Part shown: positions 1 to 64,000 of the stretch, in pieces | Layout: each line of letters starts with the position of its first letter | How positions within the stretch are numbered: position 1 is the first letter of the stretch | Source: Myxococcaceae bacterium | Lineage (GTDB): Bacteria > Myxococcota_A > Polyangia > Polyangiales > Ga0077539 | Assembly: GCA_004297725.1 (NCBI GenBank) | Contig: SCUS01000095.1 | Coordinates: 28,065 to 92,064 of the forward strand | Direction of reading: 5' to 3' | DNA: 64,000 bases | The notes under the pieces: model-generated | Database searches by the model: none | What the model was told of the DNA's origin: nothing | Seen by the model: only the letters and a program-made list of their open reading frames with translations | Program-made: the position numbers and the translations under genes

Positions 1-1652
1 CGCCGACGCTCGCCGTCCACCTCCAGCGCGGGGTCGAGCTCGCGGTCGGCCGGCAGCGTCACCACGCGGCGCCATGTTCCGCCGCCGTCGAGCGAGAGCA
101 TCGCGCGATCGCTGGTCGTCAGCATCACCGTGCGCCCGGAGGTCACCAGCCGCGAGACCTCGCCGCGCAGCACCAGGCGCCAGCGCACGCCCCCGTCGTC
201 CGTCGCCACCACCCATCCGTCGCGCTGCACGAAGATCCCGCGGCGACGGTCGACGAAGGTGCCCCAGAGCAGCGAGCGCCCCCGCGCCGACGGGACCAGG
301 CCCCAGCGGGCGCCGCCGTCCTGCGTCCACCAGAGCCCGCCGTCGAGCCGCCACGCCGTGTCGCGGTCGACGAAGCCTCCGGTCCCACGGCCCGGCACCG
401 CGTCGGCGCGCGAGGCGTCGAGGTGCGTCGACATCGCCCGCCACACGCCCCCGAGGTCGCGGCTCACGTAGAGCCCGCACGCCGGCCCGAAGGCCACCAC
501 GCGGCGGTCGTCCACCCGGCGCAGCCGGTCGCACCGGGCCGGGGCGCTGATCTCCCGCTGCATCGGCCGGTCGCGCCTCCACGGGGCGTCGTGGTCGGGC
601 AGCAGCAGCCGGCGGGGAGAGACGCACGCCAGCTCGCCCGTCGGCGCCGTCATGCAGCGCGGCGCGTCGGTGACCGCGGCGAGGCCCGGGTCGTCGTCCC
701 TCGCCCTCGCGTCGCGCGCGGCGACGAGGTCGTAGCGCGAAGGCTGCCAGCTGCGCCCCTGGTCGAAGCTCCACCAGCCCGGGACGGGCGCCCGCCCCGC
801 CTCGATGCCGCCGCGCCAGCGCACGCAGCGCACCACCGCCCCTTCGGCCTCCAGGCCCAGCGCCCCCAGCCGAAAGGGCCGCCAGGTCGATCCGCGGTCT
901 TCGCTGCGGAAATAGAACGAGTCGCGGTCCATCTGGGCCCGGGCGATGAGCGTGTCGCCGCAGGCGTCGACCTCCCGGGCGGTCGCCCCCGGCAGCGCGC
1001 GGGGACCCTCCCACTCGCCCCCGTCGGTGGAGGTCCAGAGCCGCGTCGGGGTCGCCACGAAGATCCGCCGCAGCCGGTCGTGGAAGGCCCTCGCCCCGGC
1101 CCCCGCGGCCGCGGCCTCGGGCGGCAGCGCCCGCTCGCTCCATCGCGCGCCCGCGTCTCGGGAGACGTACACCCTCGGCGCGCTCGGCCGCTCGGCGCTC
1201 CCCTGCGCGATCAGCACCAGCGCGCCCTCGGCGCCCAGCTCGCCCAGCGTCGGCTCGTCGAGGCCCCGGTCTCCCCCGAGCCGGGTGCGCCAGGTGGCCC
1301 CCTCGTCGTCGCTCACGCAGAGCTCCCGCCGGGTGACCGCCACCAGCGACTCTCGCCGCGCCCCCGCCGCGAGGACGTCCTCCAGCACCGGCCCGGGGCG
1401 GAATCCCACGAGGGTCCAGCCCTGCGCCACCCTCGGCGAGAGCGCCACCGAGCACCGCCCCTCCGAGGCCTCGTCCGCCTCCGCCGGGTCGACCGAGCGC
1501 CGGGTCAGCTCCCCCGCCCTCCGCAGCGACTCCCCATCGCCGCGCACCATCGCCCCGCCGTCCGCCGCGGGCTGCGACCGCACCACCCCGGCGTCACCGA
1601 CGGCCTCCGCGGGCCGATCGCACGCGCCGAGCAGCAGCGCGAGCACCGCCAT
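1..1652 (-). CDS. BNR/Asp-box repeat beta-propeller lipoprotein (partial, 3' end outside window)
   Basis: Absent from the ORF track because it is open at the window edge. Manual minus-strand translation from ATG at 1652 gives MAVLALLLGAC (lipobox). About nine Asp-box-like motifs follow (SDDEGATW, SRDAGARW, STDGGEW, SEDRGSTW, SFDQGRSW, SRDLGGVW, TQDGGARW, TDDGGVRW, SLDGGGTW), with strong GC3 bias. An alternative GTG start lies near 1700. Confidence 0.6.
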   Translation of the reverse strand, partial: MAVLALLLGACDRPAEAVGDAGVVRSQPAADGGAMVRGDGESLRRAGELTRRSVDPAEADEASEGRCSVALSPRVAQGWTLVGFRPGPVLEDVLAAGARRESLVAVTRRELCVSDDEGATWRTRLGGDRGLDEPTLGELGAEGALVLIAQGSAERPSAPRVYVSRDAGARWSERALPPEAAAAGAGARAFHDRLRRIFVATPTRLWTSTDGGEWEGPRALPGATAREVDACGDTLIARAQMDRDSFYFRSEDRGSTWRPFRLGALGLEAEGAVVRCVRWRGGIEAGRAPVPGWWSFDQGRSWQPSRYDLVAARDARARDDDPGLAAVTDAPRCMTAPTGELACVSPRRLLLPDHDAPWRRDRPMQREISAPARCDRLRRVDDRRVVAFGPACGLYVSRDLGGVWRAMSTHLDASRADAVPGRGTGGFVDRDTAWRLDGGLWWTQDGGARWGLVPSARGRSLLWGTFVDRRRGIFVQRDGWVVATDDGGVRWRLVLRGEVSRLVTSGRTVMLTTSDRAMLSLDGGGTWRRVVTLPADRELDPALEVDGERR

Positions 1653-1754
1653 CGCGGCGACCGCCCTCCGCTCCAGACCCTCAGCGCGACCGATGGTGAA
1701 CACTTCCCCTTGGGCCCCGGTGTGACGCCCTCCTCCGTCCGGCGCAAGCTCCTG

Positions 1755-2771
1755 TCAGCGCGCGGGAGAGGCCGCCGCAGCGCGGGTGGCGTCGAGGCGG
1801 TCGTCGATGCTCACCGTACGGCGCAGCTCGCGGAGGTAGATTCCCCGCTGGCGCAGCATCTCCCGGTTGACCAGGGCGGCGTAGAGCCGGTCGCGCACCG
1901 AGGCGAAGGGAGGCGGCTCGACCGCGCGCCGCGACACCAGCCGCAGCACGTGCCAGCCCGCGGGCCCCTGCACCGGCTCGCTCACCCCGCCCACCGCCAG
2001 CGCCGTGATGGCCCGGTCGAGCTCCTCGGGCAGCGAGCCCGGCTGGATCTCCCCCAGCACGCCGCCGCTCTCCCGGGAGGCCGTGTCGTCCGACATCTGC
2101 CGCGCCAGGTTGCCGAAGTCCTCGCCCCCGCGCGCCCGCCGCACGACATCCAGCGCCCTCGCCCTCGCCGCGGCCACCTGCTCGGGCGTCGAGTCTTCGG
2201 CCACGCCGACGAGCACGTGGGCGATGGTCGGAACCGTCTGGTCGGCCGCCTCGCGCACCGCGCGCCGGTAGGCCTGCTGGAGGTCGGCGTCGGTGATGTT
2301 GATGCGCCCCCGCACGCGCGCCTGGAGCACCCGCAGCTGGAGCACCTCGCTCTCCATGTAGCTCCGGTACTCGGTGCGCGACACGCCCTCCTGCTGGAGC
2401 GCCGCGTAGATCTGCTCGGGGGTGGCGCCCCGCTCGGTGGCCATGCGCCCGATGAACTCGTCGACGTCGTCCTCGCTCACGGTGAGGTGCGCCCTCGTGG
2501 CGGCCCGCCGGATGAGCTGGTCGTCGAGCATCCGGTCGAGGGCCGTGCGCAGCACCTCCGTCCTCCGCTGCGCGAGCTGCTGGGCCGACAGCCCCGCGGG
2601 GATCTCCGCCAGGAAGGGCCGCGCCCGCCGCTCGAGCTCCGACAGGAAGATCGCGTCGTCGTCGACCACGCACACCACCCGCTCGATGATCTCCTCGGCC
2701 CACGCCCCGGCGCTCGCCAGGGAGAGCGCGACGCCCACCATCCACCCGAGGCTCTTCGCCGATCGCTTCAT
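1755..2771 (-). CDS. SurA-like periplasmic chaperone / parvulin-type peptidyl-prolyl isomerase
   Basis: This is the C-terminal 338 aa of the 1755..6401 minus ORF, starting at MKRSAKSLGWMVGVALSLASAGAWA (signal peptide). It has a SurA_N-like helical region and a PpiC/rotamase segment (AHVLVGV...GGVLGEIQPGSLPEELDRAI...GWHVLRL). The ATG at 2771 is in frame; the upstream part of the ORF is Arg-rich junk. Confidence 0.8.
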   Translation of the reverse strand: MKRSAKSLGWMVGVALSLASAGAWAEEIIERVVCVVDDDAIFLSELERRARPFLAEIPAGLSAQQLAQRRTEVLRTALDRMLDDQLIRRAATRAHLTVSEDDVDEFIGRMATERGATPEQIYAALQQEGVSRTEYRSYMESEVLQLRVLQARVRGRINITDADLQQAYRRAVREAADQTVPTIAHVLVGVAEDSTPEQVAAARARALDVVRRARGGEDFGNLARQMSDDTASRESGGVLGEIQPGSLPEELDRAITALAVGGVSEPVQGPAGWHVLRLVSRRAVEPPPFASVRDRLYAALVNREMLRQRGIYLRELRRTVSIDDRLDATRAAAASPAR

Positions 2772-2782
2772 CGCCCGCTCCC

Positions 2783-3883
2783 TCACCGCGGCACCGCCGG
2801 CATCGGCACGCCCGGACCGCCCATCAATGCAGGCGGCGCCACCACGCCGCCCTCCGCCGCCCTCGGCTGCGCGTCGACCCGCACCCGCCCGAGGGCCGCC
2901 TCGTCGATGCTCACCGCGGTGCTCCCTCGGAGCCTCGCGAGCAGCGCCGTCACGGCCGCCTCCTGGGCGGCGTTGAGCTTCTCGTTGACCAGCCGACGGC
3001 GGATGCGCTGCTGCTCGTCGTCGACGGTGCGGTGCAGCGCGTCGCGCCGCGCCGTCAGCCGGATCACATGGAAGCCCGGCCCGTGGTTGACGCCCCCGTG
3101 CGCGCTCTCCACGACCCGGTTGAGGATCTGCCCGTTGCGCTCGATGGAGAAGGCCGCCTCGGCCACCTCGGGCATCACCGAGGCGCCGCCGCTGCGGGGG
3201 AAGAACGCCATGTCGCCGTCGCGCGACTGCGACGGGACATCCAGCGAGCGCGCCCTCGCCTGGGCCCGGAAGTACGCGTCGTCGGCCTCGTGGGCCCGCA
3301 CGTCGGCCAGCACCCGCTCGGCGTCGGCGCGGGTGCCGAGCACGATCTGGCTCGCCCGCACCTCGGCGTCGGTGTCGTACTCGGCGCGGTGCGCGTCGTA
3401 GTAGGCGCGCACCTCGGCGTCGGTCACCGTCGGCGTCGGCACCGCGTCGCGGGTGGACTGCTCGAGCCGCCTCGCGAGCTGGATGATCACCGCGCGGCGC
3501 ACCTCGGGCTCGCGGTCGAGGCCCCGGTGCTCCGCCTCGGCGGCGAGGAGCTCGGCGTCGACCCAGGACTGCAAGAGCGCGCGGCGCTGCTCCGGGGCGT
3601 TGAAGCGGGCGCGGAGGTAGGGGTTCTGGGAGTTCACCCGGCGGGTGAAGTCGCAGAGGGTGAGGGACTGCTCGCCCACGCGGGCCACGACGAGGTCGCG
3701 CTGCGACGGCTCGAGGATGGCGCAGGGATCGACCCGTCGACCCGCCCCTCCATCGGCCGCGGCCACGGAGGCGTCGGCGCGCGCGGCGGCGTCGCGGCGG
3801 GTGTTCGCCACGCCAGCCGGGGGCTTCGGGCAACCCGCCGTGACGAACACCAGACCCAGGAGCGGAGCGAGGGAGGCGCGCAT
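2783..3883 (-). CDS. PrsA/PpiD-like parvulin-type PPIase lipoprotein
   Basis: Internal ATG at 3883 of the 2783..4684 ORF gives MRASLAPLLGLVFVTAGC (lipobox). A rotamase-like core follows (ASQIVLGT...DGDMAFFPR...VMPEVAEAAF...GFHVIRL). It lies 12 nt upstream of the SurA-like gene on the same strand. Confidence 0.75.
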   Translation of the reverse strand: MRASLAPLLGLVFVTAGCPKPPAGVANTRRDAAARADASVAAADGGAGRRVDPCAILEPSQRDLVVARVGEQSLTLCDFTRRVNSQNPYLRARFNAPEQRRALLQSWVDAELLAAEAEHRGLDREPEVRRAVIIQLARRLEQSTRDAVPTPTVTDAEVRAYYDAHRAEYDTDAEVRASQIVLGTRADAERVLADVRAHEADDAYFRAQARARSLDVPSQSRDGDMAFFPRSGGASVMPEVAEAAFSIERNGQILNRVVESAHGGVNHGPGFHVIRLTARRDALHRTVDDEQQRIRRRLVNEKLNAAQEAAVTALLARLRGSTAVSIDEAALGRVRVDAQPRAAEGGVVAPPALMGGPGVPMPAVPR

Positions 3884-3964
3884 TCTCGAAGTGGCAGGGG
3901 CTACCACGTCGCGCGCTCCCCGGGCAATCCGCGCCGGGCGCTGGTAGAGCTTGTCCCCCTGCGC

Positions 3965-4279
3965 GTGACCGCCCCGAAGCCCTCCTCCCCCCACTGGACC
4001 GTCTACCTCTTGCGCTGCGCCGACGGGTCGCTCTACGCCGGCATCGCCCGCTCGCTCGACGACCGGGTGGCGGCGCACAACGCCGGGCGGGGCGCGAAGT
4101 ACACCCGGGCGAGGCTCCCGGTAGAGGTGGCGTGGTCGCGAGGGAGGCAGCCCCCCACCGACGCGCGGCGGCTGGAGTACGCCCTGAAGCAGCTCTCCCG
4201 GGCGGAGAAGCTGCGGCTCGTGAGCGGCGACGAGGCGCTCTGGCGCAGGGTGCGTCGAGACGCCTTGGGAGGAGGGTGA
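3965..4279 (+). CDS. GIY-YIG nuclease family protein (UPF0213/YhbQ-like)
   Basis: In-frame GTG at 3965. Sequence WTVYLLRCADGSLYAGIARSLDDRVAAHNAGRGAKYTR...EYALKQL matches the GIY-(x10)-YxG...R...H...E pattern. The upstream part of the 3032..4279 ORF is wrong-frame junk antisense to the PPIase gene. Confidence 0.75.
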   Translation: MTAPKPSSPHWTVYLLRCADGSLYAGIARSLDDRVAAHNAGRGAKYTRARLPVEVAWSRGRQPPTDARRLEYALKQLSRAEKLRLVSGDEALWRRVRRDALGGG

Positions 4280-4322
4280 GCGGTTGCGTCGAGGGGTCTG
4301 ACAGTGCAAATAGCGCCCCTCG

Positions 4323-5927
<1,605 letters not shown>

Positions 5928-5944
5928 AGGGCCGGGCGGGCGCG

Positions 5945-6490
5945 CTACGGGCGCGGGGGGTCGGGGATGAGCGTGGGCTCCATCCCGGTGAAGTCGCGCG
6001 GAGCGGCGATGAGCACCGGGCAGCGCGCGGCCTCGACGATCTTCTGCGCCACCGATCCGAAGGCAAGGCGGCTGACCGCGCTGTGCCCGTGGGTGCCCAC
6101 CACGATGAGCTCGACGTCGTAGTCGAGGGCGAGCTGGAAGACGTTCTGCACCACGTCGCCGATGCGGACGTGCAGCTTCACGTCGAGCGGGCGCTCGCCC
6201 ACGCGCGAGGCCACGAACTCCTCGAGCTTCTTCGAGGCCTCCTCGAGCGCGGCGGTGTGCCGCTCGGTGACCGCCGCGCGCCCCGACGTGCTGGTGTCCG
6301 GAACCACATGGGCGATCTGCAGCGGCGCGTGGCGGTGCGCCTCCGCGAAGCGCATCGCCAGCGTGAGGGCGTTGTGACCGGTCTCGTCGAACTGCACGCA
6401 CACCAGGATCGGGTACGCGCCGGGCACGTGGCGGGGCCAGTCCGGGCGGTTGATGTGGGGGAGATCGAGCGGGTCCATGTCGTTGCTCAT
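5945..6490 (-). CDS. universal stress protein (UspA family)
   Basis: ILVCVQFDETG...ELIVVGTHGHSAVSRLAFGSVAQKIVEAARCPVLI is the typical Usp ATP-binding C-terminal motif. Confidence 0.8.
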   Translation of the reverse strand: MSNDMDPLDLPHINRPDWPRHVPGAYPILVCVQFDETGHNALTLAMRFAEAHRHAPLQIAHVVPDTSTSGRAAVTERHTAALEEASKKLEEFVASRVGERPLDVKLHVRIGDVVQNVFQLALDYDVELIVVGTHGHSAVSRLAFGSVAQKIVEAARCPVLIAAPRDFTGMEPTLIPDPPRP

Positions 6491-6570
6491 AGCTGTGCCT
6501 CCTGCGGTTTGTTCTGTTTCATTGCAAGCGTTCTCCCCGTCCGTGGGCTCACGTCACCGCCAGCCCGGCG

Positions 6571-7761
6571 TCAACCGATGATCATGTTCTCGTGCACCAG
6601 GTCGCCGCGGGCGAAGCGGTCGAGGGACCAGCGCGCGAAGAGCTCGCTGGTCTCGCCGGTGTCGACGTGCTCCGCGAGCAGCCGCCCCATCACCGGCGCC
6701 ATCATGAACCCGTGACCCATGAAGCCGCACGCCAGCGTGAGGTTCGTCGGGTCGGCCACCCTCCCCACGATGGGTCCGCCGTCGGGCGTGAGGTCGTAGC
6801 AGCCCGCCCACTGCCGCAGCACGCGCACCCCCGCCAGCACCGGCACCGCACCCACCAGCGCCCTCGAGTACGTCGTCAGGAAGCGCCGCGAACTCTGCTG
6901 GTTGATCCCCTCGGGCACCGGGTCGACGGCCACGCCACCGACGATCTCACCCCGCATCGACTGCGAGAAATACAGCCCGTCGGTGAGGTCTGCCACCAGC
7001 GGCCCGAGCCACGGCTTCAGCGGCTCGGTCGCGCAGATCTCGTGACGGTGCGGCTTGTTGGGCAGCGCGACCCCGAGCAGCGCCGCCACCTTCGGGCTCC
7101 ACGCCCCGGCGCAGATCACCACCTCGTCACACGCCTCGGTCGTCGCGTCCCCCGCCGGGAGCACCTCGTCGCTCGCGTCGAGGGGAGAGAGCCTCGTCGG
7201 GCGCAGCCTCACGCCCGTGATGCGGCCGTTGCTCGTCTCGAAGCCCACCACCTCGGTGAAGGGCCGGATGGTCACGCCGAGGTCCTCCGCGGCGCGCGCG
7301 TAGCCCCACACGAAGGGCCACGGAAACACCACCCCGTCGCCCGGGTTGAAGCTCGCCGCGCGCACCCCCTCGGTCGCCAGCTCGGGGACGATCTTCCGCA
7401 TCTCCGCGGCGTCGACCATGCGCGTGGGCAGGCCGCAGCGGTTCTGCAGCGCGACGTTCTCCTCGAGGGCCCTCGCCCGCTCGGCGCTGCGCGCCAGGAA
7501 GAGGTAGCCCCCCTGGCGAAACCACACGTTGATCTTCATCTCCGTCGCGAAATCACGGCAGATGGCGATGCTCTCGCGCATCAGCCGGATGTTGGTCTCG
7601 CTGGAGAACTGCGCCCGCACCCCGCCGCCGTTGCGCCCGCTGGCGCCGCCGCAGAGGTAGGTACGGTCGACCACCAGCACGTCCCTCACGCCCCGCTTCG
7701 CGAGGTTGTAGGCCGTGGCGAGCCCCATGATGCCCGCCCCGATCACCACCACCCTCGCCAT
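6571..7761 (-). CDS. FAD-dependent oxidoreductase, sarcosine oxidase beta / HcnC / D-amino-acid dehydrogenase-like
   Basis: Internal ATG at 7761 gives MARVVVIGAGIMGLATAYNLAKRG (GxGxxG dinucleotide fold) with a DAO-family body. The start overlaps the upstream gene stop as ATGA. Confidence 0.85.
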   Translation of the reverse strand: MARVVVIGAGIMGLATAYNLAKRGVRDVLVVDRTYLCGGASGRNGGGVRAQFSSETNIRLMRESIAICRDFATEMKINVWFRQGGYLFLARSAERARALEENVALQNRCGLPTRMVDAAEMRKIVPELATEGVRAASFNPGDGVVFPWPFVWGYARAAEDLGVTIRPFTEVVGFETSNGRITGVRLRPTRLSPLDASDEVLPAGDATTEACDEVVICAGAWSPKVAALLGVALPNKPHRHEICATEPLKPWLGPLVADLTDGLYFSQSMRGEIVGGVAVDPVPEGINQQSSRRFLTTYSRALVGAVPVLAGVRVLRQWAGCYDLTPDGGPIVGRVADPTNLTLACGFMGHGFMMAPVMGRLLAEHVDTGETSELFARWSLDRFARGDLVHENMIIG

Positions 7762-8036
7762 CAGCCCTCCTCCGAGTCGCCCAGCGACGCGAGCACCCCG
7801 AGGGCCACCGGGTGCAACGGAGGACGCGGCGTGATGGGAAGCTGCGGGGCCTTGCCCGTCGCCTTCGCCAGCACGCGGGCGCAGGCCACCACGCACTGCT
7901 TTCCCTGGCACCACCCGGTGCCGAAGCCCGTGTAGCGCTTCACCGACTCGATGTCCTGGTGGCCCGCCTCCAGCGCCTCCATCACCTCGTCGAGCGTGAC
8001 GTCCTCGCAGCGGCACAGCATCGCCTTCGCGGTCAT
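7761..8036 (-). CDS. small BFD-like [2Fe-2S]-binding protein
   Basis: 91 aa, MTAKAMLCRCEDVTLDEVMEALEAGHQDIESVKRYTGFGTGWCQGKQC. This is the CxC...CxxxxC spacing typical of BFD-like 2Fe-2S domains. It has ATGA overlaps with both neighbours (8033-8036 and 7761-7763). Confidence 0.7.
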   Translation of the reverse strand: MTAKAMLCRCEDVTLDEVMEALEAGHQDIESVKRYTGFGTGWCQGKQCVVACARVLAKATGKAPQLPITPRPPLHPVALGVLASLGDSEEG

Positions 8037-9349
8037 CGCCCCTCCCCTCGCAGGTCGCGCAGCGCCCGGGCGCCCACCGCCGCGCCGTCCCTCGCCCTCG
8101 CGTCGTGGTCGATTCTCCCCCAGCGCAGCGAGCCCGCCACGTACACGCCCTCGCGCGAGGTCGCCCCCTCCGCGTCGCTCTCCGGCACGAAGCACTGCCG
8201 CCCGTCGCTCCAGAGCACGCTCGCCCCGGCCTGCCCCGCCAGCTCGTAGGCCGCGCCCAGCTCCCCGTCGACCACCAGCGCGTCGCACTTCACGGTCCAC
8301 TCGCGGCCGCCCTCGCGCAGCGTCGCGCCCTTGACCGCGCGGCCGCCCAGCGCCTCGACCACCGCGGCGCCAGGGGAGTGCGTCACCCGCTCGCCGAGCG
8401 TCGCCGCGATGGAGCGGGCGAAGAGCCCGTCGCCCACCAGCGCCACGCGCTCACCGGCCAGCACGCCGTGGCAGAGCGCCAGCGCGAAGGCCCTCGCGGT
8501 GAACACCCCGGGCACGTCGCTCTGCGGGAAGACCCCCACGGACTCTCGCGCCCCGGTGGCGAACACCCTCACCCTCGCGCGCACCGTCACCCCCCTGCCC
8601 TCGTGGATCACCAGGGTCTCGTCGTCGTAGGTGGCGACCGCGCCCGAGCCGTAGCGCACCATCACCGCGGGGTCGCAGCCGGGGTACGCGCCGTCGTCCA
8701 ACGGGTCGTCGCGTCGCATCCCTCCGGGGCCTTCGCGCTCGTCGACGAGCATCACTCGGGCTCCGCCTCGGGCGAGGGCGTTGGCGCAGGCGACGCCGGA
8801 GGTGCCGGCGCCGACCACGAGGGCGTCGACGTCGAGGATCTCCGAGCGGGGGAAGGTGGCGATCGCGTCGGGGAGGGTGCCGAGCCCTGCCATGCGCCGC
8901 GCGAAGACCTGCATGGTGCGGTTGAGGGCGCCGCCGAACTTCACCAGCAGGTGGTGGTGGTCGAGGTGCCTGGGGAAGAACCAGTCGGTCACCCGCAGCA
9001 CGTCGATTCCCGCCGTGGGGAAGGCGTTCTGCGACTGCGCCACCATGCCTGCGCGGGCGGGCGTCTGGCAGGACATCACGTTGGGCACGCCGTCGACGCG
9101 CACGAGGCAGCCGTCGCAGTCGCCGCGGAGGCACATGGCGCCGCGGGGCCGGTGGTACTTCACGCTGCGCGCGAGGGTGAGCTGGCCCGCGGCGAGGAGC
9201 GACACCGCGAGGGGCTCACCCTCGACGGCGGCGACCGGGGCGCCGTCGTGCTCGACGGTGACGCGCCCGGAGGAGCCGAGGGCGGCGAGGCGTCGTGCGA
9301 GCGGAGAGCCTGGAGGGAGGTCGGTGGGAAGGATCCGTCGCGGCGCCAT
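8033..9349 (-). CDS. fused 2Fe-2S (SoxA-N/HcnA-like) + FAD/NAD(P)-binding oxidoreductase (HcnB/OoxA-like)
   Basis: Internal ATG at 9349. The N-terminus VTVEHDGAPV...SVKYHRPRGAMCLRGDCDGCLVRVDGVPNVMSCQT resembles the Fer2_4 domain. It is followed by DALVVGAGTSGVACANALARGG (GxGxxG). Confidence 0.75.
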   Translation of the reverse strand: MAPRRILPTDLPPGSPLARRLAALGSSGRVTVEHDGAPVAAVEGEPLAVSLLAAGQLTLARSVKYHRPRGAMCLRGDCDGCLVRVDGVPNVMSCQTPARAGMVAQSQNAFPTAGIDVLRVTDWFFPRHLDHHHLLVKFGGALNRTMQVFARRMAGLGTLPDAIATFPRSEILDVDALVVGAGTSGVACANALARGGARVMLVDEREGPGGMRRDDPLDDGAYPGCDPAVMVRYGSGAVATYDDETLVIHEGRGVTVRARVRVFATGARESVGVFPQSDVPGVFTARAFALALCHGVLAGERVALVGDGLFARSIAATLGERVTHSPGAAVVEALGGRAVKGATLREGGREWTVKCDALVVDGELGAAYELAGQAGASVLWSDGRQCFVPESDAEGATSREGVYVAGSLRWGRIDHDARARDGAAVGARALRDLRGEGR

Positions 9350-9405
9350 AGGGGTGAACGTGCTGCTCCGCGCGGGAGGATATACCTCAGCCGCGCGGCG
9401 CGACT

Positions 9406-10053
9406 CTAGGGTTCGTGCGGGAGGGGATGGATCGCGAAGCGCCGGGCGGCCTCGCAGCGTGGCGAGTCGAGCACGACGTGCACGGAGTCGGGGAGCCAGC
9501 CCATGCGCTGCAGGGCGCGGTGGGCGTCGGGCGATGGCAGGAAGAGGTCGAGGTGGTGGCCGTTGATGGCGCCGCCGCGGTCGACGGCGACGAAGCAGCC
9601 GTCGTGGGTCGATCCGTCGGGGAGCGGCATGCCGATGAGCTCCGGGAGCTCGACGGTGCTGCCGAGGGGGACGAAGCGCGGGTCGACGGCGAGGGAGCGG
9701 TAGGGGACGAGCGCGAAGCCCGCGACGCCGATGCCGAAGGGGTAGAGCGCGGGGTCGACCTCGATGTAGCAGGAGCGCCCCTCGCGCCGGGAGGACCAGT
9801 TGAAGAGCCTGCCGTCCCAGGAGCGGCCGGTGCCCTCCATGGCGAGGGCCTCGGCGAAGCGGCTGGTGCACCAGGTGAGCGTGCGGCCCTGCGGGTCGAG
9901 CACGCGGGCGGCCTGGCGGTCGTCGGGCCGGGGGGTCTCGTGGGCGATCCAGTAGCGGGTGAGCTGGAAGGCGCCGGGGACGGCGGTCTGCGCGCGCGCG
10001 ACGGCGGGCGCGAGGGAGAGCGCGAGCGCGGCGACGAGGAGGCGGGGGAGCAT
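9406..10053 (-). CDS. secreted 3D-domain (MltA/RlpA-like DPBB) protein
   Basis: Start at ATG 10053 gives MLPRLLVAALALSLAPAVARA (signal peptide). The C-terminal CFVAVDRGGAINGHHLDLFL is a 3D-domain hallmark. Confidence 0.7.
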   Translation of the reverse strand: MLPRLLVAALALSLAPAVARAQTAVPGAFQLTRYWIAHETPRPDDRQAARVLDPQGRTLTWCTSRFAEALAMEGTGRSWDGRLFNWSSRREGRSCYIEVDPALYPFGIGVAGFALVPYRSLAVDPRFVPLGSTVELPELIGMPLPDGSTHDGCFVAVDRGGAINGHHLDLFLPSPDAHRALQRMGWLPDSVHVVLDSPRCEAARRFAIHPLPHEP

Positions 10054-10779
10054 CGCGGCGGAGTGTATTCGAATTGGGCCGTGGGATGAGGGTCCGGGGA
10101 GCAACCGCCCACGCCGACGGTCACTGTCCTCGCCCGGAGGGGAGCGCCCGGCCAGGTCATCAGTCACCGCCCTCCGTCACGGGTCGTCAGGCTGGAGGGA
10201 GGGCGCGGGGAGCGACCAACTGTCGCCTCGCGGAGGAAGCGCGTCGCAGAGCTTCCGCCAGAGCAGACCTACGATCGCGGGCGCCTGCGGAAAGTCGACG
10301 CGATATCGCAGGTCACCCGGTCCTGCGCCGCCACCGCCACCCCGATCGCGACGCGGTGCCAGCGCGACAGCCCCTCGGCGCTCTTCATTGCAGCACGCTA
10401 CACCCGCGCCCGGGCGCCCGCTGGCGACCTCCCACCGGGTGGCCGTACCCACGTGGCGCCCGTCGACCGCAATCTCACCGCCGTAGGCGACGCTCCTGGC
10501 GTCGACGCCACGAAGCTACCCATCGAGCTCGCCGGAAGCTCCGCGGGACAGCTCAAGGGAGACCGCGGACTTCGTACACCGGGCGTCTCGTCAACCCGAG
10601 CCGATCCCTGTCAGCGGGGGTGCCACGCCGGACGCCCTTAGGAGCCTCAGGGCCGGTCGGCGGGCACGAACGCCAGCACCAGCGCCGCGTCCGCGAGGTC
10701 GCACGCGAAGTCGGCGCGTGGGGCGTCTGGTGATGTAGCGTTCCGACGGTATTTTCCGTCGGAGACGGGAGGCTGATCG

Positions 10780-11631
10780 ATGAGCGAGTTCCAGTACTAC
10801 GAGTTCGTCGCGGTCGACCGGCGGCTCACCGAGGCGGACCAGGACGCCCTGCGCCGCATCTCCTCTCGCGCCGAGATCACGGCCACGTCGCTGACCAACT
10901 CGTACAGCTATGGCGACTTCAAGGGCGACCCCGACGACCTGATGGACCGCTACTTCGACGCGATGGTCTACGTGACCAACTGGGGCACGCGCACCGTCAG
11001 GCTGCGCGTCCCGCGGGCGACGGCCGACCTCCCGGCGATGCGGCGCTACGCCGTCGATCGCGTGATCGACGTGCGCGCGACGAAGGCCCACGTGGTCGTG
11101 ACGCTCTCCGTCGATGAAGAGGAGGGCGGGGGCTGGGTGAGCGAGGACGGCGACGGGTGGATGCAGAAGCTCCTCGGGCTGCGCAAGGAGCTGATGGCCG
11201 GCGATCACCGGCCGCTGTACCTCGGTTGGCTCGCGGCCACCCTCTGGGGCGACCTGGACGAGGACGATCGCGAGCCGGCGGTTCCGCCGGGGCTGCGGCG
11301 GCTCACGAAGGCGCAGGCCCACCTCGCGGACTTCCTGGCCCTGGACGACGACCTCGTCGAGGCGGCCGCGCAGGCGAGCCGGGGCGGCGCGGCGGCGGCG
11401 ACGCCGACGAAGGCCGCGCTGGCGAAGTGGGTCGCCTCGCTCCCCGCGAAGCAGAAGGACGCGTGGCTGGTGGCCGCGGCGCTGGACGACGGCGCGAACG
11501 TCGGCACGACGCTGCTGCAGGCGTACCGGAAGGCGCAGCCGAAGGCCGCGGCCGCGGGCCCGGCGAAGGTGAAGCGGCGGACCGTCGCCGAGCTGTTCGC
11601 GGCGTCGGGCCGCGGCACGACGGAGGGTTGA
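10780..11631 (+). CDS. conserved hypothetical protein (MSEFQYYEF... family)
   Basis: Clean ATG ORF with GGAGG-like RBS (gacgggaggctgatcgATG), good GC3 bias and non-junk composition. I cannot assign a function. Confidence 0.6.
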   Translation: MSEFQYYEFVAVDRRLTEADQDALRRISSRAEITATSLTNSYSYGDFKGDPDDLMDRYFDAMVYVTNWGTRTVRLRVPRATADLPAMRRYAVDRVIDVRATKAHVVVTLSVDEEEGGGWVSEDGDGWMQKLLGLRKELMAGDHRPLYLGWLAATLWGDLDEDDREPAVPPGLRRLTKAQAHLADFLALDDDLVEAAAQASRGGAAAATPTKAALAKWVASLPAKQKDAWLVAAALDDGANVGTTLLQAYRKAQPKAAAAGPAKVKRRTVAELFAASGRGTTEG

Positions 11632-11831
11632 GATGGAGTCGACCTGCGGCGTCAGCGGTTGTGCACGCTGAGCGAGCCGACGCCTTCGTAGCTGCCGTCG
11701 CGCACCGCGCGGGCGAGGCGCTCGCGCTCGTACCGGGGCAGCGCTCGCCGACGCCTCGCGCTCGTACTCCAAACTCCATCCCCCGCAACGCCCCGTTGAG
11801 CCCCTCCCCTGCTGTCTGCCATGATGCGCGG

Positions 11832-12458
11832 GTGACCGATCCCCTCGCCGGCCGGTGCGGCTCCTGCGCGCACTTCCACTCCGAGCGCTGGGACGCCGAG
11901 CGCAACGCGACCATGGGCGAGTGCGGCCACGGCACCTGGCCGAAGTACCGGCCGGAGACGGCGACGTGCCCCGACTACGTGGCCGAGGGGACGCTGCGCT
12001 TCGGTCTCGACCGCAACCGCATCCGGGCGTCGCGTCCTTCGACGACGCGCCCGTCGACGACAGTGACACCGACGCGGCGGCTGCCGGTCGAGATCGAGGT
12101 GGACATGGACGAGGCGACGTTTCGCGCGGTGCTCCGCGAGGTGCTGCGGGACGAGCTCGCGCTGGGGGACGTCCCCATCGCGGAGCGGTTTCGCGGCGGT
12201 GAGATGGTGTTGAAGCCCGGCAAGGAGGGCACCGCGGAGAAGCGGGTGCCGCTCGAGGCCTTCTTCCACAAGGTCGTGATGATGCGCGACAAGCTCCGGG
12301 TGCTGGAGCAGAAGATCAACGCCAACCCGAAGCTGACCGACGACGAGAAGGTCTCGCTCCAGCAGTACGTGACGGGATGCTACGGGACGCTCACGACGTT
12401 CAACGTGCTGTTCCGTGAAGAAGAAGATCGGTTTCGTGGCGGCGGTGGTGAGGGGTAG
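11832..12458 (+). CDS. hypothetical protein with N-terminal Cys/His zinc-ribbon-like segment
   Basis: In-frame GTG at 11832. Sequence CGSCAHFHSERW...GECGHGTWPKYRPETATCPDY is followed by a well-composed helical C-terminus (EAFFHKVVMMRDKLRVLEQKINANPKLTDDEK). The upstream 225 aa of the 11157..12458 ORF are junk. Confidence 0.6.
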   Translation: MTDPLAGRCGSCAHFHSERWDAERNATMGECGHGTWPKYRPETATCPDYVAEGTLRFGLDRNRIRASRPSTTRPSTTVTPTRRLPVEIEVDMDEATFRAVLREVLRDELALGDVPIAERFRGGEMVLKPGKEGTAEKRVPLEAFFHKVVMMRDKLRVLEQKINANPKLTDDEKVSLQQYVTGCYGTLTTFNVLFREEEDRFRGGGGEG

Positions 12459-13005
12459 TCGGGCGCTTGCGCTCGCCGGGTCGCTGCTCGTCGCGGGCTG
12501 CGCCCACCGCGCCGTCGCGCCCTCCCCGACCACGCCCGCGGCGCCCTCCTCCGCCGCGGTCGACCTTCGCGAGGTGACGCTCGCGGTCGACGCCGTGGGC
12601 GGCCGGCGCGTCGACCTCGCGGCGCTGCGCGGTCGCGCCATCGTGGTGGCCGCGCTCTCGACCAACGACCTCGGCGGCCACGCGCTCGCCCGCAACCTGG
12701 AGCGCCTCGCGGCGGCGCACGGCGACGACCTCGCGGTGCTGGTTCTGGCGACGGACGGCTACGACGCGCCCACGCTGCAGGTCGCGCTCGAGGTCTTCGC
12801 CGAGGTGGTGGGCCTGCACCACGCGGCCGTGGCGCCCCTCCCCGCGGAGGTGCGCGCGGGCTCCACGCCCTTCGGGGAGGTGGGCCTCGCGCCGCTGGTG
12901 TTCCTGGTGAACCGAGCGGGCCGCGTGGCGCGCCGGCTGGAGGGCTACCAGACGATGGCCGCCCTGCAGTCGCTCATCGCACCGGCGCTGCCGCCGGGCC
13001 ACTGA
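12415..13005 (+). CDS. thioredoxin-fold-like lipoprotein (no CxxC seen)
   Basis: MKKKIGFVAAVV...LLVAGC lipobox. The layout resembles TlpA/AhpC-like proteins (VDLAALRGRAIVVAALSTND...PLVFLVNRAGRV), but the redox cysteines are absent. The start is uncertain (GTG 12415, 12445 or 12448). Confidence 0.5.
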   Translation: MKKKIGFVAAVVRGSRALALAGSLLVAGCAHRAVAPSPTTPAAPSSAAVDLREVTLAVDAVGGRRVDLAALRGRAIVVAALSTNDLGGHALARNLERLAAAHGDDLAVLVLATDGYDAPTLQVALEVFAEVVGLHHAAVAPLPAEVRAGSTPFGEVGLAPLVFLVNRAGRVARRLEGYQTMAALQSLIAPALPPGH

Positions 13006-14968
13006 CCCCATCGACGCAGCGCTCCCGATCGAGCGCGAAGACGGTGATCCCCTCCTCGCGGAAGGCCACCGTCGCCGCGCGCCGCATGAGCCGCAGCGTC
13101 TCCCTCATGTCCGCGACGATGTCCTCGTCCTGGTAAGCCTCCACCGCGGTCGGCGGGGTGCGCTGGTACATCGTGGTGTTGATGAGCACGTGGGTGACGC
13201 CGCGCCCTCGGAGCCACGCGCAGAGCCGTCCCTGCACCCGCGCGTCGTGGAGCTCGGCCCAGCTCGGCGCCCCCTGGTTGACGTGGAAGAAGACGTGATC
13301 GACCCCGCGCAGGTGCCACGCCCGGCTCTCGAAGAGGCTGAGCACCCGCGCGCCCCGGGGGAGGTTCTGGCGTAGCGCGTCGCCGATGCGCTCGGCGGCT
13401 TCGAGGCGCTCGACCCTCGACGGGGCGACGGGCCCGAGGGCCACGCGCAGCACCGGTCCGAGCGACGGGGAGAACACGCTCGCGGTGAGCGCGAGAGCGA
13501 CGAGGGCGACGGCCCACGGGGCGAAGCGAGCGCGGGGCGTGGCGTCGCGGAGGAGGTCGTCGACGGCGAGCGCGCCCCCGAAGGCGAGCACCGGCCCGAG
13601 CGGCAGCAGGTAGCGCGCCTCCTGCACGGTGACGAACCACCCGACGAGGTAGAGCGCCGCCGCGAGCCCGAGGCCCCGGCGCATCGGCGAGGCGGGAGCG
13701 ATCGCGAGGGCGAGCGCCCCGACGAGGTGGAGCGGCCCGACCAGGTAGCCGAAGCCGCCGGTGTAGTGACCGGGCAGCGAGCGCAGGGTGACGTTGACGG
13801 GCGCGAGCAGCAGCGAGAGGGCGCCGCGGCCCATGCCGATGTCGTGGTTGAAGCGAAACATCTGCCGCAGGAAGAGCGGGTGGAAGGCCCCTGCGGCGAC
13901 GGGGTTTCCGGTGGCGAGGGTGTTGCGCACGAACCACGGGAGCAGCATGAGCGCGACGCCCGCGGCGAGGGCGAGCGCGAGGTCGCGCCGACGGGGGAGC
14001 GGCATCGCGGGCTGCAGCATCCACGCGGCGCCGAGGGCGGCGGGGAGCAGGAGGCCGGGGTAGCGGGTCGAGGCGCAGGCTCCAGTGAAGAGGGCGGCGC
14101 GGACCAGCGGCGCGCGGTCTGTGTCGGCGCGAGCGGCGAGGAGGGCTTCGAGGGTGGCGGTGCCGAAGAGCAGCAGGGAGAGGTCGCTGTAGGCGACCGT
14201 GGTCTCCCAGAGGAAGGTCGGGTCGGCGGCGACGGCGAGCGCGGCGAGGGGCCACGCGCGGGGGGCGTGAGCGCGCGCGAGGTCGGCGAGGAGCAGCAGC
14301 GAGAGGGCGCCGCACTCCAGGTGCAGCAGCTTGGCGATGGCGGGCCCGTGCAGCGCGAGCCCGGCCGCGTAGAGCATCTCGGTGAGCAGCGGGAAGGAGG
14401 TGTAGACCGACGAGCGATCGAGCCCGACGCGCCCGGTGCGCAGGAACCACTCGGGCAGCGCGAGGTGATAGGTGAGCGCGTCCCATCCGTAGCGGGGGAC
14501 GAAGGCGTGGAGGGCCGGGAGCGCCAGCAGCGCGAGCACCCCCGCGAGGAGCGCGACGGTGGCCCTCGGGGGCGGCCGACCCGCGAGCTGTCGCAGCGAG
14601 AGGCGAAGCGAGGGGAGCCCTGCGAGCGCGGCGACGGTCACCACGCCGAGCACCGCGGGCGCGCGGAAGAGCCCCGCCACGCCGAGCGCCGCGAGGGCGG
14701 TGCCGAGGAGGGCGAAGCCCGCGGCGATGCGGAGCACCACGCGACGGAGGCGGCCTCCGGTGGAGAGCTGCCGGGCGAGCGGCGCCGAGGCTCCGACCGC
14801 GGCCATGTTGAGGACCGCGAGGGCCGCGAGCGCGCGCAGCAGCTCGATGAGCTTGTCCGGCCTGGGCATCGCCGGCTGGGGGATCACCGGCCACTGGCCA
14901 TGGCGCACGCCCCACGCGCCGACGATCAGCATCGCGACGATCAGCAGGGCTGCGCGGCGCAGTGGCAT
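12974..14968 (-). CDS. polytopic inner-membrane protein, GT-C/ArnT-PMT-like glycosyltransferase candidate with soluble C-terminal domain
   Basis: 664 aa with at least 10 hydrophobic helices in the first ~480 aa, then a soluble tail. The 656-aa ORF one frame over (12945..14915) is Arg-rich junk. Confidence 0.65.
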   Translation of the reverse strand: MPLRRAALLIVAMLIVGAWGVRHGQWPVIPQPAMPRPDKLIELLRALAALAVLNMAAVGASAPLARQLSTGGRLRRVVLRIAAGFALLGTALAALGVAGLFRAPAVLGVVTVAALAGLPSLRLSLRQLAGRPPPRATVALLAGVLALLALPALHAFVPRYGWDALTYHLALPEWFLRTGRVGLDRSSVYTSFPLLTEMLYAAGLALHGPAIAKLLHLECGALSLLLLADLARAHAPRAWPLAALAVAADPTFLWETTVAYSDLSLLLFGTATLEALLAARADTDRAPLVRAALFTGACASTRYPGLLLPAALGAAWMLQPAMPLPRRRDLALALAAGVALMLLPWFVRNTLATGNPVAAGAFHPLFLRQMFRFNHDIGMGRGALSLLLAPVNVTLRSLPGHYTGGFGYLVGPLHLVGALALAIAPASPMRRGLGLAAALYLVGWFVTVQEARYLLPLGPVLAFGGALAVDDLLRDATPRARFAPWAVALVALALTASVFSPSLGPVLRVALGPVAPSRVERLEAAERIGDALRQNLPRGARVLSLFESRAWHLRGVDHVFFHVNQGAPSWAELHDARVQGRLCAWLRGRGVTHVLINTTMYQRTPPTAVEAYQDEDIVADMRETLRLMRRAATVAFREEGITVFALDRERCVDGVSGPAAAPVR

Positions 14969-14989
14969 CTCAGGGGTGTGAAGGGAGGG

Positions 14990-15040
14990 GGAGAAAAGCA
15001 GAAAGCCGACCCTACCGTGAGGCAGGATCGGCTTTCTTTC
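14990..15040 (-). terminator. rho-independent terminator downstream of tRNA-Gly
   Basis: Stem agaaagccgaccctacc (15000-15016) pairs with ggcaggatcggctttct (15021-15037) around loop gtga, with one mismatch. On the minus strand a U-rich tract (UGCUUUUCUCC) follows. Confidence 0.6.
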
Positions 15041-15116
<76 letters not shown>

Positions 15117-15198
15117 GTCACCGAAGGGAGCGCTTGTTTATCGAACGCCCCTCCGACTGTCAAACAAAAATCTTCAGGAAAAGTTCAGGGGCCCCGAT

Positions 15199-16770
15199 TC
15201 ACTCGTAGCGGAGGCCTTCCACGGGGGTGAGCCGCGAAGCCCACCAGGCGGGGATGAACGACGCCACCGCCGCGATGAGCATGGCGACCGCGCCCGTCAG
15301 CACGAACTCCGCCGCGCTGGGCCGCACCGGAACATACCGGATCAGGTAGACCTGCGCGTCGAGGGGGAAGGGGTAGCGGGTGAGGATCCAGCAGTTGAGG
15401 GCGCCGAGGGCGAGGCCCACGCCGGTGCCGATGGCTCCGACCGCGAGGCCCTGCGCGAGGAAGATGCGCAGCACGGCGGAGTCGGGCGCGCCCATGGCCT
15501 TGAGGATGGCGATCTCGCGCTTGCGCTCGAGCACGACCATCACGAGCGTGGCGATCACGTTGAAGGCCGCGATCACGATGATGATCGTGATGACGAACGA
15601 CAGCGCGAGCTTCTGCAGGGCGAGCGCGGTGAAGAGGTTGTGGTTGAGCGACTCCCAGTCGAGCGTGTGGTAGGCGCCGCCGCCGAGGGACCGCTCGATG
15701 CGCCGGCCGATGGCGCGGGCGCGCTCGATGTTGCGCACCTTGACCTCGACGCCGGTGACCGCGTCGCCCTGGTCGAAGAAGCGCTGGGCCTGCCAGAGGT
15801 CGACGTAGACGAGGCGCGAGTCGTACTCGTCGAAGCCGGCGTCGAAGATGCCCACGACGCGGAAGTCGCGCGCCCTGGGGGTGGCCCCCTGGCGCACCAG
15901 CGCGGCGTCGGCGCCGGTGAGCGGAGAGATGATGCGCACCTGGTCGTTGAGGCCGAGGGAGAGCGTGCGCGAGAGCGTGCGGCCGATGATGACGCCGGGG
16001 AGCTGGGCCTCCGGGCGGCGGCCCTGGGTCTCGGCCTCGCGGGAGACCTCCCTCGCGAAGGCGTCGAGGGGATCGCTCGCGACGGGGTCGTCGGGCGGCA
16101 GGACGTAGTCCGGGGTGGCGCCGGGCTCGAGGCGATCGACCGGCGCGGCGGGCTCCGGCGCAGGGGCCGCGGGCTCCGCGGGGGCCGGCGCGCGGGGGAT
16201 GAGCAGCGGGTCGGTGAGCGGGTCGGGCAGCACCGGGGGCGCGAGCGGGCGCTCGATCTCGCGGCGGCCGCGGGCGATGTAGTCGTCGAGGGTGGCGTCG
16301 CGGCGGGCGCTGGGGAGCTCGTCCACCGGGCCCGGCGGCTGCGAGGTGGCGGGGCGGAGGCCGTCGAGCGAGCCCTCGACGAGGTAGGTCGGGAGGTCGA
16401 GCACCTGGCCCAGGAGGGTCGGGTCGACGCCCTTCACCAGCACCCCGGCGATGCGCTCGCCGCGGGTGATCATCATCGGGTTGATGAGGAAGGGCGCCGC
16501 GCCGGTGACGCCCGGGGTGGCGCGCACCGAGGCCATCACCTCGCGGTACTCGGAGAAGTCCCAGCCGTACTTCAGCACCAGCACGTGGGCGTTGACGCCC
16601 AGCACCTTGCTGCGAAACGACTCCTGGAACCCCGAGGTGATCGCGAGGGTGACGGACAGCGCCCAGACGCCGAGGGCGATGCCCACGACGGCGATGACCC
16701 CGATGATGGAGACGAAGGCGCGGCGGCGCGCCCGGAGGTAGCGACCCGCGATCTGGAGGGCGAAGTCCAC
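15199..16770 (-). CDS. LolC/LolE-family (FtsX/MacB-type) lipoprotein-release ABC permease
   Basis: VDFALQIAGRYLRARRRAFVSIIGVIAVVGIALGV is the typical LolC/E N-terminus. The C-terminal FtsX domain shows REIAILKAMGA...LTPVEGLRYE. I prefer GTG at 16770; the track start at 16806 is a TTG. The periplasmic domain carries a ~110-aa Pro/Ala-rich insertion. Confidence 0.8.
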   Translation of the reverse strand: MDFALQIAGRYLRARRRAFVSIIGVIAVVGIALGVWALSVTLAITSGFQESFRSKVLGVNAHVLVLKYGWDFSEYREVMASVRATPGVTGAAPFLINPMMITRGERIAGVLVKGVDPTLLGQVLDLPTYLVEGSLDGLRPATSQPPGPVDELPSARRDATLDDYIARGRREIERPLAPPVLPDPLTDPLLIPRAPAPAEPAAPAPEPAAPVDRLEPGATPDYVLPPDDPVASDPLDAFAREVSREAETQGRRPEAQLPGVIIGRTLSRTLSLGLNDQVRIISPLTGADAALVRQGATPRARDFRVVGIFDAGFDEYDSRLVYVDLWQAQRFFDQGDAVTGVEVKVRNIERARAIGRRIERSLGGGAYHTLDWESLNHNLFTALALQKLALSFVITIIIVIAAFNVIATLVMVVLERKREIAILKAMGAPDSAVLRIFLAQGLAVGAIGTGVGLALGALNCWILTRYPFPLDAQVYLIRYVPVRPSAAEFVLTGAVAMLIAAVASFIPAWWASRLTPVEGLRYE

Positions 16771-16889
16771 CGGGCGCTCTGTACTCCGGGTGTCCGTGGG
16801 TGCCAACTGTCCGCGGCGCTCCGTGGCGGGCGTCAGGCGGTATCCGCGTCGCCGTGGTGATTCCTCACCGCGGACGGTAGAGTGCGCCC

Positions 16890-18503
16890 GTGTCCCGCTT
16901 GCTTGCCGTTGTCATGGCGGCCCTTGTTGCGTGCTCGAACGAAGGTCGCCCCTCCCCCTCCCCCGACGCGGGCCCCGCGAGCGATCGCCCGGTGGCGCGC
17001 TGCTCGGTGCGCTTCGACGGCGGCCCGGCCATCCTGCTGCGCACCAGCGAGCGTCGCCGGCTGCGCATCGTGCTCGATCCGCCGACGCCGGGCGTCGGGC
17101 TGCGCGTGGGCGTGGTGGGCGTCGGCCTCGACGCGTCCCTGACCGACACCCGGGCGCTCACCGGCGAAGACGGCTCCGCGGAGACCGAGCTCATCGCCCC
17201 GACCGACAGCGCCACCTTCCGGGTGCGCGCCACGGCGGAGTGCGGCGCCGAGGCCTCCGTCGAGGTCGCGGTGGGCGACCGGGGCTTCGGCTCCATCGCC
17301 GCCGACGCCGTCTACCGGGGCTCCCGCACGCCCGAGCGCCTGGAGCTCGACATCGTCTCCGGCAGCGAGTGCCCGACCATGGCCGGCGACCGCATGGGGC
17401 GCACGAGGGTCCCGCTGCCGGGCGGTCTGGTGCGCTTCGGATCGCTCCCGGCCGGCCTCACCTTCACCGTGTGGGCGCAGACGCTGGGGATCGACGACGT
17501 GGTGCTCGCCCAGGGCTGCGCGGCGCCGCAGACCATCCGCGCCGACGAGGAGTCCGCCACCTCGGTGCTCTTCGTCGACCGGCCGCTACGCCTCAGCGGC
17601 CAGTACGCCCTCGACCTCTCGCTCGACCTCACCACCACCACCACCAACCTCCGCGACCGATGGACCGCGCCGGTGCGTACCGAGCTGCTCGCCGCCGGAT
17701 CGACCGCGAGCTTCATCACCCGCGAGGTCTCCCGCGCGGTGGCCGAGGCCGGCGGCGCCACCGACGGAGGCTCCTCTCCCCTCCAGCTCGTCTTCGAGGC
17801 GGCGCTGCGCTCGGGCCTCGGCGCGCGCTTCGACGCCGAGCTCACCACCCGCGGCCTGCGGCTCGAAAATAGCTTCGACCAGATCGCGGCCACCACCGCC
17901 CGCGCCCTCGGCTCGGTCCACTGGCAGCTCACCTTCCCTGCGATGCCCAACGGCGACGCCGTGGCGCCCACCGGCTCGGAGGTCGTCCTCGACCCGGGCA
18001 CCCCCGACGTGAGCCGCGACGACGCCCGGCTGGCGCTCGGCCCCGAAGGCACCGTCGCGCTCTCCGTGGGGGCCGGCGACATCGCCACCGTCACCCTCTC
18101 CAACACCAGCCTCCCGTGGGCGCGCGTGGCCCGCGGCGCGCTGGGCGCGGTGACCGTCCGCCTGGGCGCCTCGACCACCGGCGAGTACGCCGCTGCGCCA
18201 CTCTGCCCCGTTGCGGCTGCGGTGCTGCGCGAGGCGAGCGGGGTCTGCGACGCGGAGTGCATCCAGGTCGCCTGCCGCCGGGCGGTCGACGCCCTCGCCC
18301 GGGCCTTCGACGACGAGGTCGCCAGCCAGTTGAGCACCCGCTCGACGACGACCTTCCGCATGGCCGCGGTGGCGACCCCGGTGGCCCACAGCCTGGTGGT
18401 CGACCATGCACGGGGGACCTTCGTGGGTCAGTGGACCACCGACCCGGCCGCCACGCTCAGCGGCCCGTGGACCCTCCAGCACCTGAGCCCGACGCAGCCC
18501 TAG
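16890..18503 (+). CDS. hypothetical lipoprotein
   Basis: GTG start, MSRLLAVVMAALVACS lipobox, coherent composition and GC3 bias. No recognisable domain. Confidence 0.55.
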   Translation: MSRLLAVVMAALVACSNEGRPSPSPDAGPASDRPVARCSVRFDGGPAILLRTSERRRLRIVLDPPTPGVGLRVGVVGVGLDASLTDTRALTGEDGSAETELIAPTDSATFRVRATAECGAEASVEVAVGDRGFGSIAADAVYRGSRTPERLELDIVSGSECPTMAGDRMGRTRVPLPGGLVRFGSLPAGLTFTVWAQTLGIDDVVLAQGCAAPQTIRADEESATSVLFVDRPLRLSGQYALDLSLDLTTTTTNLRDRWTAPVRTELLAAGSTASFITREVSRAVAEAGGATDGGSSPLQLVFEAALRSGLGARFDAELTTRGLRLENSFDQIAATTARALGSVHWQLTFPAMPNGDAVAPTGSEVVLDPGTPDVSRDDARLALGPEGTVALSVGAGDIATVTLSNTSLPWARVARGALGAVTVRLGASTTGEYAAAPLCPVAAAVLREASGVCDAECIQVACRRAVDALARAFDDEVASQLSTRSTTTFRMAAVATPVAHSLVVDHARGTFVGQWTTDPAATLSGPWTLQHLSPTQP

Positions 18504-18506
18504 GCG

Positions 18507-18947
18507 ATGGACGAGCCCTCCCTCGCGGCGCTCCGGCGGTCGAGCGAGGTGGAGCTCGAGCGCGCCCACCACGAGCTCGCCCGACGCCACGACGAACTCG
18601 CCGAGGCCCGCGCGGAGCTGGAGCGGAGCGAGCGCTCCAGGGAGGCCGTCACGCTCGAACGAGCCCGCTGGGAGGAGGGTCTCCGCGCCCTGGCCGGACA
18701 TACCCTGTCTGGCCTGGAACTCGCTGACCTCCGTCGTCGTGGAGAGGCGATCGAGGCCAGGTCGAGGGACACCGCGAGGCGTCACGGGGCCGCGCTGTCC
18801 TTGCTCGCGAAGGCCGACTCCCGCCTGGAGGAAGGGCGTCGAGCGGTGGGTGAGGCGCTCGCCCGCCAACGCTGGATCGAGGAGGAGTCACGCCGGGGCG
18901 ACCTCGCCCGAGAGCGTCAGGCGGCCCTCCGCGAGGACGAGGACTGA
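18507..18947 (+). CDS. hypothetical coiled-coil protein
   Basis: ATG lies 3 nt after the upstream stop (TAGGCGATG). The 146-aa protein is highly charged (E/R/A/L heptad-like). Confidence 0.45.
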   Translation: MDEPSLAALRRSSEVELERAHHELARRHDELAEARAELERSERSREAVTLERARWEEGLRALAGHTLSGLELADLRRRGEAIEARSRDTARRHGAALSLLAKADSRLEEGRRAVGEALARQRWIEEESRRGDLARERQAALREDED

Positions 18948-19500
18948 TCGCCCTGACATCCGTGTCGCGGTGAGCGGTTCTGCATGGCCATGCCAACGAC
19001 ACGGCGGGCAATCTCCTTGCCTGACTCATCCGACATTCGAACGCAACGAAGTTCTTGAGCAACAGGCCTTTACGGAGGCCCCTGGCAGCCCCACCTATGA
19101 GAAGCCCCCGCGGCCATGCGGGGCCTGAAAACCGTGGCCCGGCTTCTGCAAAAGGAGGTCAGGTTGAAATGATGATGGGAGAGGTCGGGAATAGGCCCCG
19201 GCTCCCATGCGTAGGGTGCGATGGGCTGCGGCGCCCCCTTGAAGGTCGCCAGCCAGCGAAGCACGAATCCAGAAGGTTGCAACCAATCGGTCGGCGCCTT
19301 CGTAGATCTAATACACCGGCAGCGCGTCTATCGCCCCGCCGTCGTTGAGTCGAAGCGTCTCAAAAAGCCGATTCACCAATGAGGTGATGTCTCCGGTCTC
19401 CCCTACCCGGAGCCGTTGCCTCATTGGAATGTCAACGCTTGATGCGCCCCTCAGAAGGCCCAGCGAGCATCGTAGGTAGGGCAACGAGTCGGAGGTCATC

Positions 19501-20907
<1,407 letters not shown>

Positions 20908-21002
20908 GCCCCCCCCCCTTCACTCCCGCCGCATCCCCGGTGGCTCCGATCGGCCCTCCGCCGATCCGGGGCCGCTGGCCTTTCGAGGCCCTCCAGAACC
21001 CC

Positions 21003-22835
21003 CTACCGAAGGCCGGTGTACTCCGGCAGCACGAAGGTGCCGGTCTCGGTGAACGTGCCGTTCTCGCCGTTGGAGAGCAGCGTCGCGAAGACCGGCTCGT
21101 AGCGCTCCCGCACCCGCTGCTCGACCTCCTCGGCGGAGGCGATGCCCAGCAGCTCTTCGGCGAAGAGCCGCGCCTCGGAGAGGTCGATGCGGCGCAGGGC
21201 CTCCTTGATCTCGGGCACCGCCGTCGGCTCGACGGAGAGCTCGTGCACCCCGAGGCCCACCAGCACCGGCACCGCGAGCAGCTCGGCCGCCATCGCGCCG
21301 CAGAGCGCGCAGGGGATGCCCCGCTCCTTCGCCGCGCGACTCACCGTCGCGATGGCCCGAAGGATCGCCGGGTCGAAGGGCCGCGCCAGGTGCGCCACGT
21401 GCTCGTTGCCGCGGTCGATCGCGAGCGTGTACTGCATCAGGTCGTTGGTGCCGATGGAGAAGAAGTCGGCCTCCTTCGCCAGCAGGTCGGACATCGTCAC
21501 GGCGCTCGGGGTCTCCACCATGATCCCGAAGGGCACGTCGCGGAAGGCGAGGCCCGCCGCGCGAAGCTCCTCCTTGGCGAGGTCGAACTCGCGACGCGAC
21601 GCGCGGAGCTCGCTCACCGCCGCGATCATCGGGATCATCACCCGCACCTCGCCGAAGGCCGACGCCCGCAGCATCGCCCGGAGCTGCGCGCGGAACACGT
21701 CGCGCTCTCGCAGCGCCAGGCGCACGGCGCGCATGCCGAGGGCGGGGTTCATCTCCTTGGGAATGCGGAACGCGGTGCTGAACTTGTCGCCGCCGAGGTC
21801 GAAGGTGCGCAGCGTGACCGAGCGCGGGGCCATCGTCGACACGATGCGCTTGAAGGTCTCGAACTGCTCCTCCTCGGTCGGCGGCTCGCGGCGGTCGATG
21901 TACAGGAACTCCGTGCGGTAGAGCCCGATGCCGTCGGCGCCGTGGTCGATCGCCACCGCGACCTCGCCGGGCAGCTCGATGTTGGCCCGCAGCCGGATGG
22001 GCGTCCCGTCGCGCGTGCGCGCCACCCCCGCGCGGTTGGAGCGAAGCGAGCGCACGAAGGCCCCGTAGCGCTCGCCGCGGTCGGTCGCGTCCGCAGCCTC
22101 GGCGTCCGTCGGGTTGCGCAGCACCACGCCCCGCAGCCCGTCGACCACCAGCATGTCGCCGGTCGCGATGTACCGCAGCGCGTCGGGCGCGCCCACCACC
22201 GCGGGGATCGTCAGCGCCCTCGCCATGATGGCCGTGTGCGACGTGCCGGAGCCCACCTCGGTCACGAAGGCCATCACGTCGCTGCGGGCCAGCGCCGCCG
22301 TGTCGGCCGGGGAGAGCTCGTGCGCCACCAGCACCACCGGGCCGTGCAGGTCGAGCGGGCGGGAGATCTCCATCGGCGCGCCCATGAGCTGCCGGAGGAC
22401 GCGCTCGCCCACGAAGTCGACGTCGCTGCGCCGCTCGCGGAAGTAGTCGTCGTCGGCGCGGTCGAAGACGTCCTTGATCTTCTCCACGGTGCGCCGGAGC
22501 GCCCACTCGGCGTTGAGCCCCTCGTCGCGGATGGCGCGCTCGGACTGCTCGATGAGGAGCGCGTCGTCGAGCATCAGCAGGTGCGCGTCGAGGATGACCG
22601 AGTGGTCGCTCGCGTCGAGGCTCAGCCGCGATCGGATCTGCTCGAGCTGCACCCGCGCCGAGCTGATGGCCACCCGCAGCCGCTGGACCTCCGCCTCGAC
22701 GTCGTCTGGAGCGATGTGCCGCCGAGGGACCGTCACCCTCCGCCGGTCGGCCACGAAGGCGCGCCCCACCACCACCCCGGGCGACGCCGGGATGCCGAGG
22801 AACCTCCGTGGCGCTGCGTCCTCGGGCTCGCTCAC
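21003..22835 (-). CDS. ptsI: phosphoenolpyruvate-protein phosphotransferase (PTS enzyme I)
   Basis: GTG at 22835 overlaps the ptsH stop (GTGA). FVTEVGSGTSHTAIMARALTIPAVVG is the active-site His region. The PEP-utilising C-terminal domain shows GLYRTEFLY and FFSIGTNDLMQYTLAIDR. Confidence 0.9.
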   Translation of the reverse strand: MSEPEDAAPRRFLGIPASPGVVVGRAFVADRRRVTVPRRHIAPDDVEAEVQRLRVAISSARVQLEQIRSRLSLDASDHSVILDAHLLMLDDALLIEQSERAIRDEGLNAEWALRRTVEKIKDVFDRADDDYFRERRSDVDFVGERVLRQLMGAPMEISRPLDLHGPVVLVAHELSPADTAALARSDVMAFVTEVGSGTSHTAIMARALTIPAVVGAPDALRYIATGDMLVVDGLRGVVLRNPTDAEAADATDRGERYGAFVRSLRSNRAGVARTRDGTPIRLRANIELPGEVAVAIDHGADGIGLYRTEFLYIDRREPPTEEEQFETFKRIVSTMAPRSVTLRTFDLGGDKFSTAFRIPKEMNPALGMRAVRLALRERDVFRAQLRAMLRASAFGEVRVMIPMIAAVSELRASRREFDLAKEELRAAGLAFRDVPFGIMVETPSAVTMSDLLAKEADFFSIGTNDLMQYTLAIDRGNEHVAHLARPFDPAILRAIATVSRAAKERGIPCALCGAMAAELLAVPVLVGLGVHELSVEPTAVPEIKEALRRIDLSEARLFAEELLGIASAEEVEQRVRERYEPVFATLLSNGENGTFTETGTFVLPEYTGLR

Positions 22836-23110
22836 GTGCCCTCCCCGAAGCGGTCGACGAAGAGCGCCCGCACGGCGTCGACGGCGGTCTGCGCGTCGGG
22901 GCCGCTCGCCCGCACCGTGACCCTGGAGCCCCGCGGGCACACCAGCAGCAGCATCCCCATCACGCTCTTGGCGTTGGCCGTCTGGCCGTCCCTCGACAGC
23001 GTCAGGTCGCAGCGGAACTTGCTCGCGGTCTGCGCGATGCGCGTCACCGGACGCGCGTGCAGGCCCCGCTCGTTCAACACCTCCATCGTCTCTTCGATGA
23101 CGTCAGCCAA
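22832..23110 (-). CDS. ptsH: phosphocarrier protein HPr
   Basis: GLHARPVT (His15 site) and NAKSVMGML (Ser46 site). Confidence 0.9.
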   Translation of the reverse strand: MADVIEETMEVLNERGLHARPVTRIAQTASKFRCDLTLSRDGQTANAKSVMGMLLLVCPRGSRVTVRASGPDAQTAVDAVRALFVDRFGEGT

Positions 23111-23122
23111 TGGGTCCCTCGT

Positions 23123-24013
23123 TCATCCCCCGCGATCGATGTCCCGGTGCGACGCCCTCACCTCGCCCGGAGCCCGCAGCTTCGAGAGACGCATCGTCAG
23201 CGCCTCCGCGATCGCCACGCTCCGGTGCCTCCCCCCGGTGCAGCCGATCGCCACCGTCAACGCCACCTTGCCCTCCCTCGCGTACCTCGGCAACAGCGGG
23301 GCCAGCAAAGTCTCGATCGCGTCGATGAACTCCCGGCCCTCCGCGGTCTCCAGCACGAAGCGGGCGACCTCCGGGTCCCTCCCGCTCCTCGGCCTCAGCG
23401 CCGGGATGAAATGGGGGTTCGGGAGGAAGCGCGCGTCGAAGACCAGGTCGGCGTCCGAGGGGATGCCGTACTTGAACCCGAAGCTCATCACGCGGGTGTT
23501 CATCCGCAGCGACGCCCCCTCCGCCTGCGTGAAGTGCTCGATCAGCAGCCGCCGCAGGTCGTGCACCGTCAGCGCCGACGTGTCGATCACCCGGTCGGCC
23601 CGCGAGCGCAGGTCGACCAGGCGCTCCCGCTCGCGGGTGATCAGCGCCGCGAGGTCTTCGCCCGGGTGCTGCGCCGCCAGGGGGTGGGGCCGGCGCGACT
23701 CGCTGTACCGCCGCACCAGCGCCTCGTCGGCCGCGTCGAGGAAGATCACGCTCACCCGGTGCTTGTGGGCGCGCAGCGTCTCGATCACCGCCCCGGCGCC
23801 CTCGAGCATCGCCCGCACCCGCACGTCCATCCCGATGCCCATCCGGGGCACCGCGCCGGCGGTGGCCGAGAGCGCCACGGCCTGCTCGATGAGCGGCGTC
23901 GGGAGGTTGTCGATGCAGTCGAAGGACAGGTCTTCCAGCACCCGAAGGGCGGTGCTCCGCCCGGCCCCGGAGAGGCCCGTCACCACCACGATGAGCGGGA
24001 CCGCGTCGCCCAT
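23123..24013 (-). CDS. rapZ: RNase adapter / nucleotide-binding protein RapZ (YhbJ)
   Basis: IVVVTGLSGAGRSTALRVLEDLSFDCIDNLP and the C-terminal IGCTGGRHRSV motif. Confidence 0.9.
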   Translation of the reverse strand: MGDAVPLIVVVTGLSGAGRSTALRVLEDLSFDCIDNLPTPLIEQAVALSATAGAVPRMGIGMDVRVRAMLEGAGAVIETLRAHKHRVSVIFLDAADEALVRRYSESRRPHPLAAQHPGEDLAALITRERERLVDLRSRADRVIDTSALTVHDLRRLLIEHFTQAEGASLRMNTRVMSFGFKYGIPSDADLVFDARFLPNPHFIPALRPRSGRDPEVARFVLETAEGREFIDAIETLLAPLLPRYAREGKVALTVAIGCTGGRHRSVAIAEALTMRLSKLRAPGEVRASHRDIDRGG

Positions 24014-24016
24014 CGC

Positions 24017-25012
24017 TCAGCCCTTCCCCCGAAGGATCGCCGTCGGGTCGTGCACCCCCATCGCCGACGCCAGCCTCGCGTGGAACTCCCTCGCCGAGTG
24101 GTGCCCCGCCTGCCGCAGCAGCTCGTTGCGCGCCGCCACCTCCACCGTGCTCGAGGTGTTCTTGCCCGGCCGAACGGGCACCCGGCGCATCGCGATGCGG
24201 GTGCCCAGCAGCGGGTACCACTCGTCGTCGATGCCCAGCCGGTCCCACGTCTCGTCCTCGTCGTCGTGCGCCACGAGGCGGATCACCAGGTCGATGCGCT
24301 TGTTGTCCCGCACCGCCGCGACCCCGAAGAGGTCTTTGATGTTCAGCACCCCGAGGCCGCGCACCTCCAGGTGGTTCTTCAGCAGGTCGACCGCGGCGCC
24401 GTAGACCGACTCCGTCGGCCGCAGCACGCAGTCCACCAGGTCGTCGGCCACCAGCCGGTGCCCGCGCTGCACCAGCTCGAGCGCGCACTCGCTCTTCCCG
24501 ATGCCGCTCTTGCCCAGCAGCAGGATGCCGACGCCGAACACGTCGATGAAGACCCCGTGCACCCGGGTGCGAGGCGCCAGCTTCTCGTCGAGCAGCGCGT
24601 GGATCGCGTTGATGGTCACCGAGCTCCGCGCCTCGCTCACCAGCACCGGGCAGCCGTGCCTCTCGGAGGCCTCCAGCACCTCCGCGAAGATGGTCTGCCC
24701 CGCGGTCACCACCGCGCAGCAGATGCCGCGAGCGAAGAACCCGTCGACCGCGTCGCGCCTCGCGTCGCGCGTCATCGCCGCCAGGAAGGACATCTCCGTC
24801 TCCCCGAGGATCTGCACCCGCTCGGGGGTCAGGCCCTGGAAGTGCCCCACCAGCGCGAGGCCCGACTTCTGGATGCGGGGATGGATGATGTTTCGGTCGA
24901 GACCCGCGGCGCCTGCGGACACGGAGAGCCTCACCGACATGGCTCCCGGCTCGGTCAGCGTCTGTACGGTCACGTCCCTCGGCGGCAGCGTCGAGTGCAG
25001 GCCCGTTGACAT
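24017..25012 (-). CDS. hprK: HPr kinase/phosphorylase
   Basis: HGVFIDVFGVGILLLGKSGIGKSECALELVQRGHRLVADD carries the P-loop plus the HprK signature. Confidence 0.9.
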   Translation of the reverse strand: MSTGLHSTLPPRDVTVQTLTEPGAMSVRLSVSAGAAGLDRNIIHPRIQKSGLALVGHFQGLTPERVQILGETEMSFLAAMTRDARRDAVDGFFARGICCAVVTAGQTIFAEVLEASERHGCPVLVSEARSSVTINAIHALLDEKLAPRTRVHGVFIDVFGVGILLLGKSGIGKSECALELVQRGHRLVADDLVDCVLRPTESVYGAAVDLLKNHLEVRGLGVLNIKDLFGVAAVRDNKRIDLVIRLVAHDDEDETWDRLGIDDEWYPLLGTRIAMRRVPVRPGKNTSSTVEVAARNELLRQAGHHSAREFHARLASAMGVHDPTAILRGKG

Positions 25013-25123
25013 CCGCCGACCCTATCACATCACCCCCCCTCACGCGCGTTTCCAAGCCGTGGCGATCGTGTGTAGCCTCGACCCCTCTCTGCCTCGGCAA
25101 AGGGCAATCGGAGGATCCCTTCA

Positions 25124-28100
25124 ATGGCCACCCGGAAAAACCTGGCGCGACGCGCCCTCGTTGCGCTCCCTGTCGTGCTGCTGTCCTGCGCCCCGGAGTA
25201 CGACACCCGACGGGTTCCAGCTCCGCAGGGCACCCTCGGCGAAGAGGTCTTCCAGGTGATGTGCGAGCGGGTGCACTGGGGCGAATCGCCCCGCGACCTC
25301 GGCTTCGCAGCCGGGCGCCGACCATGCACCCGCGGCCTCGGAGCGACCGAGTCGGCCCCCGGCGTCGGACCGCGCGCCACCGCCCTCGCGCAGATGCGCT
25401 CCGACCTCGTCAGCAGCATCGACCAGTCGATGCCCCGAGCCCTGTACACCCCCCTCGACCGACTGCTCGTCGACCTGCTGCCGCTCTACGGTCCAGATGG
25501 CACGGGCCGACGCAACGACGCGGGCGCCTGGATCATCGACACCGCCGACGGCGGCACCGCGGTCGCCGAAGACCTGCTCCCTCAGACCACCCGCGCGGTC
25601 TCCCAGCAGCTCGCCGCCATGGCCACCGACGCCAGCGTGCTCCGCGCCCTCGGACGGATGTCCCAGCGCCAGGGCTACCGACCCCCGGAGAGCGCCATCG
25701 GGCTGCTCCGCCCCATCCTCGCCTACGACCGCGTCAACGACGTGCTCGACGCCGCGCTCGGGCTCTTCCGCGAGGCCACACCCACGCAGCCCGACGGGCG
25801 GGCGCACCCGCAGTTCAACCAGATGCTCTCGGTGCTGCGAGGGGAGTTCCAGAGCGCCGGGCCCAGCACCGCCACCACCGCGGGCACCACCCTCGACGCC
25901 GCCACCAACCTCCTCTTCCGCACCGACCCCTCCCTCGCCCGGGGCGACCGTCCGACCCTCGTCGTGCGCCGCGACACCGCCGGCAACGCCCTCCCCACCT
26001 CCGGCGCGGCGGCCGGTCTCCCGACCCCGTTCCCCACCTGGCGAGGGCCCGCCGTCGCTCGCGACGCGCAGGGTCGGGCGACCTCCGCGGGGGGTTACCC
26101 CTGGCGCTACGTCGACCTCAACGCCACCGTCCTCGCGGCGCTCTCCCGAGAGCTCCCCGGCCTCCTCGGCGCCCCCTCGCACGCCGAGCTCCCGGCGCTG
26201 CAGCTCATGTCCGGGATGCGCCCGCTCGTGGGCCCGCGCATGGCCGCCACCCGCGACTACGGCGGCGCCGCCGGGCGCGTCGCCTACCAGCGCTTCGCCG
26301 CCGACGCCTCGCCGATCGTCGACCTCGTGCACGCCACCGGCGCGACGCTCACCCACCGCGACGTCGACGCCGTGCTCAACACCGCGCAGGCGCTGATGTC
26401 GCCCGAGCGCGAGGCCCTCACCGCGCGCCTCGTGGGGGCCATGCTCGCCATCGACGAGGCCTCCGACCGCGTCCCCTCGGCGCGCATGGACGCGCGCTCG
26501 GTGATCTGGGACGACGTGATGGACGTCGTGCGGCGCATCGCCGCGGAGCCGGGGCTCCTCGAGGACATCCTCAACGCCTTCGCCAGCCTCCAGCAGCCGC
26601 TGCCCTCCTCGGGGCTGTGGGAGCAGTCGTGCGCCGGGAGCGTCCCGGTGCAGAACCTCGCTCGCGCCTTCGGCGCCTACGCGCAGAACCGCGACCGCGT
26701 CGAGCCGGCCTGGTCAGGCAACTGGAACGCCCACGTCCCGGTCAACCTCAACCAGACCGTGGACCGCTCGCGCCCCGACACGCAGGACAACCGCTCGGTG
26801 CTCCAGCGCCTCTTCCACCTCGTCGACGACCTCAACGGCGCGCACCTCTGCAACAAGCCCGCGGCGGAGATCAGGGTCTACTACAACCTCTTCGGGCCGC
26901 GCTCGATCGGCGTCCCTGGGGCCGGCAACATCGACGCCTGCCGGCTCGTCGAGGTGCCCGACGCCGCGGCGTTCTATGTGCGCTCCATCGCGGGCAACGG
27001 CCGGGCGATCCTGCCGCTGGAGATTCCTGGCATCGCCGGGACGCTCTCCAACCTCGCGCGCACCATCGGAGTCCCGCTCGACAGCACCCTCGACGGGCTC
27101 GTGCAGTCGCAGTCGGGCATCGCGGGCTTCAACTCCCAGCCCACGCCCTACGCCATCGCCCGGCTGGTGTTCAACCCGCAGCCCAACGAGTTTCTCCAGC
27201 ACCTCATGGACGTCGCGACGGTGCGCAACGCGGGCACCCCCCCGCCCTCGCCCTCGCCCGTCGACCGGCAGGTTCGCACCCTCCACCCGGCGACCATCTT
27301 CGCCTGGGAGGGCTACTGCTTCTACGACTCCATCCGCCCCCTCGCGACGGCCTTCGCGCGCCACGACCGGCTCAACGGCCGCCTCGACCCCGCGCTCTCC
27401 CCGGGCGCCGACCCCCGCACGATGGACCCTCGCGCCATCGACGTCTCCAACGGCTCCAAGCTGTTCTCCGACCTGCTCTCGGCCTTCCACCGGCACTGGG
27501 CCACCAGCGCCGCCGGGGGATACCAGTCCACCGTGCGCTGCGAGTCGTGCCGCGAGGGCGTCAACTACTCGCAGATGGACGGCGCCGTGCGCTACGAGCC
27601 CATCGTGCGGTCGGCCCTCGACGGCGACCTGCTGCCCGCGCTCTCGTCGGTCACCGCCGAGCTCCGCACCCTCGACGTCGGCGGAGGGCGCACCGGCCTC
27701 CAGGCCATCGCCTCGCTCACCCGAGGGCTCGTCGACACCCGGGCGCGCGCCATGGACGGCATGCCCGCCTTCGCCACGCCGCTGCGCTACCGCAACGGCA
27801 ACACCGGCGCCCTCTGGGCCGACGGCAGCACCCCGGTCGGCGGCGTCAACCTCTTCTACCTCCTCGCCGACGGCTTCAACGCCATGGACCCGCGCTTCGC
27901 CGCGGAGCCCGAGCGACACGCCGAGTGGCTCGCCGCGCGCTCGTCCATCGTCGACCAGTTTCTCGCCACCGAGGGGAGCGGCGCCTCGGCGCGCTTCCAC
28001 AACCGCGCCCTCCCGGGCGTGACCCGCGCCCTCGTGGCGTGGCTGCGCGAGCGCGTCGCCGCCCACCGCGCCGCGGGCGACCTCGACGCCTGGGCCCTCG

Positions 28101-28681
28101 GCCTCTCCGGTCGCCTGGAGACCGTGGTGCGAGACGCCCCCTTCGCGGCCGGCACCGACCTCGCGCTCGCCCTGCGCGACGACCCCGCGGCGCGCGTCGC
28201 CGTCGCCCGGCTGCTCACCCACATGATGAGCGACGCGGCCCCCAACGCCCGCACCGCGTCGCCGCAGGCCACCACGCTCAGCGCCCTCGCCGACACCGTG
28301 CAGGTGCTGCGCGCCGACGCCGACGTCGACCCGCTGCTGCGCAGCCTCGCGCCCGCGATGACCCCGCGCACCGGGCTCGTCCCGCAGGTGCTGCGCTTCT
28401 TCGACCGGGCCCGGGCGCTCGACCGCGACCGCGCCCTCATCTCCGTGCTCGGCCACGCCGTCGAGCGACCCGCGACCGGCAACCCGCTCACCCCGGAGCC
28501 CCTCACGGTCATCGCCGACGCCATCGCGGACACCAACCGGGAGCGCCCCGGGGACCACGGCCCGATGTCCCCGCAGGACGTGTTCTATACCTTCCGCGAG
28601 GTGATCTCGTTCCTCACGGACAACAGCCGCGGGATGGAGCAGTTCTACGCCATCGTGCAGCGCCGGAGGCTCCCGCAGTGA
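25124..28681 (+). CDS. very large (1185 aa) hypothetical lipoprotein
   Basis: MATRKNLARRALVALPVVLLSCAP lipobox. Composition is well behaved over 3.5 kb. The overlapping 25006..30069 and 26714..28558 ORFs are Arg-rich junk. Confidence 0.7.
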   Translation: MATRKNLARRALVALPVVLLSCAPEYDTRRVPAPQGTLGEEVFQVMCERVHWGESPRDLGFAAGRRPCTRGLGATESAPGVGPRATALAQMRSDLVSSIDQSMPRALYTPLDRLLVDLLPLYGPDGTGRRNDAGAWIIDTADGGTAVAEDLLPQTTRAVSQQLAAMATDASVLRALGRMSQRQGYRPPESAIGLLRPILAYDRVNDVLDAALGLFREATPTQPDGRAHPQFNQMLSVLRGEFQSAGPSTATTAGTTLDAATNLLFRTDPSLARGDRPTLVVRRDTAGNALPTSGAAAGLPTPFPTWRGPAVARDAQGRATSAGGYPWRYVDLNATVLAALSRELPGLLGAPSHAELPALQLMSGMRPLVGPRMAATRDYGGAAGRVAYQRFAADASPIVDLVHATGATLTHRDVDAVLNTAQALMSPEREALTARLVGAMLAIDEASDRVPSARMDARSVIWDDVMDVVRRIAAEPGLLEDILNAFASLQQPLPSSGLWEQSCAGSVPVQNLARAFGAYAQNRDRVEPAWSGNWNAHVPVNLNQTVDRSRPDTQDNRSVLQRLFHLVDDLNGAHLCNKPAAEIRVYYNLFGPRSIGVPGAGNIDACRLVEVPDAAAFYVRSIAGNGRAILPLEIPGIAGTLSNLARTIGVPLDSTLDGLVQSQSGIAGFNSQPTPYAIARLVFNPQPNEFLQHLMDVATVRNAGTPPPSPSPVDRQVRTLHPATIFAWEGYCFYDSIRPLATAFARHDRLNGRLDPALSPGADPRTMDPRAIDVSNGSKLFSDLLSAFHRHWATSAAGGYQSTVRCESCREGVNYSQMDGAVRYEPIVRSALDGDLLPALSSVTAELRTLDVGGGRTGLQAIASLTRGLVDTRARAMDGMPAFATPLRYRNGNTGALWADGSTPVGGVNLFYLLADGFNAMDPRFAAEPERHAEWLAARSSIVDQFLATEGSGASARFHNRALPGVTRALVAWLRERVAAHRAAGDLDAWALGLSGRLETVVRDAPFAAGTDLALALRDDPAARVAVARLLTHMMSDAAPNARTASPQATTLSALADTVQVLRADADVDPLLRSLAPAMTPRTGLVPQVLRFFDRARALDRDRALISVLGHAVERPATGNPLTPEPLTVIADAIADTNRERPGDHGPMSPQDVFYTFREVISFLTDNSRGMEQFYAIVQRRRLPQ

Positions 28682-30069
28682 TCGCCCGCAAGGCCGCCCT
28701 CGCCCTCGCGCTCGGCGCGACGCTCTCGCCCCTCTCCGCCTCCGCGGGGGGCTTCTACCTCACCGACCGCGGCGTGCGCCCGCTCGGCCGCGGCGGCGCC
28801 TTCATCGCCGGCGCCGACGACCAGCACGCGGTCTGGTACAACCCCGCGGGGCTCATGTCCGCGGGCAACGGGCTGCTCCTCGACGCCTCGCTGGTGAACT
28901 TCGGCAACACGTTCACCCGCAGCGCCCTGCCCGATCGGAACATGGCCCCGGTGACCTTCGACGCCACCCGCGGCGAGGGGGCCCCGCTGCCCATCCCCAC
29001 GCTCATCGTGTCGCACAGCTTCGGGCTGCGAAACTTCAACTTCGCCGCCGGGGCCTACGCCCCCTACGCCGCGATCACCTCCTACGACGACACCCCCACC
29101 GCGGCGCAGCGCTACAGCCTCGTCTCCCTCGACGGCTCGCTCCTCGTGGTCGCCGGGCTCTGGGCCGCCTGGCGCCCGCACCCGATGCTCCACGTGGGCG
29201 CCGGGGTGTCTGCGCTCACCGGGTCGTTCGTCGCGCGGCAGGCCCTCTCGTCGTGCCCGGCGACCGTCACCTGCGCGCCCGAAGACCCGCAGTGGGACGC
29301 CATGGCCTCGCTCAACGTCGGGCCCCTCTTCGCCCCGACGGCCAACTTCGGGGTGCAGTTCACCCCGCACCCGATGATCGCCTTCGGGGCCTCCTACCAG
29401 CTCCCCTACGACGTCGACGCCTCGGCGAAGCTCAGGGTGCGGCTGCCCTCGGCCTCGTACTACGACGGCGCCCAGGTCTCCGGCGACACGGCGCAGGTAG
29501 CCTTCCGGCTCGCGCCCATCGCCCGCGTCGGGGTGGAGTTTCGCCCGCTGCCCAACACCCGCGTCGAGCTCGCGGGCGTGTGGGAGGGATGGAGCGTTCA
29601 CCAGCGCATCGACATCAACCCGGAAGGCATCTCGCTCACCAACGTGCGAGGCGTCGGCACCTACCAGGTGGGGCCCCTGTCGATGAACCGGCAGTTCCAG
29701 GACACCTGGTCGGCGCGCCTGGGAGCCGAGCACCTCACGGACCTCGGCCGGGGCTTCGGGCTCCAGGCGCGCGTGGGCATCTCGTACGAGACCAGCGCGA
29801 CGCCCAACCAGTTCACCAACGCCCTGACCGTCGACACGGACAAGTTCGTCGGCAGCCTCGGGGCCTCGCTGCACTACGGGCATTTCCGCTTCGACGCGGT
29901 GTTCGCCTACATGTTCGCGAGCTCGGTGGTCGTCGACCCCCGCACCGCCGCGCTATACCCCGTGGAGCCTTTCCGCTCCAACGGGCAGGCTCCACGTATC
30001 GCCATCAACGGCGGAACGTACGACTTCTCCGTCAACGTCGTGGGCCTCGGGGCCCGTTACCAGTTCTAG
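28678..30069 (+). CDS. outer-membrane beta-barrel protein, FadL/OmpP1 (Toluene_X)-like
   Basis: GTG at 28678 overlaps the upstream stop (GTGA). It has a signal peptide (ALALALGATLSPLSASA) and alternating beta-strand patterns. The C-terminal VGLGARYQF ends in the typical aromatic OMP residue. Confidence 0.65.
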   Translation: MIARKAALALALGATLSPLSASAGGFYLTDRGVRPLGRGGAFIAGADDQHAVWYNPAGLMSAGNGLLLDASLVNFGNTFTRSALPDRNMAPVTFDATRGEGAPLPIPTLIVSHSFGLRNFNFAAGAYAPYAAITSYDDTPTAAQRYSLVSLDGSLLVVAGLWAAWRPHPMLHVGAGVSALTGSFVARQALSSCPATVTCAPEDPQWDAMASLNVGPLFAPTANFGVQFTPHPMIAFGASYQLPYDVDASAKLRVRLPSASYYDGAQVSGDTAQVAFRLAPIARVGVEFRPLPNTRVELAGVWEGWSVHQRIDINPEGISLTNVRGVGTYQVGPLSMNRQFQDTWSARLGAEHLTDLGRGFGLQARVGISYETSATPNQFTNALTVDTDKFVGSLGASLHYGHFRFDAVFAYMFASSVVVDPRTAALYPVEPFRSNGQAPRIAINGGTYDFSVNVVGLGARYQF

Positions 30070-30085
30070 AAAGACCCACAACACG

Positions 30086-30394
30086 ATGCCCCTCACCGGC
30101 AAGCAGAACCAGTACCTCCGCAGCCTCGGCCACCACCTCAACGCCCTTGTCCAGATCGGCAAGCACGGGGTCACCGAGTCCGTCACCGCCGCGGTGGACC
30201 AGGCCCTGCTCGACCACGAGCTCATCAAGATCCGCATCCACGCCGAGGCCCCGTCGGACCGCTACGACACCGCCGACGCCCTCGCCGCCGAGCTCAAGGC
30301 CGAGGTCGCGCAGGTGCTCGGGCGCACGATCCTGCTCTACCGCCCGCACCCCTCGGAGCCGAAGATGAAGCTCCCCAAGGCCGACAAGAAGTAG
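30086..30394 (+). CDS. yhbY: CRM-domain RNA-binding protein YhbY
   Basis: LTGKQNQYLRSLGHHLNALVQIGKHGVTESV...ELIKIRI...VAQVLGRTILLYR. Confidence 0.8.
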   Translation: MPLTGKQNQYLRSLGHHLNALVQIGKHGVTESVTAAVDQALLDHELIKIRIHAEAPSDRYDTADALAAELKAEVAQVLGRTILLYRPHPSEPKMKLPKADKK

Positions 30395-30404
30395 AGGGGC
30401 GCGC

Positions 30405-31406
30405 TCAGTCCCGCTCGTGCCCCGCGGCGCGGGTCATGAGGTCGTGCATCGCGTCGCGCGGCGTCTTGTCGTGATAGAGCGCCAGGTAGACCTGCTCGGT
30501 GATGGGCATCGAGACGCCCTCGCGCTGCGCGAGGTCCCACGCGCTGCGGGCGGTGCGCACCCCCTCGGCGACCTGGCGCATCCCGCCGAGGATCTCCGTC
30601 AGCGACTTCCCCTGCCCCAGCTCGAAGCCCACGTGCCGGTTGCGCGACAGGTCGCCGGTGCAGGTGAGCACCAGGTCGCCCATGCCCGCGAGGCCCGCCA
30701 GCGTGAGGGCGTCGCCGCCCATCTTCATCGTCAACCGGGCGATCTCCGCGAGCCCTCGGGTGATCAGCGCCGCCCTCGTGTTGTGCCCGTAGCCGAGCCC
30801 GTCGCTCGCTCCCGCGGCGATGGCCACGACGTTCTTCAGCGCGCCGCCGACCTCCACCCCGACGACGTCGTCGCTCAGGTAGACGCGGAAGCGATCGTCG
30901 GTCCAGAAGGCCTCCTGCACCGCGCGGGCGAGGGCGAGGTCTCGCGCCGCGGCCACCACCACCGTCGGCAGCCCCGCGGCCACCTCGCGCGCGAACGACG
31001 GCCCCGACAGCGCCACGAAGGTCTTCTCCGACCACGGCACCTCCGCGGCGATCATCTCGTGCACGAACTCCAGCGAGTTCTGCTCGATGCCCTTGGTCGC
31101 GCTCACCAGCGGAATACCCCGGGGGATGAATCCAGCGCTCGCCCGCAGCACCTCGCGCAGGCCGTGGGTGGGCACCGCGACCAGCAGCATCTCCGCGCCG
31201 TCGAGGGCCTCGTCGAGCAGCGACGTCGCGCGCAGCGAGTCGGCGAAGCGCGCCCCCGGCAGGAAGGTCGCGTTCTCCCTCGTGGCCTGGATGGCCTCCG
31301 CGAGCTCCGGGCGGCGCCCCCAGAGCGCCACCGCGTGGCCGTTGTCCGCGAGCACCTTGGCCAGGGCGCTGCCCCAGCTTCCCGATCCGAGCACCGCGAT
31401 CTTCAT
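30405..31406 (-). CDS. gpsA: NAD(P)H-dependent glycerol-3-phosphate dehydrogenase
   Basis: MKIAVLGSGSWGSALAKVLADNGH...GALKNVVAIAAG...GDLVLTCTGDLSRNR. Confidence 0.9.
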   Translation of the reverse strand: MKIAVLGSGSWGSALAKVLADNGHAVALWGRRPELAEAIQATRENATFLPGARFADSLRATSLLDEALDGAEMLLVAVPTHGLREVLRASAGFIPRGIPLVSATKGIEQNSLEFVHEMIAAEVPWSEKTFVALSGPSFAREVAAGLPTVVVAAARDLALARAVQEAFWTDDRFRVYLSDDVVGVEVGGALKNVVAIAAGASDGLGYGHNTRAALITRGLAEIARLTMKMGGDALTLAGLAGMGDLVLTCTGDLSRNRHVGFELGQGKSLTEILGGMRQVAEGVRTARSAWDLAQREGVSMPITEQVYLALYHDKTPRDAMHDLMTRAAGHERD

Positions 31407-31456
31407 CCGTGAGCCTCCCTATGTGCCCCCGGACGGTAGCCCCCGCGCGGAGGGCT

Positions 31457-34273
31457 TTACAACGGCTCGCTGTCTCCGCGCCGCGACATCAGCCGAAGCC
31501 CGTTGCCCGGGTCGGCGACCAGCAGCGCCCACGGCTCGCTCGGCGACGCCGGCTCCACCGGGAACATCCGCAGGTTGCCCGCGCCGTCGCCGCTCAGCGT
31601 GAGCGTTCCGCCGAAGGTGCCGGTGCGCGCGTTGATGAGCGTGACCTGCGTCCGTCGGCCGACGGTGCCCACCGCGAGGTCGGGGACGTTGTCGCCGTCC
31701 AGGTCGCCGGAGAGCGCCACCGGCCAGCCGAAGGCCGTGCTCCGGTCGTGCCCCGGCGCGGAGACCGTGAGCAGCGGCGTGCCGTTGGCGCCGGAGAGCA
31801 CCACCACCGAGGCCGGGACGTCGTGCTGGTCGGTGCCCACGACGACGTCGCCGCGGTCATCGCCGTTGACGTCGACCCCGAGCGCCAGGCTCTGCGCGCT
31901 GCGCCCCACCCGTCGGCACGAGGGCTCGGGCCACACCTGCGCGCCGTTGGCGCCGGAGTAGAGCTGCACGCACCGCCGCGGGTCGGCGTTGCCCGCGGAG
32001 AGGCCCACCGGGCCGATGCCCATGACCACGTCGGGCACGCCGTCTTGCGTCGCGTCGGGGCCCACCGCGAGCCCGAGCTCGACGGGCTGCCCGATGCGGC
32101 CGAGCGGGCTGGAGCCGCTCACGCTCCAGAGCACCCGCTGGCGGCGCAGGCTCACCGCGCGCACCTGCGAGGGCGAGCCCGGACCGTCGGGCTCGGTGTA
32201 CACGATGGCCACCACGTCGCTGTCGGCGCCACGCAGCGAGAACCCGCCGCCCAGCGCGATGCCCCGGGCGCCCGGCACCGGGATGGTGCGCCACACCCGG
32301 AGCGAGCGGGAGTCGATCACCACGATGCCCGTCGCGTTCGCGGTGGTGGCCACCACGTCGTCGGTGCCGTCGTCGGTCACGTCGGGCACCACGCCCAGGT
32401 CGAAGCCGGCGCAGGCCACCACGCCGCGGAACGACCCCAGCGTGGGCCCGCCGTTGAGGGGGTGGATCACCACCGTGGGCCCCGCCTCGCCGCCCGGCAG
32501 GCAGCTCACGACGATGTGCTGCGCGCTCGACGGGCCGCTCACCGCGGCGTGGCGAGCGAAGTCGGAGAGCGCGTCGCTGCCCGCCATCCCGGCGCCGGGG
32601 CTGAAGGCCCGCAGCTGCTCGAGGTTGGAGGCGACGGGAGCGCCCGGAGCGGCGGACACGTCGGCGTGGTTCTCCGGCACCCGGGGGGGCTCGACGTGGG
32701 GCGTCGGCGCGGGCTGCTCGGGCCTCGGGGCTTCGTTCGGCCAGAGCGCGAAGACGACGCCGGCGAGCACCGCGGCGGCGCCGAGGGCCGCGCCGACCAG
32801 CATCGTCGGGGAGCGACCGCCGCCCGGCGTGGGAGGCGCCTGGAAGGTGCGCTGCGCCGCGCGAGCGACGGTGGGCGACTCTCCGCTCGGGGAGGGCTCT
32901 CCGCTCAGGCGATCGCCGCTGATGCGATCGCCGGGGGGCCGGGGCGCCGGATGGAGGTCGAGGTCGAAGCTGCTCGCGGGCGGCGGCAGCGACGGCAGGG
33001 CGGGCTCGGGCGACGGCCGCGGGGTGTTGGCCGAGACGCCGATCGGGCGCTCGTCCCTGCTCGAGGTGGCGCTGGCCTCGCGCCGCATCGCGCCGGAGCT
33101 CCGCGGCCCGGTGTCCTCCCGGGTCTTGGTGGCGTCGACCTCGACGACCCGCACCGCGCCCACGCCGGTGGCGCGCATGGGTCCGGGCTGCCCCATGGCG
33201 GGGGTAGGGCGCCGCAGCGAGGCCGCGAGGGTGCTCGCCCGCTCGGTGCGCCCGGGGGTGGTGCGGGAGCCGTTCGGGGTGGTCTCGCTCTTCGCGGGGG
33301 CGACCTTCTCGGCCGCGCGCTCGTCGCCCGCGGAGGGGAGCGTCTCCGGGGGCGGACGGCGCGGCGGGGTCGCGGTGGTCTTCGGTGTGGACTTCGAGGC
33401 GCGGACGGCGTCGGCGGCGTCGCGTGCCTTCTGCAGCGCCTCGGCCATCTCGTCGGCGCTGCGGTACCGCTGCTCGACCTCGCGGCTGAGGCTGCGCTCG
33501 ATCACGTCGCTGATGGCCTTCGGCACCAGGGGCTCGATGGAGTTCACCGCAGGCGCCGAGGTGGTCGCGATCTTCACCAGGATATCCGTGGTGGTCTCGC
33601 TCACGAAGGGCGTGTGCCCGACGAGGCACTCGAAGAGCACGATGCCCACGGACCAGAGGTCGCTCTCCGGCCCGACGTTGACGCCGCGGCTCTGCTCCGG
33701 GGACATGTACTCCGGCGTGCCGAGGATCATCCCCTGCTGCGTGAGCTTCTGCCCCCGCTGCGTGACGTGCGCGATGCCGAAGTCGAGCAGCTTCGCCTGG
33801 CTGCTGCCGTCGGGCTTGCGGACGATGTAGATGTTCCCGGGCTTGATGTCCCGGTGGATGATCTTGTTGCGGTGCGCCTCCGCGAGCGCGCTCAGCAGGT
33901 CGACGCCGATGGCGACGGTCTCGCCCCAGGTCAGCTTGCGCACCCGCGTGAGGGTGGTCTCCAGCGACTCTCCGTTGAGCAGCTCGAGCGCGATGTAGAC
34001 GGTGCCGTCGGGGTCGGTGCCGGCGTCGAAGACCTGCACGATGCCGTCGTGCCGGATGCGCGCCATCGCCCGCGCCTCCATCAGGAAGCGCTCGGTGATC
34101 TGCTCGGTCGTCGTCAGGTGCGGGTGCAGCAGCTTGAGCGCCACCTCCCGGCCGGTGACGTTGTGCACCGCCTCGAATACCGCGCTGAACCCGCCCTCCC
34201 CGAGCATCCTTCGGATCTCATACCGTCCGGCGACGGTGGTTCCGATGCGTTCACTGGGGGATAGGCTGGGCAT
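31457..34273 (-). CDS. Ser/Thr protein kinase with TM segment and C-terminal FG-GAP/integrin-alpha-like beta-propeller
   Basis: Kinase motifs are GEGGFSAV, VALK, HRDIKPGN, DFG and GTPEYMSPE. One TM segment (LVGAALGAAAVLAGVVFAL) follows a low-complexity linker. Repeats such as DVTDDGTDDVV, DVNGDDRGDVVVGT and GDLDGDNVPDLAVGT are present. Confidence 0.85.
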   Translation of the reverse strand: MPSLSPSERIGTTVAGRYEIRRMLGEGGFSAVFEAVHNVTGREVALKLLHPHLTTTEQITERFLMEARAMARIRHDGIVQVFDAGTDPDGTVYIALELLNGESLETTLTRVRKLTWGETVAIGVDLLSALAEAHRNKIIHRDIKPGNIYIVRKPDGSSQAKLLDFGIAHVTQRGQKLTQQGMILGTPEYMSPEQSRGVNVGPESDLWSVGIVLFECLVGHTPFVSETTTDILVKIATTSAPAVNSIEPLVPKAISDVIERSLSREVEQRYRSADEMAEALQKARDAADAVRASKSTPKTTATPPRRPPPETLPSAGDERAAEKVAPAKSETTPNGSRTTPGRTERASTLAASLRRPTPAMGQPGPMRATGVGAVRVVEVDATKTREDTGPRSSGAMRREASATSSRDERPIGVSANTPRPSPEPALPSLPPPASSFDLDLHPAPRPPGDRISGDRLSGEPSPSGESPTVARAAQRTFQAPPTPGGGRSPTMLVGAALGAAAVLAGVVFALWPNEAPRPEQPAPTPHVEPPRVPENHADVSAAPGAPVASNLEQLRAFSPGAGMAGSDALSDFARHAAVSGPSSAQHIVVSCLPGGEAGPTVVIHPLNGGPTLGSFRGVVACAGFDLGVVPDVTDDGTDDVVATTANATGIVVIDSRSLRVWRTIPVPGARGIALGGGFSLRGADSDVVAIVYTEPDGPGSPSQVRAVSLRRQRVLWSVSGSSPLGRIGQPVELGLAVGPDATQDGVPDVVMGIGPVGLSAGNADPRRCVQLYSGANGAQVWPEPSCRRVGRSAQSLALGVDVNGDDRGDVVVGTDQHDVPASVVVLSGANGTPLLTVSAPGHDRSTAFGWPVALSGDLDGDNVPDLAVGTVGRRTQVTLINARTGTFGGTLTLSGDGAGNLRMFPVEPASPSEPWALLVADPGNGLRLMSRRGDSEPL

Positions 34274-34295
34274 CGCTTGTAGAAGGCCTGCGATG

Positions 34296-36107
34296 CTACC
34301 CTACAGCCAAGCGGGACGTCACCTCTTCTCCCAATTCCGACATCCCCCTCTCTGTGTACCCGCGTAGGAAGTTTGACTCCCCGGCGTCGAGGAGCGCGAG
34401 GTCGATGAGCCGCCCGTCCAGCGGGGCGAAGGTCAGCGGCTCGACCTGGAGGAAGCCCGGGTGCGCCGCGTCGTCGCGGACGGTGCAGAGGTTCTCGATG
34501 CGCACCCCGCCGACGCCGTCGATGTAGAGCCCCGGCTCGATGGAGAACACGTGCCCCGGCTCGACGCTCGTGGTGGCGGTCTTGCCGATGGACGGGGGCG
34601 CCTCGTGGACGTTGATGCCGACGCCGTGGCCCGTGCCGTGGGCGTAGTCGAGGCCCTCGCTCCAGAGCGGCCGGCGGGTGATGCCGTCGATCTGCGCGCC
34701 CGACGCCCCGCGGGGAACCCGCGCGGTCATGCCCGCGATGGCGGACTTCAGGGTCAGCGTGTAGAGCCGCCGCTGCTCGGCGGTGGGCGCGTCGTCGGGG
34801 CCGCCCACGAAGAAGGTGCGGGTGAGGTCGGTGGCGAAGCCCTCCTCGAAGTAGCAGCCCGTGTCGAGCAGCATGAGCTGGCCCGGAGCGATGACGGCCT
34901 CGTCGCTCGGCGGGTGGTGCACCGAGGCGCCGTTGGTGCCGAAGGCCGAGATCACCTTGAACGACAGCCCCACCGCACCCGCCGCGCGGAACATCCGCTC
35001 GACCTGCGCGGCGAAGCCCACCTCGGTCACCCGCTCTCCGCGGCCCACCTGCTCGTTGAGCCACGCCTGCGCCCCGGCCACGACGCCGTCGGCCCGCCGG
35101 AGCGCGCGCTTCATCGCGGCGAGCTCGGCCTCGGTCTTCTTCGCCTTGGCGGCCACGATGGGCGAGGTCACCGCGAGCACGTCCATGCCCAGCGCCTCGA
35201 CCCGGTCGCGCATGCCCGCGGACACGCTCGCGGGGTCGAGCGCCACCCGGGGCTTCTTGCCCCCCGCGCTCATCGAGGAGAGGAGCTGCAGGAGGGCGTC
35301 GTCGTCGCAGAAGCGCACCGTCGGCCGGGCCGAGCGCACCGCGTCGGTCACCGGCGCGACGTGCACCGAGAGGTGGAGGGCGTCGCGGGTGACCAGGCCG
35401 AGGGCGCGGAAGGTCGCCTGGTAGGGCATCTCCTCGCCGCGAAGGTTGGAGAGCCACGCGAGCTCGTCGAGCTTCGTCACCAGCAGCGCGTCGGCGCGCT
35501 TCTGCGAGAGCCACGCGGCGACCAGCGCGACCTTCTCGTCGACGGTGCGCCCGAGGGAGGACTCGTCGACCACGCGCAGCCGGCCGGAGCCCGTGACCGT
35601 GGGCGCCACCGGGCCGCGGGCGTCGGCGACGGGCGAGGGGTCGAGCGGGACCCAGCGCACCGGGACGCCGGCGAGCTCGTTTCGAAAGGAGTTCCAGCCG
35701 TTGACGGAGTAGCGGCCGGGCTCGTAGCCGACGCTGAGCACCTGCGGGTCGGGGAGCGCCGAGGCCAGCTCGGTCAGCTTCGCCGCGCACGCGGACTCGT
35801 TGGCCACGCCGAGGGGGTTCTTCACGGCGGTCCAGCAGGAGGCGTCGAGCTCGCGGTCGGCCTGGACGTGGTAGCGCCCGTCGACGAAGAGCCACGCCTG
35901 CTCCTGCGAGACGAGGGCGTCTCCCAGGCTGCCGGTGAAGCCCGTGAGCCACACGCGCCCGCTCTCCGCCTCCGGAACATACTCGCTCAGGTAAGCGTCG
36001 GTGCCCCGCACCACCAGCGCGTCGACGCCCTTCGCGCGCATCGCCGCGCGCACCCGCTCCAACCGCCCAGCCATCTCCGAGGTGCTCATCGCCGGGGACG
36101 TTAGCAT
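34296..36107 (-). CDS. Xaa-Pro aminopeptidase (M24B, three-domain aminopeptidase P type)
   Basis: Creatinase_N-like N-terminal domains plus M24 metal ligands (LLDTGCYF..GFATDLTRT, HGTGHGVG, SIEPGLY, RIENL). The start is ATG 36107 or 36089; the upstream 170 aa of the track ORF are junk. Confidence 0.85.
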   Translation of the reverse strand: MLTSPAMSTSEMAGRLERVRAAMRAKGVDALVVRGTDAYLSEYVPEAESGRVWLTGFTGSLGDALVSQEQAWLFVDGRYHVQADRELDASCWTAVKNPLGVANESACAAKLTELASALPDPQVLSVGYEPGRYSVNGWNSFRNELAGVPVRWVPLDPSPVADARGPVAPTVTGSGRLRVVDESSLGRTVDEKVALVAAWLSQKRADALLVTKLDELAWLSNLRGEEMPYQATFRALGLVTRDALHLSVHVAPVTDAVRSARPTVRFCDDDALLQLLSSMSAGGKKPRVALDPASVSAGMRDRVEALGMDVLAVTSPIVAAKAKKTEAELAAMKRALRRADGVVAGAQAWLNEQVGRGERVTEVGFAAQVERMFRAAGAVGLSFKVISAFGTNGASVHHPPSDEAVIAPGQLMLLDTGCYFEEGFATDLTRTFFVGGPDDAPTAEQRRLYTLTLKSAIAGMTARVPRGASGAQIDGITRRPLWSEGLDYAHGTGHGVGINVHEAPPSIGKTATTSVEPGHVFSIEPGLYIDGVGGVRIENLCTVRDDAAHPGFLQVEPLTFAPLDGRLIDLALLDAGESNFLRGYTERGMSELGEEVTSRLAVG

Positions 36108-36212
36108 TGCCGACCCCGACGGATTCAGAGACCCGCCAGGGCTCCCGTGCGTCTGCACCGGGGCAGCGGCCGACCTCCGACCGCCGTCACCCGAAGAGGA
36201 GCACTGAAGCCG

Positions 36213-36482
36213 ATGTCGTTCAGCCGGGTTCGTTCGTTCGTCGTCGCAGCGGTCGTCACGGCGCTGATGGCGCCCTCCCTCGCGGGAGCGCAGCCCGCCG
36301 CGCCGCCCGCCCCCCCTCCCCGCGACCAGACCTTCACCTTCGGCGACCAGCTCGTGCAGTCGTCGCTGCGACGCCCCGACATGACCACCGCCCGAGGGAG
36401 GGTGCTGCGGTCGGGTCCGTCGCTGATCCGGCACCGGGCGCACTTCGTCCCGGAGATGCTCCGCTCGGTCGAGCGGCTGTAG
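36213..36482 (+). CDS. small secreted hypothetical protein (89 aa)
   Basis: ATG at 36213 is preceded by gaagaggag. MSFSRVRSFVVAAVVTALMAPSLAGA is a signal peptide. Confidence 0.45.
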   Translation: MSFSRVRSFVVAAVVTALMAPSLAGAQPAAPPAPPPRDQTFTFGDQLVQSSLRRPDMTTARGRVLRSGPSLIRHRAHFVPEMLRSVERL

Positions 36483-36486
36483 AAGC

Positions 36487-38160
<1,674 letters not shown>

Positions 38161-38314
38161 TCCCTTAAGGTCCGCCGGAACCGGTCGTCGGCGCGGGAGT
38201 GTACGACAGTCGACCGCGCGGAGGTACGAACCCCACCGCCGCCCTCTCCCCCATCACCGCGCCGTCGTGGCATCGTCGCCCGCGCGTCACCCCTCCATCA
38301 CCCCGGGACTCCCC

Positions 38315-40153
38315 ATGCGCCGGTCGCTCCTCCCCCGCCTCGCCGCCTCGACGGCCCTCGCGCTCGGCTGCGCGGCGCCCGCGCAGTTCTCCACCCCCGA
38401 CGCAGGCTCCCGCAGGGACGCCGCCGCCGCCCTCGACGGCGCCCCCGCCTGCGGCGCCTGCGCGGGCCGCAGCTACACCCCCTGCAACGCCGACGGCTCG
38501 CCGGGCGCCCCCGTCGCCTGCGAGGTCACCTGCGTCGCGGGTCACGGCTGCGTCACCTGCGTGCCCGGTCAGACCGTCTGCGTGGGCAACGACGTGCACC
38601 GCTGCGGCGACGACGGGCGCCCGCTCGCCGCCTCCCTCGAGACCTGCGACGTCGCCAACGCCATGCTCTGCCGCCAGGGCGCCTGCACCCCCGCCTGCCG
38701 CGTCGCCGAGAACCAGCCCTCCAACGTCGGCTGCGAGTTCTGGGCCGTGGACCTCGACCAGCAGGACGCCCTCAACGACCCCGCCAGCGCCCCCTGGGGC
38801 CTCGCCCTCTCCAACGTGGGCGAGTCGCCCGCCCGCGTGACCGTCGAGATCAACACCGCGCCCGTGGGGCAGCCCGTGCAGCTCATGACCGTCATCGAGG
38901 TCGTGGTGAGCCCCGGCAGCCTGCGCGCCGTGGGCCTTCCCACCCGAGAGCTCGACTGCGGCACCCGCCCCAACGACTACGCCTCGCCGGGCACCTGCCT
39001 CTCCTCCAACGCCTTCCGCGTGCGGTCGACCTCGCCCGTCATCGTCTACCAGTTCAACACCTTCGCGAACTCCTTCTCCAACGACGCGTCGCTGCTGCTC
39101 CCGGCGAGCTCCCTCGGTCGCTACTACCGCGCCCTCGGCTGGCCCGCCGGTCACCCCGCGCGCGTGCTCGGGCCCATCGTCGACCGCGCCTACGTCACCA
39201 TCGTGGGCGTGCGCCCCAACACCCGCGTCACCGTGCGCCCCACCTGGCGCATCCGCGGCAACCCCCCGGTCATGGCCGCCGGGCCGGGCGGAGAGATCGT
39301 CGCCACCCTCGGCCCCTTCGACGTGCTCAACCTCGAGACCGACGACGCCACCCTGCAGGAGGACTTCCGCACCGCCACCGACCTCAGCGGCACCTCGATC
39401 GTCGCCACCGAGCCCGTGTCGGTCTTCTCGGGCGTCGAGTCGGCCAGCGCCCCCGGAAGCGTGATCGAGATCCCCCCGCCCCCGGGCTCGGGCTCGGGCC
39501 AGAACTGCTGCCTCGACCACCTCGAGGAGCAGATGTTCCCCCTGGAGTCGATCGGCACCCGCTACGTGATTCCCCGCAGCCCCGTGCGCTCCACCACGGG
39601 CTACCGCGAGCCCGACATCCTCCGCTTCGTCGGCGCCGCCGAGCCCGCCACGGTCACCACCAACCTCCCCGCCCCCTTCGACTCCTTCACCCTCCGCCCC
39701 GGCGAGGTGCGCACCACCTGGACCCGCGACAACGCCATCGTCTCCTCCGACCGACCCGTCATCGTCGGGCAGATCCTCGTCAGCAACCAGCGCGTCGACG
39801 GCCAGTACCTCGGTGACCCCTCGCTCACCGTCTTCCCCCCGGTCGACCAGTATCGCTCGGACTACATCATCCTCACCCCGGGCTCGTGGACCCAGAGCTG
39901 GGGCGTCGTCGTCGCCGAGCCGGGCGCCCCCGTCACCCTCGACGGCGCGGTCCCCACCAACTGCATCACCGAGCCCGCAGGCACCCTCGCCGGCGTCGCC
40001 TACGAGACCCGTCGCTGCCCGCTCTCCGTGGGCGTGCACCGCCTCTCGGGCGAGCGCCCCTTCGGCGTCGTCGTCTACGGCTACGGCAGCGCTGGCTCCT
40101 ACGCCTTCGTGGGCGGCGCCGACGTGCGGCGCATCTACGACCCGCCGGGCTGA
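38315..40153 (+). CDS. lipoprotein with Cys-rich N-terminal module and IgGFc-binding-protein-N-like beta-helix domain
   Basis: ATG at 38315 gives MRRSLLPRLAASTALALGC (lipobox). The Cys-rich segment is CGACAGRSYTPC...CVTCVPGQTVCVGNDVHRCG. The C-terminal FGVVVYGYGSAGSYAFVGG is typical of the IgGFc_binding family as I recall it. Confidence 0.55.
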   Translation: MRRSLLPRLAASTALALGCAAPAQFSTPDAGSRRDAAAALDGAPACGACAGRSYTPCNADGSPGAPVACEVTCVAGHGCVTCVPGQTVCVGNDVHRCGDDGRPLAASLETCDVANAMLCRQGACTPACRVAENQPSNVGCEFWAVDLDQQDALNDPASAPWGLALSNVGESPARVTVEINTAPVGQPVQLMTVIEVVVSPGSLRAVGLPTRELDCGTRPNDYASPGTCLSSNAFRVRSTSPVIVYQFNTFANSFSNDASLLLPASSLGRYYRALGWPAGHPARVLGPIVDRAYVTIVGVRPNTRVTVRPTWRIRGNPPVMAAGPGGEIVATLGPFDVLNLETDDATLQEDFRTATDLSGTSIVATEPVSVFSGVESASAPGSVIEIPPPPGSGSGQNCCLDHLEEQMFPLESIGTRYVIPRSPVRSTTGYREPDILRFVGAAEPATVTTNLPAPFDSFTLRPGEVRTTWTRDNAIVSSDRPVIVGQILVSNQRVDGQYLGDPSLTVFPPVDQYRSDYIILTPGSWTQSWGVVVAEPGAPVTLDGAVPTNCITEPAGTLAGVAYETRRCPLSVGVHRLSGERPFGVVVYGYGSAGSYAFVGGADVRRIYDPPG

Positions 40154-40174
40154 GAGGGCCTGGGACGGCGCTGT

Positions 40175-41020
40175 CTAGAACGACCCGCAGAGCGGGCCGC
40201 AGGTCTCGGCGCAGGCGCCGCACGCGCACTCCGCCACGGCCGCGAAGCGCGGGTTGGAGAGGCAGGTCGCGTTGGGCGCGACGACGCACTGCAGGCACGC
40301 CGGGTCGGACGTGCACGCGTTGGCCTGCTCGGGGCACTCGGCGAACGCGCACTGCTGACACGCGGGGCTGACGACCCCGCCCGCGTCGCGCGGCGGCGGC
40401 GTGGCGGTGCATTGCCCGGAGGTCCACGCCCAGGGGGCGTCGCCGCAGGACCCGCCGATGGGGCCCGAGGACATGCCTCGCCAGCAGCGACCTCCGCACC
40501 AGCCGCACGACGAGCGGGCCGTGCAGTCGGAGCAGCTGGTGGCGCTGATGCACTCGTCGGCGGGCGAGCCGCTGTCCCTCGGCGGGGCGCCGGCGTCGGA
40601 GGGGGTCAGCACGCACGAGGCGTAGGCGTTGTACTGCCCCATGCACGCCGGGAAGGGGAACACCGTCGACGCCGAGCAGCTGGGCTCCGCCGTGCGCGTG
40701 CAGGCGTAGAGCGCGTTGGCGCTGGCCGCGCAGGCCTCGGGCGTCGACCCGATCGAGCGGGCGCACGTCATCAGGCAGGAGTTGAGGCCCGCGCCGGAGC
40801 AGCTGGGCTCGCCCGCGAGCGGCGCGCAGAGCTGCGCGCAGGTGAACGACAGCGTGCCCGAGGGGGTGCCGCCGGTGTCGCGGCCGGGGTTGGCGCCGCT
40901 GTCCCCGGTGGAGGTGGTGAGGCCGCCGCCGCCCCTCGCGCTGCAGGCCGCGAGCGCGGCCGCGAAGGCGAGCGCGCTGAGGCGGAGACGCGGGCGAAGC
41001 GGGGAGAGTCTGGAGTGCAT
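40175..41020 (-). CDS. Cys-rich lipoprotein (about 35 Cys)
   Basis: ATG at 41020 gives MHSRLSPLRPRLRLSALAFAAALAAC (lipobox). Many CxxC/CxC pairs are present (SCSDCTARSSCGWCGGRCW, CQQCAFAEC, CLQC, CACGACAETCGPLC). Confidence 0.6.
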   Translation of the reverse strand: MHSRLSPLRPRLRLSALAFAAALAACSARGGGGLTTSTGDSGANPGRDTGGTPSGTLSFTCAQLCAPLAGEPSCSGAGLNSCLMTCARSIGSTPEACAASANALYACTRTAEPSCSASTVFPFPACMGQYNAYASCVLTPSDAGAPPRDSGSPADECISATSCSDCTARSSCGWCGGRCWRGMSSGPIGGSCGDAPWAWTSGQCTATPPPRDAGGVVSPACQQCAFAECPEQANACTSDPACLQCVVAPNATCLSNPRFAAVAECACGACAETCGPLCGSF

Positions 41021-41422
41021 CGGGTCGTGCTCCGGAGGGGGGAAGCGGCGAAGGGCGGGCGTAACCCGAGCGTCGGGGCGTCGCAAGGGCGCGCCGGGAC
41101 GAAGGTCATCACCGTCGTCGTCGGCGCCCTACGAGTCGCCGCCGTACGACCCGCCAGTCCCCGAACCCCGATGGCGCTGTCCTGATGCATCGCCCGTTGC
41201 ATGTCGGCAGTGCCGAAGGAGCTGCACGTGAGCGCGCCCGTGCACGACCTGCCGATCTGCCGTCCCTCGGCGACCCGCGCGCCCTCGGTCACGGTGATGC
41301 GGTTGCAGGTGACAGAGGGTATGCGCGGGATGGCATCACCCGAGAGGGCTGTATGGAAAGCTCTGGAGGGGTTTTTATGGGGAGCCCGCCGCGACGATCC
41401 GACGCCGTGGTACAGATGCCGC

Positions 41423-42688
41423 ATGGCGCTCCACGCAGGCCATCGCCATGGTCTTGCGCTCACCACGGCCCTGCTGTGCGCGGCGCTGGGGTGCGTCACC
41501 GACGAGTGGCACGTCCCCGCCGACGCCTGCGCGCGCTGTGACGCCGACGAGGGCGCGGTCGGGGATGCGTCCGACGCGGCGGCCCCCGATGCGGGCGAGC
41601 CTGCCTCCTGCGCGGGACAACCCCTGCGCGCGCTCGCGGTCAGCCACGGGCACTACGCGTGCGCCCTGCGCTGCGACGGCAGCGTGTGGTGCTGGGGCGC
41701 CAACGAGCACGGGCAGCTCGGCGACGGGACCACCGTGGCGCGATCGACCCCCGTGCAGGTGCGCGGCCTCGGCGGCCCGGCCACGGCGATCGGAGCGGGC
41801 TACCAGCACGCGTGCGCCGTCGTGCGCGGAGAGGCCCGCTGCTGGGGGCAGAACCTCTACGGCGAACTCGGTGACGGCACCCACGAGCAGCGCGTCGAGC
41901 CCGCGACGGTCCCGGGGATCGACGGTGCCGTCGTCGCGGTCGCGGGGGGCGAGCACCACACATGCGCGATCGTCGAGGGTGGCGCGATGCGCTGCTGGGG
42001 CTTCAACATGTTTGGCGGCGTGGGGGACGGGACCAACGTCGACCGCCCCATGCCCCACGTCGTGGCCGCCTTGAGGGGCAGCGTCGACGCGATGGCCCTC
42101 GGCCAGTTCAGCACCTGCGCGCGAACCCTCGAGGGCGAGCTGCGCTGCTGGGGGCTCAACGCCTTCGGCGACCTCGGCGACGGGACCATCAGCAACCGGA
42201 ACACCCCCCTTTCCCTCGTGCTGTCCGAGCCCGTGCGCGCGGTCGCGCTGCTCGCCAACCACGTCTGCGCGACGCTCGAATCCGGCGCCGTCTGGTGCTG
42301 GGGCTACAACATCGACGGCGCCCTGGGCGACCGCTCGACCGTGACGCGGCTGCGGCCCGTGGCGGTCCACGGCCTCGAAGGCAGCGCGGTCTCGCTCACC
42401 GTCGGCGGACGCCATAGCTGCGCCGCGACCGGGGACGGCGCCGTGCGCTGCTGGGGCGGCAACGAGCGCGGACAGCTCGGCGACGGGAGCACCACGCGCC
42501 GCCTCTCCCCCATGCAGGTCGTCGACCTCGGCGGCCCCGCGGCGGTCGTGGGCGCCAGCGAGGCGAGCACCTGCGCCGCGCTGCGCGACGGCCTCGTGCG
42601 CTGCTGGGGCGCGAACGAGTCAGGCCAGCTCGGAAACGGCTCGACCGTCGACGCCGTCACCCCCGTGACGGTGCGGCTTCCTCCCTAG
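41423..42688 (+). CDS. RCC1/BLIP-II repeat lipoprotein (7-bladed propeller type)
   Basis: ATG at 41423 gives MALHAGHRHGLALTTALLCAALGC (lipobox). About seven repeats of the form CWGxNxxGQLGDGT...P follow. Confidence 0.8.
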   Translation: MALHAGHRHGLALTTALLCAALGCVTDEWHVPADACARCDADEGAVGDASDAAAPDAGEPASCAGQPLRALAVSHGHYACALRCDGSVWCWGANEHGQLGDGTTVARSTPVQVRGLGGPATAIGAGYQHACAVVRGEARCWGQNLYGELGDGTHEQRVEPATVPGIDGAVVAVAGGEHHTCAIVEGGAMRCWGFNMFGGVGDGTNVDRPMPHVVAALRGSVDAMALGQFSTCARTLEGELRCWGLNAFGDLGDGTISNRNTPLSLVLSEPVRAVALLANHVCATLESGAVWCWGYNIDGALGDRSTVTRLRPVAVHGLEGSAVSLTVGGRHSCAATGDGAVRCWGGNERGQLGDGSTTRRLSPMQVVDLGGPAAVVGASEASTCAALRDGLVRCWGANESGQLGNGSTVDAVTPVTVRLPP

Positions 42689-42721
42689 CGCTTCGACGCG
42701 ATACCGTCGCCTGGACAACCG

Positions 42722-43708
42722 ATGCGCGTCGCATCCCTCCCCCAGAGCCTCGTCGTGGGCGTCGCCATCGCGTGGGCCGCTCCGGCCTCCGCGCAGAATG
42801 GCACCGACGCCGCGCGGCGCGACCTCATCGCCGACGCCGCGGCGGCCTCGGAGGCAGGAGACCACGCGCGCGCCATCGAGCTCGCGGCGCGGGCCGCGGC
42901 GCTCCGGGCCACCCCCTCGCTGCGCTACTTCCTCGCCCGCGAGCACCTCGCGGTCGGACATCCCGTCGAGGCCCTCGCGCTCGCGGGCGAGTGCGCCTCG
43001 GGCGCCCGCGCCGACCGCGAGGTTCACAACCGCGAGGCGCTCGTCGCCCGCTGTGAAGCCGTCGCCGCGGAGGCCGAGCGCGGCGTCGCGCGGCTCACGG
43101 TGCAGGTCCCGACGCCTGCGCCCGAGGGGCTCCGCGTGACCGTCGCCGGGAGCGTGCTCGCGCCGCCGCTGTACGCCGTCGACGTCCCCGTCGTCCCAGG
43201 TCCGACCGAGGTGACCGCGTCGGCGCCTGGGCGCGCCCCCTTTCACGCGACGATCACCCTCGCCGCGGGGGCCCGCGAGACCCTCGCGGTGACCCTCGCG
43301 GAGCCGCCGCCTCCGACGCCCCCGACGCCCGGGGCGATCGTCACGGCGTCGCTCCCCACCCCGCCGCCGCAGCAGCAGCCGCCGCCTCGGACACCGGGCG
43401 GCGCGGGCCCGTGGGTCCTCGTCGGCGTCGGCGCGCTCGGACTGGTCGTCGGAGGGGTGTTCGGCGCCGTCTCGATCGACGCGCACGACTCGCGCGACGC
43501 GGCCTGCCCGTCGGCGTCCCGCTGCGACGGCGGCGCGGCGGAGCGCCTCGACGCGCGCTACCGCGACGCCTCGCTCGGGGCCAACGTGGCCTTCGTGGTG
43601 GGCGGCGTCTCCCTCGCCGCGGGGCTGACGTGGTGGCTCGTCGCCCGCACCCGCTCCCGCAGTCCTCTTGCTTCGCTCTCCCCCGCGGGCGTCGTGCTGC
43701 GGTGGTAG
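42722..43708 (+). CDS. secreted, C-terminally TM-anchored hypothetical protein (PEGA-like middle region)
   Basis: Signal peptide (VVGVAIAWAAPASA), a Pro-rich linker and a TM segment (WVLVGVGALGLVVGGVFGAV). Confidence 0.5.
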   Translation: MRVASLPQSLVVGVAIAWAAPASAQNGTDAARRDLIADAAAASEAGDHARAIELAARAAALRATPSLRYFLAREHLAVGHPVEALALAGECASGARADREVHNREALVARCEAVAAEAERGVARLTVQVPTPAPEGLRVTVAGSVLAPPLYAVDVPVVPGPTEVTASAPGRAPFHATITLAAGARETLAVTLAEPPPPTPPTPGAIVTASLPTPPPQQQPPPRTPGGAGPWVLVGVGALGLVVGGVFGAVSIDAHDSRDAACPSASRCDGGAAERLDARYRDASLGANVAFVVGGVSLAAGLTWWLVARTRSRSPLASLSPAGVVLRW

Positions 43709-43721
43709 GCGCGGAGGCTCC

Positions 43722-44696
43722 TCAGTGCTTCGTGACCGTGACCGACGCGCCCGGAGCGAGGTTGAGCCGCAGCGCGCCCCCGCGGCGCTCGATCAGGGTG
43801 ACGCCATCGACGCCGACGCGCTCGAGGTCCTTGCGCACGCGGCACACGAGGGTGTTGATCTCGGTGCGGCCCGAGTCGGCGCCGGGCCAGAGCCGCTCGG
43901 CGACCGTCGCATCGGGGATCATCTCTCCGACCCGCAGCGGCGCCGGCGGCTGCATCAGCAGCGCGACGAGCTCGCAGCGCCTCTCCGCCAGCCACACCGA
44001 GCGGCCCCGCGCGCCCGTCGTGACGACGAGCTGACCGCCGCGCGGCAGGATCGTGAGGGCGACCCCCGAGGCGGGCTCCTCGAGCGTCGGGACCCCGGTG
44101 GGCTTGGAGGGGTCCGCGGGCAGCGCCACGACGCGGAGGGACGCGCCGTGTAGCGTCACCCGATCGCCGCTGCGCAGCGGCGTGAGGTCGCCCACGTCCA
44201 GCGGGCGCCCGACGGAGATGCCGGGCACCAGCGCCTCGAGCACGAGGCCCGCGCCGACGGGGTGCAGCGCCATCCCCCTCGGGGGCCACCCCTCGACGAC
44301 GAGGTCGTCCTCGGGGCCGCCGCCGACGGAGAGGACCGCGGCGCCGACGCGCATCAGCACCCCGGCGGTGCGCTCGACGAACCACAGCAGGCTCGGCTCC
44401 TCGTCCGCGAGCGCCTCGCTGCGCAGCGTGAAGCGGTGCTCGGCGAGCTCGACGACGTCGCCCTCGCCCAGCGTGCAGGGCTCGTCGCGGGAGGCGCCGT
44501 TCACGCCGACGCCCTGGCGCCCCATGGGGATCACCTCGACCCCGTCCTCGACGACGCGAAAGAGCGCGTGGTGCCGGCTCACGGCCTCGTTGGTGAGCAC
44601 CACGTCGCAGTCCGGGCTGCGCCCGACGAGCACGCTCCCGCCGTGCAGGGGCACCCGCGTCTCGGTCGTCTCGAGCCACCAGCGCAGCCGCTTCAC
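43722..44696 (-). CDS. FHA-domain protein with C-terminal OmpR/PhoB-type winged-helix DNA-binding domain
   Basis: The FHA domain reads GGSVLVGRSPDCDVVLTNEAVSRHHALF...NG...L.EGDVVEL. The C-terminal ELVALLMQPP...MIPDATVAERLWPGADSGRTEINTLVCRVRKDL...IERRGGALRL resembles trans_reg_C. GTG start lies 21 nt after the kinase stop. Confidence 0.7.
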   Translation of the reverse strand: MKRLRWWLETTETRVPLHGGSVLVGRSPDCDVVLTNEAVSRHHALFRVVEDGVEVIPMGRQGVGVNGASRDEPCTLGEGDVVELAEHRFTLRSEALADEEPSLLWFVERTAGVLMRVGAAVLSVGGGPEDDLVVEGWPPRGMALHPVGAGLVLEALVPGISVGRPLDVGDLTPLRSGDRVTLHGASLRVVALPADPSKPTGVPTLEEPASGVALTILPRGGQLVVTTGARGRSVWLAERRCELVALLMQPPAPLRVGEMIPDATVAERLWPGADSGRTEINTLVCRVRKDLERVGVDGVTLIERRGGALRLNLAPGASVTVTKH

Positions 44697-44717
44697 GGGG
44701 AGCCTCTACGCATCGTC

Positions 44718-46013
44718 CTACTCGATCTCGATCTCGCCGTCCGCGGTCGCGCCGTGCCGGGCGTCGGCCGAGCGCAGGGCGCGACGGTGCGCGGCCGATC
44801 TATGCGCTACGGGGGCTCGCGCCACGCGCTCGGCGGACGGGGCTTGCGCGCTCGCGGTGAGGGGCCCGAGGGCGCGCTCGACGCTGGCGTCGGGCGTCGC
44901 GGACGGCGGAAGGGGCGCGGTCGCCGAGAGCGCGGGCGGAGGCCGATGATCGCCCGTCGGGGGGCGAGCGGCCCTCCCGCGCAGAGCCCCCGCGGACGCG
45001 AGGGCGACGCAGGCCAGGCCGAGCGCGCCCAGCGCCCAGCGCCGCGAGGTGCTCCGCGCCGGGGCGTGGGACGACGTGGCGGGTGAGCGCGCCGCGTGCC
45101 AGGCCCGCTGCGCGCCGTCGAGGTTGGTCTCGAGGTCGGCGAGGAGCGCGGCGGCGTCGCCGTGGCGGCCCTTCGGCATGAGCGCCAGGGCCCGCTCGAG
45201 GACCGCCTCCCACGGGCCGACCTCGACGTCGAAGGTGCGCGGCGTGGGGCGCTCCCGGGCGGTGATGCGCGCGTAGAGGTCGATGCTCGTCTCGCCGCGG
45301 TACGCTCGCTGCCCGACGAGCACCTCGACGAGGAGCAGGGCGAGCGCGTGCACGTCGGTCCAGGGCCCCGTGCGCAGCCGCCCTACCTGCTCGGGCGCGG
45401 CGTGCGAGAGCGAGAACGACGCGCGCTCGTCGCCGGTGTAGCTGTTGCCGTCGGTGCCCCGCTCGTCGGGCGCGAAGGCCTTGGCGAGGCCGAAATCCAG
45501 CACCCGCGCCGAGACCTCTCCGTGCCGCGTCGGCGCGACTATCACGTTGGCGGGCTTCAGGTCGCGGTGCACGACCCCCGCCTCGTGGGCGCTCGCGATG
45601 GCGTCGAACACCGGGCGCAGCAGCGCGAGGGCCTCCCGCGGCGAGCGCGGCCCGGCATCGGGCGCCCGGAGCGTGGCGTCGAGCGTCGCGCCCTCGATCC
45701 ACTCGAGCACCGTGTACGGGTGCGCGCGCCCTTCCACCGTCGTGACGCCGACGTCGTGGACCCGCACGATCGCCGGGTGGTGCAGCCCCGCGACGGTGAG
45801 CGCCTCGGCCTCGAAGGCCTCGACGAAGCGCGCCCGCGCGGCGCCCTCGTAGACCTCGGGCACCGCGAGCACCTTCACCGCGACCGGGCGGCGCAGCGCG
45901 AGGTGCGTCCCCCGGTACACCGCGCCGTAGCCTCCGCGCGCGACGAAGGCGTCGAGGGTGAAGCGCCCGTCCAGCGTGGTGCCGCTCAGTCGCTCGATCG
46001 CGTCGTCTGCCAT
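44718..46013 (-). CDS. Ser/Thr protein kinase (C-terminal TM anchor)
   Basis: ARGGYGAVY, VAVKVL, HRDLKPAN, DFGLAK and the TM segment WALGALGLACVALASAG. Confidence 0.85.
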   Translation of the reverse strand: MADDAIERLSGTTLDGRFTLDAFVARGGYGAVYRGTHLALRRPVAVKVLAVPEVYEGAARARFVEAFEAEALTVAGLHHPAIVRVHDVGVTTVEGRAHPYTVLEWIEGATLDATLRAPDAGPRSPREALALLRPVFDAIASAHEAGVVHRDLKPANVIVAPTRHGEVSARVLDFGLAKAFAPDERGTDGNSYTGDERASFSLSHAAPEQVGRLRTGPWTDVHALALLLVEVLVGQRAYRGETSIDLYARITARERPTPRTFDVEVGPWEAVLERALALMPKGRHGDAAALLADLETNLDGAQRAWHAARSPATSSHAPARSTSRRWALGALGLACVALASAGALRGRAARPPTGDHRPPPALSATAPLPPSATPDASVERALGPLTASAQAPSAERVARAPVAHRSAAHRRALRSADARHGATADGEIEIE

Positions 46014-46183
46014 GACCGCCCAGGAATCCTAGCAGCGGCGGCGACATCGCCGGGGGGTGATTTCACCCCGATTACATCCATGGACTCCCTGAGATCGGGC
46101 TGATACCCCGAAGAAATCGTCTGGATCGAGCGCCGTCGGCGACGACGGTGAGCGTGATGCAGGACGTCATGGAGGTCGCGTAG

Positions 46184-47782
46184 ATGCCTGTCCGAACGAG
46201 CCGAGTGATGAAGTCCGATTCTCCCCGCGCGAGGGCCAGGGCGCTGCGGGTGCACGTGCTGGCGCTGGCGGCGACCGCCGCGGTGCTGGCGCCGTCCGCT
46301 GCGGAGGCGCAGGTGATCTCGCGCTTCTCGCTGCGCGGCGAGCTGGGCGCGGGGCTGATGATCTCGAGCCTGCAGCGCTCGGCGCTCGCGCTCGACTCGG
46401 CGCACGTCCAGGCGACCGGGCGCATCGGGTTCAACGTCGTCGACTGGCTGTCGATCCAGCTCTCGGTGAACAACGGGTTCTTCCTCGCGGGGCAGGACCA
46501 GGCGACCGGGCGCACGCTCGCGCTCCAGGGCGGCCTCCGGATCGAGCCGATGATCGGCACCGTCGGGCGGCTGTGGGCGGACGTGAACGGCGGCTACGTC
46601 TCGACCGGGACGCAGCGGCGCCCGGGCCTCGACGTGGGCCTCGGGTTCGAGTTCCAGGCGGCGCGCTGGCTCGGGATCGGGCCCTACGCGCGCTATCACC
46701 TGGTGTTTCACGACAGCGCGGTGAACGCCCCGAGCGAGGCGGCGTACGTCGCCTTCGGGCTCTCGTTCACCCTGCGCGTGCCGCGGGATGAGCCGATCCT
46801 CGACCGCGACCGCGACGGCGTGCTCGACCCCGACGACCAGTGCGTGGACGTCCCGCAGGGCGCGACGCCCGACCCCGCGCGCCGCGGCTGTCCGCGGCCG
46901 GACCGCGACGGCGACGGGGTCTTCGACGACGAGGACCAGTGCGTGGACGTCCCGCAGGGCGCGACCCCGGACCCCGCGCGCCGCGGGTGCCCGCGCCCCG
47001 ACGCCGACGGCGACGGGGTCTTCGACGACGAGGACCGCTGCGTCACCACGCCGATGGGCGCGAACCCCGACCCCGATCCCGCGCGTCGCGGCTGCCCCGA
47101 CGGCGACGACGACAACGACGGCGTGCTCAACAGCCGCGACCTGTGCCGCACCGAGCACCAGACCTCCAACCCCGACCCCAACCGCCTGGGCTGCCCCGAG
47201 CGCGACACGGACGGAGACCGCATCCCCGACCGCCTCGACCGCTGCCCGAGCGAGCCCGGGATGCCGAACACCGAGAACCCCGCGCGGCACGGCTGCCCGG
47301 GCCTCGTGGTGCTCACCAACCGGGTCATCCGCATCACGCAGCCGGTGTACTTCGCGACCGCGGCCGACGCGATCCTCCCGACCTCGTTCCCGGTGCTGGA
47401 GGCCGTTCGCATGACGCTCCAGGCGACGCCCGATCTGCGCCGGGTGTCCATCGAGGGCCACACCGACGACGCGAACGACGACGCGTCGAACCTCGACCTC
47501 TCGAACCGCCGCGCCGCGAGCGTGATGCGCTACCTCGTCGAGCACGGCATCGACGCCGGGCGCCTCGAGGCGCATGGCTTCGGCGAGGCCCGCCCGATCC
47601 AGCCGATCACGGATTCGCGCGGCCATGCGCTGCGCCGCCGCGCCCTGGATGCCGCCCGCCAGGCCAACCGCCGCGTGGAGTTCCGCATCGTGGACCCTGC
47701 GCCTCCTGCGAACGAGGCGCCGAGCACGCCGACGCCGCCCGCGCCGCCCCCTCCCTCGTCGCGCCGCCGCCGCCGCCACTGA
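46184..47782 (+). CDS. OmpA-family protein with thrombospondin type-3 (TSP3) Ca-binding repeats
   Basis: It has a signal peptide and a beta-barrel-like N-terminus. About seven DxDxDGxxDxxDxC repeats lie at 46.79-47.26 kb (DRDGVLDPDDQC, DRDGDGVFDDEDQC, DADGDGVFDDEDRC and so on). The OmpA_C domain shows VSIEGHTDD...NLDLSNRRAASV...RRVEFRI. Confidence 0.8.
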   Translation: MPVRTSRVMKSDSPRARARALRVHVLALAATAAVLAPSAAEAQVISRFSLRGELGAGLMISSLQRSALALDSAHVQATGRIGFNVVDWLSIQLSVNNGFFLAGQDQATGRTLALQGGLRIEPMIGTVGRLWADVNGGYVSTGTQRRPGLDVGLGFEFQAARWLGIGPYARYHLVFHDSAVNAPSEAAYVAFGLSFTLRVPRDEPILDRDRDGVLDPDDQCVDVPQGATPDPARRGCPRPDRDGDGVFDDEDQCVDVPQGATPDPARRGCPRPDADGDGVFDDEDRCVTTPMGANPDPDPARRGCPDGDDDNDGVLNSRDLCRTEHQTSNPDPNRLGCPERDTDGDRIPDRLDRCPSEPGMPNTENPARHGCPGLVVLTNRVIRITQPVYFATAADAILPTSFPVLEAVRMTLQATPDLRRVSIEGHTDDANDDASNLDLSNRRAASVMRYLVEHGIDAGRLEAHGFGEARPIQPITDSRGHALRRRALDAARQANRRVEFRIVDPAPPANEAPSTPTPPAPPPPSSRRRRRH

Positions 47783-47828
47783 CAGGACAAACCCGGTGAA
47801 GCCCCATCTCTCTCACGGAGCCCGACGC

Positions 47829-49304
47829 ATGGAATCCCTGCGGTACCGTATCGGATCACGAACCCTCTTCTCCGCGGCCGCGTGCGCCCTCCTGCTGCAG
47901 TCCGCGGGCTGTGACGTGGGTCGCAGCATCCTCGTCCCGATCAGCGACGCGAGCGCGACGGACGTCCCGACGACGGACGTCCCGACGACGGACGCGCCGC
48001 TCACCGATGTCACCATGAGCGACGGCGGCATGGACGTCGTCACGGGCGATGTCCCCGCGACGGACGTGCCTGCGACGGACGTCCCCGCGACGGACGTGCC
48101 CGCGACGGACGTCCCCGCGACGGACGTCCCCGCGACGGACGTGCCCGCGACGGACGTCCCTGCGACCAGCACGTGCGGCGCGGTGTTCGCGACGGGCTTC
48201 CCGATGTGCAGCGGGCAGCCGTCCTTCTGGCCGTGCATCACGGCCCTCCGGTCGCGGCTCGCGGGCGCCGAGCTCACGCGCTTCAACGCGCTCGCGACCT
48301 GCGTCGAGGCGGCCTGCGGGACCAACCCGACGGAGATGTGTGCGTCCTCGCACTGCTACGAGGAGGTCACCTCGTGCCACCCGATCTGCGCGCTCGCTAC
48401 CTCGTGCGGCTTCTCCACGTGCACCGGCATGAGCTGCGCGGCGTCCTTCAACCGCTGCGGGATGCTCGTCTCCGGCGCGGAGGCGACCCGCTTCGCGGCG
48501 GTGCGCACGTGCCTGGAGCGGGTCTGCGGGGCCAGCCTCGACCCCAGCTGCGTCCAGTCGCCGAGCACCGAGGCCGCCTGCGCGGCGGAGATCTCTACCT
48601 GTGGACTGATGGCCATGCCCGGAGACGGCGGCGTGCCTCCCGCGGACGTGCCGCTCCCCAGCGACGCGCCCGCGATGTGCGCCGCGGGTCAGTCGCTGTG
48701 CGGCGGTGCCTGCGTGAGCCTCCTGAGCAGCGCGGCGCACTGCGGCGTGTGCAACGCGGCCTGCCCGGCGATGACCGCGTGCGTGAGCGGCACCTGCGTC
48801 GGCACGGGCACTTGCTCGGCGCCGCAGACCCAGTGCGGTTCGTCGTGTGTGAGCCTCCAGACCAACCCCGCGCACTGCGGCTCCTGCAACCACGCGTGCA
48901 CCACCGGGCAGACCTGCGTGAACGGGTCCTGCGTCGGCACCGGCGACCTCCGCTTCACCCTCACCTGGGACCGTCCCGGTGACGTGGACCTCCACGTCAC
49001 GCCCCCGTGCGGGATGAACATCTTCTACCGGCAGGCGAACATGCTCATCTGCGGCGGCACCCTCGACCGCGACGACACGACCGGGCTGGGGCCCGAGAAC
49101 GTCTTCTTCGGCGCCACCGCGCAGCGCGGCGAGTACCTCCTCTGCGTGATCCCGTACCGGATCGACGGCCCGACGACGGCGACGCTGCGCGTCTTCCAGG
49201 GCGCCGTCCTGAGGCAGAGCTTCACGCGGATGTTCGCGTCCTCGATGATGGTCGACGAGTGCTCGCGCTCCTCACCCTACTTCGTCGGCGCGTACACCTA
49301 CTGA
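47829..49304 (+). CDS. lipoprotein with (T/A)DVP(A/T) repeats, Cys-rich modules and DUF2135-like C-terminal domain
   Basis: ATG at 47829 gives MESLRYRIGSRTLFSAAACALLLQSAGC (lipobox). DVPAT x8 follows. Stig1-like units are CGGACVSLLSSAAHCGVCNAAC and CGSSCVSLQTNPAHCGSCNHAC. The C-terminus is DLRFTLTWDRPGDVDLHVTPPCG...GGTLDRDDTTGLGPENVFF. Confidence 0.65.
   Translation: MESLRYRIGSRTLFSAAACALLLQSAGCDVGRSILVPISDASATDVPTTDVPTTDAPLTDVTMSDGGMDVVTGDVPATDVPATDVPATDVPATDVPATDVPATDVPATDVPATSTCGAVFATGFPMCSGQPSFWPCITALRSRLAGAELTRFNALATCVEAACGTNPTEMCASSHCYEEVTSCHPICALATSCGFSTCTGMSCAASFNRCGMLVSGAEATRFAAVRTCLERVCGASLDPSCVQSPSTEAACAAEISTCGLMAMPGDGGVPPADVPLPSDAPAMCAAGQSLCGGACVSLLSSAAHCGVCNAACPAMTACVSGTCVGTGTCSAPQTQCGSSCVSLQTNPAHCGSCNHACTTGQTCVNGSCVGTGDLRFTLTWDRPGDVDLHVTPPCGMNIFYRQANMLICGGTLDRDDTTGLGPENVFFGATAQRGEYLLCVIPYRIDGPTTATLRVFQGAVLRQSFTRMFASSMMVDECSRSSPYFVGAYTY
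47961..48167 (+). repeat. in-frame 15-nt tandem repeat array (gacgt[cg]cc[cg|tg]cgacg), 8 near-perfect units at 48048-48167 plus degenerate units from 47961
   Basis: Direct reading. The units encode DVPAT and differ only at synonymous or third positions. They are contiguous, with no spacers. Confidence 0.9.
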
Positions 49305-49473
49305 GCGACGCCTCCCTGCCTCCCTCGCGCGGCGCCGCCACCCCCGCCGCCACCCCGCCGCCAGTGGCGGCGGAGCCCTCGAGCGCTCCCATCGCCCCGT
49401 AAACAAAGCCTCTTTCGCGCTCTCCCTCCGCTGGCACGCGCCGTGGTGAAGGCCCCCGGCGGAGGAACCGCCA

Positions 49474-50196
49474 TTGTTAGCCACCACGCACGCCAGCACG
49501 CTCATCGGCCTCGACTCGCACCCGGTGCAGGTCGAGGTCGACATCGCCCGGGGACTGCCCGCCTTCGACCTCGTCGGGCTCGCGGAGGTGGCCGTCCGCG
49601 AGTCCCGCACCCGCGTCCGCGCCGCCATGGAGCAGGCGGGCTACCTCTTTCCGCTGCGGAGGGTGACGGTCAACCTCGCGCCCGCGGACGTGAAGAAGGC
49701 CGGGACGGGCTTCGACCTCGCCATCGCGATCGCCACACTCGCGGCCGCGGGGGACTGCCCCTCCGCGGGGCTCGATGGCTGGCTGATGCTCGGGGAGCTG
49801 TCCCTCACCGGCAGCGTGCGCCCGGTGCGGGGAATACTCCCCCAGGTACTCGCGGCGAGGGACCGGGGGATGCGGGGGGCGATCGTTCCGCTGGAGAACG
49901 GGGCCGAGGCGGCGGTGGTGGAGGGCATCGAGGTGCGCGGCGCGGAGACCCTCCGAGGGGTGTGCGAGTTTCTCTGCGGCCGGGAGGAACTCCCCCTCAT
50001 CGAGCGCACCCGGGTGGTGGACCTCGCCACCGGGGACGCGCTGGAGGTGCTCGACCTGCTGGACGTCCGAGGCCAGTCGCACGCCAAGCGAGCCCTGGAG
50101 ATCGCCGCGGCGGGAGGGCACAACGTGCTGGTGTTATGGCGGGAAACACACCCGTTGCGCACGGGCCCCCACCCAGGCGCGCGACCTCTTATCTGA
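49474..50196 (+). pseudogene. comM: comM/yifB (Mg-chelatase-like AAA+ competence protein), 5' fragment truncated at the Walker-A box by island insertion
   Basis: The N-terminal Lon-like domain is intact (HPVQVEVDIARGLPAFDLVGLAEVAVRESRTRV...VNLAPADVKKAGTGFDLAIAIA...DVRGQSHAKRALEIAAAGGHNVLV). At about 50,134 the expected GPPGxGKT is replaced by LWRETHPLRTGPHPGARPLI-stop. G+C falls to the right of this point. Confidence 0.75.
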
Positions 50197-50202
50197 CGAA
50201 GG

Positions 50203-50709
50203 CTACGGCGTGAACCGCCGGTATCGCGGGTCGAGGGTGAAGGGTCGGCCGGGCAACACCTTCACCTTCGCGAAGTCAGGGTGAAGCGGGTTCAGGAGGA
50301 TGTTGTACTCGTCGGGCACGACGACGGACGGAACCTTCAACGCGACTGAACGCACTGATCGCACCCACTCAACGCCGAGCTCAGCCAACGCCTCGGGTGC
50401 GGGGACGTCCCTCCAGTTGGCGGGCAGCGACGACCTGTCGAACGTCTCCACATCCACATCCGCAAGATCGGCGGGCGTGACGACGAGGTCGTCCGGTAGC
50501 AGCCCGGGGTCCGTATGCACCAGGAGCTCCAGAGCAGCCAGCGATCGCGTGCCGCTCGTATAGACGACCGGGACCCCTTTCTGGTTCCATCGCCCTCCGA
50601 CGATCTTCGCGCCGTAGCCCGAGTACGAGGTGCTCTCCCAGCGCTTCATACAGATCCGGAAAACTTCGGTCGAGCTCATGATGACATTTGGCTTAGCGCT
50701 CGATGCCAT
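50203..50709 (-). CDS. RES-domain toxin (NAD+-targeting RES/MbcT family)
   Basis: GAKIVGGRWNQKGVPVVYTSGTRSLAALELLVH...KVPSVVVPDEYNILLNP carries the R...E...S signature spacing. The start is ATG 50709 or 50679; the track ORF start at 50757 is probably too early. Confidence 0.75.
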   Translation of the reverse strand: MASSAKPNVIMSSTEVFRICMKRWESTSYSGYGAKIVGGRWNQKGVPVVYTSGTRSLAALELLVHTDPGLLPDDLVVTPADLADVDVETFDRSSLPANWRDVPAPEALAELGVEWVRSVRSVALKVPSVVVPDEYNILLNPLHPDFAKVKVLPGRPFTLDPRYRRFTP

Positions 50710-50862
50710 GTGGCGCAAACGCGTCGATGGTGGATTTCTTCTTGCTGGTCCCCACACTCACCCAGCCACACCCACATCACCCGCGCCCTAGGGATGGCGT
50801 GACCAAAAAGGTCGGGAACTGCTAAGACGCGAGTCGAGGAATCGCAAGGTGCCAGCGTGCAT

Positions 50863-50878
50863 ACTGATCGTGCGATCA
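50863..50878. promoter_or_regulatory. perfect inverted repeat ctgatcg-tg-cgatcag in the RES/XRE divergent intergenic region (candidate operator)
   Basis: Read directly from the sequence. It lies 54-69 nt upstream of the XRE gene's TTG start at 50932. Confidence 0.4.
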
Positions 50879-50886
50879 GATAACGC

Positions 50887-50900
50887 GTTGCCTCGGCAAC
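50887..50900. promoter_or_regulatory. inverted repeat gttgcc-tc-ggcaac; further GGCAAC/GTTGCC half-sites at 50908-50913 and 50931-50936
   Basis: Read directly. There are four copies of the hexamer within 50 nt, immediately upstream of or overlapping the XRE gene start. Confidence 0.4.
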
Positions 50901-50931
50901 AACTCCTGGCAACGCATGGAGCCTTGAGCCG

Positions 50932-51657
50932 TTGCCCGCCCTACGCTACGGACGGGCTGTGGACCTCTCTCCTCCCCTCGCACCTGTAGGTGAACGGATT
51001 GCAACCCTCCTTCAAGGTGCGGACAAGACTCCCGCGTGGCTGGCCGAAAAAACGGGACTTCAGCGCTCGACGGTGACCCGTGCCATCAATGGCAATCGTC
51101 AACCTTCGTCCGACACGCTTCAAGCCATTGCGACGGTACTCGGCCTGACCGTCCCTCAACTTGTTGCCGGAACAGATGCGGCGGGTCGGGTGAACGAGGT
51201 CGAACAACTTGTACCTCATCATCTCTACGACAACGCAGTTCACCAAATTATCGCCTACGAGTCCAAGGCGAACGAGTATCTCACCCGTATCCGCAACCTC
51301 GAAGAGACTCTTGAGCAAGAACGCGCTCGTCGACGCGTGGCACGTGGGGAGGCGGAGAAGAGTGAGCGAGAGGCTGACCAGGCACGCCTTGTTCGAGACG
51401 ACGCGCTGCGCAAGGCAAGACACTTTGAGCAGGACGCCATTCGTTACCGCAACGGCCTCGAAAAGGCCGTTAAGGACGTTGAACGTCTCAATCAGCAATT
51501 GAGAGAGCTCGGTGCGGCGGTCGAGGCGACCCGCCGGACAGGTCAGGTCGGGACAATCCTCGCGGGGGTTGCCGCTGCGGTCTCCATCGCGACCTATCTC
51601 GGAAACGAACCTCTGAACAACCATGCCGATGAAGTTGGCAAAGAGACTGACGGCTGA
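50932..51657 (+). CDS. XRE-family HTH protein with long coiled coil and C-terminal TM anchor
   Basis: The Cro/C1-type HTH reads GERIATLLQGADKTPAWLAEKTGLQRSTVTRAINGNRQPSSDTLQAIATVLGLTVPQL. The coiled coil reads LEETLEQERARRRVARGEAEKSEREADQARL... The TM segment is VGTILAGVAAAVSIATYL. The start is uncertain (TTG 50932 or GTG ~50956). Confidence 0.7.
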   Translation: MPALRYGRAVDLSPPLAPVGERIATLLQGADKTPAWLAEKTGLQRSTVTRAINGNRQPSSDTLQAIATVLGLTVPQLVAGTDAAGRVNEVEQLVPHHLYDNAVHQIIAYESKANEYLTRIRNLEETLEQERARRRVARGEAEKSEREADQARLVRDDALRKARHFEQDAIRYRNGLEKAVKDVERLNQQLRELGAAVEATRRTGQVGTILAGVAAAVSIATYLGNEPLNNHADEVGKETDG

Positions 51658-51707
51658 GAGATGTCCTCGACATTGTCAGTCTGTTATCGAGCAAAGGAGA
51701 CGAACAG

Positions 51708-52025
51708 ATGCCTCGCTATTCAGACCCTGTACATCCGGAAGTAGCCGCTCGCCTGTTTGGTCGCCGGCCGGGCAACTACATTGCCCACTTCGACGACGGC
51801 ACCGTATACAACGGTCGCCAGTCTGAGACGACCAACCGCATCCGGGCGGTCATGAACCGGCACCCGGGAGAAGTCGTTGCCGTTCAGTTCATGAACGACC
51901 ACAGCGACGACGAATGTCTCCGTGCCGCCCGAGAAGACCAGACGACCGAGGCCCTCCTTGACGACGGCTACGAGGTCAGGAACAAGATTCGGCCGTCCTG
52001 GCCCGGAAAGTGCGCCATCAAGTAG
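51708..52025 (+). CDS. small hypothetical protein, possible minimal GIY-YIG-like fold
   Basis: Strong RBS (aaaggaga, 7 nt before the ATG). NYIAHFDDGTVYNGRQSETTNRIRAVMNRH loosely fits GIY-x9-YxG...R...H. The family call is weak. Confidence 0.45.
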   Translation: MPRYSDPVHPEVAARLFGRRPGNYIAHFDDGTVYNGRQSETTNRIRAVMNRHPGEVVAVQFMNDHSDDECLRAAREDQTTEALLDDGYEVRNKIRPSWPGKCAIK

Positions 52026-52093
52026 AGCCCCAAAGGCCGTGGCTCTAGCGTCGTCTCCTGTCGCGCAGGGAAGACACCGGAAAGAATGCCTAC

Positions 52094-52954
52094 ATGATCT
52101 CACCTCAACGCATCGCTCGACAGTCCGGAAGGATCGTCGCCGGGCTCCTAGCAGGAGTCATCTCGTCGTGGAGTTACATCGAACCGCTGAGCGCGATGGT
52201 GCAATTGCCTGCCGGCTTCATTCGCTGGACGATTCCTGCGCTAGCGATCGCGTATGCCATTTGGCGAATGAGACCGCGGACCCATCTCGAACTTCGAGGA
52301 CCAAACAATCTCCGCGTGCATCTAAGCTTTGGCGACGTGTTTACACAAAAGAATACTGACACTGGCCTTGCGATTCCGACCGATGATTTCTTCCTCACAA
52401 AGAACAAGAAGTTCGTTACCCCAGGCATGTTGATATCACAACTCAAGCAAAAACGCTTCAACAACTCCGACGATTTCGACACAAAGGTTCTTGAGGCCAC
52501 GGAGCCGCTACGGGACCACTTCGATTTTGAGGCAAGAGATTTCCCAAAAGAACTTGAAGGAAGGACGCGTCAATGGCCACTGGGGTCCACCGCTGTCCTG
52601 CAAGTCGACGGAACCTATTACTTCTTCACCGCATCCTGCAAGATTGATCTTCAATCCAGTCCACCCTCAGGACGCGCCACACCTCCCGAGCTGTTTAAAG
52701 CACTTCTGGGGCTGTGGCAGGCGATCACCAAACATCCTAGCGGAAAGCCTGTCGTCGTCCCTCTGTTTGGCGCCGGTCAAACTGGTACCGGCCTACGTCC
52801 CACCGAAGCTCTCCATATCATGCTAGTCTCACTTGTCTGTGCTGCTCGAGCGACGCCGATCTCGGACGAGATTCGCATCGTCATCCACGATAGTCATCAG
52901 AAGCACATCGACCTCGACGACGACGTTCTGAAGGGGATCATGCATGCTGAATAG
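52094..52954 (+). CDS. 2-TM + macro-like domain protein (resembles the TM-Macro form of Thoeris ThsA / DUF6430)
   Basis: Two N-terminal hydrophobic helices are present (RIVAGLLAGVISSWSYI, IRWTIPALAIAYAIW). The segment GLAIPTDDFFLTKNKKFVTPGMLISQL resembles the NDCFD-type motif. GKPVVVPLFGAGQTGTGLRPTEALHIMLVSL resembles the macro-domain P-loop-like glycine-rich motif. The call is from memory and unverified. Confidence 0.55.
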   Translation: MISPQRIARQSGRIVAGLLAGVISSWSYIEPLSAMVQLPAGFIRWTIPALAIAYAIWRMRPRTHLELRGPNNLRVHLSFGDVFTQKNTDTGLAIPTDDFFLTKNKKFVTPGMLISQLKQKRFNNSDDFDTKVLEATEPLRDHFDFEARDFPKELEGRTRQWPLGSTAVLQVDGTYYFFTASCKIDLQSSPPSGRATPPELFKALLGLWQAITKHPSGKPVVVPLFGAGQTGTGLRPTEALHIMLVSLVCAARATPISDEIRIVIHDSHQKHIDLDDDVLKGIMHAE

Positions 52955-53083
52955 CCCGACTTCGACGGCCTAGGCACGGCGGCTGGATCCCCAGGGGTTC
53001 GTGAGGGCCCTGGGCACACCGCCACCGTGCCGTTCGTCGGGCCTTTCGATCCGTGCGCCCAGGACTGTCAACCTCGGGAATAG

Positions 53084-53566
53084 CGTGAACGGGATCGTTA
53101 TCACTACGAAGCGCCGCCAAAGGCCAGCGGAGAACATCGTCGGCGGGCTTCGCCCGCCGACAACGCGCTCATCCGGGCTCTCGCGGGGGTCGACGGTGAT
53201 GCCGCCATCGCAACCGCCCTCAACCAGCTCGGCGAGCGCACCGGACACGGGCAATCGTGGACCCGCGGCCGGGTCGTGGCCTACCGCCGAACGATCGGTC
53301 TCCCTGCGTACGAACCAGCGCGGCGCGACGGCACCGCCGTGACGGCGCGCGACGCGGCCGCAGCGCTCGGCGTCACGAGTCAGGTCGTGCGCGGCCTGAT
53401 CAGCCGCGTCATCCTGCCAGCCCATCAGGTGACGCCCGACGCGCCATGGCAGATCCGCGTGCAGGGCCTCTCCGCAGACAGCGTCCGCGAGGCGATTCGC
53501 ACGCGCCGCAGGAGCCCTCGTGCCTCCGCCGCGAGGACACCTGCGGCGCCCCGTCCCCGACAATAA
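53084..53566 (+). pseudogene. high-GC fragment with recombinase/transposase-accessory-like tail and HTH (excisionase-like) segment
   Basis: Manual extension of the 53276 frame back to the stop at 53081 gives ...ALIRALAGVDGDAAIATALNQLGERTGHGQSWTRGRVVAYRRTIGLPAY...TARDAAAALGVTSQVVRGLI. There is no plausible start or N-terminal catalytic domain. Confidence 0.3.
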
Positions 53567-53575
53567 CGTCAAGGA

Positions 53576-53893
53576 GTGGAGTACAATGGAACCGATGTCG
53601 CCGCTGCCCGCAAGTCGTGGCTCTTCTTCGGCAGCGACGACCACGCCCAGGCCGCGGCCAACCTCTTCTCGTTGGTGGCCTCCTGCAAGCTCCACGGGCT
53701 CGACCCCGAGAGCTACCTCGCCGAGGTCATCCGGGTGATGCCGTACTGGCCCCGCCAGCGGTACCTCGAGCTCGCCCCCAGGTACTGGGCCGAGACCCGT
53801 GGGCGCCTCGACTCCGGCGAGCTCGCGCGGCCCCTCGGGCACGTGACCGTCCCCGCGCCGCGCACGACGGAAGAGCAGACCGCGACGGACTGA
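53576..53893 (+). pseudogene. IS66-family transposase C-terminal fragment
   Basis: RKSWLFFGSDDHAQAAANLFSLVASCKLHGLDPESYLAEVIRVM matches the conserved IS66 Tnp C-terminal block (RKNWLF.GS...A...SL..T.KLNG.DP..YL). A TAA lies immediately upstream, so the DDE domain is missing. Confidence 0.65.
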
Positions 53894-54179
53894 CGGCTGG
53901 GGGTCCATGCGTCCGCGCATCGGGGTGACTCGGCGTCGTCCCGCCGAGAACGCGGGCTCGTGCAGCGCTTACAAAGGCCCAGGCGACGAGGGGCGAGAGG
54001 GCGACGAGGACGAGGGTGGTGGCGGTCACGCGGCGAAGCTGCCGACGCCGGCGCGGTCGCCCTCGGGCGCCGACGCCGAGAGCATCGGGTGCGACGGCAG
54101 CGGAGTGCTCAACTTCGTCGAGAGGAAGTGGGGGCGCCGACTACTGGGTTGTCACGCGCTCGCACGAAGGCGTTCGGAA

Positions 54180-54974
54180 TCAAGACACTTCGATCGTCAG
54201 CCCAACCGCGGAGTGGTCACTCAACTCCAGCCGACGGGGACTATGATCAATGTGACACGACGTCACCTGGGTTCTCAGCGAATCACTGACCATGCAATGG
54301 TCAAGCCTCAACCTGTGCCCATCCGGTCCGACCCAACTCACGTCTGCTCCCTGTGGATTCATCAAGCGATATGCATCACAATAACCAAGAGCGAGAAGAC
54401 CACGGTACAGCCCGGCATCCTCAAGTCCAGGAACAACAATGCCCAATCCAGGCTCTATAATATTGAGATCACCGCAAACAATACATTCAGGATCGGAACT
54501 GCTTACGAGATGCACGAGATCCTGCTGAAACTTCCGTCGGTATGCAAGTCTCTCGGGAGGAGTGTTATACCAACCAGTGGGGGCATAGACGCCCAAGATC
54601 GATACATTGCGCCCTCCTACATTCAACTTGCAACCCTGCAGTCGAGACGAATGAAACTCCTCTGTCTGCTCTAGCCGTTGTGGACTACGACCTCGGACGC
54701 AGAGCGCTGTCGTGAACTTGCCTCCTCGCGGGATGGCGGACAGAACATCGTAGCCAGCCCTTTCAAGCTGTTCGACAAGAAACCTACTCCCCTCGCCATG
54801 GGTGAGTTCCGTCAGCACGAGAACATCCACGCGCTGACTCTCCAGCCAGCGAAGCTGTTCAGCAGCTCGCACACGAGTTGGAGACTGCATATTCCACGCG
54901 AGAATATGCAGACGCTTCGCGCGCGCATCTTCGGCGACAGGCTTTGTACCGAAAAGTGATAGTTGTCGTTGCAT
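54180..54974 (-). CDS. endonuclease/exonuclease/phosphatase (EEP, ExoIII/DNase I-like) family protein
   Basis: Ordered EEP motifs are present: HILAWNMQS, VDVLVLTEL, VSILGVYAP, IVCGDLNI, DAYRLMNP, RLDHCMVS and LSDHSAVGL. An AGGA sits 8 nt before the ATG. The gene is low-GC. Confidence 0.8.
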   Translation of the reverse strand: MQRQLSLFGTKPVAEDARAKRLHILAWNMQSPTRVRAAEQLRWLESQRVDVLVLTELTHGEGSRFLVEQLERAGYDVLSAIPRGGKFTTALCVRGRSPQRLEQTEEFHSSRLQGCKLNVGGRNVSILGVYAPTGWYNTPPERLAYRRKFQQDLVHLVSSSDPECIVCGDLNIIEPGLGIVVPGLEDAGLYRGLLALGYCDAYRLMNPQGADVSWVGPDGHRLRLDHCMVSDSLRTQVTSCHIDHSPRRLELSDHSAVGLTIEVS

Positions 54975-54986
54975 GAGGTATCCTAC

Positions 54987-56024
54987 TTACCTTGCCTGTT
55001 GCAGATGCGCCAGCACTGCAGTGAAAACCCTCGCATACAGAGCCATCCGTCTCGCTATTACGTCCGCGATTCTCTCATTCGAAAGGTCATAACGATAGCG
55101 TCGCGTCGCCGCGCTGTCGGAGACGATGTGGAGATACGAAAAGCCAACGCGAGATTGCTGAGCAGCATCTGCCATGGGGCCAATCTCGGGGTCAACGAAA
55201 CGGGCAACCCTGCCTGCTTCGGCTACCCAGAGGCTACTCTCTTCAAGCACGGAACGAACCGTCTTGTGCGCGCCAAATATCGTACCAGATGCAATAAGAT
55301 CCGAAAAAACGTTGTCCCAAATTACGACGCGCCCATCGGACAGAAAACTACGATCTCCAGATGCGAGGGCGGCGTTCGGAACGTCATCACTCGCTAAAGA
55401 GCCGAGCTTTCCGACATATATTACTTCGACCGCGTTCTTCTCTGCAAGCAGCCTCACAAGTCTTCCAGCTATGTCACCCCATAGGGTGTGCTGGCAGCCA
55501 AGCAATATCTGATCGCCTGTCTCATTCAGAGGTCGCCAAAGAAACTCGCCTGTGGTTCGCCATCCAGATTGCAACCCCATACCAGGGAACATATCAACCT
55601 TGCCCACGACAAAATGTCGACCTACAGGAAACTCACTTCCCATAGATGCTCGGAGTGCGTCGATACAGTTGGTCTCGTCAGGCCACTCGACCAGCACCGG
55701 CACCGGCTTTCCAGTCATGGCGTAGTACGTTGAGAGAACAGACGCGAAGTGAAACAGGTAATCAAACCCAGGAAAACAGTTCACTATCGCAGTATTGTCG
55801 GTCCACGTCAGCGTTGGACGCTTTGAGTTAAAAAGCTTGCCTCGTTTCTCGTTTGCGGACAGACCGATGCTCCTGTCGTAGCTTCCTCGAACCACGATCT
55901 GTCCGGGCCTCTTTCGGCCTTCCGCTAGATCGGAGTGGAGCTTGAGCTCAAGATACCCCAGGAGGGATCTCCCCATGGAGTGCAACTCCGGCGACGTAGT
56001 GATAGGCAAGGGGTATCTCGTCAT
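54987..56024 (-). CDS. PNP/UDP-phosphorylase-fold (nucleosidase-like) protein with unknown N-terminal ~150 aa
   Basis: ILLGCQHTLWGDIAGRLVRLLAEKNAVEVIYVGKLGSL...SGDRSFL resembles the G-x-G...AA...I..G.aGgL...GD core. FVDPEIGPMADAAQQSRVGFSYLHIVSD resembles the vdMEsaA.a.va......l.iRgISD C-terminal motif of MTAN/PNP enzymes. The start overlaps the upstream stop as ATGA (56021-56024). Confidence 0.55.
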   Translation of the reverse strand: MTRYPLPITTSPELHSMGRSLLGYLELKLHSDLAEGRKRPGQIVVRGSYDRSIGLSANEKRGKLFNSKRPTLTWTDNTAIVNCFPGFDYLFHFASVLSTYYAMTGKPVPVLVEWPDETNCIDALRASMGSEFPVGRHFVVGKVDMFPGMGLQSGWRTTGEFLWRPLNETGDQILLGCQHTLWGDIAGRLVRLLAEKNAVEVIYVGKLGSLASDDVPNAALASGDRSFLSDGRVVIWDNVFSDLIASGTIFGAHKTVRSVLEESSLWVAEAGRVARFVDPEIGPMADAAQQSRVGFSYLHIVSDSAATRRYRYDLSNERIADVIARRMALYARVFTAVLAHLQQAR

Positions 56025-57097
56025 GGGTTAGGACGCTTGGGAAAGAATAGCCGATTCTCGCGCCGTGCCCGCATCTCAAGTTCTTCTAGCTCGCTCACGG
56101 CGTAGTCGAAGACAATATCACCTGATCGACAGGCGAGCGTGGGAACAGCGGCTCGCTTGCGAAGGTGACTGTAAAACGCCACAAGCCCTCTTTGGTCGAA
56201 CCGGAAAAAGGAAAAATATGGAAGATCGTCCATTCCGATGACCTCGATCGAGCAACTGCTGTAGCTGTTTGCTAAGCTTGCGAAGTCATTGATCGCTTCT
56301 GTAATCCGTGCTACGGCCTTGCTCTCCGTGAGGCCCTGCCAAGTGGCCATTCTGCGTCGGACTACTTTTTCAGCCGGATCGGGAAGGAGCACCTTGATCG
56401 ATGTGCCACCTCGCTCGCAGAAGTCGCGAATGCGAACGAAGTGATGTGATCGCCAGGTGGGTGATCCTATAAACATCATCTGCAAGGTCGATGCCGAGGA
56501 AAAGTAGTCATCCCAATCAATATCACCGCTTTGGAATGAACGATGTGCCAAAGCTGCGAATGGATCATGTACTATCGAGGCACGGAGCCAGCCCTCGCGC
56601 GGGCTTACTTTGAGAGCGTGCACAACACTAGCAGACACCTTGCCGCCAAGATCTCCTGCATCCTTCCAATGCTTACACATCTTGTCTGAGAGAACTTTCT
56701 TGCGGAACAGGTCCAGACGCCTTCTGCCCTCGTCGGTTTTCTCGGAGTGGCGGCTCGGGATTGATTCGGGGTCTGAGTGCACGAATGACAGCACTGGAAT
56801 ACCCTTTGACCGGGCATAGTCGTATTCCATTTCAGTATAGCCCACTCCACTTGCGTCTGTACTGCCGTAGCGACCAGCAAGAACGAGCACATAATAGTCG
56901 GAGTCATCAATAACACGTCGAATGAGTTCCCACTGACTCTCATTCGACGCGGGGAACAACTCCATTCCCGCTGGAAAGCAGCCTAACTCAAGCAGCGCAT
57001 GCATTACCTGCTGACGTGCCACCTCGAGGTCGGCAAACGTCGAGCTAACAAACACTTGATACCGCTTTTCGAGCATCGTCTTTTCTATACGCGACAT
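56021..57097 (-). CDS. DUF4062 (TIR-like) N-terminal domain protein with C-terminal domain resembling the DUF5919-type module of some XRE regulators
   Basis: YQVFVSSTFADLEVARQQVMHALLELGCFPAGMELFPASNESQWELIRRVIDDSDYYVLVLAGRYGS...GYTEMEYDYARSKGIPVLSF is the DUF4062 pattern as I recall it. The C-terminus shows IKVLLPDPAEKVV...IEVIGMDDLPYFSFFRFDQRGLVAFYSH. Confidence 0.65.
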   Translation of the reverse strand: MSRIEKTMLEKRYQVFVSSTFADLEVARQQVMHALLELGCFPAGMELFPASNESQWELIRRVIDDSDYYVLVLAGRYGSTDASGVGYTEMEYDYARSKGIPVLSFVHSDPESIPSRHSEKTDEGRRRLDLFRKKVLSDKMCKHWKDAGDLGGKVSASVVHALKVSPREGWLRASIVHDPFAALAHRSFQSGDIDWDDYFSSASTLQMMFIGSPTWRSHHFVRIRDFCERGGTSIKVLLPDPAEKVVRRRMATWQGLTESKAVARITEAINDFASLANSYSSCSIEVIGMDDLPYFSFFRFDQRGLVAFYSHLRKRAAVPTLACRSGDIVFDYAVSELEELEMRARRENRLFFPKRPNP

Positions 57098-57483
57098 GAG
57101 TTGCCCTCAAGTGTGTTCGTTATCGAAAGAAACCTGTCAGGAAGTTTGCGAACGAGACCGCTAGCCTGACTAGTGCTGACCGAGTCATGTGACCGATCGG
57201 AATGGAGCGTAAGTGCAGCTAGACCGTCCAGATATCACGAAATTTCCAGGTTGAGAGGCTTGCTTCCGGCACTCAACAACGTGTGTGGACTCTAGGGTCG
57301 CTGATCTCACCTTCCTTGTCCACTTTGGCGTTACGACATGTGCCTTGGCTGTGATATCGCGCCTGATCGCACTAGAACGGCACGCCCGATGCATGATGCA
57401 GTACGGTGTTCCCCAAGGGCAGTGGACACAGGCGGCGATGGGAATCGCTCGCCTGGGAGCTCGGGTAGAACGAGACCAGAGAC

Positions 57484-57876
57484 ATGAGTCGAACGACGAA
57501 CGAGACGCCCCCGCCGGGGCTACCGACGACCGCCGAGAGTGAGGACGTGCGCACGCGCCCCGGCCGCCGCTCGGTCGAGGACCGCCAGGCCGCAGTGCTC
57601 GAGCTGTTCGCGGGCAAGGCCACGATCGACCAGCTCGCCCGCCGCTTCGGGGTCCACCCGGAGACCATCGAGCAATGGCGCACCGAGGCCCTGGCCGGCA
57701 TCCACGAGGCCTTCGCCAGGGGCTCCAAGTCGCCCAAGGAGCGCGAGCTGGAGCGCGAGAACCGCCAGCTCCGCGACGCGGTCACCGAGGGCTCCATCCG
57801 CGAGGCCGTGCTCAAGCGGGAGCTGGAGGCCGCTCGCGGCGCGCGCCCTACACGGCCCGCGAAGTCGCGGCGGTGA
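57484..57876 (+). CDS. IS3-family transposase OrfA (HTH_Tnp_1)
   Basis: RRSVEDRQAAVLELFAGKATIDQLARRFGVHPETIEQWR, followed by a leucine-zipper-like ERENRQLRDAVTEGSIREAVLKRELE. Confidence 0.8.
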   Translation: MSRTTNETPPPGLPTTAESEDVRTRPGRRSVEDRQAAVLELFAGKATIDQLARRFGVHPETIEQWRTEALAGIHEAFARGSKSPKERELERENRQLRDAVTEGSIREAVLKRELEAARGARPTRPAKSRR

Positions 57877-58802
57877 CGCGCGAGACGCCCGCCGGCACCA
57901 TCACGGTCACCGCGCTCTGCGCGATGCTCCGCGTCTCCCGCTCGGGCTACTACGCGGCGCGACGCGCGTGCGAGCACGACCGAGAGGCCGCCGCCACGCC
58001 GTCGGCGACCGAGGAGCGCTCGGCCGAGGCAAGGGACGATCGACCCCCACCCAGGGGTCGACGGCCCGCCGCGTCGGTCGAGCGCGTGGTGGCAGCCCTG
58101 CACGAGGTCATCGCGCGACACCCCGCCTGGGGCGTGCGCAAGGCGTGGGCGACGCTTCGACGCGACGGGCTGGTGGTGGCGCGCAAGCGGGTCTGGGCGC
58201 GGATGAAGCGCGAGGGGCTGCTCTTCCGCTCGTCGCGCGAGGCCGTGGCGTCGCCGCGCGGGCACGTCTGGGTGCCCGAGCCCAATCGGCGGTTCGCGAC
58301 GGACCTGACGATGGTGTGGACGCGGCGCGAGGGGTGGGTGGCGGTGGCGCCGACGATCGACTGCGGGTGCCGCAGCGTGCTGGGGCTGGTGGTGTCCCGG
58401 AGCCAGGAGGCTCGGGTAGTGCTGGCGTCGGTCGATCAGGCGCTGGAGGCGGCATTCAGGGAGCCGTCGGGGGTGCCCGAGGGGGTGGAGCTGCGCACCG
58501 ACCACGGGTCGCAGTACACGGGCGGGGATTGCCGGGGGCTGCTGGGGCGCTGGGGCGTCGAGCAGACCTTCTCGCCGGTAGGCCGACCGACGGGGTACGC
58601 GGTCGTCGAGCGCCTGCACCGCACGCTCAAGGAGGAGGTGATCTGGCTGCAGGACTGGGAGGACGCCGCAGAGGTGGAGCGCGCCATGCGCGCGTGGGTG
58701 CAGACGTACAACGAGGCGCGCCCTCACCAGGCGCTGGGATGGAGAACGCCGTCGGAGTACCGCGCCGAGCGGCTCGGTGGAGGGATCGCCATGGCCGCGT
58801 GA
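57675..58802 (+). CDS. IS3-family transposase OrfB (rve/DDE integrase core); the frame is open from 57675 and is probably expressed as OrfAB by a -1 frameshift around 57.83-57.88 kb
   Basis: ITVTALCAMLRVSRSGYY...NRRFATDLTMVW...VAPTIDCGCRSVLG...LRTDHGSQYTG...FSPVGRPTGYAVVERLHRTLKEE...YNEARPHQALGWRTP shows the D, D, 35, E spacing. The frame is -1 relative to orfA. Confidence 0.8.
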   Translation: MAHRGPGRHPRGLRQGLQVAQGARAGAREPPAPRRGHRGLHPRGRAQAGAGGRSRRAPYTAREVAAVTRETPAGTITVTALCAMLRVSRSGYYAARRACEHDREAAATPSATEERSAEARDDRPPPRGRRPAASVERVVAALHEVIARHPAWGVRKAWATLRRDGLVVARKRVWARMKREGLLFRSSREAVASPRGHVWVPEPNRRFATDLTMVWTRREGWVAVAPTIDCGCRSVLGLVVSRSQEARVVLASVDQALEAAFREPSGVPEGVELRTDHGSQYTGGDCRGLLGRWGVEQTFSPVGRPTGYAVVERLHRTLKEEVIWLQDWEDAAEVERAMRAWVQTYNEARPHQALGWRTPSEYRAERLGGGIAMAA

Positions 58803-58899
58803 GAGACGATCAAGACAGCGCGGGAGCCACACCCGATTCCCGACCCGCGACCTGTCTTGACTTCAAGGGGACACCACACCCGATGCATGATGCAGCCAT

Positions 58900-59289
58900 T
58901 CAGATGGTCGCGGCGAGCTTCGGGTTCGTCCAGCGATCGCAGCGGAGAGCTACGCCGCGCGGGCAGCCGTCGCGGCCTGAGGAGCGCTCACGGGCCGGGC
59001 TTGGGGAGTCCTTGGGCTCGTCCTCGTTAGCCTCGTTATCCCTGATGACGTCGTCGTGGATGGCCTCGCGGATGACTCGCTCGGTAAGGTCGGCGAGGTG
59101 CTTCTCCAACTCCGCCGAGAGGGCGAGATACTCCGGCCAGAGGGTCTTGTCGTGGAACCTGCGGGGCGCCAGGACGAGCACCGTGCTGCGGCGCTGCCCA
59201 GGCTCCCGGTAGGGCGCGAGGCCATAGCGACGGCAGACAGCGACGAAGAGCTTGCGCTTCCAGGGGTCGTGCAGGCTGTAGGACATCAC
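58900..59289 (-). CDS. hypothetical protein
   Basis: 129-aa ORF with plausible composition in its first ~80 aa (LHDPWKRKLFVAVCRRYGLAPYREPGQRRSTVLVLAPRRFHDKTLWPEYLALSAELEKHLADL). The stop lies 12 nt from the IS3 right end. Confidence 0.4.
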   Translation of the reverse strand: MMSYSLHDPWKRKLFVAVCRRYGLAPYREPGQRRSTVLVLAPRRFHDKTLWPEYLALSAELEKHLADLTERVIREAIHDDVIRDNEANEDEPKDSPSPARERSSGRDGCPRGVALRCDRWTNPKLAATI

Positions 59290-59589
59290 GATGTCCCACC
59301 ACTCAGCCTGGATCTCGGGCTCAGGAGGCGCTGGGAGCGCCCGGTCGCCACGGCTAAGCCCGCGCGAAACCCCTGAGAAATAGGAGATCCGTGTAGGCGG
59401 TTGAGGCGCTTGCTATGGACACATCCCCCACCGCACGGAGCACGCCGAGGGTGCGTCGCGATGTGGCCGGTGACAAGCGCCCCGACGGCCGACATCGCAC
59501 TCTCATCCGCCGCCGCCCAGCCCTGGCGGACATCCATGTCTGCCCCGCGGGTCCGGCTCATCGTCTGACACCTCGGCCGTGGGGGGTCA

Positions 59590-60069
59590 TCATGCCGCCA
59601 GCGCGACCGGCTCAATGACGACGTCGTTCACTGCCAGTAGTCGTGAGAGCGCCGGGCTCCAGCGATCACTGAACGCCAGGGCCCGCAACTGGAGGACATG
59701 CTCGCCGGTGTCCTAGTGCCAACGCGCGCCGGGCCGCTTCATTCGCACTTCGACGAGACACTTGCATGTCGCCTCCACGTTGCCACTTCCGATGTGTAGA
59801 CCCGCGTCGCGGGCCTGCGCGTAGAGCATCCGCGAGGCGTGATGAGCCAGGTACGTCCGTGCCTCATGCAGCGGGCAGGACGTGTCCTTCGAGGGCGTCG
59901 GGACGTCCCACGACGCGATCTCCGCCGCGATCCGCTCGGCACCGTCGGGACGTTCGAGCAGCAGGGTCTTCCATCGAGTGAGCAACTTCGACCCCTCGGC
60001 CGCGCTCTCCGGGTGGCGGGCCTGGGCCGCGCGGCCGAGCTTCTCCGCCGCGTGCCAGTAGTCCACCAA
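59590..60069 (-). pseudogene. ISKra4-like transposase C-terminal fragment with an in-frame TAG
   Basis: VDYWHAAEKL...SRMLYAQARDAGLHIGSGNVEATCKCLVEVRMKRPGARW, then TAG (59713-59715), then in the same frame LQLRALAFSDRWSPAL... This matches the tail of ISKra4-type transposases as I recall them. No N-terminal part is present. Confidence 0.5.
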
Positions 60070-61312
60070 CTCTCGCCTGGCCCACGATGCACCGGCTGCG
60101 CGAACCCTTCACGCCCAGGCGGGTGATGGACACCGGTCCCGTCTCCAGACCGATGCCGAGACCGAGGGGCTTGGTATCCGGCATCTCGGCGTGGATGATG
60201 TCGAACGCGTCGCGCATCGCGGCCACGCACCAAAGGGCTTCGGACACGGTCTTCACGCGGTCGGTCGTCGCCGCGCCCTCGGCGAGCACGCCCTGCAGGC
60301 AGTCGCCGATGTACCGGACCTTCTTACCGCCGAAGTCCTGCAGCAAGTCGCGGAGTTCCTTGCGGATCACGTGCAGCGCGCGCACCGCGCTGCCGGCCTT
60401 GTCGGTCCCGGCCCGGTCGGCCACGAACTTCGTGAACCCGTCGACGTCCGCCATGATCGCGGCGGCCTCGATGCGCCGCGATGCGCCGGGTGAAAGCGCG
60501 TCGACGTCGAGGTCCGAGAGCGGCGGCGTCGGCCGGGTGAAGACGAAGTCCGAGATCGGGTTCTCCTTCACCTCGTCGCGCCACTGCTTGAGCATCTTGT
60601 CGAGGTCGAGCGTGAGGCCCGACTTCGTCACGCACTTGGAGATCTGGTCGGCCGTCAGGACCACGCTCGAGGGGGTCTTGGTCTCGAACTCCTTGCCCAG
60701 CGCGGCCCGGGCGACCGCGCCGAGATAGATGCCGTCGCTCGTCCCGCCGAGGAGCTTGGCCGCGTGGTTGGCAGGGTTCCCGAGAAAGAGGAGCTCGCGG
60801 TCGCCGCGCGTCCCGTTGCGCACCGCGAGCGCCACCCCGGACTCGATGCCGACGCGCACGCGGGCGTCTGCGAGCTCCTCATGAAGGTCGTCGGCCAGGG
60901 CGACGAGCTTCCGGAGGGAGTCCGCCACCGTTATGGCCACCGCAACGCGCTTGGCCTCGTCGTCGTAGGGCTTGTAGGTGATCAGGTGGGTGCGGTGGTT
61001 CTGCGCGTCGACGCGGTAGACGTCCGTGACGGAAAGAACCGCGGTGTGGAGCACGCGCTGGAAGATGTGGAGGTAGCGCAGGAGCCGCCTGTGCGAGCGC
61101 TCGGACTCCGTCTTGTCGGAGTCGAGGAGCTGGTCGGCGTTCACGATGTCGATGTAGGTGTGGACCCCGTCGACCCGGTACGCCTTCGTGAGCGGGATCG
61201 AGACCGTCGCTAGGTCGATCTCCCGGGTGAGGTCGACGACCTCGACGGAAGGAAGCGCCTTGAGTGCATCGCGGACTCGTGACTCACTGATTGAACGCTT
61301 CCACGCTGCCAT
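60070..61312 (-). pseudogene. tandem class III nucleotidyl cyclase-homology (CHD) protein, 3' end replaced by the IS fragment
   Basis: The second domain shows AAIMADVDGFTKFV (metal-binding Asp motif), VRYIGDCLQGVL and LGLGIGLETGPVSITRLG. The first domain is degenerate (HTYIDIVNADQLL, VRVGIESGVALAVRNG...FLGNPANHAAKL). After ...SRSRCIVG the track ORF (to 59864) reads wrong-frame through the transposase fragment, so the G..VN.AAR block of domain 2 is missing. Confidence 0.6.
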
Positions 61313-61499
61313 TTCTACGCTCCCCGCTGGCTGGTCTCTGCTTCACAACCACGGTCATCTGTTGGGCGCGGTCGTTGGCGTCCCGGCTGTAACCTCGCCG
61401 ATCACGCTCGGCAAGGCGAATTCAGCGATCATGGACATAGGCTGTCCCTGCAATCCCTCGCCGACGTCGCCAAGGAGAAGTTGATCGAGGCGCTGGCGG

Positions 61500-61812
61500 A
61501 GCGGGTGAGGTCGAGCGCGGTGCCGTTGGAGGTGAGGTCGATGTGACGCGCAACGAGGTCGGGGTGAGCGTTGGCATCCACCACAACACCAAAGAGTTCA
61601 CGGTGAGCACGATCCGGCAGTGGTGGCAGTAGATGGGACAGACTCCCTACACGGCCGCGACCTCGCAGGGCTGCTGGTGCCGGCGGATCGGGACGGCAGA
61701 AACGGGGCGCGCAAGCGTGTGTGGAAGAGCGAACTATAGTGCCTGGCGGACGACATTGAGCGCACCATCCACATTAGTCAGCTGCCGCCCGGCACCAGCA
61801 GCGAGGTCGCGG
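61500..61812 (+). pseudogene. ISAzo13-like transposase fragment with a stop and frameshifts
   Basis: NEVGVSVGIHHNTKEFTVSTIRQWWQ-stop is followed in shifted frames by LLVPADRDGRNGARKRVWKSEL-stop and LADDIERTIHISQLPPGTS. This parallels the conserved ...VSVG.DHDT..FAV.SIR.WW...LLI.ADGGGSNG.R.RLWK.ELQ.LAD....I.V.H.PPGTSKWN block. Confidence 0.5.
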
Positions 61813-61819
61813 CCGTGTC

Positions 61820-63277
61820 TCACAGCGTCGGGTCTCCGGTTAGTAGGAGGACGAAAGAGGCATCGCCGGGCAACGGCGGCGCATCGCGCGTACTTCCACC
61901 ATCGCCGCCCATGCCGGGGTCCGGGAGCAGGTTCTCCTCGAATTCGAACGCGAGCACCCCATCCGCGTCGGAGCGAACCAGATCACCGGTGGCCGGACTC
62001 GTCAGGCGTCCCCGACCGATCACCACGCGAACTTCAGTGTTCGCGAGCGGGAGGTGTCGGCCGTCCTGAAGCGTGCCGTCCAGGCGGACGACCACGCGCT
62101 GCGTATCACGGAGAAGCGTTCGGGAGATCAATGTCCGCTCGACATGGACGACGCGCCAGGGCGAGAGCTCGATGGTGCCGCTCGCCCGTTCGCCGCTCGG
62201 GGGAGTAACGGACCAGGTAATGGGTCTCGCGGGACCGCTCCAACCGAAGGCCACTTCGAGACTCGACGGGGCGGGACATTCGCCGCTGGGAGCACGAGCG
62301 AGGACCGGTGCCGACCCGCCCGGAGGGCCCGTGACACTACCGGCCGATGCGACCACCATCACGCTCGCGGGCGGCGCCCAGTTTGAGCAGAATGTGACGA
62401 CTGTTCGAGGCTGGAGGTTATCGATGCCGAGCAACCGTACCGAGCGCACGGCGCCTTGCCCTGGCGAAGTCTGGACGAAGAGCGTGGACCACGGACCCGA
62501 GGCCACGCGTGCTCGAACCAGCCCGAGGCCCCCATCGTGGGAGGCAAGCGCGCGATCGAATCGAGACGGATCGGAGCCGGGCAGCAGATCGAATGCGTCT
62601 TCGGACAACGCAGGGGCGGCCAGATCGAGTGTCCCCATCGCGGCGACCTCCACCCGGTGTGCACCCGTGGTCATCGGCGTCGGAGGAACCGTGACGCGTA
62701 CGCCGAGCGGCCCGGTCGTCCCAGCCACGAGCCCCCCTAGTCCGCACCGGATTCCTGCATCTTCCGGAGCGCACTCACTCGCAGCGGGGTCCGGGTTGTC
62801 GACCCCCGAATCGGCCGCGATCTCAGCCGCGCAGGCCTGATCGCGGCTCCCCCGGCAGAGCGTAAGCGTCGGTTGAACGGCCTCCACGTCCACCTGTTGG
62901 GACCATCGGTCGCTACCGACAGAGACCGAGAGACGAGCCGTGCCGCTCATGTTGGGCATGGGCACGAGGACATCGATCGCCGACTGGCCCGGAGACACGC
63001 GGAACGTCCGGGTCCAAGAGGGCGCCACATCCGCCGGTCCCATCGCCCCCGGATTGGTTAGGTCAACAAGAAGCGGGACATCGGCAGCACGCACCGCGAC
63101 GGCGACATGGAGATGGAGGCCAGGCCAGCGCCAGCGCCACCGCGTGACACCGGCATCTCCCTCCATAAGGCGCACCGAAAAGGAGCCCTCTTCGACAGCT
63201 GGGTGTGCGACCTCGTCGCACCCCAGGAATGACAGACCCAGAGCGAGCGGCATGGCGAGACGGGACATCGGTCTCAT
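61820..63277 (-). CDS. hypothetical lipoprotein (island cargo)
   Basis: MRPMSRLAMPLALGLSFLGC lipobox. 485 aa, beta-rich composition, no domain recognised. Confidence 0.55.
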   Translation of the reverse strand: MRPMSRLAMPLALGLSFLGCDEVAHPAVEEGSFSVRLMEGDAGVTRWRWRWPGLHLHVAVAVRAADVPLLVDLTNPGAMGPADVAPSWTRTFRVSPGQSAIDVLVPMPNMSGTARLSVSVGSDRWSQQVDVEAVQPTLTLCRGSRDQACAAEIAADSGVDNPDPAASECAPEDAGIRCGLGGLVAGTTGPLGVRVTVPPTPMTTGAHRVEVAAMGTLDLAAPALSEDAFDLLPGSDPSRFDRALASHDGGLGLVRARVASGPWSTLFVQTSPGQGAVRSVRLLGIDNLQPRTVVTFCSNWAPPASVMVVASAGSVTGPPGGSAPVLARAPSGECPAPSSLEVAFGWSGPARPITWSVTPPSGERASGTIELSPWRVVHVERTLISRTLLRDTQRVVVRLDGTLQDGRHLPLANTEVRVVIGRGRLTSPATGDLVRSDADGVLAFEFEENLLPDPGMGGDGGSTRDAPPLPGDASFVLLLTGDPTL

Positions 63278-63295
63278 GGCGTCCTTGGCGGTCCC

Positions 63296-63946
63296 CTACT
63301 GCAACGTCGGGAGGTTGTTGAACACCTTCGAGAAGGCGACCCGGAAGAGGTCTAGATCGAAGGTCAGTCCCAGGAACAAGCCCGGGCGCGGGAGCGAACG
63401 CGTGCCAAAGGTCGACGCGAGCGACGGCGGCGAGGAACTTTCGAGGACCACTCCACTTCCTACCCGCGCCGGGGACTCGCTTCCGCTCGACACATCGAGC
63501 GCGAAGGCGGCCGTCAGACCAACGCTGCCGTTCGAGAGAGTCAACCCCGGAAGGTAGAACCGCGACGTCGGATGAAGGAGGTCTACGCCTGCCGAGAGGC
63601 CAAAGGCCACGTGTGAGCCGGGCGCCTTCCGACCCAGCGGATAATAGGTCAGCAGCACCGGGACGCTCATTCGAACGTCTGCGAACGGTGCGTCAACCTG
63701 CCAACGGTCGGTGCCTGCGACCCGCGTTGCCGCGGGGGTCCCGGGCATCACCACATCCGCACCGAAGCCCGCGAGCACGCCGAAGTAGAACCTGCCGACG
63801 ACGTCGAGTGCATGTGCAGCGATGGTGGTGGCCGCGCCAGTCGCTCCCTGTGCCGAGATCTCCAGGCGGTACCGCCAGCCCCCGCCCAGCCGACCGATCC
63901 GTAGCACCCGCGTCCCAAGCATCTGCGCCGAGGCGCTGTCAACCAT
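63296..63946 (-). CDS. hypothetical protein, beta-rich (possible outer-membrane beta-barrel); start uncertain
   Basis: It lies 18 nt upstream of the lipoprotein gene on the same strand. Alternating hydrophobic patterns are visible (RYRLEISAQG, FYFGVLAGFGADVV, VAFGLSAGVDLL, LFLGLTFDLDLF). Confidence 0.4.
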   Translation of the reverse strand: MVDSASAQMLGTRVLRIGRLGGGWRYRLEISAQGATGAATTIAAHALDVVGRFYFGVLAGFGADVVMPGTPAATRVAGTDRWQVDAPFADVRMSVPVLLTYYPLGRKAPGSHVAFGLSAGVDLLHPTSRFYLPGLTLSNGSVGLTAAFALDVSSGSESPARVGSGVVLESSSPPSLASTFGTRSLPRPGLFLGLTFDLDLFRVAFSKVFNNLPTLQ

Positions 63947-64000
63947 CGGTACCTCGGTGCCGCCCGTACGGGTCGTCCGTACCTCCTGAGCATCAGCCGC

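What the first reader, a model, noticed from the sequence alone, without database searches (positions are those of the whole stretch)
52094..52954. Solitary 2TM-macro-like protein (ThsA type II-like effector) with no TIR ThsB partner next to it
Seen in sequence: two N-terminal TM helices are followed by a ~200-aa domain. Its GLAIPTDDFF and VVVPLFGAGQTGTG motifs resemble the macro-type ThsA/DUF6430 module. The gene is the last of three co-directional island genes (XRE-coiled-coil-TM, 105-aa ORF, this gene) with 50- and 68-nt spacers.

Established knowledge: in type II Thoeris, a TM-Macro ThsA is activated by a TIR-made ADP-ribose derivative.

Inference:
- No canonical TIR gene is adjacent. The only NAD-linked candidates nearby are the RES toxin (50203-50709) and the TIR-like DUF4062 protein (56021-57097).
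- RES enzymes of the MbcT type make ADP-ribose-1''-phosphate, a classical macro-domain ligand.
- An RES-to-macro signalling or detoxification link is therefore conceivable, and would be new.
Basis: partly seen in the sequence, partly recalled or inferred. Interest (0 to 1): 0.65.

Follow-up and report, generated by a model that had tools for sequence, protein, structure and literature searches.

The report
Partnerless Thoeris-type membrane macro effector
The gene encodes a membrane-anchored ADP-ribose-type sensor of the anti-phage Thoeris ThsA family, but it belongs to a rare branch whose members never sit next to the TIR gene that normally makes the activating signal, and whose ligand pocket is altered, so what switches it on is unknown.

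Summary
ORF 52094-52954 (+, 286 aa) is a full-length ThsA_Macro protein (PF20016, E 7e-29). It has an N-terminal two-helix membrane hairpin and a confidently modelled macro fold (pLDDT 91). Its best structural matches are the solved type II Thoeris ThsA macro domains.

No TIR gene is adjacent. The genome's only TIR genes belong to a separate Thoeris-like system on another contig.

The protein sits in a 100/100-supported clade, which I call the 'DDFF clade'. None of its 10 other members with readable context has a TIR, DUF4062 or RES neighbour, and their neighbours are unrelated to each other. In contrast, 9 of 9 ThsA_Macro genes outside the clade have a TIR gene (6) or a DUF4062 gene (3, cyanobacterial plasmids) directly adjacent.

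The clade keeps the adenine and pyrophosphate contacts. It has replaced both side chains that hold the distal ribose (H/N to I/M/V; S/T to C).

The upstream XRE plus 105-aa genes are an independent conserved pair. The proposed RES-to-macro link has no support from co-occurrence. A link to the convergent DUF4062 cassette stays possible, because the GC content matches and cyanobacterial plasmids give a precedent, but it is unproven.

Verdict: a new variant of a known kind, of moderate interest.

The parts
52094..52954 (+). ThsA-family 2TM-Macro gene (286 aa), member of the partnerless 'DDFF' clade
   Evidence: PF20016 E 6.8e-29. PADLOC ThsA E 2e-29. AF2 pLDDT 91.4. Foldseek top hits are ThsA macro structures 8v6q/8v6r/8r66/8v6s, E about 1e-14. 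Clade support 100/100.
52124..52267 (+). Codons for the N-terminal membrane hairpin (residues 11-58); conserved W26 and E30
   Evidence: Kyte-Doolittle peaks at 14-30 and 40-57. AF2 helices 11-35 and 40-58. W26 and E30 are conserved across the family.
52283..52945 (+). Codons for the macro domain (residues 64-284). Retained: G80-D81, G226, G228, T230. Clade-specific: D97, L101, K106, I114, C182, G193
   Evidence: Column statistics for 9 clade members against 114 other family members. Mapped to BaThsA and EcThsA ligand contacts.
50932..51657 (+). XRE-HTH / coiled-coil / C-terminal TM regulator; first gene of an independent two-gene module
   Evidence: HTH_3 E 4e-8. 44% identical to the 244-aa HTH protein that precedes the 105-aa homologue in L005-L010, where no ThsA is present.
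51708..52025 (+). 105-aa protein of unknown function; conserved partner of the XRE gene, not of ThsA
   Evidence: Only homologue is P0005, 61% identical. In the 6 places shown (of 17 contigs carrying it) it follows the XRE homologue in serine-recombinase elements and is followed by a convergent WYL gene. No Pfam, PADLOC or NCBIfam hit.
52960..54160 (.). High-GC insertion-sequence debris (IS66 C-terminal fragment at 53576-53893) that separates ThsA from the convergent cassette
   Evidence: GC rises from about 0.55 to 0.66-0.78 and falls again at about 54150. DDE_Tnp_IS66_C E 1.7e-10.
54180..57097 (-). Convergent three-gene cassette: DUF4062/NIR protein (56021-57097), 345-aa nucleoside-enzyme-like protein (54987-56024), EEP nuclease/phosphatase (54180-54974). 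Possible but unproven partner
   Evidence: PF13271 E 3e-27 and PF03372 E 7e-14. GC 0.529-0.542, the same as ThsA at 0.539 and unlike XRE, 105-aa and RES at 0.595-0.633.
50203..50709 (-). RES-domain toxin gene at the island edge, with no Xre/DUF2384 antitoxin upstream; not linked to ThsA by any comparative evidence
   Evidence: PF08808 E 7e-28. NF049844 162 bits. The 78-aa upstream ORF has no NCBIfam hit.
49474..50196 (+). 5' fragment of comM: left junction of the island that carries all of the above
   Evidence: ChlI E 1e-42, and only positions 1-27 of 207 of Mg_chelatase. The comM 3' half lies at the end of contig C159. GC drops from here to the end of contig C135.

Best explanation
The gene encodes a stand-alone member of the ThsA (2TM-Macro) effector family. 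It was acquired horizontally as cargo of a large island inserted in comM.

Inferred mechanism, by analogy with solved type II Thoeris ThsA proteins:
1. The cytoplasmic macro domain binds an ADP-ribose-containing small molecule.
2. Ligand binding drives higher-order oligomerisation.
3. Clustering of the two-helix membrane hairpins damages the membrane or arrests growth, which stops phage spread.

The difference from type II Thoeris is the input. This protein belongs to an old, rare, well-supported clade whose members are kept intact by selection but are never encoded next to a TIR (ThsB) gene or any other conserved partner. The two side chains that hold the distal ribose, the part next to the signal's head group, have been replaced. 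So the activating ligand is probably not His-ADPR made by a dedicated neighbour. It is more likely a different ADP-ribose derivative supplied from elsewhere: an unlinked host enzyme, another NAD-cleaving defence system, or the phage.

Shown here: family membership, fold, membrane hairpin, clade, absence of a partner across the clade, and the pocket substitutions. Inferred: ligand-induced oligomerisation, membrane action, defence role, and the nature of the ligand.
For: - Family and fold: PF20016 over the full profile; PADLOC ThsA models; AF2 pLDDT 91.4, pTM 0.87; Foldseek top 8 hits are all ThsA macro chains, E 2e-14 to 6e-13, TM-score (target) 0.79-0.85, followed by generic macro domains.
- Clade: an ML tree of 123 family members places the window protein with 8 others at 100/100 support on a branch of length 0.74.
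- Context: 10 further clade members (P0002, P0006, P0154, P0007, P0008, P0010, P0012, P0013, P0011, and the G401 chromosome copy) have no TIR, DUF4062 or RES gene next to them. Their neighbours share no homology with each other or with anything near the window's gene.
- Complete chromosome G401: the nearest of 16 TIR_2 genes is 574 kb away.
- Controls outside the clade: 9 of 9 have a TIR or DUF4062 gene directly adjacent. Fisher's exact test, 9/9 against 0/10, p = 1.1e-5.
- Selection: pN 0.22-0.45 against saturated pS of about 0.8 between clade members.
- Pocket: D81, G226, G228 and T230 are retained. H/N114 is I/M/V in 9 of 9, S/T182 is C in 9 of 9, N97 is D, D101 is L/Y/I, and K106 is fixed. 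Positions mapped to BaThsA D100/N133/S194 and EcThsA D83/N114/S175/D100.
- Mechanism precedent: Shi et al. 2024 (PMC11204291) and Sabonis et al. (10.1101/2024.01.03.573942).
Against: - Most clade contexts come from short metagenome contigs (1-17 kb), so a partner a few kb away cannot be excluded for several of them.
- One clade member (P0006) is followed by a SIR2_2 gene, and one (P0013) has a divergent 174-aa gene with a TIR-like N-terminal strand but no profile hit.
- In the window itself the DNA just downstream was rewritten by insertion-sequence debris. A DUF4062 (TIR-like) cassette with identical GC content lies tail-to-tail beyond it.
- Pfam TIR models could miss very divergent ThsB proteins.
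- No expression or functional data exist.
- A recent study reports a type II Thoeris that arrests growth without membrane depolarisation (10.64898/2026.01.22.701046), so the output step is uncertain even for canonical ThsA.
Confidence: 0.55

Rival explanations
1. The ThsA gene is wired to the convergent DUF4062 cassette (54180-57097). The TIR-like DUF4062/NIR enzyme, perhaps with the nucleoside enzyme and the EEP phosphatase, would make the ADP-ribose-derived ligand from NAD+, and the macro domain would sense it. This would be a Thoeris-like system with a NIR-type domain in place of TIR.
For: - Three cyanobacterial plasmids (Nostoc TCL26-01, N. edaphicum, Calothrix NIES-4105) carry ThsA_Macro directly beside a conserved protein of about 480 aa with an N-terminal DUF4062 domain. 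Two pairs are convergent with 38-48 nt between stop codons, the same orientation as in the window.
- ThsA (GC 0.539) matches the cassette genes (0.529-0.542) and not the co-directional XRE/105-aa genes (0.595-0.613). Only insertion-sequence debris separates the two tails.
- DUF4062 is a TIR-like NADase (10.64898/2026.05.01.722283; 10.64898/2026.09.04.749371).
Against: - None of the 10 other clade members has a DUF4062 neighbour.
- The window's DUF4062 protein shares nothing beyond the domain with the cyanobacterial partners. Its closest plasmid relatives are stand-alone genes.
- In 401 genomes of the phylum, 12 carry DUF4062 relatives and 3 carry ThsA-like genes. Only the window's own genome has both.
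- DUF4062 has so far been shown only as an NAD-depleting effector, not as a signal maker.
- An earlier agent reported that the cassette recurs on its own (e1-5007578; not re-tested here).
Confidence: 0.2
2. The ThsA is activated in trans by the TIR proteins of the genome's unlinked Thoeris-like system on contig C92. It would be a second effector listening to their signal.
For: The genome has a 388-aa x-TIR_2 protein, a 175-aa ThsB_TIR protein (PF08937, E 1e-18; PADLOC ThsB) and a TIR_2-SLOG protein at C92:7482-11370. G401 also has 16 TIR_2 genes elsewhere. According to Yirmiya et al., TIR clusters are shared between effector types.
Against: - The C92 TIR genes sit beside their own SLOG effector. 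SLOG effectors use cyclic ADPR isomers, which ThsA macro domains do not bind (PMC11204291).
- There is no linkage.
- tblastn with two type II ThsBs finds nothing in the genome at E below 0.01.
- The changed pocket argues against the canonical ligand.
Confidence: 0.1
3. It is an orphan relic of an ordinary type II Thoeris whose ThsB was lost to insertion-sequence activity. It is now functionless and on its way to decay.
For: Insertion-sequence debris starts within about 10-30 nt of the stop codon. The island is full of IS fragments and broken genes, such as PycC cut by an ISKra4-like fragment.
Against: - The gene is full length and every family-invariant residue is intact.
- Its closest relative, P0002, has a convergent unrelated gene 70 nt downstream and no ThsB.
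- The whole clade lacks ThsB yet is under purifying selection.
Confidence: 0.1
4. One reading: the neighbouring RES toxin makes ADP-ribose-1''-phosphate, and the macro domain senses or detoxifies it.
For: An apparently intact RES toxin without a recognisable antitoxin lies 1.4 kb away. A clade-specific invariant Lys106 in a ligand loop could in principle meet an extra phosphate (inference only).
Against: - No other clade member has a RES gene nearby.
- RES has a different GC content (0.633 against 0.539), lies on the other side of the unrelated XRE/105-aa module, and is transcribed away from ThsA.
- ThsA macro domains lack the MacroD catalytic Asp.
Confidence: 0.03

Closest known systems
Type II Thoeris effector ThsA (2TM-Macro): B. 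amyloliquefaciens Y2 ThsA (PDB 8R66), E. coli ThsA (8V6Q/8V6R), PcThsA (8V6S)
   Same: Same Pfam family (PF20016), same length, same two-helix N-terminal hairpin with the conserved W..xE motif. Same macro fold including the ThsA-specific insertions (TM-score 0.84-0.85). The adenine-binding Asp and the pyrophosphate loop are retained.
   Different: No ThsB/TIR gene beside it, a state shared by the whole clade. The distal-ribose contacts are replaced (EcThsA N114/BaThsA N133 by I/M/V; S175/S194 by Cys). The loop-stabilising N96 and D100 are replaced by D and L, and a Lys is fixed at position 106. Only about 20% identical to the solved proteins.
ThsA_Macro / DUF4062-protein gene pairs on cyanobacterial plasmids (NZ_CP040304.1, NZ_CP054695.1, AP018294.1). 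Found here; I found no mention of them in the DUF4062 preprints or in Yirmiya et al. 2025
   Same: A ThsA_Macro gene lies tail-to-tail with a gene that has a DUF4062 (TIR-like NADase) domain, as in the window.
   Different: There the DUF4062 gene is the immediate neighbour and has a conserved C-terminal domain of about 300 aa, and the ThsA is outside the DDFF clade. Here the DUF4062 gene heads a three-gene operon, belongs to another subfamily, and is separated from ThsA by IS debris.
CBASS/Pycsar 2TM effectors (nucleotide-sensor domain fused to a membrane hairpin)
   Same: Same logic: a small-molecule sensor domain, ligand-induced oligomerisation, and membrane-helix clustering.
   Different: Different sensor fold and ligand class. 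Those effectors are always encoded beside their cyclase.

Membership tests
ThsA_Macro protein family (PF20016) | Profile match above the curated cut-off over the whole macro domain | tested here: met
   101.3 bits against a cut-off of 25; profile positions 1-183 of 183.
ThsA_Macro protein family (PF20016) | N-terminal two-helix transmembrane hairpin | tested here: met
   Hydropathy peaks at 14-30 and 40-57. AF2 helices 11-35 and 40-58. No dedicated TM predictor was available.
ThsA_Macro protein family (PF20016) | Macro fold closest to solved ThsA macro domains | tested here: met
   Foldseek ranks 1-8 are ThsA chains, E 2e-14 to 6e-13. Generic macro domains follow from E 5e-7.
ThsA_Macro protein family (PF20016) | Adenine-binding Asp (GD motif) and Gly-rich pyrophosphate loop | tested here: met
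   G80-D81, G226, G228 and T230 are conserved.
ThsA_Macro protein family (PF20016) | Distal-ribose contacts (EcThsA N114 and S175; BaThsA N133 and S194) | tested here: not met
   I114 and C182. The whole clade has I/M/V and C, against H/Q and T/S/A in 114 other members. Mapping is by sequence alignment only.
Type II Thoeris system (ThsA 2TM-Macro plus ThsB TIR) | A ThsB/TIR gene encoded next to ThsA | tested here: not met
   No PF08937 or PF13676 match on contig C135. No PADLOC ThsB hit among 8 island proteins. Controls outside the clade show the TIR where expected.
Type II Thoeris system (ThsA 2TM-Macro plus ThsB TIR) | Activation by His-ADPR (or IAD) and ligand-induced oligomerisation | not testable with these tools
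   Needs binding and oligomerisation assays.
DUF4062/NIR defence systems (Swarozyc, Evangelion, Vulcan, Vesta), considered for the neighbouring cassette as a possible partner | DUF4062 domain above the Pfam cut-off in the neighbouring gene | tested here: met
   94.9 bits against a cut-off of 24.7.
DUF4062/NIR defence systems (Swarozyc, Evangelion, Vulcan, Vesta), considered for the neighbouring cassette as a possible partner | Conserved linkage between this ThsA clade and DUF4062 genes | tested here: not met
   0 of 10 other clade contexts. No overlap of the two gene families in 401 genomes of the phylum apart from the window's own genome.
RES-Xre toxin-antitoxin pair (considered as partner) | RES toxin with an upstream Xre/DUF2384 antitoxin; linkage to macro genes | tested here: not met
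   The RES toxin is present. No antitoxin ORF was recognised. No RES gene lies near any other clade member.

The most novel reading that the evidence does not exclude
The DDFF clade could be a one-gene, sensor-less immune module. Its remodelled macro pocket would listen for an ADP-ribose derivative that no dedicated partner makes. The ligand could come from phage enzymes or from any NAD-cleaving defence system in the same cell. In this island the candidates are the convergent DUF4062-nucleosidase-EEP cassette, which has the same GC content, or the RES toxin. That would make ThsA-type effectors shared 'second-line executioners' and would extend Thoeris-like signalling beyond TIR enzymes. The ThsA/DUF4062 pairs on cyanobacterial plasmids point the same way.
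Probability: 0.25. Interest if true: 0.8.

Novelty: new variant of a known kind. Interest (0 to 1): 0.55.

Why it matters
Thoeris is understood as a sensor-plus-effector pair. A TIR protein makes a nucleotide signal, and ThsA executes the response.

A lineage of ThsA effectors that is intact, under selection and horizontally mobile, yet never has a sensor gene, raises a question. Either bacterial immune effectors can be triggered by signals made elsewhere (cross-talk between defence systems, or direct sensing of phage-made ADP-ribose compounds), or an unrecognised signal-making enzyme exists.

The fixed substitutions at the distal-ribose contacts give a concrete handle. Swapping 4-5 residues should convert ligand specificity.

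The side finding that ThsA_Macro pairs with DUF4062/NIR genes on cyanobacterial plasmids suggests that this newly described NADase family may also make signals. The authors of the NIR preprint only speculated about that.

Tried and rejected
1. Treating XRE, 105-aa and ThsA as one operon. Rejected: the first two recur as a translationally coupled pair without ThsA, and they differ in GC content from ThsA.
2. Looking for a shared partner among neighbours of clade members. All-against-all BLASTP and tblastn against the window's genome found no shared family and nothing near ThsA.
4. The word-index protein search found only 2-3 relatives.
5. A hand-made degenerate DNA pattern found 2 places in genome contigs and 3 in metagenome contigs. 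Only G401 and one 1.4-kb contig were new.
6. Promoter and terminator scans of 50100-54300 found nothing, so transcription units are unresolved.
7. dN/dS could not be computed because synonymous sites are saturated. Only pN well below pS can be stated.
8. The 174-aa neighbour of P0013 looks TIR-like by eye but has no Pfam or PADLOC hit. Left open.
9. The C-terminal domain of the cyanobacterial DUF4062 partners also occurs on a Deinococcus TIR protein, but that gene is not next to a macro gene. So this does not prove that DUF4062 and TIR are equivalent.
Full report
**1. What is there**

The window is high-GC DNA (about 73%). From about 50,200 onward the GC content falls to 53-69%. The drop starts exactly where a comM gene is cut after its ChlI domain. 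The missing 3' half of comM lies at the end of another contig, C159. The low GC continues to the end of the window's contig, C135. So the island is at least 70 kb.

ORF 52094-52954 (+, 286 aa) lies about 2 kb inside the island's left end. It matches Pfam ThsA_Macro over the entire profile (E 6.8e-29). It matches PADLOC ThsA macro models over almost its whole length. Hydropathy shows two N-terminal segments, at 14-30 and 40-57, bracketed by arginines.

An AlphaFold2 model built on 40 homologues is confident (pLDDT 91.4, pTM 0.87). It shows helices 11-35 and 40-58 followed by an alpha/beta/alpha domain. Foldseek ranks the four solved ThsA macro structures first (8v6q/8v6r EcThsA, 8r66 BaThsA, 8v6s PcThsA), with E 2e-14 to 6e-13 and TM-score 0.79-0.85 on the target. 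Generic macro domains such as macroH2A, PARP14 and OiMacroD follow.

**2. Is a ThsB hidden nearby?**

- Eight island proteins were scanned against PADLOC, and none hits a ThsB model.
- Six-frame whole-genome searches with ThsB_TIR (PF08937) and TIR_2 (PF13676) find TIR genes only on contig C92, at 7482-11370.
- Those genes encode a 388-aa x-TIR_2 protein, a 175-aa ThsB_TIR protein and a 699-aa TIR_2-SLOG protein. They form a separate Thoeris-like system in another lower-GC island, next to GmrSD and RhuM genes.
- PF20016 occurs only once in the genome.

So no conventional ThsB lies just beyond the window.

**3. The upstream genes are not partners**

The 105-aa protein has one homologue family (61% identity). 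In the 6 places shown (of 17 contigs that carry it) this homologue directly follows a 244-aa HTH protein. That protein is 44% identical to the window's XRE/coiled-coil/TM protein. The pair sits in serine-recombinase mobile elements and is followed by a convergent WYL gene, with no ThsA. XRE plus 105-aa is therefore an independent two-gene module. Its GC content (0.595 and 0.613) also differs from that of ThsA (0.539).

**4. The clade**

An exhaustive HMMER search of 1.84 billion representative proteins gives 489 relatives. The nearest are 48% and then 37% identical. A maximum-likelihood tree of 123 full-length members puts the window protein with eight others in a clade with 100/100 support and a stem length of 0.74. 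I call it the DDFF clade after its A-x-x-D-D-[FL]-F-[LY]-T motif. The rest of the family has V-N-E-[FY]-F-D-S at that place.

P0011 and a copy in a complete Thermoanaerobaculaceae MAG chromosome (G401) carry the same signature residues. They were assigned by motif and were not included in the tree. The clade is rare. It accounts for about a dozen 50%-identity clusters. Only 3 of 401 genomes of the window's phylum have any match, and a clade-specific DNA pattern finds only 5 places in two large collections. Coding GC across members ranges from 38% to 66%.

**5. Genomic context across the clade**

| Member | Neighbours |
|---|---|
| P0002 | Three Imm11 genes and an AHH toxin upstream; a convergent patatin-like gene downstream |
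| P0006 | A SIR2_2 gene downstream |
| P0154 | A 106-aa ORF unrelated to the window's 105-aa protein |
| P0007 | Three uncharacterised genes upstream; HD_assoc fragments downstream |
| P0008 | A protein of more than 1040 aa with no family hit; ABC transporter genes |
| P0010 | DnaE2-like polymerase and an HTH-MLTR regulator |
| P0012 | A GNAT acetyltransferase |
| P0013 | A divergent 174-aa protein with no profile hit |
| P0011 | A convergent gene |
| G401 copy | A low-GC patch with unrelated genes within about 6-10 kb on either side; nearest of 16 TIR_2 genes 574 kb away |

None has a TIR, DUF4062 or RES neighbour. The neighbours share no homology with each other or with anything near the window's gene.

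Nine ThsA_Macro genes outside the clade were examined in the same ways, and all have a partner directly adjacent:

- ThsB_TIR or TIR: P0015, P0023, and plasmids of Serratia, Enterococcus, Brucella sp. and B. thuringiensis.
- A DUF4062-domain protein of about 480 aa: three cyanobacterial plasmids.

Nine of nine against zero of ten gives Fisher p = 1.1e-5. Between clade members, synonymous sites are saturated (pS about 0.8) while pN is 0.22-0.45. All family-invariant residues are intact. The proteins have therefore been maintained by selection without an adjacent sensor gene.

**6. The pocket**

I mapped the ligand contacts published for BaThsA (D100, N133, Q135, S194, R240, Y277) and EcThsA (D83, L113, N114, S175, S217, G218, T220, H259, K262, plus the structural N96 and D100). 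The mapping went through the HMMER alignment to 8R66 and the family alignment.

| Role | Window residue(s) | In the DDFF clade | In 114 other family members |
|---|---|---|---|
| Adenine N6 contact | G80-D81 | Retained | Retained |
| Pyrophosphate loop | G226, G228, T230 | Retained (T230 is T or S) | Gly residues retained; position 230 mostly S or A |
| Distal-ribose contact 1 | I114 | I/M/V in 9 of 9 | H in 88, Q in 18 |
| Distal-ribose contact 2 | C182 | C in 9 of 9 | T, S or A in 97, C in 12 |
| Equivalent of EcThsA N96 | D97 | D in 9 of 9 | N in 89 |
| Equivalent of EcThsA D100 | L101 | L/Y/I in 9 of 9 | D in 105 |
| Ligand loop | K106 | K in 9 of 9 | Mostly D or E |
| Position 193 (role not mapped) | G193 | G in 9 of 9 | A in 82 |

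My inference is that the ADP part of the ligand is recognised as usual, and the site for the distal ribose and head group has been rebuilt. Without coordinates this remains a sequence-level inference.

**7. How it probably works**

These steps are established for canonical ThsA. The macro domain binds ADPR weakly and IAD or His-ADPR strongly. Binding induces higher-order oligomers, which are proposed to cluster the TM hairpins (PMC11204291; Sabonis et al.). One E. coli system arrests growth without depolarisation.

The hairpin and the dimer-forming macro scaffold are conserved here, so I infer the same output. The input is the open question. My best reading (0.55) is a stand-alone effector with a non-canonical ADP-ribose-type ligand supplied from outside a dedicated operon.

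**8. The DUF4062 question**

DUF4062 (also named NIR) was described in 2026 as a TIR-like NADase effector, in the Swarozyc, Evangelion, Vulcan and Vesta systems. None of those preprints mentions macro or ThsA partners, and neither does Yirmiya et al. 2025.

The cyanobacterial ThsA/DUF4062 pairs found here show that such a pairing exists. The partners are 47-68% identical to each other. They occur in convergent and co-directional orientations. In Calothrix the DUF4062 match is above the Pfam cut-off.

In the window the DUF4062-345aa-EEP operon is convergent to ThsA and has the same GC content (0.53-0.54). Only 1.2 kb of high-GC IS debris separates it from ThsA. That keeps a functional link alive, at 0.2.

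Against the link:
- No other clade member has a DUF4062 neighbour.
- The window's DUF4062 protein is from a different subfamily.
- Its closest plasmid relatives stand alone.
- Within 401 genomes of the phylum, the two gene families co-occur only in this genome.

Homologues of the 345-aa protein on Streptomyces plasmids sit in 7-deazaguanine (QueD/QueE/FolE), thymidylate kinase and NUDIX clusters, not beside ThsA.

**9. The RES idea**

The RES gene is intact by profile and lacks a recognisable antitoxin. It has a different GC content (0.633). It lies beyond the unrelated XRE module and has no counterpart near any clade member. I give this idea 0.03.

**10. Verdict**

The gene is a new variant of a known kind: a partnerless branch of the ThsA effector family with an altered pocket.

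An earlier agent of this scan reported a 'solo clade' of ThsA in another genome (e1-1247383). I could not test whether it is the same clade, so I treat it as an agreeing lead and not as evidence.

Noticed in passing
L055 (NZ_CP040304.1) 2414-4766; L056 (NZ_CP054695.1) 2399-4959; L059 (AP018294.1) 2995-5349: Three cyanobacterial plasmids carry a ThsA_Macro gene directly beside a conserved protein of about 480 aa. Its N-terminus is a DUF4062/NIR domain (the PADLOC PDC-S60 N-terminus matches at E 1e-42). This is a Thoeris-like pair with DUF4062 in place of TIR, and I found no mention of it in the papers I could search.
   Followed up: partly
own genome, contig C92:7482-11370 (locus L021): A separate Thoeris-like system: a 388-aa x-TIR_2 protein, a 175-aa ThsB_TIR protein and a 699-aa TIR_2 plus SLOG (LD_cluster2) effector. 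It lies in a lower-GC island next to GmrSD, RhuM and HNH genes.
   Followed up: partly
window 50932-52025; L005-L010: The XRE/coiled-coil/TM regulator and the 105-aa protein form a conserved, translationally coupled pair. They also occur in serine-recombinase/DUF2924/HTH_17 mobile elements. Function unknown.
   Followed up: partly
window 49474-50196; own genome contig C159, near 20990 (minus strand): The missing 3' half of the interrupted comM gene, starting at the Walker A box, lies at the end of contig C159. The comM island therefore runs from C135:78.2 kb past the end of that contig, at least 70 kb.
   Followed up: partly
window 59864-61312 (-): The 'tandem cyclase' ORF is a Pycsar cyclase, PycC (PADLOC E 2.8e-143 over residues 3-413). 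Its 3' end runs into an ISKra4-like transposase fragment, and no effector gene follows.
   Followed up: no
window 54987-56024 (-); L063, L064: The 345-aa middle gene of the DUF4062 cassette has 38-40% identical homologues on Streptomyces plasmids. There it sits inside clusters with QueD, QueE, FolE, thymidylate kinase, a methyltransferase and NUDIX genes (7-deazaguanine-type nucleotide chemistry).
   Followed up: partly
L011 73-2327: One DDFF-clade ThsA (P0006) is followed 57 nt downstream by a SIR2_2 gene that resembles the SIR2 part of type I ThsA. This could be a two-effector or SIR2-to-macro arrangement, but the contig is too short to tell.
   Followed up: no
window 50203-50930: The RES toxin gene is intact by profile (NF049844, 162 bits), but there is no Xre/DUF2384 antitoxin ORF in the roughly 220 nt upstream.
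   Followed up: partly
L065 (NZ_CP026517.1) 2419-4271: A Deinococcus plasmid TIR_2 protein carries the same C-terminal domain as the cyanobacterial DUF4062 partners of ThsA. It is followed by a convergent 166-aa protein with no family hit. The domain looks like a modular sensor shared between TIR and DUF4062 enzymes.
   Followed up: no

Follow-up and report, generated by a model that had tools for sequence, protein, structure and literature searches.

A low-GC three-gene cassette in a Myxococcaceae defence island encodes a putative DUF4062 sensor-effector, a PNP-fold enzyme and an EEP nuclease/phosphatase

Results

Organization of the cassette

The analysed stretch of DNA (the window, 64,000 nucleotides of a Myxococcaceae contig) harbors three tightly packed, co-directional genes on the minus strand, encoding protein 1 (56021–57097, 358 aa), protein 2 (54987–56024, 345 aa) and protein 3 (54180–54974, 264 aa). 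As originally noted, the stop codon of the first gene and the start codon of the second overlap as ATGA (56021–56024), and exactly 12 nt (54975–54986, minus strand; GTAGGATACCTC) with an AGGA ribosome-binding site separate the second and the third gene. GAGGG is located 7 nt upstream of the protein 1 ATG, and the low-GC non-coding region ahead of it (57098–57371, minus strand) presumably contains the operon promoter; no sigma-70 consensus was found there, which is uninformative in a high-GC host. The G+C content of the cassette is 0.537 compared to 0.731 in window positions 1–49000 (sliding windows: 0.52–0.56 in the cassette, 0.70–0.78 in core sequence), in agreement with the noted deviation from the host, for which hand counts of 43–58% had been given that lie within the range.

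The cassette is part of a defence island inserted into comM, which is interrupted past its ChlI domain (49474–50196). Domain matches confirmed the proposed flanking by IS elements, namely a C-terminal IS66 fragment on the left (53576–53893; PF13817, E=2e-10) and IS3-type orfA/orfB on the right (57484–58802; HTH_Tnp_1 and rve). All three cassette ORFs are intact, as are their catalytic residues. The cassette is an operon-like and horizontally acquired unit.

Protein 1 combines a DUF4062/NIR head with an unannotated PLD-like domain

The N-terminal module of protein 1 (aa 1–177; 56567–57097, minus strand) consists of a TIR-like DUF4062/NIR NADase head and a stalk. The TIR-like assignment was borne out by a match to PF13271 (aa 14–95, E=3e-27), by PHROG 15411 (E=1e-76) and by the solved TIR/DUF4062 structure of KpSwz (PDB 10wc), to which aa 9–177 align with E=2e-46. 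The catalytic residue had been expected to be the glutamate of GMELF (E46); instead, Glu89 in YTEME aligns with E97, the catalytic residue of KpSwz, and is therefore the predicted catalytic residue of protein 1, which also features the Q55-W56-E57 motif. DUF4062 has been shown experimentally to be an NADase effector (Swarozyc, Evangelion, NIR/Vulcan/Vesta preprints, 2026), and DUF4062 effectors with variable auxiliary sensors confer NAD+-depleting defence. DUF4062 is not the sensor or signal generator that had been suggested; in relatives, the head is replaced by a PycTIR-type TIR or by two transmembrane (TM) helices. Among the 113 closest homologues, 108 are stand-alone genes and 108 carry another, common C-terminus; the PLD-like one was found in only three.

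This C-terminal domain (C-domain; aa 178–358 plus stop, 56021–56566, minus strand) was overlooked in the original domain inventory, even though it defines the system; these C-terminal 180 aa are the part of protein 1 that stays linked to protein 2. It matched neither Pfam nor PADLOC, and its AlphaFold2 model (pLDDT 94.8) shows a PLD fold. The best Foldseek matches were TrmBL2/TrmB, FAM83, PssA, Zucchini and BfiI, with the non-catalytic PLD-like binding domains of TrmB/TrmBL2 and FAM83 at the top, and further matches included the nuclease SauUSI and the lipid enzyme PLD. Conserved positions comprise W195, W215-R216, L238-P239-D240, Y/F298-R299-F300-D301, H311 and P319. The catalytic signature HxK(x)4D(x)6GSxN is absent from the family alignment, which contains neither the Asp nor GSxN; H311 is kept in 83% of the sequences and replaced by Gln/Asn in about 10%, and only 51% have Lys/Arg at position +2.

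An exhaustive phmmer search placed the C-domain in a family of 507 representative clusters at 50% identity. Most members are proteins of about 265 aa with two TM helices (2TM) ahead of the C-domain, and others carry a CAP12/PycTIR-type TIR head (PF10137; PADLOC PycTIR E~1e-33) or DUF4062. Because 2TM, TIR and DUF4062 heads alternate on it, and because the HKD motif is not conserved and the best structural matches are non-catalytic, the C-domain is rather likely to be a sensor with exchangeable effector heads. Judging from architecture alone, its presumed binding partner is a small ligand derived from nucleotides. Considering the frequency of H311, some residual phosphodiesterase activity is conceivable.

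Proteins 2 and 3 are predicted nucleotide- or nucleic acid-processing enzymes

Protein 2 (54987–56024, minus strand) belongs to a rare family, with 84 clusters among 5.8 billion proteins. No Pfam match was obtained, PF01048 included; still, the predicted PNP fold was supported by its AlphaFold model (pLDDT 94.7), which matched PNP/MTAP/MTAN structures in Foldseek (E~1e-8, TM 0.65). Alignment to MtnN and DeoD revealed the motifs GKLGS (205–209), FVDPE (276–280) and HIVSD (299–303), with Glu280 placed like the ribose-binding Glu and Asp303 like the catalytic Asp, and all invariant residues of the family are retained. Ahead of the fold, protein 2 is extended N-terminally by about 140 aa that include a conserved basic loop (K60, K63, N66, R69); a sensor or receiver domain is missing. 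Most relatives are encoded in nucleotide-processing or 7-deazaguanine gene clusters. Relatives are also fused or linked to the nucleotide-degrading enzymes NUDIX, CYTH and Ppx/GppA or fused to DUF2797, and they lie in clusters of metabolic appearance on plasmids that have no immunity gene. Matching neither the PADLOC models of Cap17/DtcC nor PF01048, protein 2 is most probably not an effector of that type, and the contexts of its relatives speak against the plain nucleotide-depletion role that had been proposed.

Protein 3 (54180–54974, minus strand) is a minimal ExoIII-like enzyme without a regulatory domain. Its assignment as EEP nuclease/phosphatase was corroborated by PF03372 (Exo_endo_phos, aa 26–254, E=7e-14) and the ExoIII structure PDB 5j8n (E=5e-11); TIGR00195 and TIGR00633 matched below their cut-offs. 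The catalytic residues N28, E56, D169, N171, D253 and H254 are present, and they are invariant in protein 2-linked EEPs.

The C-domain and protein 2 form the conserved unit

The C-domain and protein 2 genes are adjacent in at least 10 independent loci (the window, L045, L046, L061, L002, L006, L004, L052, L057, L065 and L083), and an EEP gene follows as the third one in the window, L045, L052 and L057; with four trios and about seven pairs, the sample is small and mostly metagenomic. The expected recurrence of the trio in the same order was found in the latter three, unrelated contigs (21–65% identity), which speaks against a chance arrangement, and the order is kept in loci of 33–54% GC bearing different heads. 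The genes are translationally coupled or closely spaced, and the closest relative shares the ATGA overlap. Furthermore, sequence identities of the C-domain correlate across loci with those of protein 2 (r=0.85, Mantel p~2e-4). The prediction of a three-gene unit stands insofar as the trio recurs elsewhere, but the conserved unit is C-domain plus protein 2, to which the EEP enzyme is an accessory, as only some 4 of the 10 loci with the pair have it. Seen from protein 2, a C-domain gene is a neighbour in only 11 of 125 loci surveyed (about 9%), and protein 2 also occurs with EEP enzymes in loci without a C-domain protein (L019; L027/L032). C-domain proteins in turn were found without a partner gene (DUF4062 + C-domain in L048), without protein 2 or a partner enzyme (L053) or linked to a DNA_pol_A_exo1 (DEDD) exonuclease (L049–51).

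The cassette lies among defence genes, with ThsA, PycC and RES in the window; the PycC gene, 3 kb away, belongs to a separate, truncated system. Of the six loci whose flanks were usable, five have known defence genes in the vicinity, a count without matched control, and in other loci than the window these neighbours include bSEFIR, Mrr/PDC-S02, TIR+PDC-S60, a PD-T4-6 kinase, PRTase_III-A and PDC-M42C, along with integrases, a relaxase and IS elements. Proteins 1–3 matched no model of PADLOC-DB v2 and the trio is not described in the searchable 2025–26 literature on DUF4062 and Metis, in line with the view that it is no named system.

Discussion

Taken together, the trio most likely represents an anti-phage defence system that has no name so far, and we consider it probable that it acts by abortive infection with protein 1 as NADase effector. 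More tentatively, the best overall explanation, to which we give almost even weight, is that the three genes form a mobile system for abortive infection that, like Metis and Vesta, combines a sensor-effector with ligand-clearing enzymes. Here, a small molecule of nucleotide origin or a short product of nucleic-acid degradation would accumulate upon infection, and its binding by the C-domain would release the DUF4062/NIR domain, so that NAD+ would be hydrolysed and the infected cell stopped. In sister systems, the common sensor would be coupled to a TIR NADase of the PycTIR type or to a membrane effector with two helices. Protein 2 would be a purine-type N-glycosidase/phosphorylase, probably acting on phosphorylated nucleotides, and protein 3 an ExoIII-like 3′-exonuclease/phosphoesterase; both would act on the ligand pool and most likely remove basal ligand, allowing protein 1 to fire only on a ligand flood.

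For proteins 2 and 3, a clearing rather than a making function with respect to the ligand is put forward with some hesitation. It is favoured because the protein 2 family is much smaller than that of the C-domain, because protein 2 is elsewhere fused or linked to NUDIX, CYTH and Ppx/GppA, and because MisB of Metis and VstB of Vesta provide precedents of operon-linked but dispensable enzymes. A C-domain protein stands by itself in L048 and next to a different exonuclease in L049, so the sensor-effector is independent of protein 2. Several points speak against this explanation: the low share of protein 2 homologues adjoining a C-domain, and the metabolic look of the main contexts of the protein 2 family (7-deazaguanine clusters); the IS remnants bracketing the cassette; and the fact that an exonuclease produces mononucleotides instead of removing them, unless the ligand is an oligonucleotide.

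An alternative option, less probable but to be taken seriously, is that proteins 3 and 2 generate the signal, converting invading or damaged nucleic acid or a phage-specific nucleotide into the small molecule sensed by the C-domain (a free base, a sugar phosphate or a modified nucleotide); defence would then depend on both enzymes, as it does on the cyclase in CBASS/Pycsar. This option fits at least as well with the pairing of the C-domain with both EEP (four trios) and DNA_pol_A_exo1 enzymes (L049–51), as these unrelated 3′–5′ exonucleases both yield mononucleotides. Protein 2 is a predicted active enzyme judging from its invariant residues, its co-evolution with the C-domain is tight, and its relatives in biosynthetic 7-deazaguanine clusters make the formation or exchange of glycosidic bonds plausible; an enzyme beside an effector with TIR/TM heads is moreover the layout of a signalling system. 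However, the effectors in L048 and L053 have neither protein 2 nor another partner enzyme, a protein 2 partner is impossible for most of the 507 C-domain clusters, fewer than half of the pairs have the EEP gene, and proteins 2 and 3 carry no recognisable phage-sensing domain.

It is unlikely that the three proteins are co-effectors, with protein 1 destroying NAD+, protein 2 ATP, dATP or other purine nucleotides and protein 3 DNA, which comes closest to the original prediction. In CBASS and Detocs, domains of the PNP fold have been proven to act as ATP-nucleosidase effectors, Glu280 and Asp303 of protein 2 are appropriately placed, and the ExoIII-type active site of protein 3 is complete. Yet, protein 2 matches neither the Cap17/DtcC models nor PF01048 and lacks a sensor or receiver domain, its relatives (NUDIX, Ppx/GppA and DUF2797 fusions; plasmids without an immunity gene) do not resemble a toxic effector, and protein 3 has no domain by which it could be regulated. 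Marginally weaker still is the idea that the cassette is not one system, comprising either a self-sufficient protein 1 of the Swarozyc/Evangelion type next to a co-travelling nucleotide-salvage or modified-nucleotide metabolic pair, or an inert IS remnant. Single-gene DUF4062 proteins are indeed the rule, as reflected by the closest homologues and by L048, protein 2 and EEP do occur together without a C-domain protein, and IS fragments flank the cassette; against this stand the conserved ATGA overlap, the constant order at different GC and with different heads, the significant co-variation and the three intact ORFs with their catalytic residues.

The 2TM relatives resemble cardiolipin synthases, in which a PLD-type domain likewise comes after two TM helices at the N-terminus. 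Even with this similarity, the PLD fold, matches to nucleases (Zucchini, BfiI, SauUSI) and lipid enzymes (PssA, PLD), His311 and the conserved Arg/Asp nearby, a C-domain that is no sensor but an active nuclease/phosphodiesterase, acting as second effector or (in 2TM versions) on membrane lipids, is the least probable option of all, considering the absence of the HKD signature, the non-catalytic top matches and the unusual fusion of two effectors without any sensor.

Comparison with known systems

With Pycsar and CBASS, the C-domain proteins share the TIR head family (PF10137) and the alternation of TIR and TM heads, whereas the candidate ligand-binding domain has a PLD-like fold instead of a cNMP-binding or SAVED domain, and the cassette encodes no cyclase. 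Protein 2 resembles Cap17 (CBASS) and DtcC (Detocs) in its PNP/NP-I fold, the catalytic/ribose-binding residues D303/E280 and the defence context; it differs by the failing PF01048 and PADLOC matches, by having no sensor or receiver domain fused to it, by the conserved basic loop in its N-terminal extension and by the predominance of nucleotide-processing and 7-deazaguanine clusters among its relatives.

Similarity to Swarozyc (KpSwz) and Evangelion (Eva01) lies in protein 1, whose N-terminal 170 aa are clearly homologous to KpSwz and 36–37% identical to Eva01-type proteins of S. aureus plasmids, and both the catalytic Glu and the Q/W/E motif as well as the principle of a DUF4062 core with a variable auxiliary region are retained. 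Those systems, however, consist of a single gene and feature another auxiliary domain, which in KpSwz senses the phage portal protein, while the cassette co-encodes two enzymes.

In Metis (types I/II: MisA or MisC with MisB), an NAD+-degrading or transmembrane sensor-effector is activated by m6dAMP released during infection, and the operon-linked but dispensable MisB was shown to remove basal ligand; MisA is a calcineurin-like phosphoesterase, MisB a HAD phosphatase and MisC a protein with three TM helices (bioRxiv 10.1101/2025.11.05.686725). The proteins are unrelated, and neither those of the window nor the TM + C-domain relatives match a PADLOC model; the proposed logic of a sensor-effector with a co-encoded nucleotide-degrading enzyme and exchanged effector heads would nevertheless be the same.

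Vesta mediates abortive infection through NAD+ depletion and consists of VstA, a NIR/DUF4062 protein with an uncharacterised C-terminal domain, and the alkaline phosphatase VstB, for which ligand removal was proposed and which is dispensable for defence (bioRxiv 10.64898/2026.09.04.749371). The cassette differs in having three instead of two genes, with a PNP-fold enzyme and an EEP nuclease/phosphatase in place of the alkaline phosphatase, and in a C-domain that also carries TIR/TM heads, the VstA C-domain being compared by description only. In common, both place a small DUF4062/NIR NADase protein with an uncharacterised, putatively ligand-binding C-terminus first in the operon and link it to an accessory enzyme of the phosphoesterase type.

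Organization of the cassette and its insertion site

The cassette consists of three minus-strand open reading frames, which encode protein 1 (56021-57097, 358 aa; a DUF4062 head followed by a C-terminal domain at aa 178-358, referred to as the C-domain), the PNP-fold protein 2 (54987-56024, 345 aa) and protein 3 of the EEP family (54180-54974, 264 aa). The stop codon of the first gene and the start codon of the second overlap as ATGA, and a spacer of 12 nt (GTAGGATACCTC) separates the second gene from the third. With a G+C content of 53.7% vs. 73.1% in the first 49 kb of the window, the cassette is bordered on the left by a C-terminal fragment of IS66 (53576-53893) and on the right by an orfA/orfB pair of the IS3 type (57484-58802). 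Further to the left, a truncated comM on the plus strand (49474-50196) ends after the ChlI domain and 27 residues of the Mg_chelatase domain; this break at about 50.2 kb marks the insertion point of the island, and no 3′ part of comM was found within the window. The reading frames with their overlap and spacing, the low G+C content, the interruption of comM and the IS flanks had been named in the original prediction, and all are present. A scan with the sigma-70 consensus, which may not suit a high-GC host, returned 0 promoters, and terminators were found at chance level. When proteins are clustered at 90% identity, each of the three from the cassette is a singleton.

A conserved core with exchangeable N-terminal heads

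Profile HMMs of the C-domain, protein 2 and the EEP were run over every locus fetched for its homologues. All three components occur together, in the order C-domain protein, protein 2, EEP, in the window, L045, L052 (=L086) and L057, so the predicted synteny holds elsewhere, and a C-domain protein followed by protein 2 was found in L002 (=L010), L006, L004 (at a contig edge), L046 (=L047), L061, L065 and L083. The L045 proteins are 65, 61 and 57% identical to those of the window and their genes likewise show the ATGA-type overlap; in L052 and L057 the identities are 31–33, 36–38 and 21–23%, and the head is formed by two transmembrane (TM) helices. Among the pair loci, TM heads are present in L002, L006 and L083 and a PycTIR-type TIR head in L046 and L061. 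Protein 2 and the C-domain of protein 1 together form the conserved core. Pairwise identities of both correlate with r = 0.85 (Mantel p ~ 2e-4; nine pairs from loci of 33–54% G+C), indicating, within a modest number of independent and mostly metagenomic loci, that they were inherited together while the N-terminal head was exchanged. The view that the cassette genes are merely unrelated neighbours is less likely.

The DUF4062 head of protein 1

Residues 14-95 of protein 1 match Pfam PF13271 (DUF4062) over the full model length (E = 3e-27, 94.9 bits vs. a cut-off of 24.7), and residues 9-177 match the TIR/DUF4062 chain of KpSwz (PDB 10wc) with E = 2e-46, in agreement with the TIR-like assignment proposed earlier. 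In three preprints of 2026, this domain has been shown to be a TIR-like NADase and to act as the effector of anti-phage systems, namely in Swarozyc (10.64898/2026.05.01.722283), in Evangelion (10.64898/2026.06.25.731849) and, under the name NIR, in Avs, Vulcan and Vesta (10.64898/2026.09.04.749371). The head of protein 1 is thus a clear member of the DUF4062/NIR family by sequence and a predicted NADase. The catalytic glutamate of its relatives (KpSwz E97, Vulcan E98, VstA E103, Eva01 E87) allows the corresponding position to be located: in the HMMER alignment, E97 in the FTEKAF motif of KpSwz falls on E89 in YTEME, with T88-E89 on FTE. Consequently, the Glu of GMELF, which had been suggested for mutation, is not the catalytic residue. 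A Q/W/E motif is read from the sequence at Q55-W56-E57.

Among the 113 closest DUF4062 proteins whose length sufficed for the comparison, only the one in the window, P0086 and P0097 carry the C-domain, and 108 are stand-alone proteins with another common C-terminus that does not match the C-domain HMM. A 447-aa DUF4062 protein was also found in a P2-like element of a Salmonella record (L149, NZ_CP051374.1, 3510-4853), where its gene is placed between the virion-morphogenesis and baseplate V genes and may represent prophage-carried defence cargo.

The C-domain family

Residues 178-358 of protein 1 have no match in Pfam, PADLOC or NCBIfam. Nevertheless, searching 1.84 billion representatives exhaustively with phmmer yielded 507 clusters at E ≤ 1e-3. 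Most of these have two TM helices at the N-terminus ahead of the C-domain and a length of about 265 aa; a few (P0205, P0206) carry a CAP12/PycTIR-type TIR head (PADLOC TIR effector, E ~ 1e-44). When phages and plasmids were searched by tblastn with a TM+C-domain protein, no match was obtained.

The AlphaFold model of the domain (AF2, pLDDT 94.8) adopts a phospholipase-D-superfamily (PLD) fold, the top Foldseek PDB matches being the non-catalytic members TrmBL2, the TrmB sugar-binding domain, the pseudo-PLD FAM83 and MITD1, followed by PssA, F13, SauUSI, Zucchini and BfiI (E 5e-6 to 2e-3 overall). Although PLD enzymes are among these matches, an active PLD nuclease is less likely, as the HKD signature HxK(x)4D(x)6GSxN is not kept in 151 family members: His311 is found in 83% and Lys/Arg at +2 in 51%, and conservation is lacking at the Asp and GSxN positions. 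Near-invariant are instead W195, W215-R216, L238-P239-D240 and Y298-R299-F300-D301.

C-domain proteins also occur apart from protein 2, namely alone (L048), with an exonuclease (L049-51) or after an HTH protein (L053-56). The exonuclease partner is a DnaQ-like (DEDD) 3′-5′ DNA_pol_A_exo1 protein, and this pair is a two-gene variant lacking protein 2. In L049 (5001-6454; likewise in L050 and L051), the gene for the 2TM + C-domain protein is followed after 6 nt by that for the 212-aa DNA_pol_A_exo1 protein, and the pair sits within a proton-antiporter/nuo-like operon with an adjoining PDDEXK_3 gene.

Protein 2 is a PNP-fold protein outside current Pfam models

Protein 2 has no Pfam match at E ≤ 0.1, PF01048 included, and sequence comparison with the PDB returned nothing significant in either single or profile searches. 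The fold search alone was successful: the AF2 model (pLDDT 94.7) gave 660 Foldseek PDB matches at E ≤ 1e-3, and the best 50 of these are all NP-I-type enzymes (PNP, MTAP, MTAN, uridine phosphorylase; E 6.5e-9 to 9.4e-8, TM 0.38–0.68 normalized to the target), with E ~ 1e-8 and TM ~ 0.65 bearing out the PNP fold that had been postulated. A fused relative in L024 reaches 17.7 bits against PF01048 (cut-off 25.1) over the C-terminal motifs. In weak hhalign alignments with E. coli MtnN and DeoD (E = 0.42 and 0.061), E280 of the FVDPE motif falls on the ribose-binding Glu174 of MTAN and D303 of HIVSD on the catalytic Asp197, GKLGS falls on the DeoD phosphate loop RVGSCG, and Tyr203 replaces the phosphate-binding Arg87. 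Moreover, an N-terminal extension of about 140 aa contains an invariant basic loop (K60, K63, N66, R69), which we infer to bind phosphate; the substrate would consequently be a nucleotide and not a nucleoside.

The family is rare: 5.8 billion proteins contain 84 clusters, in none of which a Pfam domain covers the matched region, and tblastn against phages gave no match. The 125 loci with a homologue that were surveyed include only 11 with a C-domain and 8 with an EEP. A NUDIX domain is fused N-terminally to the homologue in 16 of the others, DUF2797 is neighbouring or fused at about 18, fusions to Ppx/GppA + DUF952 occur in three, and CYTH (about 22) and thymidylate-kinase-like P-loop proteins (about 25) are found as neighbours. 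Fusions were seen with NUDIX in L024, L028, L033 and L035 and with Ppx/GppA + DUF952 in L022, L025 and L026, and archaeal forms of 605 aa with a DUF2797-like N-terminal domain in L027, L032, L036 and L038. Such fused homologues often adjoin CYTH and P-loop kinase genes, and their hosts are CPR bacteria, DPANN-type archaea and gut Firmicutes.

Another context is the conserved cluster QueD-QueE-FolE-hyp272-protein 2 homologue-TMK-like-DUF2797-SAM methyltransferase-NUDIX, located on two Streptomyces plasmids (L145, NZ_CP107821.1, 2292-9098; L146, NZ_CP108712.1; annotation inspected for two of the four with a homologue) and in at least 12 soil-metagenome loci (L094, L107, L108, L110, L115, L123, L127, L131, L133-L135, L137). 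It looks like an undescribed 7-deazapurine nucleotide/nucleoside pathway with the PNP-fold enzyme replacing the usual PRTase; no such cluster was found in the literature searched, and a search for DUF2797 also gave no relevant result. Taken together, the NUDIX, CYTH, DUF2797 and Que-type contexts of its relatives suggest that protein 2 is a nucleotide-processing enzyme recruited into a defence context.

Several homologues are of interest in their own right. On AP014952.1 (L144, 4971-5861, KOJKO3_p1.100), a C-terminally truncated homologue lies between IS elements (hhalign probability 99.6%); its annotation as “RHS repeat-associated core domain-containing protein” appears wrong, and a role of the domain as Rhs toxin tip was ruled out since the RHS part is missing. 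A full-length copy is found on the K. pneumoniae plasmid NZ_CP055107.1 with a DMT transporter, a NUDIX protein and a DegT aminotransferase. P0049 (403 aa, 36% identical) is encoded on a 232-kb contig annotated as the fungus Terfezia claveryi and reflects either transfer into a eukaryote or contamination. In L034 (2561-3352), L039 (7989-9037) and L042 (7956-9010), homologues are split over several frames and hence represent pseudogenes or sequencing frameshifts.

Protein 3 resembles exonuclease III

The EEP assignment of protein 3 was substantiated by its match to Exo_endo_phos (PF03372, E = 7e-14, 52.6 bits vs. a cut-off of 24.5) and a complete catalytic N-E-D-N-D-H set (N28, E56, D169, N171, D253, H254), no residue of which varies among the protein 2-linked EEPs. 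Protein 3 can be aligned over its whole length with ExoIII (5j8n, E = 5e-11) and stays below the equivalog cut-offs of TIGR00195 (74 bits vs. 182.6) and TIGR00633 (67 vs. 99), and is accordingly predicted to be ExoIII-like, not Xth.

Defence genes in the neighbourhood

Of the six loci whose flanks could be used, five have defence neighbours, a raw count without matched control. Besides the cassette, the island in the window contains genes for a RES toxin, a TM-Macro ThsA and PycC in truncated form. Flanking genes encode a bSEFIR protein and an Mrr-type enzyme in L057, a PD-T4-6-like kinase and integrases in L061, a retron-type PRTase and the NADAR protein PDC-M42C in L004, and a HEPN-RES protein in L052. 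For L046, they comprise a TIR effector, a PDC-S60-like metallophosphatase, a relaxase, a coupling protein and, according to domains called on the flanking genes of L046/L047, an Eco57I-family restriction-modification enzyme.

The RES-domain toxin gene (50203-50757, minus strand, E = 7e-28) is found at the left edge of the island, as is a divergently oriented plus-strand gene (50932-51657) for an HTH_3 protein with a long coiled-coil tail; directly upstream of the RES gene there is no obvious antitoxin of the Xre type. ThsA (52094-52954, plus strand) combines TM and Macro parts as in type II Thoeris (ThsA_Macro E = 7e-29, PADLOC ThsA2 E = 2e-29). No ThsB/TIR gene stands beside it and the IS66 fragment follows directly, so that this Thoeris system looks decapitated. 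Protein 1 was considered as the missing ThsB and rejected: it has no PADLOC ThsB match, its gene runs in the opposite direction and is separated from ThsA by 3 kb that include the IS66 fragment, and the cassette is conserved elsewhere without ThsA. PycC (59864-61312, with 59713-60069, minus strand; PADLOC E = 3e-143, model positions 2-407 of 486) has a replaced C-terminus and no effector gene after it, and is probably IS-disrupted. Upstream of it, a 485-aa reading frame (61820-63277, minus strand) has no Pfam match; together with other long unannotated reading frames at 61.6–63.9 kb, this indicates that the island reaches as far as the window does.

In L046, the TIR+C-domain/protein 2 pair is directly followed (7279-9737) by a second PycTIR-type TIR protein of 401 aa with a different C-terminus and by a calcineurin-like, PDC-S60-like metallophosphatase. 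The two genes may constitute a system of their own or take the place of the EEP.

Proposed mechanism

All functions given here are deduced from gene neighbourhood, homology and fold. Since the heads exchanged on the constant C-domain include NADase, TIR and membrane types, protein 1 would most likely be a sensor-effector, with NAD+ depletion and abortive infection as output. The original prediction of a sensor or signal-generating protein is retained in its sensing part, which we propose for the C-domain, whereas the DUF4062 head itself would be an NADase effector.

For proteins 2 and 3, we tentatively favour that they clear rather than make the ligand sensed by protein 1, a reading we hold with less than even confidence. 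In size, the proposed sensor family by far exceeds that of protein 2, its members can stand alone, and protein 2 relatives accompany nucleotide-degrading enzymes. Furthermore, there are precedents in MisB of Metis (10.1101/2025.11.05.686725) and VstB of Vesta (10.64898/2026.09.04.749371), both operon-linked, nucleotide-degrading and dispensable for defence.

In the main rival reading, the exonuclease and the nucleosidase would make the ligand sensed by the C-domain. Two unrelated 3′-5′ exonuclease families pair with this domain, which fits ligand making at least as well, but on balance we regard this option as rather unlikely. It is more doubtful still that the C-domain family, mostly with TM heads, represents a new class of immune receptors that recognize a purine- or 7-deazapurine-type nucleotide or a short oligonucleotide, whose activator would arise when the exonuclease digests phage or damaged DNA and the PNP-fold enzyme cleaves the glycosidic bond; if true, a nucleosidase-generated messenger would be a new signalling chemistry in bacterial immunity. 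Many phages put modified nucleotides such as 7-deazaguanine in their DNA. The role of the enzyme family in QueD/QueE/FolE clusters hints that 7-deazaguanine nucleotides could be a non-self cue. A co-effector model, close to the module first envisaged, is less likely: the folds named there were confirmed, the division of roles was not.

If ligand clearing by proteins 2 and 3 is confirmed together with the sensor-effector role of protein 1, a third, unrelated protein set would come under the very recent model of nucleotide by-product sensing and basal-level control known from Metis and Vesta. If its role in defence is confirmed, the cassette would add an unnamed defence family defined by a PLD-fold sensor-like domain and a Pfam-invisible PNP-fold enzyme. 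Since current defence catalogues lack these defining parts, the cassette family is missed by scans of the DefenseFinder and PADLOC type. Its modularity offers a natural experiment, in which one sensor is combined with NIR, TIR or membrane effectors, and the orphan C-domain family of about 500 clusters gains a functional lead. In addition, the chemistry of protein 2 could link modified-nucleotide metabolism, as in the 7-deazaguanine clusters, with immunity.

Comparison with known systems

Searches of protein 2, protein 3 and the C-domain against PADLOC v2, NCBIfam and PHROG returned no named system, and a combination of PNP, EEP and TIR/TM was not found described in the literature searched. That the trio is not a named system, as initially suspected, is consistent with the lack of a PADLOC v2 match to any of its parts.

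Swarozyc is a single gene with a portal-sensing auxiliary C-terminus, whereas protein 1 carries another auxiliary domain and is followed by two coupled genes; its match to KpSwz ends at residue 170 of the 326-residue chain. Vesta places the alkaline phosphatase gene vstB beside the NIR gene, whereas the partners here are a PNP-fold protein and an EEP, and no alkaline phosphatase Pfam match was found in the cassette. The cassette is thus not Vesta as defined, the C-terminus of VstA (WP_274410426.1) being compared by description only; no Vesta operon was present at the two plasmid DUF4062 matches with inspected neighbours. Metis combines MisA (PF00149) or MisC (three TM helices) with the HAD protein MisB (PF13419), to which the cassette proteins are unrelated: the Metis Pfam domains are absent from all three, and PADLOC gave no Metis match there or in the TM+C-domain relatives. 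An identity of the C-domain proteins with MisC was likewise ruled out by their two instead of three TM helices and the missing PADLOC match. Cap17 and DtcC belong to an immune ATP-nucleosidase clade that is defined through PF01048 and characterized by a signal-receiving fusion, whereas protein 2 has neither a PADLOC match (E ≤ 0.1) nor an extra Pfam domain.

Swapped heads on a constant domain typify effectors that are governed by a sensor domain, as known from CBASS, Pycsar, Thoeris and Metis. We class the cassette as an abortive-infection system that combines a modular sensor-effector with accessory nucleotide enzymes and includes two previously undescribed building blocks.
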